Part shown: in pieces, positions 1 to 64,000 of the stretch
How positions within the stretch are numbered: position 1 is the stretch's first letter
Layout of the letters: every line of letters begins with the position of its first letter
NCBI GenBank assembly: GCA_018377855.1
Contig: JAGZYM010000005.1
Location: 15,567 to 79,566 of the forward strand
Length of the DNA: 64,000 nucleotides
Reading direction: 5' to 3'
Source of the DNA: Collinsella sp.
GTDB taxonomy: Bacteria; Actinomycetota; Coriobacteriia; Coriobacteriales; Coriobacteriaceae
The notes under the pieces: generated by a model
Told to the model about the DNA's origin: nothing
Databases searched by the model: none
The model's input: the letters and a program-made list of their open reading frames with translations, nothing else
Translations under genes and position numbers: made by a program

Positions 1-38
1 CAAACCCAATCGAGCACCAATCAAAACCGCGATCAATC

Positions 39-722
39 TTACCCCGCCACACACACCGGGCGCCCGGCCCCTTCTTGGGTGCCCCTCTCCTCCGCATATT
101 CCATAATGCGGCGCGCCGTTTTCCTGCTCACCTTTGAGTCATCGCCGGCCAAGTATGCGTATACGTTTCCTTTATTCAGGCGCAGAGCACGGCAGAGGCC
201 ATAGCGCGTTACACCCGATTCCTCCAATGCTTCCAGCGTTTTCTTTCTCATCAGGGCGTTCACCCTTCTATCGGCCGCCGGCTTTTCCTTCACCGCTCTA
301 TACGCACGCCAAACGTTGGCATAACGATTTGGGAGCTCACTTTTGGCGCATAGAGACGCCATGCTACCCGCTTGACCGTACAAGGATAAAACGTCTCGGT
401 AATCCCGTTCCATCCACGAGCCCTCGGATAAACCCAGAACGTATTCGGCTTTTCCTTGCGCCAAAGCGAGCAAAAACAGAGGCTCCGCCACGCGCGGCGC
501 ATCCGTCGTCGCCTGCTCAACCAATTTTCTAAAACTCAGCGACCGCTGTCCGGATAGCTCTCGGCAATAGCCTTTTAAGAATCCCTCAAAGGTCAGATTC
601 AACCGAGCACCTCCTTTTTGTATTGCCTGTATGCACAGACCATCTCTTGATAACTCCGCTCCGAAGGCGACGACGCCAGCGCCTCTCCCTCGTCGAATAT
701 AAGCCGTTCGAGCAACCCCCAA
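39..722 (-). CDS. hypothetical protein with C-terminal XRE-like HTH segment; annotated start at 722 overlaps the upstream gene by 124 nt so the true start is probably further downstream (non-ATG or internal)
   Basis: ORF track 227 aa; C-terminal ...GLCRALRLNKGNVYAYLAGDDSKVSRKTARRIMEY resembles a helix-turn-helix; local GC lower than the genome background. Confidence 0.35.
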   Translation of the reverse strand: MGVARTAYIRRGRGAGVVAFGAELSRDGLCIQAIQKGGARLNLTFEGFLKGYCRELSGQRSLSFRKLVEQATTDAPRVAEPLFLLALAQGKAEYVLGLSEGSWMERDYRDVLSLYGQAGSMASLCAKSELPNRYANVWRAYRAVKEKPAADRRVNALMRKKTLEALEESGVTRYGLCRALRLNKGNVYAYLAGDDSKVSRKTARRIMEYAEERGTQEGAGRPVCVAG

Positions 723-1129
723 TCAAGTCGGTCGACGAATGCCTGACTATGAAGATCGATGATGTCGTTCGGACGACAGGCATAGAGCTTCATTACCGCC
801 AGGTCCTCCAAGGATGGCGTAAAGTACCTGATAAAACGCGCCCCAATATCCAAGGGAATCAAACGATCTTCGTAATTGAACGGCATCTGATTACAATATG
901 CCACCGCCATACCATTCACCTCGGGGTATCGAGCTATGATCTCGCGGAGGCACCTATCTGCCTCAAACACATCAATGTCATGTGTAACCGAACGATTCGT
1001 CACATCGTTTAGCATGAAGGCGCTTCCTCCCACCAATACAACGTTCGGCCTGTCGTCTCTTGGACCTATTTCCAGCTCCGCCTCTTCGTCAATGCCCAAA
1101 AGAGTCTGTTCTAAATCCTGCTTATACAT
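599..1129 (-). CDS. putative minimal nucleotidyltransferase-fold protein
   Basis: 176 aa; VVLVGGSAFML...SVTHDIDVF fits the hG[GS]x(9-13)Dh[DE]h nucleotidyltransferase signature. Confidence 0.4.
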   Translation of the reverse strand: MYKQDLEQTLLGIDEEAELEIGPRDDRPNVVLVGGSAFMLNDVTNRSVTHDIDVFEADRCLREIIARYPEVNGMAVAYCNQMPFNYEDRLIPLDIGARFIRYFTPSLEDLAVMKLYACRPNDIIDLHSQAFVDRLDWGLLERLIFDEGEALASSPSERSYQEMVCAYRQYKKEVLG

Positions 1130-1252
1130 AACAAATCCTATTATTATTCATCTTCAATAATACTATTAAGTCGCATGACAGGACCCACAGGATGCGAGGA
1201 TTCTACTCATGGCGATAATCCCTACACCCTAGAAGTCCTAATGTGACAAACG

Positions 1253-1699
1253 CTAACTCTCCCAGCCGGCGCGGATTGTTGTTATGACATCGCCTAGGCG
1301 CTGGCCGAGGGCTGACAGATGTTGGAGCACCTCGTTGGGCGATGCGCCGTTGAGGATGCACGTGAGGGCATACGACGCCAGAAAGATGGCCGCAAGCCCT
1401 AACGGGATGAGCACGATCATCGCCAATATGCGCAAGCGCTGGCCCACACGGCGACGACGCGCACGACGCTTGTCGAACGCGAGCTCCCGCGCATATGAAT
1501 CTTGCTGTACGGAATAGGCCTCTGGCGCCGATTTACACCCGGGCACAGCTGCAGGTACAGCAGCGGGCACGACATTTTGCGCAAAGGGCTGGGCTGCCGC
1601 CCCTTGCATTTGCATCTCTATAAGCCGTTGCTGTTGGCGCAACATGCGCTCGGCTTGTTGCTGCGGAGTCTCAAGAAACAGATCCATGCTGGCCTCCAA
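1253..1699 (-). CDS. hypothetical membrane protein (Gln-rich N-terminus, RRARRRR juxtamembrane, one C-terminal TM helix)
   Basis: ORF track 148 aa; hydrophobic segment MIVLIPLGLAAIFLASYALTCIL. Confidence 0.4.
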   Translation of the reverse strand: MEASMDLFLETPQQQAERMLRQQQRLIEMQMQGAAAQPFAQNVVPAAVPAAVPGCKSAPEAYSVQQDSYARELAFDKRRARRRRVGQRLRILAMIVLIPLGLAAIFLASYALTCILNGASPNEVLQHLSALGQRLGDVITTIRAGWES

Positions 1700-1932
1700 A
1701 ATCGGAGCATTCGACGCTTACGACCAGCATCCCGCACCGCCATGACCGCGACAACGCAATCGCCGGCAATAGCCACAAAGTTTCTTCTGCTCAAAAGCTG
1801 TCGAAAAGCTCAACAACTCCCCTACCAGCACTTTCTCTGAGCTTTTTTCGCCAACAATCTTTTGGCCTTCCACCCTTACGCCAACTGACCAAAATCTAAC
1901 CAATAGCTTGACGAAAATTGTGGAGACCGGGA

Positions 1933-2104
1933 CCCCACACAAAAAGTGCCGCCCCAAAGGGGCGGCACACAAACTTATTATCAGCTTTTCTGTAACGAGC
2001 ATGCGACGACTCAACGCCGGGGCGCAGGGCGGGGAAACCTTTGCCTCGCGCGACCCTGCGAAGCCGTGAGCGAGAGGGGAAGGTTTCCCCGCCCTGCGCC
2101 CCGT
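1933..2104. repeat. structured repeat element copy 1: intrinsic-terminator-like hairpin (1946-1968, GTGCCGCCCC-AAAG-GGGCGGCAC, U-tract on minus strand) plus about 85-nt long hairpin with conserved loop
   Basis: Second copy at 2832-3005; outer 19-bp stems differ completely in sequence yet stay perfectly complementary; loop core GCGACCCTGCGAAGCCGTGAGCGAG is identical in both. Confidence 0.6.
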
Positions 2105-2120
2105 GGTCGGTGAGAACAGA

Positions 2121-2762
2121 CTACATGCCCGCGAGACCGCGGGCGGCGGTGGCGCACATAAATGCCAAGACGAGAATCACGAGCGACCCGGCGATGTCTG
2201 CCAGCACGCCCATTACGCGGCGCTCAAACAGCCAACTCTCAAAGTGCGGGGCGACGTTGCGCCAAACACGCCACAGCAAGATGCCCATACCGATGACGCC
2301 CGGGATATTGAGCAGTAGGATCTCGGAGCACAAAAGACCGATCAGGTTGCCGGCAACAAAACCAGCATCGCCCTCGCAGTATTTGCGGTAGACCATATAC
2401 AGCATGTACGCCACAAACGGCTGCAAGCACGCAGAAATAAACGTAACCACCATCGAGGGCTCCTGCGAAAAGACCTCGGTGAGCTTATCCACGCTCGTGG
2501 CATCCTTAGAGGCCAGGAACAGGCCAATGACCACCACAGGCACCACGCCCAAGATGACCTCGACCATCGTAAACAGCTTGGCGGTCAAGTCCTCACTAGC
2601 CGAATTCAAATGGGGCGCCCACTCAGGATGAGCATGCGCACCGACCTTCTTGCCCTTCTCAGCACGATTGGCCTTTTCACCCTCGGCAACCCGACGACCA
2701 GGATCCTTGCGAGTTCCCGCCGCAGCAACCCGAGCCCGAGACTTCTTACCCATAACCAACAC
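2121..2762 (-). CDS. hypothetical polytopic membrane protein (Lys/Arg-rich N-terminus, about 5 TM segments)
   Basis: ORF track 213 aa; multiple hydrophobic stretches; start uncertain. Confidence 0.45.
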   Translation of the reverse strand: MLVMGKKSRARVAAAGTRKDPGRRVAEGEKANRAEKGKKVGAHAHPEWAPHLNSASEDLTAKLFTMVEVILGVVPVVVIGLFLASKDATSVDKLTEVFSQEPSMVVTFISACLQPFVAYMLYMVYRKYCEGDAGFVAGNLIGLLCSEILLLNIPGVIGMGILLWRVWRNVAPHFESWLFERRVMGVLADIAGSLVILVLAFMCATAARGLAGM

Positions 2763-2831
2763 CTCACAAGAGGAAACGAATAGCCAACGCTACCCAGTGT
2801 ACCCTCTAAGCAACGTCACCGCCCCAACCGG

Positions 2832-3005
2832 CCCCCACAAAAACGTGCCGCCCCATAAGGGGCGGCACACAAACTTTTTTATCAGCTTTTCTGTAGCGAG
2901 CACGCGACGACCCAAAGCGGGCCGGGAGGGCCGGACTACCTTCCCTCAACGCGACCCTGCGAAGCCGTGAGCGAGGAGGGAAGGTAGTCCGGCCCTCCCG
3001 GCCCA
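2832..3005. repeat. structured repeat element copy 2 (terminator-like hairpin 2845-2868 plus long covarying hairpin 2918-3004)
   Basis: Same architecture as 1933-2104; lies immediately 3' of the rubrerythrin stop (3026) on the minus strand. Confidence 0.6.
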
Positions 3006-3025
3006 GCTCACGCTAGCGCCAAGCG

Positions 3026-3565
3026 CTAGTAGTTCACCACCTGCTCCTCAAAGTACGCCTTCGGGTGGTTACACACCGGGCACACCTCAGGCGCCTCGGC
3101 ACCAACGTGCAGGTGCCCGCAGTTCAGGCACTTCCACACCTTTACGCCCTCGCGCTCAAACACCTCGCCCGACTCGATGCGCTCGACGAGTTTGCTGTAG
3201 CGCTCCTCGTGGGCCTTCTCGACGGCGGCGACACCACGGAACTTTGCGGCAATCTCGGCAAAGCCCTCCTCCTCGGCGGTCTTGGCAAACTCGTCGTACA
3301 TCGTGGTCCACTCGTAGTTCTCGCCCGCAGCGGCGTCACGCAGGTTGTCCAGAGTGCCCGGAACGGCGCCGTCGTGCAGATACTTAAACCACAGCTTGGC
3401 GTGCTCGGACTCGTTGCCCGCCGTCTCGGCAAAAATATTCGAGATCTGAACGTAGCCGTCCTTTTTGGCCTTGGATGCATAGTAGCGATACTTGGTGTGT
3501 GCCTGGGACTCACCGGCAAAAGCGGTCTCGAGGTTCTTCTTGGTTTGGGAATTCTCAAAATCCAT
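3026..3565 (-). CDS. rbr: rubrerythrin (ferritin-like diiron domain plus C-terminal rubredoxin-like CxxC...CxxC)
   Basis: [26 protein letters not shown]... ; C-terminal KCLNCGH...CPVCNHPK; ATG at 3565 preceded by AAGGGAAG RBS (ORF track extends to TTG at 3583). Confidence 0.9.
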
Positions 3566-3679
3566 AGGTGTACTTCCCTTCAACGCATGCCGCCCGTAGG
3601 CTTCGAGCGGCCTCGTCTTTAGGATGCCCTCATGCCGAAAATCTAAACCTTACAATCCTGTTCTTCAGATTTGCACAGG

Positions 3680-4585
3680 CTAGATGCTCAGCCAGCGATC
3701 GCCCTCAGCTCGGCAAAAGCCCTCACGCTCCAGGTCGGCTAGAATGCCCGCGATCAAGTCGTGCTCGACCGGCCCACGCCCAGCCGCCGCTTCCATCTCG
3801 TTAACGCCCGCCACGGCATCAGCAAGCGTAATCCCCGCCGGCTGGCCATCGCGCGCTGCCAGCAACATACGCACGATATGCGCGCGCTTTTGGCGACGCG
3901 AGCCCTCAAACTTTGATTGACGGCTATAGCCCGCCGAGCGCCTGGACGGATTGGGCAACGTCTTTTTTAGATATGCGCCGTAATCTAGCAACGCGTAATA
4001 CCACGCGCGCGGCGTGTCAGCATCGTCTTGAGGCGCGGCAAAGGGCGCAATCTCATCCGCCGCCGCACCAGAGGCCGCCGGACAGGCGGCTTGGATCAGC
4101 GGCACCAGCTCGCGATCGGGAACGGCCGGCACATCGGGAAAGAAATGATGCAAAAAGACCGTGCGCACGTTGGTCTCCAGATACACGCCCGGAAGATCAA
4201 ACGCAAACGACCGGATACCCTGCGCCGTTGCCGGGCCAATACCAGGCAGAGCGACCAAGTCACGCGTCTCACGCGGAAACTCCCCGCCCCAGTCCTCTAC
4301 AACGCGCTGAGCGGCCCCGTGAAGCGCCAGAGCGCGTCGGTTGTAGCCCATCCCCTGCCAAGCGTCCAAAACATCCGAAGGCGCGGCCTGGGCAAGCGCC
4401 TGCACGGTCGGAAAACGATTGAGCCACACCGGCATGCGCGCCTCCACACGCGGCACCTGTGTTTGCTGCAACATGACCTCAGAAAGCCAAATGATGTACG
4501 GATCGCGTGTACGGCGCCACGGAAGGTCGCGATAACGCAGGACCCCTTCCGAACGAATCATCGAACGAAAGGGGTCCTGAATCAT
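3680..4585 (-). CDS. HhH-GPD superfamily base-excision DNA glycosylase, MutY/Nth-like N-terminus, lacking the [4Fe-4S] Cys cluster
   Basis: N-terminus ...DPYIIWLSEVMLQQTQVPRV... and HhH motif LVALPGIGPATAQGI typical of MutY; only one Cys in the region where C-x6-C-x2-C-x5-C is expected; short non-NUDIX C-terminal domain. Confidence 0.75.
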   Translation of the reverse strand: MIQDPFRSMIRSEGVLRYRDLPWRRTRDPYIIWLSEVMLQQTQVPRVEARMPVWLNRFPTVQALAQAAPSDVLDAWQGMGYNRRALALHGAAQRVVEDWGGEFPRETRDLVALPGIGPATAQGIRSFAFDLPGVYLETNVRTVFLHHFFPDVPAVPDRELVPLIQAACPAASGAAADEIAPFAAPQDDADTPRAWYYALLDYGAYLKKTLPNPSRRSAGYSRQSKFEGSRRQKRAHIVRMLLAARDGQPAGITLADAVAGVNEMEAAAGRGPVEHDLIAGILADLEREGFCRAEGDRWLSI

Positions 4586-4606
4586 GGCTATGCTCCTTAT
4601 GCGGCG

Positions 4607-5092
4607 CTATTCCTCCCGGTAAGCGCACGCGCAGGTGGCGTACTCGGGAAACGCTTCGCGGTCGGCGAACTTGGGATCGACGGCCGGGAACTGGCGGTGA
4701 GCGACGATGTCGCCGAGCGAAACGGAATCGAGGTAGTCGCGCATCAACGCCTGAGCTCCGGCCCACAGGGGATGATAGCAGCACGCGCCCATGCGCGCAC
4801 AGTCACCATCGGGCGCGGTGCAATCGTTCATAACCATAGGACCCTGAACGGCCTCGACGACCTGGCGGATAGTGACGTCGTCCGGACTAACCTTGAGACG
4901 CATGCCACCGTGGACGCCACGCAGGCTCTCCACAATACCGGCCTGGACCAAACCGTGCTGAATCGAGCGGGCAAACGAATACGGGACATTGACCTCTTCG
5001 GCAGCGGTGCGAACAGAAAGCAAACGCTCCGGATCCTCGGCAAGCATCGCCAGCATACGAAGGGCGTAATCAGTCTTCCTCGATATGTCCAT
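4607..5092 (-). CDS. Rrf2-family transcriptional regulator (IscR/NsrR-like, Cys-containing)
   Basis: MDISRKTDYALRMLAMLA... classic Rrf2 wHTH; C-terminal cysteines CTAPDGDCARMGACC; start taken at the internal Met 5092 (ORF track 5200). Confidence 0.85.
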   Translation of the reverse strand: MDISRKTDYALRMLAMLAEDPERLLSVRTAAEEVNVPYSFARSIQHGLVQAGIVESLRGVHGGMRLKVSPDDVTIRQVVEAVQGPMVMNDCTAPDGDCARMGACCYHPLWAGAQALMRDYLDSVSLGDIVAHRQFPAVDPKFADREAFPEYATCACAYREE

Positions 5093-5420
5093 TTTTCCCC
5101 TTTCAAGGAATACGAACAGCTCGAACGAGTTCCGGGGCCGAGCTTGTGTCGAGACGCTAAATGACCGCCAGGACATCCAAATGGTAAATCGGATATCCAC
5201 TGAGTGCCGCGCTTGGAGCGAAATGCATCAGATGCGGCGCACAGTGCAATTTAGTATAACCTAACCCCTTGTCTCGTAGAACAGGTGTTGCGCAACAAAG
5301 CTGTTGTTCAGACAGATATACTTATTGGATTTTACTTGCGTTCCCGAAGGCGCGGGGATTCTGGGCGAAGATCCACCAGGGCGATCGTTCTATCGAAACA
5401 AAGTGCATCAAACGCAAAAA

Positions 5421-5440
5421 GCCACGTCCGAAGACGTGGC
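5421..5440. terminator. bidirectional intrinsic terminator hairpin (GCCACGTC-CGAA-GACGTGGC flanked by A5/T3)
   Basis: On the minus strand the hairpin is followed by a UUUUUGCGUUUG tract, directly 3' of tRNA-Asp. Confidence 0.6.
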
Positions 5441-5451
5441 TTTAATTGCGT

Positions 5452-5529
<78 letters not shown>

Positions 5530-5648
5530 AGGCAGTCGTTCGCGTTTGTTTCCGCTCGCGTGCGCTGCGGGGATTAGTATACACAGAAGTCTGTCCGGCG
5601 CGCAACAACTTTTTTGAAAAAATTTTTCGGGGTCATCCGGGAGGGTCT

Positions 5649-5794
5649 CCGGGGCCGGCTGGCGCGGGTTAAGTTTGCTGCTCTACAGTCCTGCGCAAGA
5701 CGGAAAGCACATTAAGTGCTTTCCTTTGCGTGCGGAACTCGCGACAAACTTAACCCGCGCCAGCCGGCCCCGGAGACCCTCCCTGCCGTCACTT
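5649..5794. repeat. perfect 39-bp inverted repeat (arms 5649-5687 and 5756-5794) enclosing a 68-nt spacer with an inner hairpin (5712-5734)
   Basis: GGGAGGGTCTCCGGGGCCGGCTGGCGCGGGTTAAGTTTG ... exact reverse complement; located between tRNA-Asp and the metallophosphoesterase stop. Confidence 0.7.
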
Positions 5795-5941
5795 TGTTCG
5801 AGCCGTTGTTGTTGCTCGCCGCTTCGCGGCTCGGCGGCCCCGTTCTCCGCGGCGGGGTTGGTCTGATGGATCTTGTTGAAGCTCGGCCATTGGCTCAAAT
5901 GGAAACGGGGGACGCATCTGCATCCCCCGTTTTTGTTGTGA

Positions 5942-6409
5942 TTACTCTAGGTCAATAAACTTAGTGCTTAGGATCTTGCCGTCTTTTACTAGCATTCTGG
6001 CCATGGTGGGGCCTCGGGTGCCTCTGGGGTAGCTGGCGCTGCCCGGGTTGAGGACTAAGCAACGGCCCACTTGGACTTCTTTGGTTACGTGGGTGTGGCC
6101 GTTGATGGCTACGTCTACGGATCCCACCGGAAGGTCTTCGCGGTAGTGGGCTACGGCGAATTTAAGGCCTTCGTAGGTAAAGAGCGCAAGACGGTCTACA
6201 TCGGGGCCGTAGTCGCGGTAGTAATCGTTGTTACCCAGTACGGCCCGCACGGGGGCGATGGTGCATAGGTGCTCGTAGTCCATCTCTGACGTGAGGTCGC
6301 CGGCATGGATAATCAGATCCGCGCCCTCAAGCTCATCCAAGAGCGCAGGCGATAAATAGCCGTGGGTGTCCGAGATGATGTCGATACGCTTGGCGCTTGC
6401 ACTGTTCAT
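5942..6409 (-). CDS. metallophosphoesterase (YfcE/MJ0936-family phosphodiesterase)
   Basis: DIISDTHGY...IHAGDL...GNND...NGHTHV... calcineurin-like motifs. Confidence 0.85.
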   Translation of the reverse strand: MNSASAKRIDIISDTHGYLSPALLDELEGADLIIHAGDLTSEMDYEHLCTIAPVRAVLGNNDYYRDYGPDVDRLALFTYEGLKFAVAHYREDLPVGSVDVAINGHTHVTKEVQVGRCLVLNPGSASYPRGTRGPTMARMLVKDGKILSTKFIDLE

Positions 6410-6505
6410 GGGATCCCTTCCGCAAAAAACGATTCGGCAGATACATACAAAAAAGGCCCCACGGCTCCGCAGACGATGGGTCTACAGGGCTGCGGGGCCA
6501 GTGTG

Positions 6506-7222
6506 CTAGAGACTCAGAGCCTTCTTGAGCGGCACGACGCGGCGGCGCGAAACCGGCACGCGTTCGTCGACGCCCGTAATGCCCAGCTGGATGGCGCCCG
6601 AGGGCACCGTCTCCACATCCGTGACGCACGCCAAGTTGACGATATAGCGGCGGTGAACACGGAAGAAGCCAAAGTCGCAGAGCTTGGCCTCAAACTGCGC
6701 CAGCGAGGTCGTCGACAAAAAGCGATCATCGACGGTATAGATGCAGGAGTAATCGTCCTTGGCCATGATAAAGCGAATGTCGTCCACGGGAATGAGCACC
6801 TTGCGGCCGCCCTTTTCCACCGGGATACGCTCGATGGTCACCTTGCTGTCCGTAACCGGCTTGGTGCGTTGCATGACCTTCTCGATCGCGCGATCCAAGC
6901 GAGCTTCCTCGACCGGCTTCATCAGATAATCGACGGCATCCACGTCGAATGCCTCGACCGCATGGTCACTATACGCAGTCACAAACACGATCGCCGGCGG
7001 ATTTTTGAGCTTATGCAGCGCCTCGGCAAGTTGCAGGCCCGAGGCACCGGGCATCGAAATATCGAGAAACACGACATCCACGCGACTTTCCATAAGCATC
7101 TCGATGGCGGAGCGGACGCTCGACGCCTCCGTGATCGTGCCGATCTTGCCCGTTTGCTCGAGCAGGAAGCGAAGCTCCGAGCGAGCCGGCGCCTCATCAT
7201 CCACAATCATCGCACGCAGCAT
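6506..7222 (-). CDS. LytTR-family response regulator (REC + LytTR DNA-binding domain)
   Basis: MLRAMIVDDE...VVFLDISMPG...; C-terminal LytTR domain; start at internal Met (ORF track 7243). Confidence 0.9.
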   Translation of the reverse strand: MLRAMIVDDEAPARSELRFLLEQTGKIGTITEASSVRSAIEMLMESRVDVVFLDISMPGASGLQLAEALHKLKNPPAIVFVTAYSDHAVEAFDVDAVDYLMKPVEEARLDRAIEKVMQRTKPVTDSKVTIERIPVEKGGRKVLIPVDDIRFIMAKDDYSCIYTVDDRFLSTTSLAQFEAKLCDFGFFRVHRRYIVNLACVTDVETVPSGAIQLGITGVDERVPVSRRRVVPLKKALSL

Positions 7223-7294
7223 AGGGATAAAACCTTTCGTCAACTAACTACGCCGGGCATCCGTCGCATGACGTTGAGCCCGTAGCCTTTTATT

Positions 7295-8638
7295 TTACTC
7301 TTGAATGTCGAAGATGCTCTCTGACAAATCAAGATGAAGGAGCACTTTGGTGCCCTTGCCCGGCGCCGATTCGACACGCGTATAGGAGTGCGGCCCATAA
7401 AAGCGATGGATGCGCTCCGAAATATTGTGCATGGCCACACCGGCGCCGCCGCCCTGCGGGGAGCTGGCGTCGGGACGGGCGGAGCGTTCGTCAAACAGTC
7501 TGGCAGCGGTGCCTTCGTCCATGCCCACGCCGTTATCGGCGACCACAATCAAAATCGCATCTTCGCCATCCCTGTGGACCGACACGTCGATCCTCAGTGC
7601 ATCGTCGTCGCCCATACCATGGCGCACGGCATTCTCGACGATTGGCTGGATTACAAATGCCGGCACCAGCGTGTCCTCGACGTCCCCGGACACGTCGAAG
7701 GTCGCCAGCACGCGATCCTCGCCAAAGCGCGCCTTCTCAAACGTCAGGTAGCGCTTGGTCTGCGCGACCTCGCGCGACACGGGAATGAGCGAGCCCGAAT
7801 TGTCGAGCGTGGCGCGATAGAACGAGGAGAACTCGCGCAGCAGCTCGCGGGCGCGCAGCGGATCGGTACGCGTAAACGACGCGATGGTGTTGAGCGTGTT
7901 GAACAGAAAATGCGGGTTGATCTGTGCCTGCAGGGCACGCACCTCGGCACGCGCCGTGAGCTCCTTTTGCACCTCGAGCTCGTGGATGGCGAGCTGCGTG
8001 GACAGGATCTCGGCAAAACCCGAGGCAAGCGCGTACTGAGTGCGGTCGACGGCACGCGGGGTCTTGTAGTAGAACTTGAGCGTGCCGACGGTGCGGTCGC
8101 CCACCTTGATAGGAGCGATGATACCGGCAGGAACATGGTTGTGCGAGCCATCCGAGCCCACCACGTCCACCACACGGTTGAACGACTGGACGATACCGTG
8201 CTCGATGACGTAGCGCGTGGCAAGTGTGTGGATGGGCGAATCGGGCAGCAGCTTTTCCTCAAACTCGCCCGCGCAGGCCAGCACGTTGCTCTCGTCGGTG
8301 ATGGCAACCGTCATGGCACGCGTCTCGGGCAAAATGCGCTGGCACACCAGACGCGCCGACTCCTGCGTCAGACCGCCTTTGATGTCCTCGAGCATGGCAG
8401 AGGCCACCGAGAGCGTCTCTTCGGTGTACTGCGAACGCACCGAATCGGGATTGAGCGTCAAATAGATAAAAATGCACAGAAAGATGCACAGCAGTGCGCA
8501 GGCGACCACGGTCGCGATCGGCTCGATTCCAGTCGCCAGGGCAAAAATAAAGTACACCAGCACGCAAATGGCGCAGACAACGGCGATCACGCGAAAGATT
8601 GATATTGAATTATCGCGCTGGGCGCGGCGGTCGATCAT
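7295..8638 (-). CDS. LytS/YehU-type sensor histidine kinase (TM + GAF + His_kinase + HATPase_c)
   Basis: NPHFLFNTLNTIASF motif (PF06580-type); C-terminal ATPase G-boxes; 4-nt overlap with the upstream gene. Confidence 0.9.
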   Translation of the reverse strand: MIDRRAQRDNSISIFRVIAVVCAICVLVYFIFALATGIEPIATVVACALLCIFLCIFIYLTLNPDSVRSQYTEETLSVASAMLEDIKGGLTQESARLVCQRILPETRAMTVAITDESNVLACAGEFEEKLLPDSPIHTLATRYVIEHGIVQSFNRVVDVVGSDGSHNHVPAGIIAPIKVGDRTVGTLKFYYKTPRAVDRTQYALASGFAEILSTQLAIHELEVQKELTARAEVRALQAQINPHFLFNTLNTIASFTRTDPLRARELLREFSSFYRATLDNSGSLIPVSREVAQTKRYLTFEKARFGEDRVLATFDVSGDVEDTLVPAFVIQPIVENAVRHGMGDDDALRIDVSVHRDGEDAILIVVADNGVGMDEGTAARLFDERSARPDASSPQGGGAGVAMHNISERIHRFYGPHSYTRVESAPGKGTKVLLHLDLSESIFDIQE

Positions 8639-9822
8639 TCAGTCCCCTCCAGGATGCTGGTCAGTTGTGCGTCGTGCCAGAGCCCGTCCATGATCTTGGG
8701 CCAGAAGCTCTGGAAACGCAGGTAGCTTGCGGCGTTTTGGCGCGCGTAGGTCTTGGCCTCGTCAATACCGTGACGCCAAATGCGCAGGTATCCCTCGTGC
8801 TCGCGGGTAAACATGCTGCGGACCATGGCGGTTTTGCGCACGCGGTCGTCGAGCTCGCGCGAAATCCACGGGCCCGGATAGGGCATGAGCGATGCCGCCG
8901 TAACGGGAATGAGCTCCTTTTGATGCGCGGCGAATGTCAACTTGGCCCGTTCGTAGTACCAACGGTATACATCCTGCATAAAGCGCGGTGAGCGCTTTTC
9001 GGACTCCGGAGGCAGATGGCGCACGGTCCACTCGTTATCGAACCACACGTCGTAGCCAAACATGCGCATGTTAAAGAGGTAATCCAAGTCCTCGCCGCGG
9101 GTGATAAACGGGTCAAAGGCCACACGCGTAAAGGCGCGGGCGTGCAGGGCCATCAGGCCGCCGCACACGTAGTTGGAGCGCGAGATGCGGGTGCCCGAGA
9201 GCGCCTTTTTCATCCAGCGATTAAACTCGATGCGTTTGGTCCACCAACGATGGCAGATGCCCGCCTTGTCCGTGGGAGCCAGCGGCGAGCCGTCGCGATC
9301 GTAGAAATAGCCGCTCTTGACCAAGATCGGCAAGCCCTGACGCGTCTGCTGCCCCAACGCATAGGTCGCGCGCTTCATAAAGTCGGCGTCGATGACAGTC
9401 TCATCGTCATCCAAAAAGATAACCGCGTCATGCCCCAGCACAGCGGCACAGGCTAGCCCCATGTTGCGGATGGCACCGTAGCCTCGCAGGCTCACGCACT
9501 CGCCCGAACCCTTGGGCGCGATCTGAGCAACCCGGTCTGCAATGCGCGAGGCCTGGGTGTTGGTGACAACGGTGACCTTGAGCGTGGGATGCGCGTCGAC
9601 AATCTCGCGCACGCGCAGCGACACATCGGCTGTGGCAGAAACGGGACAGACCACCAAAAGGATGATGCGCGGGATGTCACGTACCTGCTCAAGCGAGGCC
9701 AGGCAGCGGTCGAGTTCGGGATTGTCGGCGTTGAGTCGCGTCGAATGGTCATAGGTGCCAGGGGCGTTTGCGCAAGCGTCATCGCCCGCCCAATACGTTG
9801 GAATCACGACTGTGGCGTTCAT
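8635..9822 (-). CDS. putative glycosyltransferase (GT2-like fold), cotranscribed with the two-component system
   Basis: VVIPTYW... N-terminus, VIFLDDDE DxD-like motif; ATGA overlap with the kinase gene. Confidence 0.5.
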   Translation of the reverse strand: MNATVVIPTYWAGDDACANAPGTYDHSTRLNADNPELDRCLASLEQVRDIPRIILLVVCPVSATADVSLRVREIVDAHPTLKVTVVTNTQASRIADRVAQIAPKGSGECVSLRGYGAIRNMGLACAAVLGHDAVIFLDDDETVIDADFMKRATYALGQQTRQGLPILVKSGYFYDRDGSPLAPTDKAGICHRWWTKRIEFNRWMKKALSGTRISRSNYVCGGLMALHARAFTRVAFDPFITRGEDLDYLFNMRMFGYDVWFDNEWTVRHLPPESEKRSPRFMQDVYRWYYERAKLTFAAHQKELIPVTAASLMPYPGPWISRELDDRVRKTAMVRSMFTREHEGYLRIWRHGIDEAKTYARQNAASYLRFQSFWPKIMDGLWHDAQLTSILEGTE

Positions 9823-9993
9823 GCCTTACCCTCCCTGCAACACAAAAACGGGACGCCGCCAAACACAGGCGACGCCCCGCGACCTAGCTGATTCCATCAT
9901 ACCCACTTGGGCAAATCATTGCTCGCAAGTCGCAATGTTTATTGCGGATAACCCCAAAAGAGTACCGTGGACAGGCACAATAGCCGCTCGCTC

Positions 9994-11253
9994 CTATGCG
10001 GCATGCTCTGCCGCCCGAGTCATGCGGGACAGGCGGACCAGCAGCATAAAGCCAACGATCAGCAGCACGCCAATGGAAAGGACGCCCAGCGACGGGTTGC
10101 CGGTCAGCGAGGTGACGACCGACACTAGGAAAGTGCCCATGACGCTTGCATAGCGACCGAAGATGTCAAAGAAGCCGTAGTACTCGTTGGACTTTTCCTT
10201 GGGGATAATGCGACCAAAGTAGCTACGGCTAAGCGCCTGCACGCCGCCCTGGAACAGGCCGACCATAATGGCAAGCACCCAGAATTCAAAGGCGGTCTTT
10301 AGGAAGAACGCGGCGAACAGCACAATGCCCATGTAGGCGGCGACTGCCACCAGGATCATGTTGAGCGTGCCCACGCGGCCGGCGAGCTTGCCGTAGATGA
10401 TGGCGGACGGAAAGGCCACGAACTGCGTGACGAGCAGCGCCAGGACCAACTGGGTCGAATCGATGCCCAAGGCCGATCCGTAGCTGGTTGCCATGGAAAT
10501 GACCGTGTGCACACCGTCGATATAGAAGAAGAACGCGATCATGTAGACCAGCACGGTCTTGTTGTGGGCGATCTCGCGCATGGTGTGTCCGACCTCGGAG
10601 AACACACCGCCCACGATGTGGCCGATAGTGTCCTCGGGACCGCGCTCGCGACCGTACTTTTGCTTATAGGTGCGAATGAGCGGCAGGGTAAAGATGAGCC
10701 ACCAGGCACCAGTGATGATAAACGACAGACGCGTTGCCAGCATGGTAGGGACGCCAAGAGCGGGGCCACCCATGATGAGCGCCAGGCAGATGACGAACGG
10801 CACGGTGGAACCGATGTAGCCCCAGGCATAGCCCGAGCTGGACACGGCGTCCATGCGCTCGTCGGTGGTAATGTCGGGCAGCATGGCGTCGTAGAACGTC
10901 ATAGAAGAGTTAAGGCCAATGGTGCACAGCACGTACACGGTCAAAAATGCCATGGCGGACATTGGGATAGCCTGCGCCAAGCAAAGCACCAGGCCCGTGA
11001 GGAAGAAGCCCAAGAAGAACTTGATCTTGTTGCCGGCATAGTCGGCAAGCGCGCCCAGAATGGGCATGAGCATGGCGATGACCAGCGAGGCGATCGTCTG
11101 CGCATTGCCCCAGGCGACCACCAGGTCGGCCGAGGAAGCACCGGTATTGATGGCGTTAAAGTAAATGGGCACCACCGAGGTATTGAGCAGCACGAGGGCC
11201 GAATTGCCCACATCATACATAACCCAGTTACGCTCGAGCTTGGTGTATTTCAT
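9994..11253 (-). CDS. MFS transporter (UMF1/Atg22-like subfamily)
   Basis: 419 aa, 12 predicted TM segments; N-terminal LERNWVMYDVGNSA typical of UMF1. Confidence 0.8.
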   Translation of the reverse strand: MKYTKLERNWVMYDVGNSALVLLNTSVVPIYFNAINTGASSADLVVAWGNAQTIASLVIAMLMPILGALADYAGNKIKFFLGFFLTGLVLCLAQAIPMSAMAFLTVYVLCTIGLNSSMTFYDAMLPDITTDERMDAVSSSGYAWGYIGSTVPFVICLALIMGGPALGVPTMLATRLSFIITGAWWLIFTLPLIRTYKQKYGRERGPEDTIGHIVGGVFSEVGHTMREIAHNKTVLVYMIAFFFYIDGVHTVISMATSYGSALGIDSTQLVLALLVTQFVAFPSAIIYGKLAGRVGTLNMILVAVAAYMGIVLFAAFFLKTAFEFWVLAIMVGLFQGGVQALSRSYFGRIIPKEKSNEYYGFFDIFGRYASVMGTFLVSVVTSLTGNPSLGVLSIGVLLIVGFMLLVRLSRMTRAAEHAA

Positions 11254-11354
11254 GGACAGGGACCCTTCGTATTCGCCCGATATGCAGTTAGTTCATCGTA
11301 CCCTAATTGTCCAGAACCGCCGGTAAGGATTCGGCAAAGGGGCACGCACGGGCC

Positions 11355-12299
11355 CTATTCCTCGCGGTCGAACTCCTCATCGGCTTCGAGCACGCGACCG
11401 CTGTAGTTGACGTGACTGGTCACGGCATCCATGTCACCGGTCTCGATAAAACGTGCGACCGTGCACTCGTAATCGACCAGCGCGCGATCAAAGACCTCGG
11501 GGAAACTCTCGTTCGAGACCTCGTCGGTAAAGGGATTCTTCCATGTCAGATGGCCCAGGTTACCGGTGCGCTCGGGCAGCTCCGTCGTCACGCGATGGGC
11601 AAGGCCGTCGAGCAGCGAGTAGTCGTGCACCAAGCCCTCAACCAGCGAGATCGCGCGCGTCTTTGCGGAGCCGGCCGGCTCAATCGCGCGGTAAAGTCGC
11701 TGCATATTGGCAACGGCAGCACCGTACTCCCCCGCCGGAATGTCAATGCCGTACACGCGTCCGGCAACATAGCTCATCAGCACGCCGGCCACGCGATTGA
11801 TGCGATCGGTGGTGACGATCTCGCCCGCCGGCGGGTAATCGTCGACCGTAGCGCCATCGCGTTTAAGCTGCAGCATCAGTACATCCAGGTCGCTCTCGAT
11901 CACGGCATGGACCTGACTGCTCGAATCCTCAAGCTCTGAATCGGACTCCACGATGCCAAACTGCTGCTCATAGACAAAGGGATGGGCGTTGCGGTCGAGC
12001 ACGTAATGAGACAGTAGGCCCAGCGCAAAGGCGCGACCCAAGCTGGCGTCGCGCGGCAGCAGATGCGACACGCCGTCGCGCAGGCACGCGAACTGGCGAG
12101 ACATGCGCGAGCGATGCATGACCTGCGCCAGCAGCGTGCAGTCGGAAACACGCGGTGTCAGAATGTGAAAGAAGAACGGGTCGGGGCCTTGGTTGCCCAA
12201 GATAAAGGCAATGCGCTCTTCATCGGACGTGATGACGCCCTGTGGAAGACGGTCGATGCTTTCCTCGCCAAACAGATGATGGGTGATAAGCGCGGGCAT
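11355..12299 (-). CDS. zinc-dependent phospholipase C-like family protein (hypothetical hydrolase)
   Basis: MPALITHHLFGE... His-rich N-terminus; start chosen at the Met preceded by GAAAGGA (ORF track 12329). Confidence 0.4.
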   Translation of the reverse strand: MPALITHHLFGEESIDRLPQGVITSDEERIAFILGNQGPDPFFFHILTPRVSDCTLLAQVMHRSRMSRQFACLRDGVSHLLPRDASLGRAFALGLLSHYVLDRNAHPFVYEQQFGIVESDSELEDSSSQVHAVIESDLDVLMLQLKRDGATVDDYPPAGEIVTTDRINRVAGVLMSYVAGRVYGIDIPAGEYGAAVANMQRLYRAIEPAGSAKTRAISLVEGLVHDYSLLDGLAHRVTTELPERTGNLGHLTWKNPFTDEVSNESFPEVFDRALVDYECTVARFIETGDMDAVTSHVNYSGRVLEADEEFDREE

Positions 12300-12391
12300 A
12301 ATGATCCTTTCGATTTCATTCGATGCCACCCATTATGCCCACCGCGCGCCCATGCCAAACCTGCGATGGTAAACGACGGCACGCAAGCCTC

Positions 12392-13126
12392 TTACGCAAG
12401 CCCCAGGTGCGACTTGACCTCGGCGGCACGACGACGGGACACCGGCACCGTCGAGTTCACGCGGTCGAGCCTGAGCTCCATCAACCCCGTGGAGCCAATC
12501 TCAACATTGTGCACGTCTTCCAAATTGACCAAGTAGCTGCGATGAACGCGAATAAAGCCCTCGGAGTCCAAGCGACGCTCGAGCGAAGAGATCGACTCAT
12601 TGATCAGGTACGTTCCCTCGGCGCAGATGGCGTTGCAAAAATCGGCGCGCGCCTCAAAGTAGCAGACGTCTGCGGCGGGAATGAACACCTTTTTGCCCCC
12701 GCGGTCCACCGTCAGACGCAAAGGTTGGCGCGGAGCATGGATAACACGACGGGCACCCAAGGCTGCCTCGATCTTGTCGAGTGCCTTTGACAGGCGTGCG
12801 TCCTCGACCGGCTTGACGACATAGTCGACCGCATCAAGGTTATACGCATCGGCGGCAAACTCGGCAAACGCCGTCACAAACACAACCACCGGCGGCGTCT
12901 TTAGGTTCTGCAGCGTCTCGGCAAGCTCAATTCCCGAGCGGCCGGGCATCGTGATGTCCAAAAACAACACGTCGGGCTTGTTCGACAGAATCGACTCCAC
13001 GGCTTCGGTGACATTGCCCGCCTCGGCAATCTGACCCACACGCGTATCCTTTTCCAACAGATAGCGTAGCTCGGCCCTAATGGGAGGCTCGTCATCAACC
13101 ACCAAGATGTTCCAGCCTTCGGACAT
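12392..13126 (-). CDS. LytTR-family response regulator (paralogue 2)
   Basis: ILVVDDEPPIRAELRYLL... REC + LytTR; about 45% identical to 6506-7222. Confidence 0.9.
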   Translation of the reverse strand: MSEGWNILVVDDEPPIRAELRYLLEKDTRVGQIAEAGNVTEAVESILSNKPDVLFLDITMPGRSGIELAETLQNLKTPPVVVFVTAFAEFAADAYNLDAVDYVVKPVEDARLSKALDKIEAALGARRVIHAPRQPLRLTVDRGGKKVFIPAADVCYFEARADFCNAICAEGTYLINESISSLERRLDSEGFIRVHRSYLVNLEDVHNVEIGSTGLMELRLDRVNSTVPVSRRRAAEVKSHLGLA

Positions 13127-13164
13127 ATGTGCTTCCCCTCTTTTTCTCTCAATCCAACCGCGTG

Positions 13165-14556
13165 CTACGCCGTCAACGGCGCGGGCTCATGCGGCTCGCC
13201 GTTCAGCTCGACGATGACCTGCGTTCCCACGCCCTCCTGGGACTTCACGCGCATGCCGGAATCTTCTCCGTAAAAGAAATGGATGCGCTGAAGCACGTTG
13301 AAGAGCGCCAGGCCGCAACCTCGCTTGACGGAGCCGTCGGCGGTAATGCTCTCGGGCTCCTCCAGGCGATGTTGCTCAAACAGATGCGCGCAGACTTCTT
13401 CGCTCATACCGATGCCGTCGTCCTCGACGATGATCTCCAAACCGTCATCGGTCTCGAAAGCCCTAACATGAATAGAAAGCGGCTCGGTCTCGCGCTGCGC
13501 GTGCTTGATGCAGTTTTCGAGCAACGGCTGCAAGATAAACGGCGGCACCAGGCTGTCGCGCACCTCAAAGTCGATGTCGACCGAGACGCGCAGACGGCCG
13601 TCGCCATACCGGGCCTGCATAAGATTGATATAACGAGTGCCCTGTTCCACCTCGTGCTCGAGCGTGGTGAGCGTATCGGAGTCAGAAAGCGTCTGACGAT
13701 AGTAGTTGGAAAAGTCGATCAGCAGCGATCGCGCCTTGTCGGGCTCGGTTCGAACGAGCGACACGATCGTGCTAATGGTATTGAATAGAAAATGCGGGTC
13801 GACCTGCGACTGCAGGGCGCGAAGCTCAACGCGGGCTGTGAGCTCGTCCTGGCGCTCGAGCTCAAAGCTGGCGAGCTGCGTGGAAATTAGATCGGCAAAA
13901 CCCGAGGCAAGGGCCGTCTGGCGCATATCAATGCTGCTCAGGCGGGGATAGTACAGCTCGAGCGTACCCACGCAATGCCCGCGCACGGTAAGCGGTGCGA
14001 CAATACCGGCGCGCAGGCGGGGAAAATAACCGCCCGTCTCATTGGAGGTGTCACGAGAAAACACGCTCTGCTCGCCCGTCTCAATCACACTGAGCGTGGT
14101 CTTGAGCACGACCGGGGTGCCGGCAGGGCACTTTGCCGAGTCCTCGCCCCAGCTTGCCAACACCTGTTTGCCATCGGTAAAGCAGATGGCAGAGGCGATG
14201 GTCTCGGACAGGATGATTTTAGAGGCGCCCAGGGCCGCTTCGGGCGTAAGGCCACGCGATGTATAGGCGAATATTTTTGATGCGATGGCGAGCGTACGGT
14301 CGGTTGCGCTCGATGTGAGGTCGTCGGGGACCACAAAGACATACGAGAAAAAGAAGCACAGCATGACCATGCCGGCAATAACGACAACGCCCGGAACGGG
14401 ATTGGGATTATCGGTTAAATCCCAGATAAGCAGCAAGATAAGCGCCGGAACGACAATACCGAGCAGGATGGCCTGGACCACATGCTGGGCCGTGCGAAAG
14501 ACCTTGGTAGAGTTGTAGCTCTTGCCCAGAATCAGCCTGTTTAAATCCACCGTCAT
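13165..14556 (-). CDS. LytS/YehU-type sensor histidine kinase (paralogue 2)
   Basis: DPHFLFNTISTIVSL motif; GAF-like region; start at MTVDL preceded by AAGGGG (ORF track 14625). Confidence 0.85.
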   Translation of the reverse strand: MTVDLNRLILGKSYNSTKVFRTAQHVVQAILLGIVVPALILLLIWDLTDNPNPVPGVVVIAGMVMLCFFFSYVFVVPDDLTSSATDRTLAIASKIFAYTSRGLTPEAALGASKIILSETIASAICFTDGKQVLASWGEDSAKCPAGTPVVLKTTLSVIETGEQSVFSRDTSNETGGYFPRLRAGIVAPLTVRGHCVGTLELYYPRLSSIDMRQTALASGFADLISTQLASFELERQDELTARVELRALQSQVDPHFLFNTISTIVSLVRTEPDKARSLLIDFSNYYRQTLSDSDTLTTLEHEVEQGTRYINLMQARYGDGRLRVSVDIDFEVRDSLVPPFILQPLLENCIKHAQRETEPLSIHVRAFETDDGLEIIVEDDGIGMSEEVCAHLFEQHRLEEPESITADGSVKRGCGLALFNVLQRIHFFYGEDSGMRVKSQEGVGTQVIVELNGEPHEPAPLTA

Positions 14557-14667
14557 CCCCTTTTTTCTATCGCACCCATAGCAATAAAGAGGGCCGCAAG
14601 CGACCCTCTCCATTGCATTATGCAATCAAATACTGTGTTTTACATCAAGCCATCGATGAACGGTAGC

Positions 14668-15945
14668 TTAGGCGCTGTACTTGTTTGCCTCGCCGAAGGT
14701 GCCGCCCTCGACAATCCAGCCGTCCTTCATGATGACGTCCATGTTGTCGGTGTTGAGCACGTGGATGTCGGCGGCGACGTCACCGTTGACGACCAGCAGG
14801 TCGGCGCACTTGCCGGCCTCGATGGACCCGGTCTCGTCCTCGATGTGGCACATCTTGGCACCGTTGAGGGTGGCGCAGGTGATGGTCTCGACCGGAGTGA
14901 AGCCGATCTTGTCGACGAACTCGTACATCTCCTCGATGGAGCAGGTGCCGTACGGGGTGACGAAGGAGAAGGAGTCGGAGCCGATCGTCATGACGACGCC
15001 GCGCTTCTTGGCCTCGCGCAGGCAGTCGTAGTTGCGCTGCAGCTCCTTCTCGACCAAGGTGCCCTCGTACTTGTCGTGCAGCTCGGGAACGTAGACGGGC
15101 GGATAGGTGGCGTACCAGGTGGGCAGGAAGGCGATCGTCGGGGTGAAGAAGGTGCCCTGCTCGGCCATGAGGTCCATGGTGCGCTCATCGATATCGAAGC
15201 CGTGAATCAGCTGCTCGCAGCCAAAGCGGACGGAGTCGTAGGCAGCGGCGTGGTTGTTGTAGCAGTGGCTCCACACGGGGATGCCGACCATCTTTGCCTC
15301 TTCGACCACGGCCTGGATCTCCTCGGAGCAATAGTGCTGGTCGCGGCCGGAGTCCCAGCGCCAGATGCCGCCACCGGTAGCCCAGATCTTGATGGCATCG
15401 GGGTTCTCGCGCAGGCGACGACGGACGGCCTTGCGCAGATCCCAAGGACCGTCGACCTGATCGCCCCAGGGGTGCGATTCCTTGTTGAGCTCCTGGCTGC
15501 AGTGGTGGGAGTCGCCGTGGCCGGCAACGCGGCAGAAGCCAAGGCCGGTGGCCAGAACGCGCGGACCCTTAAAGACGCCCTTGTCGATGCAGTCACGGAT
15601 CTGGATACCAAAGCGGCCGATCTCGCAGACGGTGGTGAGGCCGTGGGTGAGGCAGTCGTAGGCTTGCTTGACGGCGACGGCCTGCTTTTCGAGGAGCGGC
15701 TGCATGACCCAGTCGGTGTCATCGTCGGTCAAGTTGCCCGAGAAGTGCAGGTGGGTGTCGATCAGGCCGGGAAGGACGGTCTTGCCGGCGGCGTCGATGA
15801 CCTCAACGCCCTCGGGAAGGTCCTGCATGGCGCCGGCGTACTCGATCTTGCCGTTGTCGTCGACGAGAACGAGGGAGTTCTCGACCGGCTCGGCACCGGT
15901 ACCGTCGATGAGCTTGCCGCCAACGATTGCATACTTAGTGGACAT
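14668..15945 (-). CDS. metal-dependent amidohydrolase family protein
   Basis: VLPGLIDTHLHF metal-binding motif; 425 aa. Confidence 0.85.
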   Translation of the reverse strand: MSTKYAIVGGKLIDGTGAEPVENSLVLVDDNGKIEYAGAMQDLPEGVEVIDAAGKTVLPGLIDTHLHFSGNLTDDDTDWVMQPLLEKQAVAVKQAYDCLTHGLTTVCEIGRFGIQIRDCIDKGVFKGPRVLATGLGFCRVAGHGDSHHCSQELNKESHPWGDQVDGPWDLRKAVRRRLRENPDAIKIWATGGGIWRWDSGRDQHYCSEEIQAVVEEAKMVGIPVWSHCYNNHAAAYDSVRFGCEQLIHGFDIDERTMDLMAEQGTFFTPTIAFLPTWYATYPPVYVPELHDKYEGTLVEKELQRNYDCLREAKKRGVVMTIGSDSFSFVTPYGTCSIEEMYEFVDKIGFTPVETITCATLNGAKMCHIEDETGSIEAGKCADLLVVNGDVAADIHVLNTDNMDVIMKDGWIVEGGTFGEANKYSA

Positions 15946-16076
15946 GGTTCCTCCTTATGGATCCATATAGTGGGCGAGGCCGTGTTGGGTTAAGGCCTCA
16001 CAAAGCTACCCAAGTGGCGCCGGGTTCGGTGCGCGGAAGAGAGGGGCCCGCGCACCTGATCCGCCCCGGCTCGGCG

Positions 16077-17528
16077 TTACTTTTTGCGGGAATTGGTGAA
16101 AGCCATGAGGGCCAGGCCAATAGCCAACCAGCCGATCACGATGCTCCACTCCACCATGTTGAGGGAGGCGGGAGAGAACGGAATCACAAGCAGGCCGATG
16201 ATGATGGCGCAGGCAGCGATAGCGAGGGAGATGCCAAACTTGCCACCGGGCACCTCGTAGGGACGAGGCAGGTCGGGCTCGGTGAAGCGCATGCGCAGGC
16301 AAGCGAGGGCGACCATGCCGCAGGAGAAGATGAAGGCGAGAGCCGACACGTTGGTCAGAGGGATGAGCATGTTCTTGCCCAGGAACGGACCGACGACGGT
16401 GATGACGCCCAGAACGACGCAGGCGAGCTTGGGAGCGCCGGACTTGGGGTCGACCTCGGCGAACTGCTCGGGCAACTGGCCCTTGCGGCCCATGGCGAGC
16501 ATAATGCGGCTCGTGGCGCCGTAGAAGGAGTTCATCGGGCCCATGGGTCCAAGCGTGGCGATGACGAGCATGGCCAGGTACAGGAGCATGTTGATGCCCT
16601 TGAGGCAGGCGAGCGCGGGAACCGGGCTCTTAACAAACTCATGCCAGTCGAGGATGGTGCCGAACGAGTAGATACAGACCATGTAGAAGCCACCGGCGGC
16701 CAGCAGTGCCAAGGAGATGATCTTGCCGAACTTGTTCCAGTTGAGGCCCTCGGCAGCTTCCTCAGCCTGCTGAGGAATGGTGTCGAAACCGGCGTAGAAG
16801 AACGGGGTCAGAACCAGGACCGACACGATGCCGGCAAACAGGCTGGTGCTCTCGGTGGCGGCCTTGCCGCCGCCAGCGCCGGTGACCTGGGAGAACACGG
16901 GCATGGCGTTGTCCGGCGAGCCGGTAAACAGCGAGACGCCCATGGCGAGCAGCATGCCGCAAAGCAGAGCCTTGGTCAGGAAGGCCTGGAGCTTGGCGGC
17001 CGAGCTGGCGCCGCGGAAGTTGAGGAAGATGACGTAGACTGCAAAGCCGAGCGCGATCAGCGTCGGGAACAGGTAGACGTCGGCCCCCAGGATGGTGTAG
17101 AGCTTGACGGCGCGCAGCCACTCAAGGCCGGGCAGGCTGCCGAACATCTCGGACACGAGGGTCGAAATGGCGATGGCCTCCCACGGGCACAGGATGCCGT
17201 TGCCCAGGGCCAAAAGCCATCCGGTGATGTAGCTCAGCGTACGGCCAAAGCTACGATCGACATACTCGACGATGCCGCCCGAGATGGGGATAGCAGCCGT
17301 GAGCTCACCGAAAACAGCTCCGACGGGCACGAGGAAAATTGCACCCAAGAGGAATGCGATCATAGCGGGAACGGGACCGCCGCCCACGACCATCCAGTCA
17401 CCGACCTGCAGAACCCAACCGGTACCGATGATGGCACCGAAACCGATGGTGAAGAAGTTCCAGAGCGAAAGCGTTTTCTTCATGCCGCCATTATCCTCGA
17501 CTGCAACTTCTGCGTTCTTGTCCGCCAT
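16077..17528 (-). CDS. APC-superfamily amino acid permease
   Basis: 483 aa, 12 TM segments; FFTIGFGAIIGTGW signature. Confidence 0.9.
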   Translation of the reverse strand: MADKNAEVAVEDNGGMKKTLSLWNFFTIGFGAIIGTGWVLQVGDWMVVGGGPVPAMIAFLLGAIFLVPVGAVFGELTAAIPISGGIVEYVDRSFGRTLSYITGWLLALGNGILCPWEAIAISTLVSEMFGSLPGLEWLRAVKLYTILGADVYLFPTLIALGFAVYVIFLNFRGASSAAKLQAFLTKALLCGMLLAMGVSLFTGSPDNAMPVFSQVTGAGGGKAATESTSLFAGIVSVLVLTPFFYAGFDTIPQQAEEAAEGLNWNKFGKIISLALLAAGGFYMVCIYSFGTILDWHEFVKSPVPALACLKGINMLLYLAMLVIATLGPMGPMNSFYGATSRIMLAMGRKGQLPEQFAEVDPKSGAPKLACVVLGVITVVGPFLGKNMLIPLTNVSALAFIFSCGMVALACLRMRFTEPDLPRPYEVPGGKFGISLAIAACAIIIGLLVIPFSPASLNMVEWSIVIGWLAIGLALMAFTNSRKK

Positions 17529-17882
17529 TGTTCCCCTCCTTTCCTTTTTGACGCCCTTGGCGTCACCCCTTGCGCGGTCCGTTTTGCCGCGCGCTTTTAT
17601 TCCATGGCTTTAAGATACGGCCTTGGCGCAGCAGCGCCGCTCGCAGCTCGACCGAAGGCAGAACTGCAAAACGAGCGGCACCGTTTTTGGGACGAACGGC
17701 GGGAGACGTCATTCGTCTTGGACGCTTTCATCTTGTCTGCTTTTGAATACCTGCTGCCGTGACGCTTGGCGCGCGGCGCGGCAACGTTCATACCATTTGT
17801 CAGGCTTTTGGCGCACATGCCCATGTGTCGTGCATCTTTTTATGTAGGATAGACAAGTTACACATGAGGCAAGGTGATTCGA

Positions 17883-18884
17883 ATGGCATACGGATACAAT
17901 GACGGCGACCAACGGCCACAAAGCGTGCGCCTTGCCGGCCGCACCATGCCAACGCCCAGAAGCACCTCCGACAACGACAACCCGCAGCGCCCCCAAGAGC
18001 AGCTCGGGGCTTCTTCGCGGCAACAAAGCCGTACCGTGCAGCAGTCAGACCGCGTGAGTACGAGCACACGCCAACGTCAGACCGACACATCGCAGCCACG
18101 CCGCTACGATCGCCGTAAGACCGACTACTACGTCAAGCGTTCCTTTTCGCGACCTCAACGCGATCGCGGCAATTCCTCCCCTCACCCCGCGTCGCACACC
18201 ACAAGCCACGCGCTTCCGGCCCGCCGCCTACGCCTTGCGCTTTGCTCCATCGCCGCCTGCCTCGTCTTTGTGTTTTTGGGATCCTGTATCTCCCACGGAT
18301 CAGCCGGTCTTGAGCCCACTGCCGAGGACAAGCTGCTTAAAGCTCCCGTCGCGCCCGGTTACTCCTTTGCGTTCTCGACCCCACGCTCGCAATGGCAGGC
18401 CGGCACCATGCCCCACATCTACCAAATTGACCCCGCATGGTCGGAGCTGCCCTATGCCGGTGGCACTATTCGCGAAAACGCTTGCGGTCCTACCTGCCTC
18501 ACCATGGTCTATATCTTTAAGACCGGCCATACCGATAAGACGCCGGTCGATATATGCGCGCTGGCCGAAGCCGGCAACTACGCCCCCACTGGTGCCACCG
18601 AGTGGTCGTTTATGACAGGCGGTGCGTGGCAGCTGGGGCTCAACGGAACACAGCTCTATAACGATCGCGAATCGATTACTCAAGCACTTCGCTCGGGTGC
18701 GCCCGTCATCGCCGCAGTGCGCCCCGGTACGTTTACCAACGTAGGCCACTACATCGTGCTCTACGGCATCGACGATGCCGACCAGATTGGCGTCTACGAC
18801 CCCAACTCGGCCAGCCGCAGCGCCCGTCGCTGGGGCGTCGTAGAGGTCCTCAACGAAGTCGAAGCCATGTGGGCCTACTACTAG
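17883..18884 (+). CDS. membrane-anchored papain-like cysteine peptidase domain protein (peptidase C39-like fold)
   Basis: Pro/Gln/Arg-rich N-terminus, one TM helix, C-terminal domain with ENACGPTCLTMV catalytic-Cys context and HYIVLYG. Confidence 0.6.
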   Translation: MAYGYNDGDQRPQSVRLAGRTMPTPRSTSDNDNPQRPQEQLGASSRQQSRTVQQSDRVSTSTRQRQTDTSQPRRYDRRKTDYYVKRSFSRPQRDRGNSSPHPASHTTSHALPARRLRLALCSIAACLVFVFLGSCISHGSAGLEPTAEDKLLKAPVAPGYSFAFSTPRSQWQAGTMPHIYQIDPAWSELPYAGGTIRENACGPTCLTMVYIFKTGHTDKTPVDICALAEAGNYAPTGATEWSFMTGGAWQLGLNGTQLYNDRESITQALRSGAPVIAAVRPGTFTNVGHYIVLYGIDDADQIGVYDPNSASRSARRWGVVEVLNEVEAMWAYY

Positions 18885-18995
18885 TCATTGGGGACAGACT
18901 TAAATGAGTGGTCGTTGGGGACAGCCTTTAAGGACTGTCCCAAGCTGCCGGCAGGAAAGGAACGTCCCCAAGTGCCGGGTTCCCAATGACTAGGT
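18883..18995. repeat. 113-bp imperfect palindromic MITE-like element with 13-bp terminal inverted repeats (CTAGTCATTGGGG...CCCAATGACTAG) and multiple TTGGGGAC/GTCCCCAA motifs
   Basis: Starts at the peptidase stop codon; shares a roughly 45-nt core (CCGGCAG-GAAAGGAACGTCCC-AA-TGCCGG) with 27525-27580 and 34262-34318. Confidence 0.6.
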
Positions 18996-19003
18996 GAATA
19001 GCA

Positions 19004-19036
19004 AAAGCCCCGCAGTCGGAGCGGACCGCGGGGCTC
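19004..19036 (-). terminator. intrinsic terminator for arcC (hairpin GCCCCGC...GCGGGGC followed by UUUUGCUAUU on the minus strand)
   Basis: Hairpin and U-tract read from the minus strand, about 65 nt after the arcC stop. Confidence 0.55.
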
Positions 19037-19100
19037 ATGAAGAGAGGCTAGTTTGCGGGCGTCTTGCCTGGCGCCCACGAGAGAGGCAACAGAGTAGAGA

Positions 19101-20063
19101 CTACTCGTGGATGCGGGTGCCGGAGAGGCCGGCCATGGTCTCGGCGGCCTTGTCCAGAGCGCCGATGATGCAGGTACGGCCCTTGCGGGAACGGGCGAAC
19201 TTGATGGCGGCGCGGACCTTGGGCTCCATGGAACCCTTGCCGAACTGGCCCTCGTCGGCCAGGCGCTCGGCCTCGTCGGCGGTGATGTCCTCGAGCTCCT
19301 CCTGGTTGGGCTTACCAAAGTTGATGGCGACATGCTCAACGGCGGTCAGCAGGAACAGAACGTCAGCGTCGCAGTCCTCGGCCAGCAGCTCGCCGCCCAG
19401 GTCCTTGTCGATGACGGCGGGGACGCCCTTGTAGCAGCCCTTGTTCTCGTAGTCGCGGACGACGGGGATGCCGCCGCCACCGCAGGCGATGACGATGAAC
19501 TCGTTGTCGAGCAGGTTGAGGATGGAGTCAGCCTCGACGATCTTCTTGGGATCGGGGGAAGCGACGACGCGACGCCAGCCGCGGCCGGAATCCTCGACGA
19601 AAACCTTGGAAGGATCCTCGGCCATGAACTCCTTGGCCTGCTCCTCGGTGTAGAAGGGGCCGATCGGCTTGGTCGGGTTCTTGAACGCGGGATCGTCCGG
19701 GTCGCACTCGATCTGGGTGACGACGGTGGCGGCGTGCCAACGCTTATAGCGCTTGTGCATCTCGCGGCCAATGCCCTGCTGCAGGTGATAGCCGATGTAG
19801 CCCTGGGACATGGCGCCGCACTCGGGCAGCGGCATCTCGGGGGTGCCGATGGCGTCGTGGGCAGCGGCGAAAGCGTTCTGAATCATGCCAACCTGCGGGC
19901 CGTTGCCGTGGGTGATGATGATCTCGTTGCCCTGCTCGATCAGGCCGAGGAGAGCGTGAGCGGTGTTGCTCACGGCCTCGATCTGCTCAACGGGGTTGTT
20001 GCCGAGGGCGTTGCCGCCAAGGGCGACGACGATACGATCGGGCTTGCCAAGAGGCTTAGACAT
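19101..20063 (-). CDS. arcC: carbamate kinase
   Basis: MSKPLGKPDRIVVALGGNAL... ; ATG at 20063 with AGGA RBS 9 nt upstream (ORF track 20120). Confidence 0.9.
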   Translation of the reverse strand: MSKPLGKPDRIVVALGGNALGNNPVEQIEAVSNTAHALLGLIEQGNEIIITHGNGPQVGMIQNAFAAAHDAIGTPEMPLPECGAMSQGYIGYHLQQGIGREMHKRYKRWHAATVVTQIECDPDDPAFKNPTKPIGPFYTEEQAKEFMAEDPSKVFVEDSGRGWRRVVASPDPKKIVEADSILNLLDNEFIVIACGGGGIPVVRDYENKGCYKGVPAVIDKDLGGELLAEDCDADVLFLLTAVEHVAINFGKPNQEELEDITADEAERLADEGQFGKGSMEPKVRAAIKFARSRKGRTCIIGALDKAAETMAGLSGTRIHE

Positions 20064-20120
20064 TGCTGGAATCCTTTCTGTAAAAGGCCTACAACCCATT
20101 AATAACCCGCGCCCGTGCAA

Positions 20121-20665
20121 TACGCGAGTTTATTAAGGTTTATATTCTCTTTATCGCTCATTTTATTCATTTTGAAAATAGTTGAACGGTGAACGGTCGC
20201 TTTTGCCCGCTCAGCGTAAAGAAACCCAGCTCAAGCATATCTACGTCATTTACGTGCAACTTTATTTTAATAGAGCAGGGATTAGACCAGATTATGCAAA
20301 CTGTATCTTTGCTAAACATAAAACAGACAGCGCAAAATCTTACTCGCACTATACGAGATTCTATGCACTTATTGGACGAGTATGCAGCCCTGCAATAACA
20401 TGGCGTTTTTCATCCAACTTAAGGAATAGACGAGTGCCTTTGCAGCGCGTCGGCCGGCAGCCGGCGAGCCGTCTCGTCGGTTGCCGCTTCCAGAAAATCA
20501 AAAACTGATATTGCGCGCGCAATTGCTGCATGGTACTTTAGCGAAGAACAGCGCGGGCTGGGGCGACAGAGATCTGCCGTGAAGTTTGGGTTCGGCGACC
20601 CCGCTGCTGTCTTCTCCTTATCCGCCAGCGAACCCCTTGAGCGACGGATTGAGGAGGTCCTTACT
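20121..20665. promoter_or_regulatory. roughly 540-bp AT-rich divergent intergenic region between arcC and the 20666 gene
   Basis: GC drops to about 38%; contains tandem GAACGGT GAACGGT and long A/T runs. Confidence 0.4.
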
Positions 20666-21082
20666 ATGACAAAAATGCTCAAGATCACGCTGAATGGCGA
20701 GACGTTTCTCGCCGACATGCTCTGGGACAAGGCTCCCGAGGCATGCAAGCTATTCGAATCGTCCTGTCCGGTCGAGTCACGTATCTTTTCGGCCAAAATC
20801 TGCGATGCCGAGGTGACGTATCCTGTCTCGGGCCCCATCGCCAATTACGAGCACATCGAGAACCCCGTCTTTCACGAGCCAGCGGGCGCCGTGAGCTGGT
20901 ATGGCGGATGGTCATCAATCTGCATCTTCTTTGACGTCTGTGAGCCTTTTGGCACCTGCAACATGTTCGCCCGCATCTGCGAGACAGACCGTGAACGCTT
21001 TGCCGCTGCCTGCCGCAATGTCTGGGACAACCAGGGCATGTACATTAAAAACGAAATCGTCGAGATCGAGGCGGAGGCCTAA
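20666..21082 (+). CDS. hypothetical Cys-containing protein (possibly cyclophilin-like DUF3830-type fold)
   Basis: Start at MTKMLKITLNG preceded by GAGGAGG; ORF track lists a longer 20579 start. Confidence 0.45.
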   Translation: MTKMLKITLNGETFLADMLWDKAPEACKLFESSCPVESRIFSAKICDAEVTYPVSGPIANYEHIENPVFHEPAGAVSWYGGWSSICIFFDVCEPFGTCNMFARICETDRERFAAACRNVWDNQGMYIKNEIVEIEAEA

Positions 21083-21084
21083 AG

Positions 21085-21609
21085 ATGATGGATATCAACA
21101 CCCTGCTCACACTCGACCTTGCCGAGTACACCGCTGCACTTGAGGCCCTCGCCGACCAAATGATGCTCGAGGAGCCCCGCGACATCGACCTGATGCGCCG
21201 CCGCAAGCTCGACACCGGCCGCGAATTCGCCGTCTGGAACTTCACCGTCGGCTACTGCATGAACGCCACCGACGCCCTCTCCCTCCTGCGAGCCCAGGCC
21301 AACGAAAACGCCAACGATGGCACCGCCGACCTCGCAACGATCAACAACAGCGCCGCACGCCTGTGCGACTGGTTCTCGGGCGCCTTCGACGTCACCGGCA
21401 AAATGGATGACACCACGGCAATCCTCGCCCACAGCCGCGACCTCTACGCCCAGGTAGAGACTCACGAACAGTTTGCAGCCCTCACCCGCGCCACCGAGCG
21501 CTATCTGGTCCAGCTCCAATTTTGGGTTGACCGCCAGATTCCCTGGCCGGCTATTAGCGACTTCGTCCACGGCTACCGCCTACGCACAGAGAGCGGCGAG
21601 ACAAGGTAA
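21085..21609 (+). CDS. hypothetical protein
   Basis: 174-aa ORF 3 nt after the previous stop; codon usage consistent with the host. Confidence 0.5.
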   Translation: MMDINTLLTLDLAEYTAALEALADQMMLEEPRDIDLMRRRKLDTGREFAVWNFTVGYCMNATDALSLLRAQANENANDGTADLATINNSAARLCDWFSGAFDVTGKMDDTTAILAHSRDLYAQVETHEQFAALTRATERYLVQLQFWVDRQIPWPAISDFVHGYRLRTESGETR

Positions 21610-21760
21610 CCAAGCAAGCAGCACCGACAACACCCCACCATCGGGATCCAAAGTAAGAATCAGAGGGCTGGAGACGCACCCAACAGCGTCCCCAGCCCCT
21701 TCGCAAAGTAGAGCACTGTTTCAGTGGCTTTGAGGCCTATTCGAACCTTTGCTATCTCCC

Positions 21761-21840
21761 AATTTTTGTATTTTTACAACAATATTATCTGCAAATTTTT
21801 GTATGATTTTAGGCGATTCTATCTGTCAATTTTTGTCATT
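21761..21840 (+). promoter_or_regulatory. three phased AATTTTTGT(A/C) repeats (21761, 21794, 21828; about 33-bp spacing) upstream of the AAA ATPase gene
   Basis: Direct repeats visible in the sequence; helical phasing suggests a binding-site array or promoter UP elements. Confidence 0.35.
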
Positions 21841-21850
21841 TGGGGGTTTA

Positions 21851-23212
21851 ATGCTACGCCGTAAGGTCACTGATAGGCTTTTGAGCTGGAAGAATAACTC
21901 CAATAAGGCATTACTCGTTACTGGTGCGCGTCAGATTGGCAAGAGCTATGCGATTCGCGCGTTTGGACAAAGCAACTACGCTTCGTATTTTGAGGTCAAT
22001 TTACTACTCGATGTCGAAGCAAGGAATGCACTTGTTGGCGCAAAGAACTCCGTTGACTTTATCAACCGTGTAGCCCTTCTTGCGGATGCGCCGCTTGTTG
22101 AGGGCGATACGCTTGTCTTTGTCGATGAGATTCAGGAGTATCCGCAGATCGTTACACTCATGAAGGCGTTGGTCGAGGATGGGCGCTTTAGCTATGTCTT
22201 CTCGGGGTCTATGCTTGGGACTGAGTTTAAGGGGGTCTCTTCTTTTCCGGTGGGGTATGTAGAGCACATTGTTATGCGCCCGATGGATTTTGAAGAGTTT
22301 TGTTGGGCAAACAGCGTTAGCGAGAATGTGCTTGCAGGCATTCGCAGCTGCCTTGTCGAGAAACATCCTGTCGAAAACTATATTCATGAGGCGATGCTCA
22401 AGAACTATAGAGCTTATATCGTTTGCGGCGGCATGCCGGAGGTCGTTCAGAATTATATTGATTCGGGTTATTCGCTCGTGAGCACACGTGAGCTTCAAAC
22501 TCAGCTGGTCGATCAGTACAAAAGCGATATCTCAAAATATGCATCGACTCGAGCGTTTAACGTTCGGTCGATTTTTGAGCAAATTCCCGTTCAGCTTGAG
22601 GCGGAGTCTCATCGCTTTGTTGTTTCGTCTCTGGGTGAGGGAGCTCGCCTTAAAAAATATGAGCAGGATTTCCTGTGGCTTGTTAACGCAGGTGTTGGAT
22701 TGATGGTCGCCAGGGTGACGGAGCCACGGAGTCCTCTCAAGAGGACGGAGAAAACGACGGCCTTCAAACTATATGAGTCTGATACGGGCATGCTCGCATC
22801 GCGGTACCCCGGCAGCACCGCACGCGCTGTCTATCTTGATATGAAAACTCCCAACCTTGGTGGTCTCTATGAGAACGTGGTCGCGCAGGAACTTGTTGCC
22901 CTCGGGGCGGATGCATGGTACTACCAAACGCGTGAGGTCGGTGAAGTTGACTTTGTGATCGAAGGCGCCCACGGGCACGTTGTCCCAATCGAGGTCAAAT
23001 CGGGCAAGAAAGTTCGAGCGCACGCGGCCCTCGATCGTCTGATGAGTGTGGGCGAGTACAAAATTCCCGAGGCCGTTGTACTAAGCCACGAGAATCTCAG
23101 CAAAGAGGGCAAGGTTCTGTACGTTCCAATCTACATGACGTTTTGTCTCGATGAGTTTATGGAAAAGGATGACCCCAATAACGATTTCTCGTTCGCGCCC
23201 ATATCTCTCTAG
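21851..23212 (+). CDS. AAA-family ATPase with DUF4143 C-terminal domain
   Basis: KALLVTGARQIGKSY Walker A; VFVDEIQ Walker B; start at MLRRK with GGGGG RBS (ORF track 21749); GC lower than its neighbours. Confidence 0.8.
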   Translation: MLRRKVTDRLLSWKNNSNKALLVTGARQIGKSYAIRAFGQSNYASYFEVNLLLDVEARNALVGAKNSVDFINRVALLADAPLVEGDTLVFVDEIQEYPQIVTLMKALVEDGRFSYVFSGSMLGTEFKGVSSFPVGYVEHIVMRPMDFEEFCWANSVSENVLAGIRSCLVEKHPVENYIHEAMLKNYRAYIVCGGMPEVVQNYIDSGYSLVSTRELQTQLVDQYKSDISKYASTRAFNVRSIFEQIPVQLEAESHRFVVSSLGEGARLKKYEQDFLWLVNAGVGLMVARVTEPRSPLKRTEKTTAFKLYESDTGMLASRYPGSTARAVYLDMKTPNLGGLYENVVAQELVALGADAWYYQTREVGEVDFVIEGAHGHVVPIEVKSGKKVRAHAALDRLMSVGEYKIPEAVVLSHENLSKEGKVLYVPIYMTFCLDEFMEKDDPNNDFSFAPISL

Positions 23213-23270
23213 CCATTTGAATCTGCAATCCAGCCCCGTCCACGCATCAATGCATTTCCCAAGGTGCTGC

Positions 23271-23380
23271 GCGTTTCGCGGCAAAGCCGCGAAAAAGCAA
23301 AGGGATAAGAAGCCGCAACAACCCCGCCCCCCATCCATCCCCAAAGCAACGCGCCTTTCGCGGCAAAGCCGCGAAACAGC
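23271..23380. repeat. two copies of the palindromic hairpin TTTCGCGGC-AAA-GCCGCGAAA (23271-23298 and 23351-23380) in a convergent intergenic region
   Basis: Direct repeat of a 21-nt perfect palindrome about 80 bp apart. Confidence 0.5.
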
Positions 23381-23447
23381 GACCGGGACAAAAGGCCCCA
23401 CCAACCACGTCCTTCATTCAGCCACACAATCCAAGGACGTAGTCGTA

Positions 23448-23572
23448 GCAGGATCTGAGGGCTGACCTTCGCGGACACTCCGCAGGACGAAAGAACCCCC
23501 GCCGCACGTAGTGCGCAGCGGGGGTTCTTTCATGTCCGAGGACATCCGCGAAGGTCAGCCCTCAGATCCTGC
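23448..23572. repeat. nested palindrome: outer 25-bp inverted repeat (AGGATCTGAGGGCTGACCTTCGCGG...) around inner hairpin GAAAGAACCCCCGC...GCGGGGGTTCTTTC, immediately 3' of PFOR
   Basis: Read directly; probable transcription terminator or processing structure for nifJ. Confidence 0.5.
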
Positions 23573-23582
23573 GGTGGGAGAC

Positions 23583-27122
<3,540 letters not shown>

Positions 27123-27468
27123 ATACCCCTCTCCTCTCATATAGGTATACAGGCCCCGGCGATCGCCGGGATGTTGGCGTGATGGGATTTACGCTGTTGC
27201 TTCCAATCATCTGGCAGGCGGACTCAGCAGCAGGTACATGGCGTGGAGAGAAGGCATGCCGAGGCGAGGAGGGCTGCACGCGCTCCACAAGCCCAGCTAC
27301 CCGTCTTGCACATGACCGAGCGCCGCAAAGGCCGCATGCCGGATGCTCCCGGGCACGCCCCGGCGATGGGAAGCGCCCGCAACGGAAATCCGCATGCGGG
27401 TTTATTGTACCCCGCCGTTAAGTGTAATTTCGACAAATATAGGCGGGCGGTAAAGGTTTACCTCGGGT

Positions 27469-27995
27469 GACCGCCAAAGGCCAGAATGGTCCCTCCATCC
27501 CCGGACGACTGGCTCTGACGCGCCAAGGAGTGTCCCCAAGTACCGGCAGGAAAGGAACGTCCCTAACTGCCGGCTAGAGGGCGCCGAGCAGGATGGCGTA
27601 GGTGGTGGATTCGCCGAGTTTGAGCTCGTCGCCGGGGTTGAGCTGGGCGGAGCGGCCGGGCTCTACTTGAATACACACACTCGTGGCCCCGTTTACCACC
27701 ACGGTGCCGTTAGTGGACGACAGGTCCTCGACAAACCATGCGCCAGACTCGTCGCACCAGATATGGGCATGGCGGGCCGAGACGTCGTCGGTGATGCCGC
27801 CCTCCCCCGTTGCCAGCGCGCCGATCTCAACGCCTTCCTCACTCGGCTGAATCCAGCGCGGGACGCTCACCACGTAGCCGTTTTGCACGCACAGCAGTCC
27901 CAGCGGATGCGCCGGCGCGACCTCGTGCTCGCCCGCGACCGAAGATGTGCTCAGCGAGCGCGGCGTCGACGTGTCGCCGCCACGGGTCGCATGAG
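27469..27995. repeat. left copy of a roughly 530-bp direct repeat (about 85% identical to 34205-34748) covering the FHA-domain coding region and its 3' flank
   Basis: Nucleotide alignment by eye; includes the shared 45-nt motif. Confidence 0.75.
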
Positions 27996-28047
27996 CGCGG
28001 CGGCTCGCCCGACTTGGAACTAAGGCGGGCGTGAGAGCAAACGGCAT
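27574..28047 (-). CDS. FHA-domain protein, truncated paralogue (FHA domain only) of the 34310-35248 gene
   Basis: C-terminal 135 aa nearly identical to the paralogue (VSARHAHIWCD...VEDLSSTNGTVVNG); unique 18-aa N-terminus. Confidence 0.6.
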   Translation of the reverse strand: MPFALTPALVPSRASRRAHATRGGDTSTPRSLSTSSVAGEHEVAPAHPLGLLCVQNGYVVSVPRWIQPSEEGVEIGALATGEGGITDDVSARHAHIWCDESGAWFVEDLSSTNGTVVVNGATSVCIQVEPGRSAQLNPGDELKLGESTTYAILLGAL

Positions 28048-28533
28048 AGGGAACGAATCTTGCGGATGTACTCCTCGACGTCAGGCAGGTAAGCCCCACG
28101 AAGTCACCGGGGAGGCCCAAGCGGCCCGGCACCACTTCCAGATTCTGACCAGGGCGAGTCGTTCGCCGGTGGCTGAAGGCTCGCTCCCACCCAAAAGGGG
28201 AGATTCGCGTTGTTCCCCAATCGCTCTCGCATCTTTCATTTTGCTCGAGGTGGGCTATAAAAACTTTCCTGGTGAAAGGCGGCGATTGGTTTCCTTTCTT
28301 TCTAGAGGAGCGCGCCTGTAATCTGTTTTCATCCTAAATCAAGTTAAGATCGGACCTTCCAGAGGCAAGTCGACTCAAACTGCGAGGCTCCATGTTGGAA
28401 TAAAGAGCGCTGTCGAAGTGCCAACAACACAAAGCTTGCCAGTCTCAAATAGAACCTTTTGGGAGTCCGATTGGGCCGCACACCGAATCCCCGCTGGTGG
28501 TTTTTTATAGCTGCGCAACAATAAACAAGGTTA

Positions 28534-29922
28534 GTGCCAGTCCAGCATGAAATTGAGGAACGTATGCATTTTTTCTCAGTAAGTGATCGTCGTTACTGCT
28601 TCGATGAGGTCACTCGCAATTGCTTTCAGGTTGACCAAGCATCAGAAGATGCGCTTCGCATATTTGAAGCATCGGGAAGAACGGTCAACTCGAAGTTGCT
28701 AACAAAGTCACTTGCTGCGAAAGGCTACGACCAAACGACCATAGCAGAACTTGAAGACGACATTGATGAGTATCAACGATTGTCTGAGCGGACTTTCTTA
28801 ACAAAAGACACGCCTCGAAAACTTAGATCCATCGAACTCCACGTTTCACATGCATGCAACCTTGGTTGTAGTTACTGTTTTGCCGGTAAAGGAGATTATG
28901 GAACGTCTCCTCTGCTGATGACAGACGAGATAGCCTTCAAGGCGGTCGACTACCTCGTCGCAAGTTCATCGGAAAACGAAACGCTTGCGATCGTCTTTTT
29001 TGGTGGGGAACCCATGATTAACGAGCCGCTGATATGGAAAACGGTCGACTATTCAAAAAGAATATACCCCAATAGAAACTTTACCTATTCTATTACGACC
29101 AACGGAACGCTTTTGAATGACACTGCTGTGAATTCTTTCAAGGAGCACGGGTTTTCTGTTCTGATTAGTCTCGATGGTACAGGATGCAAGCACGATGCAT
29201 CGCGCCCGTACAAGACGGGAGGCGGCTCTTTCTCCGATATCGACAAAAACGTTCGTCGTTTTTCCGAGTCGTTCCCCTTCGGCGCAAGAGCGACCTTAAC
29301 AAATAATAACTGTAACCTTGTTGAAGACTATCTTCAGTTTAAAGAGATGGGCTTCAGAAGGATTTACTTCTCGCCCGTGAGCTCATTCGATGAGAATATC
29401 AAACTCGACGAACACTCATTAAACAAAATCAGGGCGGGCCTAATAGATTTGGCGGATCAATATCTCAAACAGATTGATCAAGGGGAAAAGCCCTTGTTTA
29501 GAACATTGAAAACTGCAGTTGATTTGATTATGAGTAACAGGATCGCCTTTGTCGGATGCGGGGCTGGCAGGCGTTTTATTTCCGTGACTCCCGAAGGGGA
29601 CGTATACCCCTGTCACAGGTTTGTCGGGATGATGCGATTCAAAATGGGCAACATCGTCACCGGAATTGACGAAACTAGGTATATTGAAAACTGGAGTCAG
29701 GGTGTCGAAAAAAGAATTGACTGTACGGACTGTTGGGCTCGGTCTTTCTGTGGTGGGGGCTGTAGCTGGGAGGCTGCAGACGAGCACGGCTACTTGCCCA
29801 AGAGTCTACACCCTGCATCATGTGAATATAGAAAAATGTGCTACGAGATGGCTTTTGACCTTATTTCCCGCCACTCATCTTCGCAGGAGAAAAATCAACG
29901 AGAAGCTACTGTATCGGAATAA
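28534..29922 (+). CDS. radical SAM/SPASM-domain peptide-modifying maturase with roughly 100-aa N-terminal RRE-like extension
   Basis: CNLGCSYC (CxxxCxxC) at residues 108-115; C-terminal SPASM cysteines CGAGRR...C...CTDCWARSFCGGGC...CEYRKMC; about 43% GC; alternative ATG at 28564. Confidence 0.85.
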   Translation: MPVQHEIEERMHFFSVSDRRYCFDEVTRNCFQVDQASEDALRIFEASGRTVNSKLLTKSLAAKGYDQTTIAELEDDIDEYQRLSERTFLTKDTPRKLRSIELHVSHACNLGCSYCFAGKGDYGTSPLLMTDEIAFKAVDYLVASSSENETLAIVFFGGEPMINEPLIWKTVDYSKRIYPNRNFTYSITTNGTLLNDTAVNSFKEHGFSVLISLDGTGCKHDASRPYKTGGGSFSDIDKNVRRFSESFPFGARATLTNNNCNLVEDYLQFKEMGFRRIYFSPVSSFDENIKLDEHSLNKIRAGLIDLADQYLKQIDQGEKPLFRTLKTAVDLIMSNRIAFVGCGAGRRFISVTPEGDVYPCHRFVGMMRFKMGNIVTGIDETRYIENWSQGVEKRIDCTDCWARSFCGGGCSWEAADEHGYLPKSLHPASCEYRKMCYEMAFDLISRHSSSQEKNQREATVSE

Positions 29923-30091
29923 GCGGTTCAGCGCATTGCTGTCACCATTGTGGAGGTGTTCGTTCTTCTGATTACCGTCTGCGAAGCTTATTGCTACATT
30001 CGCCGAAACCATTCTAGAAATATGGTGAACTAGACATCTTGGTTTGTTATACACAATATTGAGGTTTTTCTGCACTCAAAGGGAGGTAGTC

Positions 30092-30295
30092 GTGAAGCAT
30101 ATTCATCCGATTAATCCAGGAAGTGGCGACGAGGCAGGCGTGAAGCCGATGTCTTTTGACTGCCTCTTGGGCATTACTGACATCTGTACTGTTTATGATA
30201 AAGCAGATGGCTGTGGTGCATACGATTACTGCGACTATGACATGGATGGCGGCAGCATCTGCGTTGTAGATCACTGTGGCATTGATCAAACGTAG
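30092..30295 (+). CDS. RiPP precursor peptide 1 (67 aa; MKHIHP leader; core with 6 Cys and repeated C-x2-4-D spacing)
   Basis: GTG start 5 nt after AAGGGAGG; MKHIHPINPGSGDEAGVKPMSFDCLLGITDICTVYDKADGCGAYDYCDYDMDGGSICVVDHCGIDQT. Confidence 0.65.
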   Translation: MKHIHPINPGSGDEAGVKPMSFDCLLGITDICTVYDKADGCGAYDYCDYDMDGGSICVVDHCGIDQT

Positions 30296-30325
30296 TCTCT
30301 AATTGGATTAAGGTGAGGAGCTGTT

Positions 30326-30505
30326 ATGAAGCATATCCATCCTGTTGGTTCAAATGAACATCCTCCCGTTGAGCCTTGTTGTCTTGGAGTTGATATATGC
30401 AATTATTACGACATCGCCGAGTGCCCTGTTGCGGATTGGTGCTATGTCGATAAAGAATCAAGCTGTGTTTTGCCAGCAGATTGGTGCGATCCAGTTGACG
30501 AGTAG
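30326..30505 (+). CDS. RiPP precursor peptide 2 (59 aa; same leader family; 7 Cys), absent from the ORF track
   Basis: My own translation: ATG at 30326 after AGGTGAGGAG gives MKHIHPVGSNEHPPVEPCCLGVDICNYYDIAECPVADWCYVDKESSCVLPADWCDPVDE, stop TAG at 30503-30505. Confidence 0.65.
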   Translation: MKHIHPVGSNEHPPVEPCCLGVDICNYYDIAECPVADWCYVDKESSCVLPADWCDPVDE

Positions 30506-30583
30506 TTTTGTGGCTAGGAACTATTTGGTCCAATTCAGAATAAGATGGGAACAAATACCAAAATCTCGTGTCTGGGAGGAGTT

Positions 30584-30691
30584 ATGCCATTATTGCAAGG
30601 TCTCGTTGGATTAGCCTTTATACTTGCGTTATATCTGGCACCTTTTTTAATTCTATTCTTCATTATCCGACTCTTTCTTCGGAGAAAATAG
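30584..30691 (+). CDS. small hydrophobic peptide (35 aa, single TM, RRK C-terminus); candidate immunity or membrane partner
   Basis: ATG after GGGAGGAG; MPLLQGLVGLAFILALYLAPFLILFFIIRLFLRRK (my own translation, not in the ORF track). Confidence 0.3.
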   Translation: MPLLQGLVGLAFILALYLAPFLILFFIIRLFLRRK

Positions 30692-31391
30692 GAGTGTCAC
30701 GCAAACATTAGCGTAGCTTTCTTCCAATATGAGCCGAGCATTGGCAAGTGGAATAAGAAGCCCGACCGTTCGCCACATGAAAGTGATCGGACGGGCTTCT
30801 CTATTTAACCCGGGCCGCCACCCATAGCGGCTTTCCAAGCGTATTCTCAGTGCAAAGCAATCGTCAGTTTAATCCTATGCGCTGATACCGCATTTCATTT
30901 GTTCGGCTCGAATTCTACGGCCTGGCAACCCTCGCACTCTCCGGCAAATGGATTGAACGCGAAGGCAGAGATGATGTGTGCGTGGACATCGAGGCTGCTG
31001 TAGGCAACATACTGGGACATGGACCCCCGCTGCGCGTGGTATGCGGCCCGGCATATTCATTGCCGTCCAACCCCGTGTAGTTGCAGCAAAGGGTGGAACC
31101 TCAATGCTCAGCTCATGTTGTCCGTGGGACACGAGAATCGTAAGTACACTTTGGTGCGATTCTCACGCTGATACTGAGCCACCTGGAATAAGATACGTCG
31201 CGACAACACTTCGCTTCACCTCTGTCTCGACAAGATGACGTAGACTAAAGTTTCCTTTAGTAAGAGAACGAGAACTATATCTGAAAGCGTTGCGATGGCG
31301 TGAAGGCACCGAGTCCGAACCGCCTGAATGCTACGTGCATCTGCATCGCCTTTTTGTTATCTCTGCCAGTTGGGTAGCACTACACTTGTCA

Positions 31392-33044
31392 TCATTTACC
31401 CTGGTACATGCTGCCTAAATCCACTACCCCTTCTACCGCGCCGACCATCTCGTCATCGTGAGAGACAACGATGATCAGCTGGCTTTGCTTGTTGCGCTTA
31501 ACATAGGCCGCAAGCTCGGCGCGGCTTACAGCGTCTAACCCAGTCGTGGGCTCGTCGAGTACCAAAACTGACGACTTGCGTGAAATCGCCGACCATAAGT
31601 ACACTCGGCGCAGCTCACCGCCCGAAAGCGCGGAGCAACGTTTCCCGAGCAACTCCTTCACGCTGTTTTCCAACGAAAGTAGGCCATCTACACCCCGGTG
31701 ATAGGAAGAAAAGGGCGTGTCGAAATACTCTAACAGCTCTTTCACCGTTTCGTCCGGCGCGAAGCACGACTGTGGGCAGCACGATATCTCTCTCGCACGT
31801 ATGTAATCCAAGTCGCATTCTTCGATTGGCACGCCGTTGTATTTTACTTTGCCTTTCGATGAGTATAGCCCGAGCATCAAGTAAAGAAGTGACGTCTTGC
31901 CTCTTCCGTTTTCCCCAACTATGCAATATGTACCAGGACCGGAAAACTTGAAAGAAAACCCGCCGAGGACCTCTCGGACAGATCCGTCTGGAAGGGCAAC
32001 CGAGAATTCCAAATCAGATACCGAAATGTCATTTATTTCATCGAGTTTAGCTAAATCGGTCCGATTCCACCCCGATCTCTCCTTTTCTCTCGTCGCGATA
32101 GCCGTCCTATCCCATGATGCTTTGGCATCTTGATAGGATTTGAACAATGACATCATACTTTTCAAAGTCTTAAAGAGAACCGCGAAGTATGTACCGATGA
32201 TAGTGTACTCGCCTATTGACATAGTTCCGTTAATGATTCGTACTCCGGAAACAACAAGTATCACCGCTTGAAACAACGCTGCGAAAAGACCATCGAGCGA
32301 TGTCAGAGAATATGATAGCTTTCCGGAGCGCAAAACTTTGGGAAAATAGCTCTTAAACCCAGCGTCGAGCGCTTGTTCGCTCTTGCCGTACGAAGATGTC
32401 AGTTGAATGTTGAGAATCTGATTAAGCTGCGATGCAATTGCGGCGTAAAAGGCGCTGTCCGCCTCTTTCTTCTCATACGTGACCCTATACAAAAGATTCC
32501 TCAACCCAGTAATTACACAGAAATACACGATGAGGAGAATGATGGAAAACACCGCGAGAGTTGAATCAATTGACCATATGATAAGCAATACGATGGGAAT
32601 GGCTACAATGGACAGCGGCGCACTGATAAAATTCGCCAAAACGAAGGATGAGACCACGCTGGAGTCGGAAATAATCCGTTGCGTTGTATAGGCTGGATCG
32701 ATGGTCCGACTCACCAAGTAATCGTCTCTTTCAAAACGCAAGACGGCCTCCCTGAGAAGATCAAAGGAAAGTCTCGTGGTTATGCGAATGGAAAGTGTTC
32801 CTGCAAAATAAGTAAAGAGGGTGGAGAAAACTCCTATTGACGCAACCAGGAGCGCGAAGAGTACGGCGTCTCTTTCGCTGCGGTTACCGAGAAGAAAATC
32901 TAAGAATTTCCCGTTCACGTATGGCATGGCATAGGAGAGAGCGGTTCCAATCACCGTGATAGCAATGAAGACGAAAGCCCCTTTTGCTCTGATGAACCTC
33001 GAGAGAACGCATCGAATCAAGGAAGGCCCCAATCTACCCGCCAC
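31392..33044 (-). CDS. ABC exporter, fused TMD-NBD half-transporter without N-terminal peptidase domain
   Basis: Walker A GENGRGKTS, signature LSGGELRR, Walker B VLVLDEPTTGLD; about 6 TM helices; low GC. Confidence 0.8.
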   Translation of the reverse strand: MAGRLGPSLIRCVLSRFIRAKGAFVFIAITVIGTALSYAMPYVNGKFLDFLLGNRSERDAVLFALLVASIGVFSTLFTYFAGTLSIRITTRLSFDLLREAVLRFERDDYLVSRTIDPAYTTQRIISDSSVVSSFVLANFISAPLSIVAIPIVLLIIWSIDSTLAVFSIILLIVYFCVITGLRNLLYRVTYEKKEADSAFYAAIASQLNQILNIQLTSSYGKSEQALDAGFKSYFPKVLRSGKLSYSLTSLDGLFAALFQAVILVVSGVRIINGTMSIGEYTIIGTYFAVLFKTLKSMMSLFKSYQDAKASWDRTAIATREKERSGWNRTDLAKLDEINDISVSDLEFSVALPDGSVREVLGGFSFKFSGPGTYCIVGENGRGKTSLLYLMLGLYSSKGKVKYNGVPIEECDLDYIRAREISCCPQSCFAPDETVKELLEYFDTPFSSYHRGVDGLLSLENSVKELLGKRCSALSGGELRRVYLWSAISRKSSVLVLDEPTTGLDAVSRAELAAYVKRNKQSQLIIVVSHDDEMVGAVEGVVDLGSMYQGK

Positions 33045-33359
33045 AAAACATCAATCACTGATACCTTACACCTCAACACAACAGGAGCGAAGATTTGCCA
33101 ATGAGACTGCTTTAAGATTGCCTTGGGCCAATACGATCTCAAGCTCTTCCTACAAGAGAGTCGGAATCGGACATCTCCTCCGACGAACCTGGCAATCGGG
33201 CGGTTGAAATATCTTTTTCAACCGCCCGATTGCCACAATAGATTTGAGCATCCGCCCACAAACGTCCGCGTTTTATACCCATCAAATCCTTTGCCTTTTG
33301 TCGTCTAGACTAGAAAAATCGCTCGAAATAACGCAACCGGCCTGCTCGCTTGAAGAAAC

Positions 33360-33967
33360 CTAAGCCCGTAACGTAGATGTGCAAACTTCCGAAACGCCTT
33401 GCGCGGCATAGTGCGTATAAACTTCGTCAACCGCCTCAGAAATATCTGAGTATCGCGCCGGGTCAAAAGCATACGATGTCGCAGCTATACCCTGCACCCA
33501 TTCGGAACGCGGATTAATTGAATAGCCACACAGCATCATCATACATGCATCTAGACCTGATTTCCCAAGTATCCGACGTATTGATGAGAGCATCGCGGGT
33601 CGCCCCTGCACCATCGTCGTCACCCCTATTAGCAGTATTTACCGTTTTTCTCTAAATGCGTATCGCCACCCTTAAGAATACGAAGTGTTTTATCCAGACC
33701 CGATTGTCCTCCATCTCAAACGAAGGGATAAGGAATCTCATCCGGAATCGGCAGTAACGGAGGATTCACAACGACAAGCGAAAAACATGAGTCATCTCTC
33801 AGAGGGGAGTAAAGGCTCCCCTCAAGCACCCTAGTTTCGTCATCCAAAGAGTTGATGGCAGTGTTTTTCTTACAAAGGTCGACAACAAAAGGGTTGATTT
33901 CTACAGATGTTACATCCATGCCACAGTTGGTAAGTATCAGGCCCTGTATTCTGGGGCCAGAACACAA
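33360..33967 (-). pseudogene. remnants of a class I SAM-dependent methyltransferase split across two frames
   Basis: 33716-33967 fragment has motif I (LDLCSGPRIQG) and VVNPP; 33360-33623 fragment is in another frame; no intact ORF. Confidence 0.4.
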
Positions 33968-34204
33968 ATCGAGAGCCTTCCGTGCGCTCTGCGGTGTAAG
34001 GCGCCAATCTCAGCAAATCTGTCCCACAATACTGCGCTGAAGAACAAGACGGAACCCCTGAGCCAAACTCCCCTATACCTTATTAAGGCTAAGACAGGCA
34101 AGTTCACGCACCCGGCATATTCCAGAATAACATCCTATTGTTTTAGATGCTCTACAAGCATGAACAGCCGCGAATCGGAAAGATCTTCTAGTTTCGCCCC
34201 GACT

Positions 34205-34748
34205 GACCGCCAAGGGCCAAAATGGCCCCTCCATCCCCGGGCGACTGGCTCTGGCGCGCCGAGGAGTGTCCCCAAGTGCCGGCAGAAAAGGAACGTCCCT
34301 AACTGCCGGCTAGAGGGCACCGAAGAGAATGGCGTAGGTAGTGGATTCGCCGAGCTTGAGCTCGTCGCCGGGATTGAGTTGGGCGGAACGGCCGGGCTCG
34401 ACCTGAATGCAGACGCGCGTGGCCCCGTTTACCACCACGGTTCCGTTGGTGGACGACAAGTCCTCGACGTGCCAGATATTTTGAGCATCGCACCAGATAT
34501 GGGCATGGCGGGCCGAGACATCGTCGCCGACGTCGGTAATATCGCCCTCACCAGTGGCCAGCGCGCCAATCTCAACACCCTGCTCACTCGGCTGAATCCA
34601 GCGCGGGGCGCTCACGACAAAACTGTTTTGTACGCGCAGCAAGCCCAAGGGGTGCGCCGGGGCGGGTTCGCGTTCGCCCGCGGTCATCGACATGCCAAGC
34701 GAACGCGGCGTGGATGTGCCTCCGCCACAGGTCGCGTGCGCGTAGTCG
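34205..34748. repeat. right copy of the roughly 530-bp direct repeat (see 27469-27995)
   Basis: Nucleotide alignment by eye. Confidence 0.75.
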
Positions 34749-35248
34749 ATGGCATAGTTCACCGAGGACCGCACATCCGCCGAACAACCGACGGCGACAA
34801 ACAGCACCAGCACGGCCTCGGCGCGCTCGGCGGGCATGAGTTCCGCCGCCTGGGACAGGCGATCGAGCGCGTTGCGATAGAGATTCGTGTCCTGGTGGCA
34901 CTCTTCGAGCGCGCGTACCATCGGTTCACCTGCAGGACCGCACACCATATTGATCACAGCCGTGGAGTCCATGGGATTGCGCTGGCGCAGGGCCAGTTGC
35001 GACATAATACGCGCAGCCGAGGTACCGTATTCGGCAAAGTAGCGCTGCTGAAGCGTGCCGACCGGCGCGCGAACGATAAAGCGGGAAACCCAAGAGCGAT
35101 CGGCGGCTCGGCTCTGCGGGCTGCGGCCGTCGGCGAGCGGACGGGACGAAAGCACCAGGCCGCACAGCTCGATATGGCTCAGATGCGCCGCGCGCTTAAA
35201 GATGTCAAACATGGCCCCGCATGGGGTGAGCTCAACTTGAGATGCCAT
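34310..35248 (-). CDS. FHA-domain protein (full-length; N-terminal domain of unknown function plus C-terminal FHA)
   Basis: C-terminal FHA motifs; immediately downstream of a Ser/Thr kinase gene. Confidence 0.8.
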   Translation of the reverse strand: MASQVELTPCGAMFDIFKRAAHLSHIELCGLVLSSRPLADGRSPQSRAADRSWVSRFIVRAPVGTLQQRYFAEYGTSAARIMSQLALRQRNPMDSTAVINMVCGPAGEPMVRALEECHQDTNLYRNALDRLSQAAELMPAERAEAVLVLFVAVGCSADVRSSVNYAIDYAHATCGGGTSTPRSLGMSMTAGEREPAPAHPLGLLRVQNSFVVSAPRWIQPSEQGVEIGALATGEGDITDVGDDVSARHAHIWCDAQNIWHVEDLSSTNGTVVVNGATRVCIQVEPGRSAQLNPGDELKLGESTTYAILFGAL

Positions 35249-35251
35249 GAC

Positions 35252-37096
35252 CTAGGCCTCCTTGGTCGTAGAAATAGAATCGGACGATACTTCGACAGGT
35301 ACGCCAAAAGTACGGGCAGCTGCGGCTCCACCGGCAAGCGGAGTCGCCATCTGGGCTTTTGTGCGTCGCGGTGCCGAAGCGGGAAGTTCAAAGGCAAAGC
35401 CCATCGCAAGCAAAAACCACGTAAGCGTATAGGTTGCAACCAGAGCGGCAACAAGGCCGCCCATCACGGCGCGTTGGGAAAATACGCTACATGCAGCCAC
35501 AACCAGCACCGGAACCTCGCAGGCAGAAAGCGCAAGCACACCCTGCAGGAACCCCGAGCGCCGATCGCGCGCAAGCGCCCCCGCGGCAACGCCGGCTATG
35601 CCTGGCAGCGCCAACGCCAGTGCGGCAATAATACCCGGTAGCGACCCAGACCACACGAGCGATCCCAAAGTCGCCGTCACGCGAGTGCCCGACGCCAGCA
35701 GCGCGGCCGAAACCACGACCACAGCCCAAACCACGCCACAGACGACCGTCGCGCCGACCATCAGCGTGCGACGAACCGCGCGGCCGGACGCATCCATGGG
35801 GCACGGCGTGAGCGGCTCGCCGCGGAGCGAACGACCGACATTTTGCGCATAGTGGTCACAAAACGCCGAGAGCGCCGCCTCGACCGCCGCCGGCTCGGGA
35901 CGATCTTTTTGATGGCTGGACAGACAGGCCATCACCACGTCGAACAGCTGGGCATCGACAAACGCCAGCGCATCGCGTAGCTCTTCGGAATCCGGCTCAA
36001 GCCCCAGCTGCTGGGCCTGCTCGGCCGCGGCGAGCGCCACATCGGGCTCACGGCGAAGCAGCTGAGTCAAATCACAACCGGGCGCATGGACACCGATGGG
36101 ATAGTCGGGTCGCGTGTCCATCTTGAGACGATAGGGGCTCGCGATGTCGCGCGTCTTTTTGCGCGAACCCGAGGTGCCCGAAGTGCCCGGCGCGGCTTCG
36201 TATGGCGCGACGCCGGCAATGAGCTCGTAAACCGTGCTTGCCGCGGCATAGACGTCAATCGCCGGCGACATACGCAAAGCGCGCAGGTCGGGAATATCGT
36301 CGGTGAGCATCTCGGGCGGGGCATAGGCAACCGTCGCGCGACGCAGCGTGGCATAACGCTCCGTAAACGACGCCTTGCCGCCGGTACCGGCCACGGCCGA
36401 CGCAGGCTCGAGCGCCAGCGACGAGCCAAAGTCGATCAGGCACAGGTCAAAGGTGCCCTCGGCAAGCTGCCGGTCAAGCGGCAGGCGCGCCGTGCGCACC
36501 ATAATATTAGCGGACGAGATATCGCGATGGACAAAGCCCTCGCCCACCAGGCTCATACGGCAGAGCAGATCGAACAGGTCGCGACCCAGACGCGCCGCCA
36601 CAAGCGGCGACAGGCGTCCGGCATCGCCCACGGCAAGTCGCGAACGCAAGCGGGCAAGCGTCTCGCCCTCGACCCATTCCATGACAATTGCAGGCACACC
36701 GTCGACCTCGCCCCAGCCATAGAGGCGGGGAAAGCCCTTAAGGCCCGAAAGGGCGCGATGGCATTCGTATTCCTCGCGAAACGCCGCCTTGAACTTGGCG
36801 ACCAGCGCCTCGTGAGCGGCATCGTCGTCAAACTCATCGCGCGTCGGCAAGATGAGCTGCTTGAGTGCCACGGCCTCGCCTTGGGCGTTGACGGCACGCG
36901 TCACGCGGCCGATACCGCCACGGCGCATGGTGGCATCGTCGGCAAACAGCATCGTAAAACGACGCAGATAGGCAGGCAGTTCGTCCTGACCGAGCGCAAT
37001 GGCCGGCTCAAACCCGTCGACACGCGCCAGGCGCAGGCCGACCATGGGATCGCGACCGAGCGATTGTGGTGTGGTGGATGCAAGATCGGTCATCAT
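35252..37096 (-). CDS. Ser/Thr protein kinase with C-terminal polytopic membrane region (about 5 TM helices)
   Basis: Kinase subdomains ...AVALKQL..., HRDISSANIMV, DFG; C-terminal 180 aa hydrophobic. Confidence 0.85.
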   Translation of the reverse strand: MMTDLASTTPQSLGRDPMVGLRLARVDGFEPAIALGQDELPAYLRRFTMLFADDATMRRGGIGRVTRAVNAQGEAVALKQLILPTRDEFDDDAAHEALVAKFKAAFREEYECHRALSGLKGFPRLYGWGEVDGVPAIVMEWVEGETLARLRSRLAVGDAGRLSPLVAARLGRDLFDLLCRMSLVGEGFVHRDISSANIMVRTARLPLDRQLAEGTFDLCLIDFGSSLALEPASAVAGTGGKASFTERYATLRRATVAYAPPEMLTDDIPDLRALRMSPAIDVYAAASTVYELIAGVAPYEAAPGTSGTSGSRKKTRDIASPYRLKMDTRPDYPIGVHAPGCDLTQLLRREPDVALAAAEQAQQLGLEPDSEELRDALAFVDAQLFDVVMACLSSHQKDRPEPAAVEAALSAFCDHYAQNVGRSLRGEPLTPCPMDASGRAVRRTLMVGATVVCGVVWAVVVVSAALLASGTRVTATLGSLVWSGSLPGIIAALALALPGIAGVAAGALARDRRSGFLQGVLALSACEVPVLVVAACSVFSQRAVMGGLVAALVATYTLTWFLLAMGFAFELPASAPRRTKAQMATPLAGGAAAARTFGVPVEVSSDSISTTKEA

Positions 37097-37998
37097 AGGG
37101 CAAGCGCCGCCACGTTATTGTTGAAGTTACCGAGTGCGACGTCATCATCGCCGTAATGGCCGACCCATTGACATAGGTTGGTATAACAGCCCCACAGATT
37201 GGCATACTGCTGATACCACTTTGACCGGGGCGAGAATGTCTGACGACCGAACTCGGCTCGAATGACAAACATCTCCCCGACCAGGCTGTCGCACGGCCTG
37301 GGATCTCCCGTAGAGTTATAGGTCGAGACCACGTCATTGGCACGAGAAACATAACCGTCGAGCATGTTGTACTTGGTCACAAGCCAACTGTGAATGCTCT
37401 CTTCCTCAGCAGCGGAAAGGCCACCGGAGTTTGCATCGTTGTCAGTGTTGCCGCCCGTCGAGCCGCCGTTTCCAGACCCTCCGGTAGAGGAACCCGACCC
37501 AGAGCCGCCGCCCGAACTCGATGAATCCGAGCCGGAGCCAGAAGTATCCGAGCTACCGGGCTTTCCGGACTGCTGGGCGTCCTGCTCCTTCTGCTGCTCG
37601 ACCTTATTCACCGTTGCCGCCACGCTATTGTTGGACAACCGATCGATGATCTTGGTGTTGGTGAGCACGATGGTTTTGCCATTGGCAAGCGTGACTTCGT
37701 TGTCCGGGGCCTCGGCGCCGTCCGCATCGTCGGTGCCAAACACAATATGCCCGACCACACTTGCCCAAGCATATCCAGTCGTGGTGCCCAGATCACTTTT
37801 GACCTCATGCCCCACGCGCGGTTCGCGTGCGGCATGCGCCTGCATCATGGACGGCACGGTCATGCCATAGGCAGAAACGCCAGCTATGACCAGCACCAGC
37901 GAGCACGATAGCAGTGCGTACGCCCGCGGCGCCAAGCCCAGTCGGCGTCGTATGCGCACCGCGGCGCCGCGCTTTGTCTGAGTGCCACCGGGCCGCAT
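37093..37998 (-). CDS. membrane-anchored/secreted hypothetical protein with long Ser/Gly-rich linker
   Basis: Start at MRPGGTQ with GGAGGAG RBS (ORF track 38091); signal-anchor LLSCSLVLVIAGVSA; SGSGSDSSSSGGGSGSGSS linker; ATGA overlap with the kinase. Confidence 0.5.
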   Translation of the reverse strand: MRPGGTQTKRGAAVRIRRRLGLAPRAYALLSCSLVLVIAGVSAYGMTVPSMMQAHAAREPRVGHEVKSDLGTTTGYAWASVVGHIVFGTDDADGAEAPDNEVTLANGKTIVLTNTKIIDRLSNNSVAATVNKVEQQKEQDAQQSGKPGSSDTSGSGSDSSSSGGGSGSGSSTGGSGNGGSTGGNTDNDANSGGLSAAEEESIHSWLVTKYNMLDGYVSRANDVVSTYNSTGDPRPCDSLVGEMFVIRAEFGRQTFSPRSKWYQQYANLWGCYTNLCQWVGHYGDDDVALGNFNNNVAALAL

Positions 37999-38243
37999 GC
38001 GTTCTCCTCCAACAAAAACACGCCGCTCAGAAGCGGCGCATTCATTCGAATCCATATTTGAGTGTATCAGCGAACCAAAAAGGTTGCGCAACGAATGGAC
38101 AAATTAAGGATGCGAGCGGAAGCATCCATGCGATAAGCGGACACGAAGCATCTTTGTTGCACAACAAACTCACAGTCGCACGGGGAAATTATGACTACCC
38201 CGTGCGTCGCGAGGAAAACATACGGCAGGAGCAGGCTCGCCAC

Positions 38244-38840
38244 CTAAATCGCGCGGCGGGCCTCGATGGCGCGGCCAAGCGTAAGCTCGTCGGCATACTC
38301 CAAGTCGCCGCCCACGGGAAGGCCGCTTGCCAGACGCGACACCTCGACGCCCAACGGCTTGATGGTACGGGCCAGATAGCTCGCCGTGGTCTCGCCCTCG
38401 ATGTTGGGGTTGGTGGCGATGATGACCTCGTGGATGTCCTCGTGGCCCAAGCGTGCCAGCAGCTCTCGAATGTGCAGCTGCTCGGGGCCAATCTTGTCCA
38501 TGGGACTGATCACGCCGCCCAATACGTGGTAGAGGCCGTGGTAGCTGCCCGTGCGCTCAATCGCCTGGACATCGCGCGGCTCGCCCACCACGCAAATGCG
38601 AGTGGTATCGCGCATCGGGTCCTGGCAGATGGAGCACTCGTCGGCCGTGGCGTAGTTAAAGCAGCGGCTGCAAAAGTGGACCTCCTGCTTGACCTCCAGG
38701 ATGGCCTCGGCCAGGCGGCGCGCCTCCTCGGCGTCGGCCTCCAACAGGTAATAGGCGATGCGCTGGGCCGACTTGGGACCAATGCCCGGCAGACGGCCCA
38801 GCTCATCGAGCAGTTTTTGCAGACTGTGATTTGCACTCAT
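38244..38840 (-). CDS. recR: recombination protein RecR
   Basis: HhH motif [13 protein letters not shown]; zinc finger [16 protein letters not shown]; Toprim domain. Confidence 0.95.
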
Positions 38841-38853
38841 ATATATGCGTGTC

Positions 38854-39174
38854 TTAGAACGGCATGCCCGGGATGTTGAGGCCGCCGGTGATGGCGCCCA
38901 TCTGCTTGTTGGCGAGCTCGTTAACGCCGCGGACGGCCTCGTTGACGGCAGCCATGATCATATCCTGCAGCATATCGACGTCCTCGGGATCGAGGGCATC
39001 GGGATCGATGGTGAGGTTGACGAGCTCCATCTCGCCGTTAACGGTCACCTTGACCATGCCGCCGCCGGCAGAGGCGTCGACGGTCTGGGACTTGAGGTTC
39101 TCCTGCGCGGCGGCAAGCTGCTCCTGCATCTTGCGAGCCTGCTTCATCATCTGCTGCATGTTCATACCGGCCAT
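38854..39174 (-). CDS. ybaB: YbaB/EbfC nucleoid-associated protein
   Basis: [15 protein letters not shown]...[10 protein letters not shown]...; 106 aa. Confidence 0.95.
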
Positions 39175-39514
39175 GATGGCTCCTTTACGTGCGGCCGCAC
39201 GCCGAGCTGCAAGGGCAGCCGGAGCACGGCGGGACTTTCAAACTCAAAAATCGTACCACGGCGCGAGGCCAGCGAGCGGGGCGGACGTGTTACCTCAGTC
39301 GATATACATGTCCTGGAGCGCAAGCCGCACCCATAGATTATGCAAAGTTGAATAATTCGCATCTGCATAATATTTAAAGCTAAATCTTGTAGAGCCGGAA
39401 TCCGACATTTAATGCGTACCACTAAATGGCTAAATGCCGAGCCACTACTCGAGGCGGCGCTCATGACGGCGAGGTATAATTTGATTGCCATAGATAGCAA
39501 TTTGGAGGTACCCC

Positions 39515-39988
39515 ATGAATGCCCCCGACGTGCTCCAAAACATCCGCTCAAAACACCCCGTTGCATATGTGGTTCTCTATCTCTTTGTCGGCTGGGCATT
39601 GCTGGTTGTCATCACCCATGCCATAGCCTTTGGAGCAGAACTGCTGATAGTCAGCTCGGACCAGCCCATCGTCAAATGGGAAGCGACCGATGAGTGCACC
39701 GACGGAACTCGAACCATTTACTACAACAGCCCGTCCCTCTACCAAGAGTTCAAGGTCAAGATAAAGGACTCCAAGATTGTCGATGCCGAACCAGGCGCTT
39801 TCTTGACAATCGGAGCAACCCTCAACGCCGAGCAAGTCGAGTACACGGACAGCCATGCGACGTATCGTATCGACCTCAGCATCCTAGGGCGACCGTCACG
39901 CACCTGTCTGCTCGAATGCGAGATACGCGGCACCACACTACACATGTCCGAAATACAGATGCGCCCGGACAAGGGGTCCTCTTCTTGA
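39515..39988 (+). CDS. hypothetical membrane protein inserted between ybaB and dnaX (lower GC)
   Basis: 157 aa; N-terminal TM VAYVVLYLFVGWALLVVI; local GC about 50%. Confidence 0.4.
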   Translation: MNAPDVLQNIRSKHPVAYVVLYLFVGWALLVVITHAIAFGAELLIVSSDQPIVKWEATDECTDGTRTIYYNSPSLYQEFKVKIKDSKIVDAEPGAFLTIGATLNAEQVEYTDSHATYRIDLSILGRPSRTCLLECEIRGTTLHMSEIQMRPDKGSSS

Positions 39989-40009
39989 GCAGTATACCCG
40001 CCTGCGCAG

Positions 40010-42484
40010 CTACTCCACCGGCTTGAAGATGGTGGCCTGGCCAAAGACGCTGCGGATGAGGGCCTTGGCCTCGTCCTCGGTCTGCGGGATGCTCGGGGCT
40101 GCGCCCTGATGGCCGAAGGGGCTGCCAGCACCGGGATTGGATTCCCAGGGAGCGGCGGGGACGTCGTCGTTTGCAGAGGCTGCGGGTGCCACAGCAGCGG
40201 CCTTGGTCGCGGACGCCGCACCCGGCACGTCGAACGGGGGCAGATCGTCCCCGCCGGCATCGGCAGCAAAACCACCGACCATAGCATCGTCGTAGGGCAC
40301 CTGCTCGGATTCCCATGGCGCAGCCTGCGCAGGCGGCTGAGCCATGGGGACGGACGCGCGCTCGGGCGCTCGGGGCGCGGGCTCGGTCGGGAGCTTGCCC
40401 GTGGCAGGAGCACCGGCAGGGTTGTCGGAGCGCAGCCAAGGGGCCTTGGCCAGGTCGGATGACTTGGGCGCAGGCGCGGCAGCGGACTTGGGCGCGGGGA
40501 TCGGAGCAGCCGGTTTGGGCGCAGCGGGTTCAGGCGCCGACGGGGTCGGTGCCGCTACCGGCGCCGCTTTTGGCTGCGTCGCGCTGGCGCTCGAGGATGC
40601 AGGGGGCACCGAGGACACGGGTTGCGGGTCCGCAGATACCGCAGCCCGTGCAGATGGAGAATGCTCCTCATGTTGAGGAGCCGGCGTGCCACCCCCATCC
40701 AGGACATAGTCGACGGTACGACGACCGAAGACCGCGCAGACCGTCGGCAGGACCACCGACTGCGTATCGGCGCGACCGAGCATCTTGATGGCAAAAGTCG
40801 AACCCGCGGGGAACGAGACCGTGAGCTTGGAGCCGTCGTCGGCCGTGGCGCGGGCGTTGAGCAAAAGCCCTGCGTAGGAGGCCTGACGAGCCTTGACGCG
40901 CTCGACGACCTCGGCCCATTTGCGCTGGAGCTCGCCGGCGTCCTCAACCGCGGGGGTCTCGGCAGCACCGGCGGCGGCAACCTGGGCGGCGTTGTTGGGC
41001 TTGGACACCGACACGGTCGATGCAGCAGGCGCGGAAGCCGGAGCCGCAACGGGCTGAGGTGCAGGCGTTACAGGTCTGGGCGCCGGCGCAGGAGCCGCGG
41101 ACTTGGTCGCAGGCTGGGCAGCCGGAACAGCAGCGCCGCGGTCCCAAGGCATGCCGCCCTGATGCGCGGACGTAGCAGCGGGAGCGGCAGATGCCACAGG
41201 GGCAGCAGCCCGGGCACCCGAGATCAGCGTCGGCTGCTGGACAGCGGGTGCGGATGCAGCAGGCGCACTCGCTTGAGCAGCAGCCACGCTCGCCGGCACG
41301 GCGCCGTTGGCAACCATGGCCTCCAGGCGTGCCACGCGCTCGGCCAATGCCTCAATCGTTAAATCAGCCTCGGGACGTGCCAGACGCGTGCAGGCGATCT
41401 CGAGCACCAGGCGCACGTCGCTCGCACCCCTCATCTCCAGTGCGGCATCGTCGAGCACTGTCAGCACACGGGCCAGGCGGTCGGCAGGATGCTCGCCAAA
41501 GGCAGCGGCCTCGGCAGCAAGCGCCTCGGCCTGCTCGGAGCCGCCCTCAAACAGCTCGGCACGGGCACCGGCAACGCAGGCAACATACACGTCGCGCACA
41601 TGCGCCACCAAGTCACGCGTCAGCTCAAGCAGGTCATTGCCCTCCTCGACCTGTGCGCGAATGAGCCCATACAGCTCGGCGACATCGCGATCAGCAATGG
41701 CGCGCGCAAACTCGCCTAGAATCTGGTCCGAAACTTCGCCCAAAAGCGAACGGGCATCGTCCGCATGCACGGCGCCGTTGCCAAAAACGCTCAGCTGCTC
41801 CAGCGTGGAGAGCGCGTCGCGCATGCCGCCCTTGGCATGGCGCGCCACGATAGCCAGCGCCTCGTCGTCGTAATCGAAGCCCTCCTGCTCGCACACGTAT
41901 GCCAGGCGGCGCTCGATATCCTCGTTGCCGATGCGATGGAAATCGAAGCGCTGGCAGCGTGAGAGGATGGTCTCCAGAATCTTTTGCGGGTCGGTGGTGC
42001 ACAGCACAAAGATCACGTGCGCCGGCGGCTCCTCGAGCGTCTTGAGCAGCGCGTTAAACGCCGCCGTCGTGAGCATGTGGACCTCGTCGATGATATAGAT
42101 CTTGTACTTGCCACGCACCGGGGCAAAGTTGACGGAGTTGATGATTTCCTCGCGCACGTTGTCTACGCCGGTACGGCTTGCGGCATCGAGCTCGTAGACA
42201 TCGGGGTGGTTGCCCTCGGCGATGAGCTCGCATTCCTCACAGGTGCCGTCGGGCATGCAGCCGCTCGCACCCTCGGCGCGCGCCGCCTCGGCATTGCGAC
42301 AGAGCAGCGCCTTGGCAAGAATACGCGCCATGGTGGTCTTGCCCGTGCCGCGCGGTCCGCAGAACAGGTACGCATGGGACAGGCGCCCCTCGGTGATGGC
42401 GTGCTCGAGCGTCGAGACGATATGCTGCTGGCCCACCACGGAGTCGAAGGTGAGCGGGCGATACTTTCGGTACAACGATTCCAT
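40010..42484 (-). CDS. dnaX: DNA polymerase III subunits tau/gamma with long Pro/Ala-rich low-complexity C-terminal half
   Basis: MESLYRKYRPLTFDSVVGQQH...LFCGPRGTGKTT...; start at 42484 (ORF track 42958 is an antisense-overlapping extension). Confidence 0.9.
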   Translation of the reverse strand: MESLYRKYRPLTFDSVVGQQHIVSTLEHAITEGRLSHAYLFCGPRGTGKTTMARILAKALLCRNAEAARAEGASGCMPDGTCEECELIAEGNHPDVYELDAASRTGVDNVREEIINSVNFAPVRGKYKIYIIDEVHMLTTAAFNALLKTLEEPPAHVIFVLCTTDPQKILETILSRCQRFDFHRIGNEDIERRLAYVCEQEGFDYDDEALAIVARHAKGGMRDALSTLEQLSVFGNGAVHADDARSLLGEVSDQILGEFARAIADRDVAELYGLIRAQVEEGNDLLELTRDLVAHVRDVYVACVAGARAELFEGGSEQAEALAAEAAAFGEHPADRLARVLTVLDDAALEMRGASDVRLVLEIACTRLARPEADLTIEALAERVARLEAMVANGAVPASVAAAQASAPAASAPAVQQPTLISGARAAAPVASAAPAATSAHQGGMPWDRGAAVPAAQPATKSAAPAPAPRPVTPAPQPVAAPASAPAASTVSVSKPNNAAQVAAAGAAETPAVEDAGELQRKWAEVVERVKARQASYAGLLLNARATADDGSKLTVSFPAGSTFAIKMLGRADTQSVVLPTVCAVFGRRTVDYVLDGGGTPAPQHEEHSPSARAAVSADPQPVSSVPPASSSASATQPKAAPVAAPTPSAPEPAAPKPAAPIPAPKSAAAPAPKSSDLAKAPWLRSDNPAGAPATGKLPTEPAPRAPERASVPMAQPPAQAAPWESEQVPYDDAMVGGFAADAGGDDLPPFDVPGAASATKAAAVAPAASANDDVPAAPWESNPGAGSPFGHQGAAPSIPQTEDEAKALIRSVFGQATIFKPVE

Positions 42485-42599
42485 GGGTGCTCCCCCGGGT
42501 ATACTGAGTCTTGTTGCCGCGGCGGCCATGCGGTCGCACGGCATACTGCATCCATAATAACCCGTACGGCGAGCCCGCCGCGATAGGAGTCCAAAGAGC

Positions 42600-43316
42600 A
42601 TGGCAGACGCAGAGAGCAACCTCGTTCCCTCCGAAGCAGCCGACCAGGTCGAGGTCGCGCTCGAGGAGCAGGCCGCAGCCGACGACGGCATTCTGTACCT
42701 CAACGAGTACCAGTACGAAAACGACCTCGTCACCGACTTTGCGCGCCTGGTCGCCTCGCCCAGGCGTCGCGGCTCGCTGTATGTCGCCGCGGCAATTGCC
42801 GCGCTCATCGGCATCGGCATGCTGGTGGCCGGCGGCAACTGGATCAAGTTCGGCGTCGTCCTAATCGTATTCGGCGCCTTTTTGGCCTGGTGGAGCAAAA
42901 ATCTGCACCATACGCTCGCGCGCGACTTTATCGAAGCCGTCGAGGCAGACGAGTCCATGGGCGGCCGCTACCGCCGCGTCGCCGCCAACGAGGACGGCCT
43001 GATGGTCTGGGGCAAGAGCGGCAAGTCGCAGTTCTTCCCGTTTGAGAAGCTCGACCATGTACTCGACGGCGAGCGCATCTTTGTGGCCATGTTCGCCGAC
43101 CAGGGCGTGACGATCCCTAAGGACACCTTTGTGCGTGGTGATGCCGAGCAGTTTGGCTCCTTCCTCAAGACGCGCATCAACAAAAAGCTGCGCATCGAGA
43201 CCAAACGCAAAAAGATGAAGGCCGAAAAGGCCGCTGCCAAGGCCAAGCAGGAAAGCGAGCCTAAGAATGCAAAGGCCAAACAGCGCAAGCAGAAGAAGAA
43301 CAAGAAGAAGCGCTAA
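42600..43316 (+). CDS. YcxB-like membrane protein with Lys-rich C-terminal tail
   Basis: Two TM helices (AAAIAALIGIGMLVAGG / GVVLIVFGAFLAWW); C-terminal KKMKAEKAAAKAKQ...KKNKKKR. Confidence 0.55.
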   Translation: MADAESNLVPSEAADQVEVALEEQAAADDGILYLNEYQYENDLVTDFARLVASPRRRGSLYVAAAIAALIGIGMLVAGGNWIKFGVVLIVFGAFLAWWSKNLHHTLARDFIEAVEADESMGGRYRRVAANEDGLMVWGKSGKSQFFPFEKLDHVLDGERIFVAMFADQGVTIPKDTFVRGDAEQFGSFLKTRINKKLRIETKRKKMKAEKAAAKAKQESEPKNAKAKQRKQKKNKKKR

Positions 43317-43458
43317 GGCCAAGTCAGATAGGCCACCTCGCCCCGCTACCTTCACCATGCACCCGAGCGTGCTACACTAGCAGCATCTATGCCACCGCGA
43401 ACGGCTCGGCTCCGCGCCCGCCGCTCGCAAACGAACTTTAAACGCACGAGGGTTGGCC

Positions 43459-45312
43459 ATGCCGCTTTTCTCGCAACATACCGCCCGGTTCTCGCCGGAC
43501 GTTCCCTTGGAGGGCACCAGCTCTCGCGAGCTGCTCAAGCGGTTTCAGCCGCTCGAGACGCTCGCGACCGGCGGTTTTGGCTCCATCGAGATTTGCCGCG
43601 ACACGCACCTGCGCCGTCGCGTCGCCATTAAGCGCATCCCCCTCACAGGCGGTGCCGGCATGCCCGCCAGCGACATCATGGATGTCCTGCGCGAGGCACA
43701 CACCGCTGCCATGCTTCAACATCCCAATATCGTGCAGGTTATCGACTTTACGCACGATACCGCCTATGCCTACCTCGTCATGGAATATGTCGACGGCATG
43801 TCGCTCGCCGACTTTTTGCATCGCGTGGACGGCCATTCGCTCACCTTTGACGAGGCCGCGGCAATTGCCGACGCGCTGGGCCAGGCGCTCACCTTCGCCC
43901 ATAGCAACGGCGTGCTCCACCTGGATATCAAGCCCGCCAACGTGCTCATCGACCACTCGGGCAATGTAAAGCTCACCGACTTTGGCATGGCGCGGCTGTC
44001 GTCTGCCGGCGGCTTTGGCGGCTCGCGCGGCGGCACCATCGGCTACATGCCACCCGAGCAGCTCGACATCGAGACTGGCACGGTTGACGAGCGCGCCGAT
44101 GTCTTTGCCCTCGCCTGCGTGATCTACGAGGGACTGTGCGGCAGCGCCCCCTTTATGGCCGCCACGCCCGCCGACTCGCTCGGCCGCATCATCGGCGGTG
44201 CCACCTACCCCAGCGAGCTCATCCCGCACTTTCCCCCGGGAGCCGAGGCTGCGCTCATGAGCGCCCTCTCCCCCATGCCGCAAGACCGCCCCAGCAGCAT
44301 CGAGGCATTTTGCGACCAGCTGCTCGCCGGCTTGGGCAGCGTGCGCGAGGGCCGTCGCAGCCTAGAGCAGATGGTGGGCGAGCTGTCGGATGACGAGCGC
44401 ACGGCAGACGATATCGAATCGCTGCCCTATGAGGACGACACCATCGAGGTCGACCCCGCACTCGGCTGGGCCGGCACGCGCTGGGGCCACGCGCGCGATT
44501 ACACCATGCGCGCCATCTCGGCGCTAACGTGCGGCGCCTTTAGCTTTTTGATCATGCAGACGGCTGGCGTCGCGGCGCTTCCCGGACTTATTGCCGCGGC
44601 CATCGCGATTGGGGCGGCCGCCGGCCTGGCCCCGCAGATTGGCTCGGCTATCTCGGCCGTGGGCTTTTTGGTACTTATGGCCAACGCCACCATGCAGGCG
44701 CAGGGCATCCTGTCGATGCTGCCCGTCGCGGTGCTCTTTGCCGCCACCATGTCCGGTTGGTGGATCGCCTGGGGCCGCACCGAGGCCGCCGCGAGCGCTG
44801 CGCTCACCTGCGCGGTGGCACTTGGCTGTCTAACGGGCGACGTCCTCCTTGCCGCCGGGGTCGCCACCGGCATCGCGGCCTTTTGGCTCGGCCCGGCAAG
44901 CGCCGCGGCCGCCACGGGGATGGGCGCGCTTTTTGGCCGCCTGGCTACGGTTGCGCTTTCCGCCGGAGGCGTGCTGGGGCTCGGCGATGTTGCCGCAGCG
45001 CTGGGAGACATGCTCTTCTGGGCTGCCGTCGTGCTTGTCGCGGCGACAGCTGCACTGACATCTCTGCTGCTCAACGTCCATGCCAAGCGTGCCGAGCAGG
45101 GCTCGAACCTGACTGCAATCGCTGCCATCGCCGGCTGCGGAATAGGCTCCGCGGCGTCGCTCTGTCTTGCACACCATATGGAAATTGCCAGCCTTGCGGC
45201 CGCGGTCGTCGTCAAGGCGGCGGTTGCGGGAACCCTATCCTCTATAATTGTTGGGATATGCCTATATTTGCTCGGATACCAAAGAACCTATACGGAGAGT
45301 GATCTTTCGTGA
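43459..45312 (+). CDS. Ser/Thr protein kinase with C-terminal polytopic membrane domain (about 8 TM helices)
   Basis: GGFGSIEICRD..., HLDIKPANVLID, DFGMA; C-terminal 280 aa Ala/Gly-rich hydrophobic; ATG 43459 after GAGGG. Confidence 0.85.
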   Translation: MPLFSQHTARFSPDVPLEGTSSRELLKRFQPLETLATGGFGSIEICRDTHLRRRVAIKRIPLTGGAGMPASDIMDVLREAHTAAMLQHPNIVQVIDFTHDTAYAYLVMEYVDGMSLADFLHRVDGHSLTFDEAAAIADALGQALTFAHSNGVLHLDIKPANVLIDHSGNVKLTDFGMARLSSAGGFGGSRGGTIGYMPPEQLDIETGTVDERADVFALACVIYEGLCGSAPFMAATPADSLGRIIGGATYPSELIPHFPPGAEAALMSALSPMPQDRPSSIEAFCDQLLAGLGSVREGRRSLEQMVGELSDDERTADDIESLPYEDDTIEVDPALGWAGTRWGHARDYTMRAISALTCGAFSFLIMQTAGVAALPGLIAAAIAIGAAAGLAPQIGSAISAVGFLVLMANATMQAQGILSMLPVAVLFAATMSGWWIAWGRTEAAASAALTCAVALGCLTGDVLLAAGVATGIAAFWLGPASAAAATGMGALFGRLATVALSAGGVLGLGDVAAALGDMLFWAAVVLVAATAALTSLLLNVHAKRAEQGSNLTAIAAIAGCGIGSAASLCLAHHMEIASLAAAVVVKAAVAGTLSSIIVGICLYLLGYQRTYTESDLS

Positions 45313-46319
45313 ACTTCCTGAACATCTTCGAGGACCACGTGGCCGGCATCTTCGGTGCCACCCGTGCCCCGTTCTCCTTTAAGAAGCTTGCCAAGCAGGC
45401 CGCTCGCGACATGGAGGATCAGACTCTGGTGATCAACGGCGTCAACACCGCGCCGGCACTCTATACCATCCTGATCGCCGCCGACGACGATCCCATGCTC
45501 GCCCCGTTCTACCCCGAGCTTTCGCGCGAAGTCCGCGAGTTTGTGAAAGCACAGGCCGAAAAGCGCCGCTATGTGTTTGTCGGCGAACCCCTCGTTCGCT
45601 TTATGATCGACCCGCAGCTGCGTGCCGGTAAGTTCTCGGTCTTTGCCGAGAACGTCGATGCCCCCACGCTCGGTCGTCTGTACGAGGAAGAGCGCGCCTA
45701 CCAGAATGGCCTGGGCCAGAACAACTCGGCCGCAAGCCGCGCCGCCAGCGCTCCCCGCGCCGGCAAGCAGCAATTCGCCGCTCCGCAGCAACAGCACCCC
45801 GCCGCCATGCCCCAGCAGCCGACGCCCCGCGCCGTCGCTCCCGACCCGCTCGCCGTGGCCGATCCCTTTGCGCCCAACGTCCCCGACCCCGCCGCCGCGC
45901 CCATCCCCGTGCCGCAGACCGTCTCTCGTGACGCCCTCGCCGGTATGGGCGGAGCCGCCGCAACCGGCGCCGCCGTGGGCCTTGGCGCCGCGGCCGGTAT
46001 TGCCTCCAACATGGCGAGCACCCGCGCCCCGCAGCGCCCGCTCGCCCAGCTCGTCGACGTAGTGAGCGGCGAGAGCCACAGCATCACTTCCGCGCAGGTG
46101 ACCATCGGTCGCGAGCGTTCGGTTTCGGACATCGCCCTGCGCGACCCCAACGTGTCGCGCCGTCACGCCCAGCTCACCTTTACCGGTTCGGACTGGTCGA
46201 TCGAGGACCTCAATTCCACCAACGGCACGCTCGTCAACAACCGCCGCATCACGCGCTGCCCGCTGCGCAACGGCGATCTGCTGACGTTTGGCCTGAGCAC
46301 CTTTGAATTTAGGGGATAG
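45309..46319 (+). CDS. fhaA: FhaA-like protein (DUF3662 N-domain + C-terminal FHA)
   Basis: N-terminus MNFLNIFEDHVAGIFG...; C-terminal ...VSRRHAQLTFTGSDWSIEDLNSTNGTLVNN; GTGA overlap with the kinase. Confidence 0.8.
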   Translation: MNFLNIFEDHVAGIFGATRAPFSFKKLAKQAARDMEDQTLVINGVNTAPALYTILIAADDDPMLAPFYPELSREVREFVKAQAEKRRYVFVGEPLVRFMIDPQLRAGKFSVFAENVDAPTLGRLYEEERAYQNGLGQNNSAASRAASAPRAGKQQFAAPQQQHPAAMPQQPTPRAVAPDPLAVADPFAPNVPDPAAAPIPVPQTVSRDALAGMGGAAATGAAVGLGAAAGIASNMASTRAPQRPLAQLVDVVSGESHSITSAQVTIGRERSVSDIALRDPNVSRRHAQLTFTGSDWSIEDLNSTNGTLVNNRRITRCPLRNGDLLTFGLSTFEFRG

Positions 46320-46325
46320 TCGCTT

Positions 46326-46742
46326 ATGAACATCGATATCGTCCTTTTTGCAGGCCGCATCGTCCTGGTTGCCCTGCTCTACATCTTCCTGTTCGCCGTC
46401 ATGAAAACCGGCGTGGGACTCGTACGCGGCCAGCGCCGCGACTCCGCTATCTGGACGATCGATGTGGACAAGGGTCCGCGCGGCATCCGTGGCATCCATG
46501 TAGACATGCTCGGCCCCGTCATCGTGGGCCGCTCGCCGTCCTCGGACATCTGCATCAACGAACCGTTTGTCTCGGCCTCGCACGCACGCTTTTCGCTGCA
46601 GGGCCCGGCACTCATCATCGAAGACCTCAACTCGCTGAACGGCACGCTCGTTAACGGCCGTCAGCTGGTGGAGCCCGCAACGCTGCGCGAGGGCGATGAA
46701 GTCCAGATTGGCGACGTGGTCATGAAGGTGAACCGTCGATGA
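46326..46742 (+). CDS. fhaB: FhaB/FipA-like small FHA protein with N-terminal TM helix
   Basis: IVLVALLYIFLFAVM TM; ...VSASHARFSLQGPALIIEDLNSLNGTLVNG. Confidence 0.75.
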   Translation: MNIDIVLFAGRIVLVALLYIFLFAVMKTGVGLVRGQRRDSAIWTIDVDKGPRGIRGIHVDMLGPVIVGRSPSSDICINEPFVSASHARFSLQGPALIIEDLNSLNGTLVNGRQLVEPATLREGDEVQIGDVVMKVNRR

Positions 46743-48637
46743 TCGACGAGGAGAACAAGTCCGCAACCATGCCCGAGACGCCAACTGCCCCCGCAGCTGC
46801 GCCGGCTCATGCCGCTCCGGCGCGCCCTGCGACCGTGGAGCCCGAGGACACCGTGTTCTCCCTGCCTCTTTCGCATGTAACTCAAGAATATCCGGCACTC
46901 GTCGATGACGAGGACGCCGACACCGAGCAGCTCGACGCCCCCATCGGCGCGCACGCTGCCGAGCAGTCCGCGGAACCGGAGGCAACGCCCGCACCGGCTC
47001 ACTTTGCCGAGCCCGTCGCCGAGGCGATTAACGAGAGCGCTGCCGTGTTTGCCGCCCCCGAGCCTGCCGCGCCGGTATTCCCCGTCGCCCCGGCAAGCGA
47101 GGCGGCACCCGCATCCGCAACGCCTGCCGAAGTCGATCAGCCCGTTGCCGCGCCCGCCGCAGCTCCCGAGTCCTCCGCTCAATCCCAGAGCACGCCCGCG
47201 CCGTCGCACTTTGCGACGCCCGAGCCGACGGCCGTCGAGCCGCAGCAGGACGGCGATCCCGCCGACCGCGTAACCGAAGATCTCAACCTTCCGGACGTCT
47301 CCGACGCCGAGTCGGGCAACGATGCCGACACCGTCTCCCCCGGCGACACCGCCGAAATCGATGTCGCCGCCGTGGAGGCAAAGCTCAAAGATCCCGGCTC
47401 GACCATGAGCTTCGAGCCGCTGACCGACGAGCGCATCGAGACCGACTCGACCTACGACGCCGGCACCACCACACAGCTTATGTGGGGCGCCCGCTCCGAC
47501 GTCGGATGTGTGCGCCCGCACAATGAGGACTCCTATCTGGTGCAGTCGCCGCTCTTTTGCGTGTGCGACGGCATGGGAGGACACGCCGCCGGCGAGGTGG
47601 CATCCTCCATCGCCGTCGAAACCATCGCCAAGACGGCGCCGCAGTCCGCCGACGCCGCGCGCCTGGCCGCAGCCGTCGAGGCCGCCAACGCCGCCGTGAT
47701 CGAGGCCGCCCTCAACGGCCTGGGCAAACCCGGCATGGGATGTACGGCCACCTGCGCCTACATCGAAAACGACACGCTCGCCATCGCCCACGTGGGCGAC
47801 TCGCGCGCCTACCTGCTCCACGAGGGTACGCTCATCCGCGTGACCCGCGACCATTCCTACGTGGAGGAGCTCGTGGATGCCGGCGAGATTACGGCCGACG
47901 AGGCCCGCGTCCACCCCAACCGCTCGGTCATCACCCGCGCGCTGGGCTCGGATCCCGCTATGTATGCCGACCACTTTACCCTGCACATCGAGGAAGGCGA
48001 CCGCCTGATTCTGTGCTCCGACGGTCTTTCGAGCATGATTCCCGATAGCGATATCGAGAACATCGCTACGCAGTCCTCGAGCGCACAGATCTGTGTCGAC
48101 AACTTGGTGGACGCGGCGCTCGCCGCCGGCGGCCACGACAATGTGACCGTGGTGGTCGTCGACCTGGTCGACGACGGCGTCATGCGCGAGGCAAAACGCG
48201 TCCGACGCCGCAATGTCACCATCGCCACCGTCTTGGCCCTTGTCTTTGTGCTGATAGCAGGCATCTGGGCATACACGGGCGTCACCGGCTCCTATTACTT
48301 GGGAACCTACCACGGCAATGTCGCCGTCTGGCGCGGCCTGCCCGGCAAGACGCTCGGGGTCGAGCTCCACTGGCTCGAAAGCGAAACCAGCATCAAGCTG
48401 TCCGACCTGCCCGAAGACACGCAAAACCGCCTGAAGGCAGGCATTCCGCAAACGAGTGTCGACGATGCGCAGGACACCATTTCCAAGTACCGCCATCAGA
48501 TTGACGAAGAGCAGACCCGTCAGGTGATTGACGCGCAAACGATTCGCGACAACACCAATCAGGAATCCACCTCCGAGTCAGATTCCGAGAAAACCGCCGA
48601 ACAGTCAGCCGAGGCCGAAGCCTCCGATAAGAATTAG
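46739..48637 (+). CDS. pstP: PP2C-family Ser/Thr phosphatase (PstP-like) with about 240-aa Pro/Ala/Glu-rich N-terminal extension and C-terminal TM anchor
   Basis: VGCVRPHNEDSY...CDGMGGHAAGEVAS...; ATGA overlap with fhaB; true start may be internal (for example 47408). Confidence 0.8.
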   Translation: MIDEENKSATMPETPTAPAAAPAHAAPARPATVEPEDTVFSLPLSHVTQEYPALVDDEDADTEQLDAPIGAHAAEQSAEPEATPAPAHFAEPVAEAINESAAVFAAPEPAAPVFPVAPASEAAPASATPAEVDQPVAAPAAAPESSAQSQSTPAPSHFATPEPTAVEPQQDGDPADRVTEDLNLPDVSDAESGNDADTVSPGDTAEIDVAAVEAKLKDPGSTMSFEPLTDERIETDSTYDAGTTTQLMWGARSDVGCVRPHNEDSYLVQSPLFCVCDGMGGHAAGEVASSIAVETIAKTAPQSADAARLAAAVEAANAAVIEAALNGLGKPGMGCTATCAYIENDTLAIAHVGDSRAYLLHEGTLIRVTRDHSYVEELVDAGEITADEARVHPNRSVITRALGSDPAMYADHFTLHIEEGDRLILCSDGLSSMIPDSDIENIATQSSSAQICVDNLVDAALAAGGHDNVTVVVVDLVDDGVMREAKRVRRRNVTIATVLALVFVLIAGIWAYTGVTGSYYLGTYHGNVAVWRGLPGKTLGVELHWLESETSIKLSDLPEDTQNRLKAGIPQTSVDDAQDTISKYRHQIDEEQTRQVIDAQTIRDNTNQESTSESDSEKTAEQSAEAEASDKN

Positions 48638-48653
48638 AAAGGGAGTGCCGCTT

Positions 48654-51524
48654 ATGAGTCGCCGCAACACCGAACTGCTCTTGCTCATCGCCTCGGCGTT
48701 CCCCGTCATCCTGCTCTATGCGATGTACGTGCTCGCCGCGGGTGCCACGATTTCCTTTGAGACGCTCGCCGTGCCGATCGGCCTGTTCGCCGCCTTCGCC
48801 GCGGCGCATATCGCCGTGCGCATCCTGGCGTCCGGCGCCGACCCCGCCATCCTGCCCATCGTCTTTGTGCTCTCGGGCATCGGCATCACATTCGTGACGC
48901 GCCTGGCCCCCGACCTCGCCATCTCGCAGCTCATCATCTTGTTTGTCTCGGTAGCGCTCATGGTGGGAACGCTCGCACTGGTCAAGAACCTCGACGTTGT
49001 CATGCGCTACAAGTACACCTTTGGCATTATCGGCATCATCCTGCTGATGCTGCCGATCTTTATCGGCACCACGATCTCGGGCTCCAAGCTGTGGATTCGC
49101 ATCGCGGGCTTCACCATCCAGCCCGGCGAGTTCGCCAAGGTCTTCATCGTCTTGTTCCTGGCAGGCTATCTGGCCGAGAACCGCGAGCTGCTCTCCATCT
49201 CCAACCGCAAGATCCTGGGCCTCAAGATTCCGCGCTTCCGCCTGCTGCTGCCGCTGTTTGCCGTGTGGGGCGTGTGCCTGCTCATCGTCGTCTTCGAACG
49301 CGACCTGGGCTCGGCCGTCCTGTTCTACACCATCTTTTTGCTGATGCTCTATGTTGCCACGGGACGCTTTTCGTACGTCATCATCGGCCTTGCGCTGCTG
49401 GCCGTTGGAGCCGTGGGTGCCTACAAGTTCCTGTCGCACGTGCAGGTGCGCTTTCAGGTCTGGGTCGATCCGTTTAAGGACGCCCAGGGTCAGGGCTACC
49501 AGATCGTACAGTCACTTTACTCGCTGGCTGACGGCGGCCTGGTTGGCGTCGGCATCGGCAATGGCATGGCAAACAACATCCCCGTCGTCGAGTCCGACTT
49601 TATCTTCTCGGCCATCGGCGAGGAAATGGGCCTTTTGGGCGGCGGCGCCGTGCTCATCCTGTTTATGCTTTTTGCCGTGCGTGGCCTCACCACGGCAGCC
49701 CGCGCTAAATCCGACCTCGCTGCCTTTAGCGCCACGGGCCTTACGGCCGCCATCAGCTTCCAGGCCTTCTTGATCGTTGGCGGCGTAACCCGCCTGATTC
49801 CGCTGACCGGCGTCACCCTGCCCTTTATGAGCCAGGGCGGCTCCTCGCTGCTGGCGAGCTTCATCATCGTCGCGCTCCTGCTGCGCGCCGGTGACGAGGC
49901 GACCGGACGCGAGGCCGAGCTTACCGGCACCGGCACCATGGCCGCCATCACCGATGATCAGGTCGCATCTGCCGCCGCCCCGACGGGCACGCGCTTTGCC
50001 ACCTCGTCTTCCTACGGCAGCGGCAGCCATTCCGTCGGCTCGCGCATGCGCCGTCGCCTGCTCGACACGCCTGAATCCGGTGTGCTCGGCCGCGTTGCGC
50101 TCGCCAACCGTCTAACCCGCGCGGTGCTCGCCTTTACGGCGCTGTTCGCCATCCTTATCGGCAACCTCACCTATGTCCAGGTCATTAAGGCCAAGGACTA
50201 TCAGGACATGCCGACCAACAACCACACCATCGCCCGCTCCAAGTACATCCAGCGCGGCTCCATCATCACGTCCGACGGCGTGACGCTGGCCGAGTCGCTG
50301 CAGCAGGAGGACGGCACCTACGTACGCTCCTACCCCAACGGTAACCTGGCAGCGCACGTGGTTGGCTACGTGAGCCAGCAGTATGGCACCACCGCCATCG
50401 AGAGCGTCATGAACGACACGCTCACCGGTTCTAAGGACTACTCCAGCTGGAACAACGCCATCGCGTCGCTCGCGGGCCAGACCCAGCCGGGCAACACCGC
50501 CAAGCTCACCATCGACTCGCGCATCCAGACGGCGGCCGAGCAGGCACTCAAGGGCTTTAAGGGCGCTGTAGTGGTCATCGACCCGCGTACCGGCGCGGTT
50601 CTCGCATGTGCCAGCTCGCCCACATACGACAACACCAACATCGATGCTCTGCTGCAGACGGGCGGCGGCGAGGACGGCTCCATGTACAATCGCGCCATGG
50701 ACGCGCTGTACACGCCGGGCTCAACGTTTAAGGTCGTTACGCTTTCCGCGGCACTCGAGACCGGTACCGCCAGCCTTACCAGCACCTACCAGGCGCCCGG
50801 CTCCATGGACATCGGCAACGCACCGGTCACCAACGATGCCAACGAGAGCTACGGCACCATCAGCCTGCAGCAGGCCTTTGCCGTGTCCTCCAACGTCGTC
50901 TTTGGCCAGGTGGCAAACGAAGTTGGCGCAAACACGCTCGTGCAGTTTGCCAACGCCTTTGGCTACGGCCAAAAGCTCGGCCAGGACCTGACCTCCGCGG
51001 CCTCCATCATGGCCGACCCGTCGCTCATGACCGAGTGGGAGACCGCCTGGGCCGGCGCCGGCCAGCCTGTCGGCATGGACCACACGCCCGGCCCGCAGAC
51101 CACCGTCATGCAGAACGCCGTGATTGCCGCCGCCATCGCTAACAGCGGCGTGGTCATGGACCCGTACTTTGTAGCCCAGGTACTCGCCCCGGACGGAACC
51201 GTGGTCAAGACCACGCAGTCCCGCTCGCTTGGTCAGGCCGTCAGCTCCGCCACGGCCGACCAGGTCAAGCAGGCCATGCTTGCCGTCGTCCAGTCCGGCA
51301 CCGGCACCGATGCCCAGATCCCCGGCGTCAAGGTCGCCGGCAAGACCGGCTCGGCCGAGACCGGCGGCACCAACGTCAACTCGATGTTCGTTGGCTTTGC
51401 ACCCTACGATTCACCCACGGTCGCCATCTCGGTGGCCTTGGAGGATTACGACCAACACGACGTCGAGGCGGCCAAGATCGCCGGCATCGTCCTGACTGCG
51501 GCACTCGCCGCCCAGGGAGCGTGA
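48654..51524 (+). CDS. fused SEDS glycosyltransferase (RodA/FtsW) and class B penicillin-binding protein transpeptidase in one 956-aa ORF
   Basis: N-terminal 10-TM FtsW/RodA domain then PBP dimerisation and transpeptidase motifs STFK, SSN, KTGS; no stop between domains; ATG 48654 after AAGGGAG. Confidence 0.8.
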   Translation: MSRRNTELLLLIASAFPVILLYAMYVLAAGATISFETLAVPIGLFAAFAAAHIAVRILASGADPAILPIVFVLSGIGITFVTRLAPDLAISQLIILFVSVALMVGTLALVKNLDVVMRYKYTFGIIGIILLMLPIFIGTTISGSKLWIRIAGFTIQPGEFAKVFIVLFLAGYLAENRELLSISNRKILGLKIPRFRLLLPLFAVWGVCLLIVVFERDLGSAVLFYTIFLLMLYVATGRFSYVIIGLALLAVGAVGAYKFLSHVQVRFQVWVDPFKDAQGQGYQIVQSLYSLADGGLVGVGIGNGMANNIPVVESDFIFSAIGEEMGLLGGGAVLILFMLFAVRGLTTAARAKSDLAAFSATGLTAAISFQAFLIVGGVTRLIPLTGVTLPFMSQGGSSLLASFIIVALLLRAGDEATGREAELTGTGTMAAITDDQVASAAAPTGTRFATSSSYGSGSHSVGSRMRRRLLDTPESGVLGRVALANRLTRAVLAFTALFAILIGNLTYVQVIKAKDYQDMPTNNHTIARSKYIQRGSIITSDGVTLAESLQQEDGTYVRSYPNGNLAAHVVGYVSQQYGTTAIESVMNDTLTGSKDYSSWNNAIASLAGQTQPGNTAKLTIDSRIQTAAEQALKGFKGAVVVIDPRTGAVLACASSPTYDNTNIDALLQTGGGEDGSMYNRAMDALYTPGSTFKVVTLSAALETGTASLTSTYQAPGSMDIGNAPVTNDANESYGTISLQQAFAVSSNVVFGQVANEVGANTLVQFANAFGYGQKLGQDLTSAASIMADPSLMTEWETAWAGAGQPVGMDHTPGPQTTVMQNAVIAAAIANSGVVMDPYFVAQVLAPDGTVVKTTQSRSLGQAVSSATADQVKQAMLAVVQSGTGTDAQIPGVKVAGKTGSAETGGTNVNSMFVGFAPYDSPTVAISVALEDYDQHDVEAAKIAGIVLTAALAAQGA

Positions 51525-51656
51525 TGCCCGTGATCGAATCGGACACCCGGGGCGCGCCGCGGCCTAAGGGCTAGCGGCAACGCGCCACACGGCCCCAGCG
51601 GCCACATCGTAGGTACTACACACATCGTTGAGCGAATAGTTATGTTAGGAGCAGGA

Positions 51657-53594
51657 ATGGAACAGAGGGTCCTCGGGGGAAGATACCTCCTCAAGGATAA
51701 GGTGGGAACAGGCGGCATGGCGACCGTCTACCGTGCACAGGACCAGGTCCTCGACCGCACGGTAGCCGTCAAGATTATGCTGCCGCAGTATGCCGGCGAC
51801 GCAACCTTCGCCGCGCGCTTTAAGCAGGAGGCCCAGGCAGCAGCCGGTCTCTCCTCCCCCTATATCGTGGGCGTCTACGATTGGGGCAAGGACGGCGACA
51901 CCTATTACATCGTCATGGAGTACCTGCGCGGCACCGACCTTAAGAGCGGCATCAAGAGCCACGGCGCCCTCGACCCCAAGAAGGTCGCCCAGATCGGCTC
52001 GCAGATCAGCTCCGCGCTTTCGGTCGCCCACAAGCACGAGATCATCCACCGCGACATTAAGCCGCAGAACATCATGGTGCTGCCCGACGGCAACATCAAG
52101 GTGATGGACTTTGGCATCGCGCGCGCCAAGAACAGCCACCTCACGCAAGACAACAACGTGCTGGGAACCGCCCACTACGTCAGCCCCGAGCAGACCCGCG
52201 GTCAGGACCTCGGCCCCACCTCGGATATCTACTCGCTGGGCGTCGTCATGTACGAGTGCGCCACCGGTCGCGTCCCCTTTGACGGCGACGACGCCATCTC
52301 AGTTGCGCTCAAGCAGGTAAACGAACTGCCGGTTCCGCCGAGCCAAGTCAACTCCGGCGTCGATGCCGATCTGGAGCGCATCATCCTCAAGTGCATGGAA
52401 AAGGACCCGGCGAACCGCTTCCAGACGGCAGACGAGCTGCGCCAGGTGCTCAACAACTACCTGTCCGGCCGCGCCGTCAACGTCTCCGAGCCCACGCGCA
52501 TCATTGGCGCCGCGGGCGACCTGGGCGCTACCAAGACCCGTGAGCTGTCTGACTCCACGCGCGCTATGGTTCGCCCCGTATCGGGCGTAAGCGGACAGAC
52601 CAACCCCCGCAGCGCCGTCTCGGGTTCCACCGGTTCCTACGAGGTCGATCAGCCCAAGTCCAACAAGAACAAGATTATCGCCGCCGTAGTCGCCGCAATC
52701 GCCGTGGTTGGCGTTGTGGTGGCCTTCGCCACCGGGCTCTTTGGGGGCGAGCAGGTTACGGTGCCCGATGTGCTTAACAAGGACCAGCAGACCGCTATCG
52801 AGCTGATCAAGGAGGCCGGCCTTGAGGTCGGAACTGTCGACCAGAGCTATAACGACGATGTCGACGAGGGCAAGGTTGCCGAGCAGACCCCCAACGGCAA
52901 CACTAAGAAGCCCAAGGGCTCCAAGGTGAACCTGGTGATCTCCAAGGGCCCCAAGCCCTCCGAGAAAGTTGAGGTTCCGCAACTCGTCGGCCTAACCAAG
53001 GACCAGGCCGAGGCCGCGCTGGCAAGCGTGGGCCTGAAGGGCAACGCAACCGAGGAGGCCAACGAGGCCGACGAAGGCCAGGTCTTTGAGCAGGGCACTG
53101 ATGCCGGCAAGGAAGTCGAGAAGGGCACGACCATCTCGTATAAGGTCTCCAGCGGTCCTGACACCACCTCCGTCCCCGATCTGACCGACATGACCGAGGC
53201 CCAGGCACGCAACGCTCTCGACATGGCTGGCTTTGGCGTCGACGTGAGCTACCAGGAAAACGACTCGGTTACCGAGGGCACCGTAATTAGCTGGAACCCT
53301 AGCGGCAAGCAGAAGCCCGGTGCCACGATCACCGTCGTCATCGCCAAGAAGTCCGGCAAGGCCAGCGTCCCGGGTAACCTGTACGGCAAGAGCATCTCCG
53401 CCGCCGTCACCGCGCTCAACAACGCCGGTTTCTACAACATCGCATTCTGCGACCAGAACGGCAACCCCGTAAGCGGTAACGAGAACGCCACCGTTACGGG
53501 CGTCTCCCCCACCGGCAAGCAGTCCACCGACAGCACGATCACGCTGACGGTTTCCATCTCCGGCTCCGGCGACGACTCCGAGTCCAGCAACTAA
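51657..53594 (+). CDS. pknB: Ser/Thr protein kinase PknB-type with 4 extracellular PASTA domains
   Basis: GGMATVYRA...HRDIKPQNIMV...DFGIA; TM; four PASTA repeats. Confidence 0.9.
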   Translation: MEQRVLGGRYLLKDKVGTGGMATVYRAQDQVLDRTVAVKIMLPQYAGDATFAARFKQEAQAAAGLSSPYIVGVYDWGKDGDTYYIVMEYLRGTDLKSGIKSHGALDPKKVAQIGSQISSALSVAHKHEIIHRDIKPQNIMVLPDGNIKVMDFGIARAKNSHLTQDNNVLGTAHYVSPEQTRGQDLGPTSDIYSLGVVMYECATGRVPFDGDDAISVALKQVNELPVPPSQVNSGVDADLERIILKCMEKDPANRFQTADELRQVLNNYLSGRAVNVSEPTRIIGAAGDLGATKTRELSDSTRAMVRPVSGVSGQTNPRSAVSGSTGSYEVDQPKSNKNKIIAAVVAAIAVVGVVVAFATGLFGGEQVTVPDVLNKDQQTAIELIKEAGLEVGTVDQSYNDDVDEGKVAEQTPNGNTKKPKGSKVNLVISKGPKPSEKVEVPQLVGLTKDQAEAALASVGLKGNATEEANEADEGQVFEQGTDAGKEVEKGTTISYKVSSGPDTTSVPDLTDMTEAQARNALDMAGFGVDVSYQENDSVTEGTVISWNPSGKQKPGATITVVIAKKSGKASVPGNLYGKSISAAVTALNNAGFYNIAFCDQNGNPVSGNENATVTGVSPTGKQSTDSTITLTVSISGSGDDSESSN

Positions 53595-53647
53595 CGCAAA
53601 ACGCTTGTTGCTCCGAGCGGTTTAGACCGCAACCATATTCGCTCAAA

Positions 53648-53688
53648 AGCGCCCGCTTGCTCCCCCGGCAAGCGGGCGCTTTATTTAT
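53648..53688 (+). terminator. intrinsic terminator after pknB (AGCGCCCGCTTGC-loop-GCAAGCGGGCGCT + TTTATTT)
   Basis: 13-bp GC-rich stem followed by a T-tract. Confidence 0.7.
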
Positions 53689-54091
53689 CGACAGACCATG
53701 GCCCCTTAGCAACGCAAAGAGGCCCGCAAAAGCGAGCCTCCCAGGTGACAACAGAATATGTAATGCAGTAATTACTGGCCGCAGAACTTCACCATGATCT
53801 CGACCATGGACTCTTGCCTATGGACAAAATGTCCATAGGCAAGGAGATGAAAGAGTAAGGACAACGCCCTCTAAAAGAAGGCCGTATATGAAGATTGCAT
53901 ATCCCTTTTGCCTTCATATACTCAAGAAGCACCCCTCGAAGCGCTCCTGAGAGGCCCCCTTGGATGCAACCCAGGGGATCCAGATTCTGGTAGACATCGG
54001 CGCAGCAAAATCCTGCCGCGCAGGCACGAACGGACATCTTGACTCCTAACGCAATGCGGGGCGCCCCAAGACACCCCGCCACGACAAAAAA

Positions 54092-54964
54092 CTAGTTCTC
54101 GTAGACCAGCGGGTGGCCCCAACTGCCCTCGATCTTGCAGGTCTCCGCCGCAAAACCGGCAGCGAAGTCCAAGCTCTCGCGAATCGCGGCCTCGCCGCAC
54201 TCGCCGGCCTTCTTCTTGGAAAGATAGGTGACCAAAAACGCCGTCAGCAGTGAATCGCCGGCCGCCATAGCGTCTTTGAGCTCCTCGGGCGCCACGGGCT
54301 TGATGCCCTGCTCGTAGAAGTTTTCGCCGTCATAGGCGACGGAGCCCTTGCTCCCGCGCGATGCGCATACGATTTGAGGGCCAAGGGCCTTCACCCACTC
54401 GAGCTTCGCCTTGATATCCTCCAGGGAAGCGTCGCCCATGGACATAAAGGCGTACGTCACAAATGGCGCAATCTGCCCGAAGTACTCGTCGGTGGAGTCA
54501 TCGGAGAAGTCGAAGCTGATAGGCACGCCGGCAGCCTTGATCTTGGGGAGCTCGCGCTCGGTGAAGCAGTAGTTGCCGCTGTGCACCAAATCGAAGCCGC
54601 TGACGTACTCGGCGGCGAAGCGGTCTATCACGTAGCGCATGTCGCCACGTATGCCGCCTTCATTGGAGCCCAGGAAGATACGGTCCCCGGTCTCGTCAAC
54701 GGTCACGCGAGCGGCGCCGTTGACGCCCAGGACCTGCTGGCAGCGAAGAAGCTCGACGCCCTCGTCCTCGAGCGATGCTATAACGTGCTCGGCCTCCTCA
54801 TCTGATCCGAAGATTCCCATGTAGGCGCTGCGATCGACGCCGAGCTTCTTGGCGAAGACGGCGAAGTTAACTGCATTGCCGCCGGGATACATGGTCTTGA
54901 TGTGCTCGTACTTATCGACAACGTTGTCTCCAAAGCCAAGCACGCTTATAGGATAGGCTGCCAT
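54092..54964 (-). CDS. PfkB-family carbohydrate kinase (FrlD/ketoamine kinase-like)
   Basis: N-terminal GG...N motif and C-terminal GAGD-type region; ATG 54964 after GGAG. Confidence 0.85.
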   Translation of the reverse strand: MAAYPISVLGFGDNVVDKYEHIKTMYPGGNAVNFAVFAKKLGVDRSAYMGIFGSDEEAEHVIASLEDEGVELLRCQQVLGVNGAARVTVDETGDRIFLGSNEGGIRGDMRYVIDRFAAEYVSGFDLVHSGNYCFTERELPKIKAAGVPISFDFSDDSTDEYFGQIAPFVTYAFMSMGDASLEDIKAKLEWVKALGPQIVCASRGSKGSVAYDGENFYEQGIKPVAPEELKDAMAAGDSLLTAFLVTYLSKKKAGECGEAAIRESLDFAAGFAAETCKIEGSWGHPLVYEN

Positions 54965-55063
54965 GGTTATCTCCATTCAGGTAAACCGCCGTGGTTACGG
55001 CGAGCAGACGGGGCGCGAGGGATTCGCACGTCTCAACGCGCCTCGCGCCCCGTTTTAAAATCG

Positions 55064-56032
55064 CTAGTACTTCTCGATGCCCATGTAACGACGCACGTCC
55101 GGGTGATGGTCGAACACCTTGCCGCGAGCGGAGCGCAGCTCACAGTTCATCGCGTAGAACAGGATTGGATCAAGGAACGCGCGAACGCTCGCCGGTACTT
55201 GGTCCATGCCGTACTCCATGGCGTCGAGCACCATAAGAGTGTCGGTATGGGTCTCGAGGAATGCGAGGGCGCGCTCATCCATGGCTCGGCACTCACTAGA
55301 AGACATCTGCAGGAAGTAGAAGACTCCGGGCTCGGTCACCTCGAAGGGGCCGTGGAAGTACTCGCCGGAGTGGATATAGGCGCAGCTCTGCCACTGCATC
55401 TCCATAAGCGAGCAGATAGCGAAGCCATAGGCCTGGCTAAACACGGGACCGGACCCCAAGATATACAGGAACTTGTGGTCCTGGCACAGGGCGGCAAAAC
55501 GGTCGCAGAGTTCGGCGTTGACCTTCTCGCGAGCTGCAGGCAGGATCTGGTCCATCTTGGCGATGCCTTCGTACATGTCGGCAAGGTCGGCATAACCTTC
55601 CTGCTGATCCAGGAGCTCGGAAGCGAGAGCCAAAGAGATGCCGGCGGGCACCTCCGCCTGCGGAACTCCCTCGCCCCACGGATATACCCAGCACGTCCAC
55701 TCACCGTTATCGATGCCGGAACCCGCGTTGTCCGTCTGCACGATAACGGTCGCGCCCGCCGCCTTGGCGATCGAGCACGCATCGATTACCTCGGGGGTGT
55801 TGCCGGAGTGGCTGCAAGCGATGACAAGGGACTTTTCGCCCAGGCGCTTGGGACGCATGATATCGAACTCGCGGGCGGTATACGCCTCGCTGGCAAACGT
55901 AGTCGCCTCGCGCTTGAGCAGCTCGTGGGCGGGCAGCAGGTCGATGAGGGAGCCGCCGCAGGCAACCCAGAAGACGCTATCGAAACCGCCCTTTTCAGCG
56001 ATTGCGTCGGCGATAAGATCATGTGCGTTCAT
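55064..56032 (-). CDS. tandem SIS-domain sugar-phosphate isomerase/deglycase (FrlB/AgaS-like)
   Basis: Two SIS motifs (VFWVACGGS..., IVQTDNAGS...); start 56032 after AAAGGAAG. Confidence 0.8.
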   Translation of the reverse strand: MNAHDLIADAIAEKGGFDSVFWVACGGSLIDLLPAHELLKREATTFASEAYTAREFDIMRPKRLGEKSLVIACSHSGNTPEVIDACSIAKAAGATVIVQTDNAGSGIDNGEWTCWVYPWGEGVPQAEVPAGISLALASELLDQQEGYADLADMYEGIAKMDQILPAAREKVNAELCDRFAALCQDHKFLYILGSGPVFSQAYGFAICSLMEMQWQSCAYIHSGEYFHGPFEVTEPGVFYFLQMSSSECRAMDERALAFLETHTDTLMVLDAMEYGMDQVPASVRAFLDPILFYAMNCELRSARGKVFDHHPDVRRYMGIEKY

Positions 56033-56132
56033 TGTTATTCTTCCTTTCGATACGGCGGACGAATCCGCCAACGTTTACTGCGAGTCTTCTCGTCAAGCGT
56101 GTTGACTTCCCCACGCGAATGGGAGCTACGCG

Positions 56133-56990
56133 CTAGTCGACAAAATACCTCTCGAAGGCGTCCATGTTGTGCCGGTCCGCTGCTGCGGGATCATCGAAAT
56201 ACCTTCCATCGGTGATCTCCTGACCAAGATAGCCCTCGAACCCATGCGCGTTGAGGACGCGTACGAAATCGTCCATACTGTGCTTTCCATCGCCCCAAAC
56301 CAGATGGCCATATGGGTCGCCATCAATGAAGCGCATGTTCCTTATGGCACCATCGCCAAACTCGGCAAACCACTCTTCAAGGCTCTCGCCGGCGACTCCC
56401 ATAGCGGTAGTGTCCACCATTGGAGTAAGGTGCGGGCTGGCTACTTGGTCAAGCATGCGCCTGGCGTCCGCGAGTGTAACCACCAAGTTGCTCTCTTCCG
56501 GCCTCAGGCTCTCCATGCAGAGGGTCACGCCGTGCTCGCCGGCATAGTCCGCAAGAATCGCCAAGTGCTCGGCAGAGCGCTTCCAAGCCTCCTCGCGGTC
56601 CTCGTCCCAATCGCCCCAACCGGAGTTGATGGACATATACGGGGCGCCGAGCACCTCGGCGAGCTCGATGCCGTGCTTAAAGTAAGCGAGGCTCCGCTGC
56701 GCGTGGAGGGGCTTTCTGGCAGCGTACTGCCACGGATACACCACGTTCTCCGGACACAGGGAGCTCACGGAGAGTCCGCGGGACTCGATCTTGCGGCGAA
56801 GCTCGTCGGCCTCGAAATACCCCGTGTGGTCCAGCGTCACGTGCGGCTCGGCCGCCCAAAGCTCGATGGTTTTGAAGCCAAGGCGCTGCTGAGCATCAAG
56901 GAAGTAATCGAGCGACCACATGATGTAGTGAATGTTCATGCCGGCGACCTGCTCGCGACGCAGACGGGGTGTGGAAGCGCTTAAATCCAT
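56133..56990 (-). CDS. xylose-isomerase-like TIM-barrel sugar phosphate epimerase/isomerase (FrlC-like)
   Basis: AP_endonuc_2-type motifs; ATG 56990 after AGGAGG (ORF track GTG 56999). Confidence 0.8.
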   Translation of the reverse strand: MDLSASTPRLRREQVAGMNIHYIMWSLDYFLDAQQRLGFKTIELWAAEPHVTLDHTGYFEADELRRKIESRGLSVSSLCPENVVYPWQYAARKPLHAQRSLAYFKHGIELAEVLGAPYMSINSGWGDWDEDREEAWKRSAEHLAILADYAGEHGVTLCMESLRPEESNLVVTLADARRMLDQVASPHLTPMVDTTAMGVAGESLEEWFAEFGDGAIRNMRFIDGDPYGHLVWGDGKHSMDDFVRVLNAHGFEGYLGQEITDGRYFDDPAAADRHNMDAFERYFVD

Positions 56991-57002
56991 GCTGGGCACC
57001 TC

Positions 57003-58466
57003 CTACATCGGCAGTAGGCCGGAGATCACAGTCGCGACCAATCCGAACAGAACCATGAAGATAAAGAACTTCCAGATGGTCTTCCACCATTGCCCGAAGG
57101 AGATCTTCGCCACGGCAAGACCCGCGACGGTCATGCCCGCAACGGGGCTGATGGTGTTGACGGTCTGGTTCGCGAACTGCAGAGCGGTGACGGCAGCCCC
57201 GGGATTGAGGCCCATAAGCTCGGTCAGCGGGCCCATGACGGGCATGGTGAGTGCAGCGAGGCCGGAGCTGGAAGGAACCAGCAGCGAAAGCAGGCCGAGG
57301 ACGATGTACATGAAGGTGGTATAGATGAAGGACGGAGCGCCCGCAAGGAGTCCGACGAGCCAGTTAAGAATAGAGTCGATGATCATTCCGCCCTCTGCGA
57401 CGACCAGGATGCCGCGGGCGATGCCGATGATGCAGGCTGCGTAGGCGAAGTCGGCGATTCCGCGGACGAACTCCTCCGCAATGGTCTTCTCGTCCAGGCC
57501 GCCGAGTATGCCGGCAAGAAGGCCCATGGCCAGGAACACCATGGAGATCTCGTCCATATACCAGCCCTGGGTAACGAGGCCCCACACGATAACGCCCATG
57601 CCGACCGCGAAATCAATGAGGACGAGCTTGTGGCGAAGCGTGAACTCCTCTTCGATAGAGGCATCGGTGACAGAGAACTCGATGCGCTTCTGCTTATCGT
57701 CCTCATAGGTGATGGAGGACTTGGGATCGAGCTTGACGCGGCGCGCGTAGCGCATGGCCCAGAAAATGCCCGCGGCGGTGAAGATGACCCACAGGATGGC
57801 GCGGAGCCAAAGCTGGGGATTTCCCTCGATGCCGATAACGCCCTGGGCGATCAGCACGTTGAAAGGATCAATAGTGGATGCGCAGTAACCAAGGTTGGGG
57901 CCGAGGAAGCAGATGATGAACGCGGTCATGGAGTCATACCCGATGCTCAGCATGATGGGGATGAAGATCGCGTAGAACGGCAGCGCCTCCTCGGACATGC
58001 CGAACGTGGTGCCGCAGATCGAGAGCAGGATCATGGAGATGGGGATGATCAAGATGTCCTTGTTCTTCAGCTTCTTGATCACGCGGCTCATGCCGGCGTT
58101 TAGGGCGTTGGTCTTGGTGACGATGGCGAACGATCCGCCGATCAGCAGGACGAACGCGACGACATCGGCCGCAGCCTGAATGCCCTTGGCGGGAGCCTGC
58201 AGGACGGCATCGATGCCCTGTCGCAGATCGACGGTCTCCCCCGTCTCCGAATCGGTGTAGACCTTGTCGACCTCTTGGTACGTTCCGGCTACGGCGACTT
58301 CTCGCTCGCCCGCGGCCGTCTGAATGGTCTGGCGGTCGAACTGACCCGATGGGACGATCCATGTGAGCACCGCGAAGAACACGATCAGCATGAACGCGAT
58401 GGTGTACACATGGGGAAGCTGGAGATGGAATCTGCGCTTGGGCTTCTCCTGTTTGGCATCCGGCAT
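57003..58466 (-). CDS. YfcC-family (AbgT/DcuC-type ion transporter superfamily) membrane transporter
   Basis: 487 aa polytopic; MPDAKQEKPKRRFHLQLPHVYTIAFML... typical YfcC N-terminus. Confidence 0.8.
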   Translation of the reverse strand: MPDAKQEKPKRRFHLQLPHVYTIAFMLIVFFAVLTWIVPSGQFDRQTIQTAAGEREVAVAGTYQEVDKVYTDSETGETVDLRQGIDAVLQAPAKGIQAAADVVAFVLLIGGSFAIVTKTNALNAGMSRVIKKLKNKDILIIPISMILLSICGTTFGMSEEALPFYAIFIPIMLSIGYDSMTAFIICFLGPNLGYCASTIDPFNVLIAQGVIGIEGNPQLWLRAILWVIFTAAGIFWAMRYARRVKLDPKSSITYEDDKQKRIEFSVTDASIEEEFTLRHKLVLIDFAVGMGVIVWGLVTQGWYMDEISMVFLAMGLLAGILGGLDEKTIAEEFVRGIADFAYAACIIGIARGILVVAEGGMIIDSILNWLVGLLAGAPSFIYTTFMYIVLGLLSLLVPSSSGLAALTMPVMGPLTELMGLNPGAAVTALQFANQTVNTISPVAGMTVAGLAVAKISFGQWWKTIWKFFIFMVLFGLVATVISGLLPM

Positions 58467-58520
58467 TCTTAACCTCCTGCCAGAGCAACGATGCTTGCCA
58501 AAAATCCTTCACGTATAGGC

Positions 58521-58594
58521 AAACATCTTAGGTTGTTCTATGTATAACCTGCATGAAGGCGTCGGTCAAGAAACATATTAGGTTGTTCTATAAG
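58521..58594. promoter_or_regulatory. two direct repeats AAACAT(C/A)TTAGGTTGTTCTAT 50 bp apart in the GntR-yfcC intergenic region; candidate operator
   Basis: Exact 14-nt core TTAGGTTGTTCTAT twice (58527-58540 and 58577-58590). Confidence 0.45.
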
Positions 58595-58663
58595 TGGTAA
58601 CTTTTACGCGCTAAACGGACCTGCCGCGGCAATACGAGAACAGCGCTGTGTGAGACAGAGCCG

Positions 58664-59398
58664 CTAGATATCGAAGCTGTAGCGCGAACCCACGTAGTAC
58701 TGTCTGCCATAGCAGAAGCGCTCTCCGTTGGAATCGAGAAAGCCCGCGTTCATGAAGAACAGCGGCTCCCCTACTGGGACCTTGAGCTCGCGGGCGGCAT
58801 CAATTCCCGCACGGGCGATCTCCAGCCTGCAGGGATCGGACGAGCAGGGATACCTACCCGTACGCTCCCCCACGGCCTCGAATATCGAACAATTGGAGAG
58901 ACCGATATCTTTGAGAAATTCGAATCCATCGACAGGATAGTAGTTGTTCTCGAACAGGACCGGCACGCCGTCTGCGGTACGCACGCGTGAGACCAAGATG
59001 AGGTCAGAGCCTTCATCCAAGCCAAAGAAAGAAGCGAGGTCGCGATCGGCGGCAACGGTCTTGCGGGCAACGACGCGAGCGCCCGCCTTCATGCCGTTTT
59101 CAGCGCATGCTTGGGTAAAACTCTGAACATCGTCCTTCTGATGCACCTTGCGAATTATCTTTGTCGCGGTCACAAACGTACCACGCCCCTGCCGCTTGGT
59201 GAGATACCCCTCGCCCACAAGCTCCTCTATTGCGCGGCGAACCGTGACCCTTCCCACGCCGTACATCTTAGAAAGCTCAAGTTCCGTTGGAATCTGCGAG
59301 TCAACGGGATATGTCCCCTGTTCGATATCGCTCTTAAGCAAATCGAGCACCTGTTGATACAGCGGGGCGGAAGAGCCCCCATCCAGATGCGCATCCAC
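58664..59398 (-). CDS. GntR/HutC-family transcriptional regulator (wHTH + UTRA effector domain)
   Basis: ...ELELSKMYGVGRVTVRRAIEELVGEGYLTKRQGRGTFV... Confidence 0.85.
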   Translation of the reverse strand: MDAHLDGGSSAPLYQQVLDLLKSDIEQGTYPVDSQIPTELELSKMYGVGRVTVRRAIEELVGEGYLTKRQGRGTFVTATKIIRKVHQKDDVQSFTQACAENGMKAGARVVARKTVAADRDLASFFGLDEGSDLILVSRVRTADGVPVLFENNYYPVDGFEFLKDIGLSNCSIFEAVGERTGRYPCSSDPCRLEIARAGIDAARELKVPVGEPLFFMNAGFLDSNGERFCYGRQYYVGSRYSFDI

Positions 59399-59652
59399 AA
59401 AAACTCTCCCTTTAAGGCGTTCGCGATCTCAACGACTCCATTCTACCGCACACGGAAAAATGAGGTTAAACACATAGGGGCCCTGCATGTTTGAGCGTAT
59501 CGGGAATCTGGTCGCTGATTTCGTCCGCATTTGCTTGCGAAAAACCAAAACGCTCCTCGCGCTTGGCGAACACGGTGAGGCCCGCCGCCTTGCACGCAGC
59601 GATCGATGATGCTCGTGTGATGTTGGCTTCCTTCCTTTGCTTGCGAGGCGCG

Positions 59653-61848
59653 TCACTCGTCCTGCTGAGCCGCGGGCCCATCGTTCGGCGTGGCCTGCCT
59701 GCGCGGGGCATGCCGGGAATTGATGTAGTCGTATGCGTAGGCGATCTCCGTGACGGGGACCTCCACGTGGTAATGGGCGGAAATGTCAGAGAAGCTCGTG
59801 CGGAATGCCTCGACGAAATCGTTGTGTTCATTGGCGAAGCGCTGCTCGTCTGCGTAGTTCTCGATGGGGCTTCTGGTCACGAGGCGCTCCACGAGACAAC
59901 ACAGGTGCACGTAGAGCCCCATGCTCACACGAGCGCCAATCACGTCTCCGGTGAGCTGCTGGAGCCGCTCTGCGGCACTCTCGATTTCGCCGAAGAGCTT
60001 GTTGGGGTTAAGGATTGTGATGGACTCGACCACGTTCCTGAGGGTCATGTTCTTGACGAGATTCTGGTGGAACGTGCGCAAGCTGTCAGCGTCGAGCAAG
60101 CGTGCGAAGGCGCGGTCTATCTGGGCCGTTCCTTCGCCGGCGATGAGTTCCTCGAGCGAAATGAACGGGACTCCGTCGGCGTGCGGATTGTCCGTACCGA
60201 TGACCGAGCGCACGTTGTACTGGGAGAAGGCGGCATCCTCAGATCCGTTATTGGCGAGCTGCCGCCAGTCAACGGCGACAAGCCGCGCGGGGGACTCGCC
60301 AGGCAGGCTCTGCGCCACGAGATCGCGGATCCGCGCAGCTGCGTCAAGTCCGCCTTCGGAGCAGAAGACAATCGCGTCCGGTCGGGCGTTGCGCGCCACG
60401 ATGTGATAATTACAGGTGCAAGCTGCCGCAGCATCGTCGAGAACCTCTCGCACGGAGCGACCCGCGATAAGTCCGGCGCCAACCTCCACCGCAAGGCCGG
60501 TAGAGGCGTTGTTTATGATGCCGAGCGTCATGCCGGAGGTGGATTCCAGACTCTTATAAATATCCTGGAGCGATCCCATGTCCACGAGGATGACGACCTC
60601 GTCTGCGTAGGAGAAGCGGTCGATGATTTGCTGAAGAGGAACAGCGACGTCCGTAACCTTCTGGTCGTAGGGCATGTCGATGGCCTCGAAGACCCTCGTG
60701 TCAAGAATCCGATTGGCGGCGTCGGCGATGCTCGTGGCGGTCGAGTAGCCATGACTGAGGACGATACCGACGCTCCGACGACGCTTAGACGGGTCGAGTG
60801 CGAGTGCCGCATGCGCAAGGACGAGCAGACACGTGAGATCGTCGAGTGCGATGCCGAGCGTGGCCTTGAGTTCATCAGCGATGCAGGCGCAGACAGTAAC
60901 GGCAAAGCGGTTGCGCTGGGCCACGACGCCGCGCATGCCGGAAAGCTCGCTTGCATGGGAGCTCTTCCAACGCGAGAGGCTTGCGGGCGGCCACAGCTGG
61001 AGGCAGATGCCCTGGGCGATTAGATGCGAGCTCTTTCGGGACAAATCGATCGAGTAGAGTTCGTTCACGGAAGTGACGACGCTGTCGGCGATCTGCTCGT
61101 ATGCGTCGGACTTCGAGCGGCCCGGGTTTTGCCCGAACGCCAGGTAGTCCTCGAGGTCGCGGGCTCGCTCCACCAGCTGAGCGCTGCACGCGCCCCCATC
61201 AAGCGTGCCTTCGCGATAGCTCTCGTATGGCTCCAGCATGGCGTCGAGTACATGCCGTGCGCGGTCGTCCGCCTGGCTTTGGATGCTCCGGGTGGTGTCG
61301 ATGAGCTGCATGTCGTTCTCGCTGCGCTCGAGTGCGGAGCCGGCAAGGATTGCGGAGGGAAGCTGGTAGGTGCGAATCTCCAGGCTGTCACCCTTCGTGT
61401 CTAGATAGGCCTCGGCGCAACAGTTGGTGATGCAGTCGCGCAGGCCGCGTACGTTCTCCTCGAAGTTGGTGCCGGCGAGGGCTCGGAAGGCTCCGCGACT
61501 TATGAGGATGTCGCGTCCTATGCGTCGGCCCTCCTCCTTGAGGAAGTGGAGAGTCAGTTCCTCACGCTCCTCCTGGGTGCGCTCGCGCAGAGACGGCACC
61601 TGGGCGGACATGGGGATGCGACGCGTGAGGCTGCGGCACTCGGTACTGTCTGCCTCGTTTGAGGTGGCAAAGATAAGGCGCACAGCAGGGGGCTGGCATG
61701 GCGCCCGCCTGTGCGGAGGCCCACTCCAAGAGCGCGTCCTGGGCAGCGGGTGAGAGGGCGTCGACGTCCTTGAGATAAACGATGCCGCCGCTCGCCCGAT
61801 CTGCAGGCCCGCCATCTGCGCACAGGTCGTGAGTGAGCGCGCGGGCAT
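59653..61848 (-). CDS. C-terminal portion of a LevR-like sigma-54-dependent activator (end of AAA+ domain, PRD, EIIA-Man-like, PRD); frame-shifted relative to 61562-62404
   Basis: VRLIFATSNE..., GNVRGL-type segment, EIIA-Man-like SVGIVLSHGYSTATSIADAANRIL. Confidence 0.6.
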   Translation of the reverse strand: MPARSLTTCAQMAGLQIGRAAASFISRTSTPSHPLPRTRSWSGPPHRRAPCQPPAVRLIFATSNEADSTECRSLTRRIPMSAQVPSLRERTQEEREELTLHFLKEEGRRIGRDILISRGAFRALAGTNFEENVRGLRDCITNCCAEAYLDTKGDSLEIRTYQLPSAILAGSALERSENDMQLIDTTRSIQSQADDRARHVLDAMLEPYESYREGTLDGGACSAQLVERARDLEDYLAFGQNPGRSKSDAYEQIADSVVTSVNELYSIDLSRKSSHLIAQGICLQLWPPASLSRWKSSHASELSGMRGVVAQRNRFAVTVCACIADELKATLGIALDDLTCLLVLAHAALALDPSKRRRSVGIVLSHGYSTATSIADAANRILDTRVFEAIDMPYDQKVTDVAVPLQQIIDRFSYADEVVILVDMGSLQDIYKSLESTSGMTLGIINNASTGLAVEVGAGLIAGRSVREVLDDAAAACTCNYHIVARNARPDAIVFCSEGGLDAAARIRDLVAQSLPGESPARLVAVDWRQLANNGSEDAAFSQYNVRSVIGTDNPHADGVPFISLEELIAGEGTAQIDRAFARLLDADSLRTFHQNLVKNMTLRNVVESITILNPNKLFGEIESAAERLQQLTGDVIGARVSMGLYVHLCCLVERLVTRSPIENYADEQRFANEHNDFVEAFRTSFSDISAHYHVEVPVTEIAYAYDYINSRHAPRRQATPNDGPAAQQDE

Positions 61849-62404
61849 CGTCTGCGTAATGCGAGCAGTCGATGCTCACAAGCTTGGCTTCCTGCTGCAG
61901 GACGCCGACGTTCTTGCCGTATTCGAGGGCAAGTTCGGCGAGTAGACCCTTGCCGGTTCCCGAGGCGCCACAGAGCAGGATGGGCAGGCCAGCTGGCGGG
62001 TACTTGAGCGCGGCGCAGAGCTGGCTGATGCAGGGCGCAAGGCTCAGCTCGTGACCGATTGCGCGGTCGAAGTCGAGTCGCTCGCCGTTTCCGAGCGTGG
62101 CGAAGAGCTGCTCGACCGAAGGGTAGGTGCTACGCTCAATGCGAGACTGGAAGAAGCGTTCGAGGGAGCGGCGGTGGAAGTAGCACACCGGTCGTGCCCC
62201 TGCTTTCACCACGAGGCCAGCGCGCACGAGCTCGTTGAGATACTGACTTGCCAGGCTGCGCGAGATGGCGAGCGAGTCGGTTATAGATGCCGTGGTGAAG
62301 TGGTCGAGACGGTTCTGGATGCGCCCGCCCCGCGTGCTGCCAAGCTCGCGCGTGATGCGATCGAGGTAGGCAAGCAGGTCTTTCTGTGTCTCGGGGATGT
62401 TCAT
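61562..62404 (-). CDS. N-terminal portion of the LevR-like activator (wHTH + sigma-54 AAA+ Walker A GASGTGKG); the reading frame ends because of an apparent 1-nt frameshift at a G5 run (61687-61691)
   Basis: MNIPETQKDLLAYL...; ATG 62404 after AGGAGG; LLEWAS should continue into ...VRLIFATSN, which lies in the +1 frame. Confidence 0.6.
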   Translation of the reverse strand: MNIPETQKDLLAYLDRITRELGSTRGGRIQNRLDHFTTASITDSLAISRSLASQYLNELVRAGLVVKAGARPVCYFHRRSLERFFQSRIERSTYPSVEQLFATLGNGERLDFDRAIGHELSLAPCISQLCAALKYPPAGLPILLCGASGTGKGLLAELALEYGKNVGVLQQEAKLVSIDCSHYADDARALTHDLCADGGPADRASGGIVYLKDVDALSPAAQDALLEWASAQAGAMPAPCCAPYLCHLKRGRQYRVPQPHASHPHVRPGAVSARAHPGGA

Positions 62405-62518
62405 GCGGCTGGTCCTCCTTTCGTCCCACACCTTACGGGCGGGGTGGTGCTCGGGACGGGTTGGCACCCGCGTTTTGTCACGGGCACGTGAACTTCGGCA
62501 CTCCATAATACATCTGTA

Positions 62519-62806
62519 GTGGCATATGGCGACTTCTCGACACCTGCGCTCGACACAGCGAGCGGCAACAGCGCTGTCCGCCGAGCGCCTCACGGGCGTA
62601 TCCCAACCGTAGGAGTGCGCTTTGCCACCTTTGACTGCCTCCCTGTCGGCAAGCGGCTCGCCGTTCGCTCCGTCTCTGACCACATCGCTCGAATCGACTC
62701 TGCCGCCGGCGCTGTGGTGGCCGTCGTGCCCGCAAAGGTCATCAAGCAGGCCGACGAGGTCACCGCGGGCAAGGTCTCCCTCGTCGACGCACTCAGGAAT
62801 CTGTAG
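62519..62806 (+). CDS. hypothetical small protein (95 aa)
   Basis: High GC3 ORF followed by hairpin GCGAGGCC...GGCCGCCTCGC right after the TAG stop. Confidence 0.25.
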   Translation: MAYGDFSTPALDTASGNSAVRRAPHGRIPTVGVRFATFDCLPVGKRLAVRSVSDHIARIDSAAGAVVAVVPAKVIKQADEVTAGKVSLVDALRNL

Positions 62807-62952
62807 GCGAGGCCCCTAAGGCCGCCTCGCTGTCGGCAGCCCGGGGCCATGTGCCATCAGGGCACAGGACGAGTCCGGTCGCCGGAATGCGGCCGGACCC
62901 GTTGTTCGCGTGTTTTGCTGGGGGAGTCGCTGTGGCGACGAGGTTCACTGGC

Positions 62953-64000
62953 TTACTTTTCCTGTTCGCGCAGCCCCTTCGCCAAGGCTATGGTGGACAG
63001 TTTGAGTTCGCCATTCGTTACCGTAACAGCAAGCGAGTGGCCGAACTTCTCGCAGACGCGTGTCGTGAGTGCGGTACCGTCGAGGTAGAGGACGAGGATG
63101 TTGTCGTCAACGATGAGCTGCAGGTGGTAAGAACGCCCGGACTCGAGCCAGACTGGCCTCCAAAGCCCCTTATCCATTACGCGGAACCACTTGTAACAGG
63201 GGCTCTTGTCGAACGAGAGCCGATTCGCGTCGAGGTCGAAGCGGTATTCGTACGACTCGTCGGTCTCGAGATTCTTGTAGGCTCGAATTGAGAAGTCGCA
63301 AGCGTCCCTGAACGTCACGTCTGCCTCGAAGCAGAAGATCTCGCCTGCGTTTTCGGTGATTACGCACTCCGTTCGTTCGTGGTCTCCGCGAAGCTCGATA
63401 TCCGGGACGGCATCAGGGCACTCGAACGCATCCTTTATGCTTTGGGGAGGGCGAACGCCGAGGGTGCCATTGGGGCGCTGGTACACCTCATGGGGCATAA
63501 ACGAGCCACCCCAAAGCCAGTTGGCCCGGTCATCGTCGTTCTCGCGCGTGGGGACCCAGCCGGACAGAATCCTGCGCGATCCGTCGAAGGCGGTCCGTCC
63601 GGCGTAATACGCCCTCCCGTCGAAGGCGTCATCTCTCGGCTTCTCCCACGGACCGTAGAGATCGCGGCTCATGCGGTAGACGATCTTGTTCTCGTCGCTG
63701 TACTCAGAGTAGACCAGGTACCACCAATCGCCAATTTTAAAAATGTCTGGCATTTCGAACATGGTGTAGAGGCCGGGGGCCCAGAAGTCGCCCTTGAACT
63801 GCCAGTGCTCGAGGTCCTTCGACGTAAAGTGAACGAGCCTGCCAGTTTGGAGGGTTTTGGAGGGGTCGTCTCCCTTACGCGTGCCCAGTACGAGGAGGTA
63901 TTCCTTCCGGTCGTCATCCCATATTACGAAAGGGTCGCGCCAGTTGCGCCCATCGTATCCTGGCTGAGGCGTGAGCTCTACTGCAACGCCCGTCTTTTTC
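62953..64000 (-). CDS. glycoside hydrolase family 32 (beta-fructofuranosidase/levanase/sucrose-6-phosphate hydrolase), 5'-partial; continues beyond the window end
   Basis: My translation upstream of the annotated Met gives ...RLVHFTSKDLEHWQFKGDFWAPGLYTMFEMPDIFKIGDWWYLVYSEYS...; GH32 C-terminal beta-sandwich. Confidence 0.8.
   Translation of the reverse strand, partial: KKTGVAVELTPQPGYDGRNWRDPFVIWDDDRKEYLLVLGTRKGDDPSKTLQTGRLVHFTSKDLEHWQFKGDFWAPGLYTMFEMPDIFKIGDWWYLVYSEYSDENKIVYRMSRDLYGPWEKPRDDAFDGRAYYAGRTAFDGSRRILSGWVPTRENDDDRANWLWGGSFMPHEVYQRPNGTLGVRPPQSIKDAFECPDAVPDIELRGDHERTECVITENAGEIFCFEADVTFRDACDFSIRAYKNLETDESYEYRFDLDANRLSFDKSPCYKWFRVMDKGLWRPVWLESGRSYHLQLIVDDNILVLYLDGTALTTRVCEKFGHSLAVTVTNGELKLSTIALAKGLREQEK

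Follow-up and report, generated by a model that had tools for sequence, protein, structure and literature searches.

A fused rodA-pbpA gene lies in a run of six plus-strand genes, in the order kinase-fhaA-fhaB-PP2C-fusion-PASTA kinase, within the 64,000-nucleotide stretch of Collinsella sp. DNA analysed here (the window; Table 1). The preliminary description placed it in the canonical fhaA-fhaB-pstP-rodA-pbpA-pknA-pknB setting of actinobacteria. The linked FHA, PP2C, SEDS, PbpA and PASTA-kinase genes of that cluster are all present, but the order departs from the canonical one: pknA does not lie between the pbpA and pknB genes, as the second kinase gene is found 5' of fhaA, and the rodA and pbpA genes are joined. 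Separate rodA and pbpA genes are described in PMC6554272.

Table 1. Genes and features of the fusion locus (positions in the window).
Feature	Position	Strand	Basis or remark
Ser/Thr protein kinase, start codon uncertain	43453..45312	+	Pfam Pkinase 5e-47; end overlaps fhaA start by 4 nt
FhaA-like protein, FhaA_N and FHA domains	45309..46319	+	Pfam
FhaB-like small FHA protein	46326..46742	+	Pfam
PstP-like membrane PP2C phosphatase with ~250-aa low-complexity N-terminal extension	46739..48637	+	Pfam
Shine-Dalgarno-like AAGGGAG	48639..48645	+	8 nt 5' of fusion-gene ATG; from sequence directly
Fused rodA-pbpA gene	48654..51524	+	956 aa and stop; ATG 48654, stop 51522-51524, no interruption
SEDS glycosyltransferase module, residues 1-414	48654..49895	+	Pfam PF01098, hydrophobic segments, AF2 helices, alignment to FtsW/RodA structures
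E159-F-A-K162 of conserved QPxExAK SEDS motif	49128..49139	+	Aligns to same motif in RodA/FtsW structures
D315 codon, putative catalytic Asp of SEDS module	49596..49598	+	Structure-based alignment and conservation
Conserved SEDS-side linker segment R411-AGDEATGREAELTGTG-427, including T417	49884..49934	+	Alignment of homologues
Collinsella-specific low-complexity linker insertion, residues 428-473	49935..50072	+	Length varies, always in frame
Conserved segment ESGVLGRVALANR before anchor helix, residues 474-486	50073..50111	+	Resembles unfused PbpA N-terminus
bPBP membrane anchor helix, residues ~487-511	50112..50186	+	Predicted chain passage from cytoplasm to outside
PbpA-type N-terminal PBP_dimer_2 domain, residues 534-614	50253..50495	+	Pfam PF21922, 2e-24
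D,D-transpeptidase domain, residues 637-936	50562..51461	+	Pfam PF00905, 3e-56
S690-T-F-K	50721-50732	+	Transpeptidase SxxK motif
S745-S-N	50886-50894	+	Transpeptidase SxN motif
K897-T-G-S	51342-51353	+	Transpeptidase K(T/S)G motif
PknB-like kinase, three PASTA repeats	51642..53594	+	Pfam

The start of the fusion ORF follows the PP2C stop codon by 16 nt, and its MS(S)RRNTE N-terminus is the start common to its homologues. A promoter/terminator scan found no sigma-70-like promoters at the fusion locus of this high-GC organism, and tblastn found no further SEDS or bPBP paralogue within the window. The gene had been described from the outset as a single 956-aa SEDS-bPBP ORF, and this reading stands: the frame is uninterrupted and three Pfam domains follow one another in SEDS to PBP order. 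The exact protein is deposited at NCBI (MBS6606910.1), where the fusion architecture is annotated. These data support a genuine natural SEDS-bPBP fusion in an actinobacterial FHA/PP2C/STPK cell-wall locus.

The N-terminal module matches FTSW_RODA_SPOVE (PF01098) over residues 66-414 (1e-73; 248.9 bits against a Pfam cut-off of 26.4), a match spanning profile positions 13-352 of 356. Whereas the preliminary description gave it 10 transmembrane (TM) helices, hydrophobicity and an AF2 model predict 12, namely two extra N-terminal helices followed by the 10 canonical ones, so that the PBP anchor is the 13th. The two extra helices are also present in unfused actinobacterial RodA proteins. D315 aligns with D255 of Thermus thermophilus RodA (6bar), with the Asp of the HTDFIF sequence of Escherichia coli RodA (8tj3_B) and with Pseudomonas aeruginosa FtsW, and occupies the (T/S)DF(I/V)F motif, in the loop before TM8, that identifies the catalytic Asp. 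It is invariant in alignments of 61 and of 131 fusion homologues. Asp262 is the assigned catalytic residue in E. coli RodA, and E114 and K117, the E. coli equivalents of E159 and K162, have been functionally tested (PMC10449877). Among the 61 diverse fusions, E159 is invariant and K162 at least 90% conserved.

The membrane anchor of the bPBP half has a hydrophobic peak at residues 490-508 and is modelled by AF2 as a helix over residues 473-511 (pLDDT 90-96 over residues 481-510). As in other class B PBPs, one TM anchor directly precedes the extracellular domains, here in an internal position owing to the fusion. The domains that follow score well above their thresholds (PBP_dimer_2, 85.9 bits against 27; Transpeptidase, PF00905, 191.1 bits against 22.1). 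The STFK, SSN and KTGS motifs noted earlier were located at residues 690, 745 and 897, and all three motif classes are at least 90% conserved in both the 61- and 131-fusion alignments. Across both modules, then, the catalytic residues are invariant or at least 90% conserved among 61 fusions that share only ~30% identity.

The two modules are joined by a cytoplasmic, Arg-rich linker of ~70 residues, the sole disordered part of an otherwise confident AF2 model of two modules (pLDDT 86.8 and pTM 0.70 for the fusion; pLDDT below 50 over residues 417-475). At one end the linker is similar to the tail of unfused RodA, at the other to the head of unfused PbpA. T417, in the sequence RAGDxxTGxE, occurs in 103 of the 131 sequences aligned and without exception in the Collinsella group, where T426 and T472 are also conserved. 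Reportedly, RodA of Mycobacterium tuberculosis (Mtb) is phosphorylated on Thr463 of its C-terminal tail, though a text search gave no confirmation. We tentatively suggest that the linker may not only tether the modules passively but also act as a phospho-regulated switch: the co-encoded kinases would phosphorylate T417 (with T426 and T472), FhaA or FhaB would recognise the modified residue, and the PP2C phosphatase would reset it. This reading is unlikely.

The preliminary description proposed that a stop codon or frameshift at the junction, or split genes in related Coriobacteriia, would reveal an assembly artefact. Neither was found. Among 80 Collinsella/Coriobacteriaceae reference genomes, every one of the 77 complete loci gave one in-frame HSP over residues 1-956, and ORF length variants (2811-2868 nt) are without exception multiples of three. 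Orthologues elsewhere in the class are fused too: the six-gene kinase-FhaA-FhaB-PP2C-fusion-PASTA-kinase locus recurs in a Coriobacteriia genome that branches deeply (48% identity). The same architecture occurs in all of the best 120 homologues and all of the best 120 profile matches, and at a 50% identity threshold no fewer than 82 clusters, some from Lachnospiraceae and Armatimonadota, show the SEDS to PBP order. The 90% cluster containing the fusion protein is of mixed content, so its 32,607 members do not amount to that many fusions; its 599-aa members, considered as truncated or split alleles, were rejected as such, being the neighbouring PP2C phosphatase. Throughout the class Coriobacteriia, the fusion is conserved. 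It is true that rodA and pbpA stay separate in other actinobacterial classes and that the closest unfused SEDS protein, from Ilumatobacteraceae, is 44% identical, as might be expected if a missed stop or frameshift had joined two genes during sequencing or assembly. With continuous frames in 77 independent assemblies, cultured isolates among them, indels only in multiples of three, identical synteny down to 48% identity and an independent deposit of the exact sequence, such an error can practically be dismissed. In a neighbour-joining tree of the SEDS domain, fused and unfused proteins are intermixed, requiring at least nine parsimony changes; as the tree has long branches and its 'unfused' entries include fragments cut off at contig ends, all that it supports is that fusion or fission occurred more than once.

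One ORF might still yield two proteins in the cell, through internal initiation or proteolytic cleavage in the linker, and the predicted disorder of its ~70 residues could suit processing, while M465 precedes an RRRLL...TM segment resembling an old PbpA N-terminus. This is nonetheless improbable: none of the internal ATG or GTG codons in the linker has a Shine-Dalgarno-like motif before it, neither M429 nor M465 is conserved (position 465 is Met in six and Leu in six Collinsella-group sequences), and the M465 segment is absent altogether from most Coriobacteriia. Moreover, every variant keeps the frame, a constraint that would not apply if the two parts were translated separately. Somewhat less doubtful, though still unlikely, is that the protein is a division-specific FtsW-FtsI-like synthase and not a RodA-PbpA elongation synthase. 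The NCBIfam ftsW model (TIGR02614) scores 246.6 bits against 196.8 for rodA_shape (TIGR02210), P. aeruginosa FtsW is the best SEDS structure match, and zapA adjoins the Lachnospiraceae fusion. Both scores, however, fall below their cut-offs (337.5 and 336.7 bits, respectively), and because they do, the 'RodA' label and elongation role rest on synteny with the pstP operon. The Collinsella gene lies in a pstP-rodA-pbpA-pknB cluster, not a dcw cluster; its PBP half is of the PbpA type (PF21922) and, beyond the fusion clade, comes nearest to Mtb PbpA, not FtsI; and another Coriobacteriales species is reported to have separate FtsI/FtsW and MrdA/RodA pairs besides its fusion (PMC12516126). Finally, one module could have lost its catalytic activity and act purely as a scaffold or regulator. 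Other families do contain degenerate PBP or SEDS modules, but nothing specific speaks for this here. It is very unlikely, since D315, E159, K162, S690, K693, S745, N747 and K897-T-G all occur in this protein and are retained in distant fusions, and β-lactams acylate the orthologous transpeptidase (TP) domain in crystal structures.

We therefore consider it very probable that the gene encodes a single membrane protein that unites the two halves of a SEDS-bPBP peptidoglycan synthase and is orthologous to the separate actinobacterial RodA and PbpA of the pstP operon. Its N-terminus would be cytoplasmic, with the 12 SEDS helices bringing the chain back to the cytoplasm; after the linker, the 13th helix, the ancestral PbpA anchor, would put the pedestal-like domain of PbpA and the transpeptidase domain on the extracellular side. 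By analogy with the family, the SEDS module likely polymerises lipid II into glycan strands via D315 and the tethered transpeptidase cross-links these strands via S690, and the covalent link would enforce 1:1 stoichiometry and co-localisation of the two enzymes. The fusion may have arisen when the rodA tail was read through into the adjacent pbpA start, prior to the diversification of Coriobacteriia. Regulation of the synthase probably falls to the Ser/Thr kinases, PP2C phosphatase and FHA proteins encoded alongside it.

The fusion is real but already known, and the novelty implied by the preliminary description is not supported: the architecture appears in NCBI, in PMC12516126, in PMC10449877 and, as excised TP domains, in the PDB. 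A 2025 survey describes a 'bifunctional bPBP' class, with a Coriobacteriales example (PMC12516126), defined by GTase and TPase domains within a single ORF longer than 800 aa, as found here. That example, the 931-aa protein of Senegalimassilia faecalis (PMC12516126, Fig. 5B), comes from another family and genus of the same class. It has the same FtsW/RodA/SpoVE GTase, PBPA_dimer and TPase domains and the same flanking Ser/Thr kinase and phosphatase genes, but is shorter; the Collinsella linker insertion of ~45 residues probably accounts for part of the difference. The closest solved structures are TP domains from Atopobium parvulum (52-54% identity; PDB 4jbf, 4n1x, 4qjg, 4r0q, 4r1g, 4r23, 4r3j and 4ra7) and Eggerthella lenta (44%; PDB 4mnr, named as a domain of a 'peptidoglycan glycosyltransferase'). 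Crystallised in 2013-14 as soluble domains only, several with β-lactams bound (covalently in A. parvulum homologue structures), they match only residues ~510-952 (TM-score 0.93-0.95). Mtb PbpA follows as the next nearest. The top Foldseek matches included no full-length structure of a natural fusion, the best query-length-normalised TM-score being 0.42.

Mtb RodA (Rv0017c) and PbpA (Rv0016c) are encoded at the same fhaA-fhaB-pstP-rodA-pbpA-pknA-pknB locus type, but as two genes and two proteins, and with the second kinase placed differently from the Collinsella locus. Mtb PbpA shares the PbpA-type N-terminal domain and the TPase fold (31% identity, TM-score 0.87). Another natural SEDS to bPBP fusion from Actinomycetota, the 947-aa GTase-pedestal-TPase protein of Rhodococcus jostii RHA1 (PMC12516126), is the natural example cited in PMC10449877; it has a canonical pedestal and adjoins mreB, and does not lie in an FHA/PP2C/kinase locus. 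Synthetic fusions have the same polarity, with a cytoplasmic linker running from the SEDS C-terminus to the N-terminal TM helix of the bPBP; they include E. coli RodA-TSGSGSGS-PBP2 (PDB 8tj3; PMC10449877) and Bacillus subtilis SpoVE-SpoVD (Fay, Meyer and Dworkin 2010, as cited in PMC10449877). They differ in using a canonical pedestal bPBP (PBP2 or SpoVD) where the Collinsella protein has a PbpA-type one, and the engineered E. coli linker has 8 residues against ~70 in the natural protein. Engineered SEDS-linker-PBP fusions work both in vitro and in vivo, showing activity in GT assays, binding of bocillin and complementation of deletions (PMC10449877). Class A PBPs likewise combine polymerase and transpeptidase on one polypeptide, but their polymerase is an extracellular, moenomycin-inhibited GT51 domain (PMC10449877), whereas that of the Collinsella protein is a polytopic SEDS membrane domain.

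Natural SEDS-bPBP fusions provide independent evolutionary evidence for an obligate 1:1 enzyme unit, and are handy single-chain targets for structure and inhibitor work in non-model gut Actinomycetota. This reasoning has been put forward and exploited before, in that engineered fusions led to the E. coli RodA-PBP2 structure and homologous TP domains were crystallised; the Collinsella locus is therefore a well-documented example and not a new concept. The additions of this analysis are modest: the conserved linker ends, including a Thr, and 12 rather than 10 predicted SEDS helices in the clade. What value remains comes from the conserved motifs of the linker, encoded as they are within a kinase/FHA/phosphatase operon; they suggest a regulatory site amenable to testing. 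If the linker does act as a phospho-switch, it would tie kinase signalling directly to the polymerase-transpeptidase junction.

The open reading frame at 48654-51524 runs uninterrupted on the forward strand, and its longest form begins at TTG 48528. ATG 48654 is the biologically sensible choice of start; AAGGGAG lies 8 nt ahead of it, the stop codon of the PstP-like PP2C phosphatase gene lies 16 nt ahead, and homologues share the N-terminus MS(S)RRNTE. Examination of the ORF supported no internal translation start. The 956-aa product (P0001), numbered here from ATG 48654, carries three Pfam domains and the transpeptidase motifs (table), as the preliminary description had reported for an ORF of these coordinates and length. 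It belongs by score to both the SEDS family and the PbpA-type class B PBPs. Its SEDS module does not reach the RodA or FtsW equivalog cut-offs, and 'RodA' is therefore a synteny-based label.

Features of the fusion, of neighbouring genes in the window and of two related loci
Feature	Position	Strand	Basis or remark
FTSW_RODA_SPOVE	fusion residues 66-414	+	Pfam, 1e-73
PBP_dimer_2	fusion residues 534-614	+	Pfam, 2e-24
Transpeptidase	fusion residues 637-936	+	Pfam, 3e-56
STFK, SSN, KTG(S)	fusion residues 690, 745, 897	+	transpeptidase motifs
Two additional TM helices before canonical SEDS fold	window 48654-48830, residues 1-58	+	
PP2C N-terminal extension	window 46739-47500	+	~250 residues, Ala/Pro/Glu-rich, low complexity
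LevR-like regulator, overlapping ORFs	window 59653-61848 and 61562-62683	-	seemingly split
1223-aa ORF	window 23511-27182	+	no Pfam match at 1e-5
1185-aa ORF	window 23583-27140		mirrors the 1223-aa ORF in antisense
614-aa protein	window 35252-37096	-	protein kinase, 3e-16 over residues 59-401
332-aa ORF	window 37093-38091	-	no Pfam match
DnaX (clamp-loader tau/gamma)	window 40010-42958	-	982 aa
Lachnospiraceae fusion	L081 8001-10844; L082 7643-10486		~29% identity

An assembly artefact joining separate rodA and pbpA genes can be ruled out, since the fusion is continuous in relatives and indels keep the frame. All 120 of the closest database proteins (73-98% identity, many on long independent contigs) contain the same three domains, with lengths of 905-978 aa except for one 807-aa and one 1146-aa match, which align to only 84% of the query. 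We also took 80 loci from reference contigs, one genome per species, spanning Collinsella aerofaciens, many other Collinsella species and Coriobacteriaceae, cultured isolates among them. A single continuous tblastn match over residues 1-956 was found in 77, contig ends interrupting the other three, and the ORFs measured 2811, 2841, 2859, 2865 or 2868 nt, every one a multiple of 3. The deep-branching Coriobacteriia genome Es71-Z0120 encodes a 912-aa fusion (48% identity) in a locus of identical order, kinase-FhaA-FhaB-PP2C-fusion-PASTA-kinase. The orthologous locus is thus fused in all 77 complete reference loci and in Es71-Z0120, and the fusion is therefore older than the diversification of the class.

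The catalytic residues are likewise kept, which, with the intact ORF and its conservation in relatives, supports the original reading as a natural covalent SEDS-bPBP fusion. In alignments, D315 falls on D255 of T. thermophilus RodA and on the corresponding Asp of P. aeruginosa FtsW and E. coli RodA; for the E. coli enzyme, PMC10449877 attributes catalysis to Asp262. Across 61 fusions (mean column identity 30%), E159, D217, R266 and D315 are invariant, and conservation is 90% or higher at K162, S690, K693, S745, N747 and K897-T-G; an alignment of 131 sequences gave the same pattern. The nearest solved structures cover only residues ~510-952. They are the entries for the Atopobium parvulum 'peptidoglycan glycosyltransferase' (52-54% identity, TM 0.93-0.95), several with a bound beta-lactam, and an Eggerthella lenta 'D,D-transpeptidase domain of peptidoglycan glycosyltransferase', followed by M. 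tuberculosis PbpA (31% identity, TM 0.87).

Hydrophobicity and an AlphaFold2 model (mean pLDDT 86.8, pTM 0.70) predict twelve helices in the SEDS module rather than the ten first proposed. Pfam and PDB alignments begin only near residue 66-73. Ahead of the QPxE motif there are five hydrophobic helices, compared with three in T. thermophilus RodA; actinobacterial RodA proteins that are not fused (about 460 aa) have the two extra helices as well. Because the excess is two, the N-terminus is predicted to stay cytoplasmic and the topology to be unaltered. Beyond the last SEDS helix lies a cytoplasmic linker (about residues 415-486) predicted to be disordered (pLDDT <50 over 417-475). Its conserved SEDS-side end, RAGDxxTGxE(T/A)E, includes T417 (kept in 103 of 131 aligned sequences), and its PBP-side end, (S/T)GLLGRxALxRRL, runs into the anchor; in Collinsella a low-complexity insertion of ~45 residues (428-473) separates the two. 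The model places a long, confident helix at 473-511 (hydrophobic core 490-508) between the linker and the PbpA-type extracellular module.

In unfused actinobacterial RodA proteins, the chain exits the last helix through a similar LLxRxSD motif, after which comes a variable Arg/Pro/Thr tail; an unfused PbpA begins with MSRRVAIVARLV and then a TM helix, resembling GRVALANRLTR plus anchor in the fusion. The simplest origin would be that the rodA tail came to read through into the neighbouring pbpA start. Of the best 150 representatives of 50%-identity clusters (library of 1.84 billion representatives), 82 are fused, all in SEDS-to-PBP order (719-1101 aa; identity down to about 25-30% per half); Atopobiaceae, Armatimonadota and Lachnospiraceae are among the named sources. 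The closest unfused SEDS among the listed matches is from Ilumatobacteraceae (44% identity). Fused and unfused proteins intermingle in a rough, weak neighbour-joining tree, a pattern that would imply that fusion or fission occurred more than once. The Lachnospiraceae SEDS-PbpA-type fusion (~29% identity) lies outside any FHA/PP2C/kinase locus. Its gene comes directly after a peptidase U32 gene, which is itself preceded by zapA, and murJ and ruvAB are close by; such surroundings hint at a role linked to division and perhaps at a separate fusion event. The 90%-identity cluster of P0001 (32,607 members) also includes unrelated neighbouring PP2C proteins, and its size therefore overstates the number of fusion sequences.

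The PstP-like PP2C measures 632 aa here, 599 aa in other Collinsella and 374 aa in the deep-branching genome; its extension precedes the catalytic domain, and the overlap of its ATG with the FhaB stop codon (ATGA) suggests that the long form is translated. The LevR-like regulator, one of whose ORFs has a weak sigma-54 activator domain and the other EIIA-man and PRD domains, could reflect a frameshift, a pseudogene or no more than an over-extended ORF call. The kinase match of the 614-aa protein is weak and stretched, and the protein may therefore be a divergent kinase or pseudokinase; the 332-aa ORF overlaps and follows it. DnaX is unusually long, with about 175 residues before its ATPase domain.

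The exact protein is present in NCBI as MBS6606910.1, 'FtsW/RodA/SpoVE family cell cycle protein [Collinsella sp.]', and the linkage pstP-rodA-pbpA-PASTA-kinase is well documented in actinobacteria (PMC6554272). A 2025 survey of natural 'bifunctional bPBPs' (PMC12516126) counts 117 such fused proteins in InterPro. An example that it illustrates, 931 aa long and from Senegalimassilia faecalis (Coriobacteriales), matches the Collinsella fusion in all three domains and likewise has Ser/Thr kinase and phosphatase genes on its flanks. A 2023 study of E. coli RodA-PBP2 (PMC10449877) reports that natural single-ORF SEDS-PBP fusions exist, citing the Rhodococcus RHA1 genome, and cites Fay et al. 2010 for synthetic fusions that complement loss of both genes; the RodA-PBP2 structure itself was solved using an engineered, GT-active and bocillin-binding fusion of the same polarity as that of Collinsella. 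The fusion is thus already known, and it is ancestral to the whole class Coriobacteriia. The 12+1 helix count, the linker motifs with their conserved Thr and the Collinsella-specific insertion are small additions from this analysis. More speculatively, the linker may serve as a docking site, regulated by phosphorylation, for the kinase, FHA and PP2C proteins encoded alongside.
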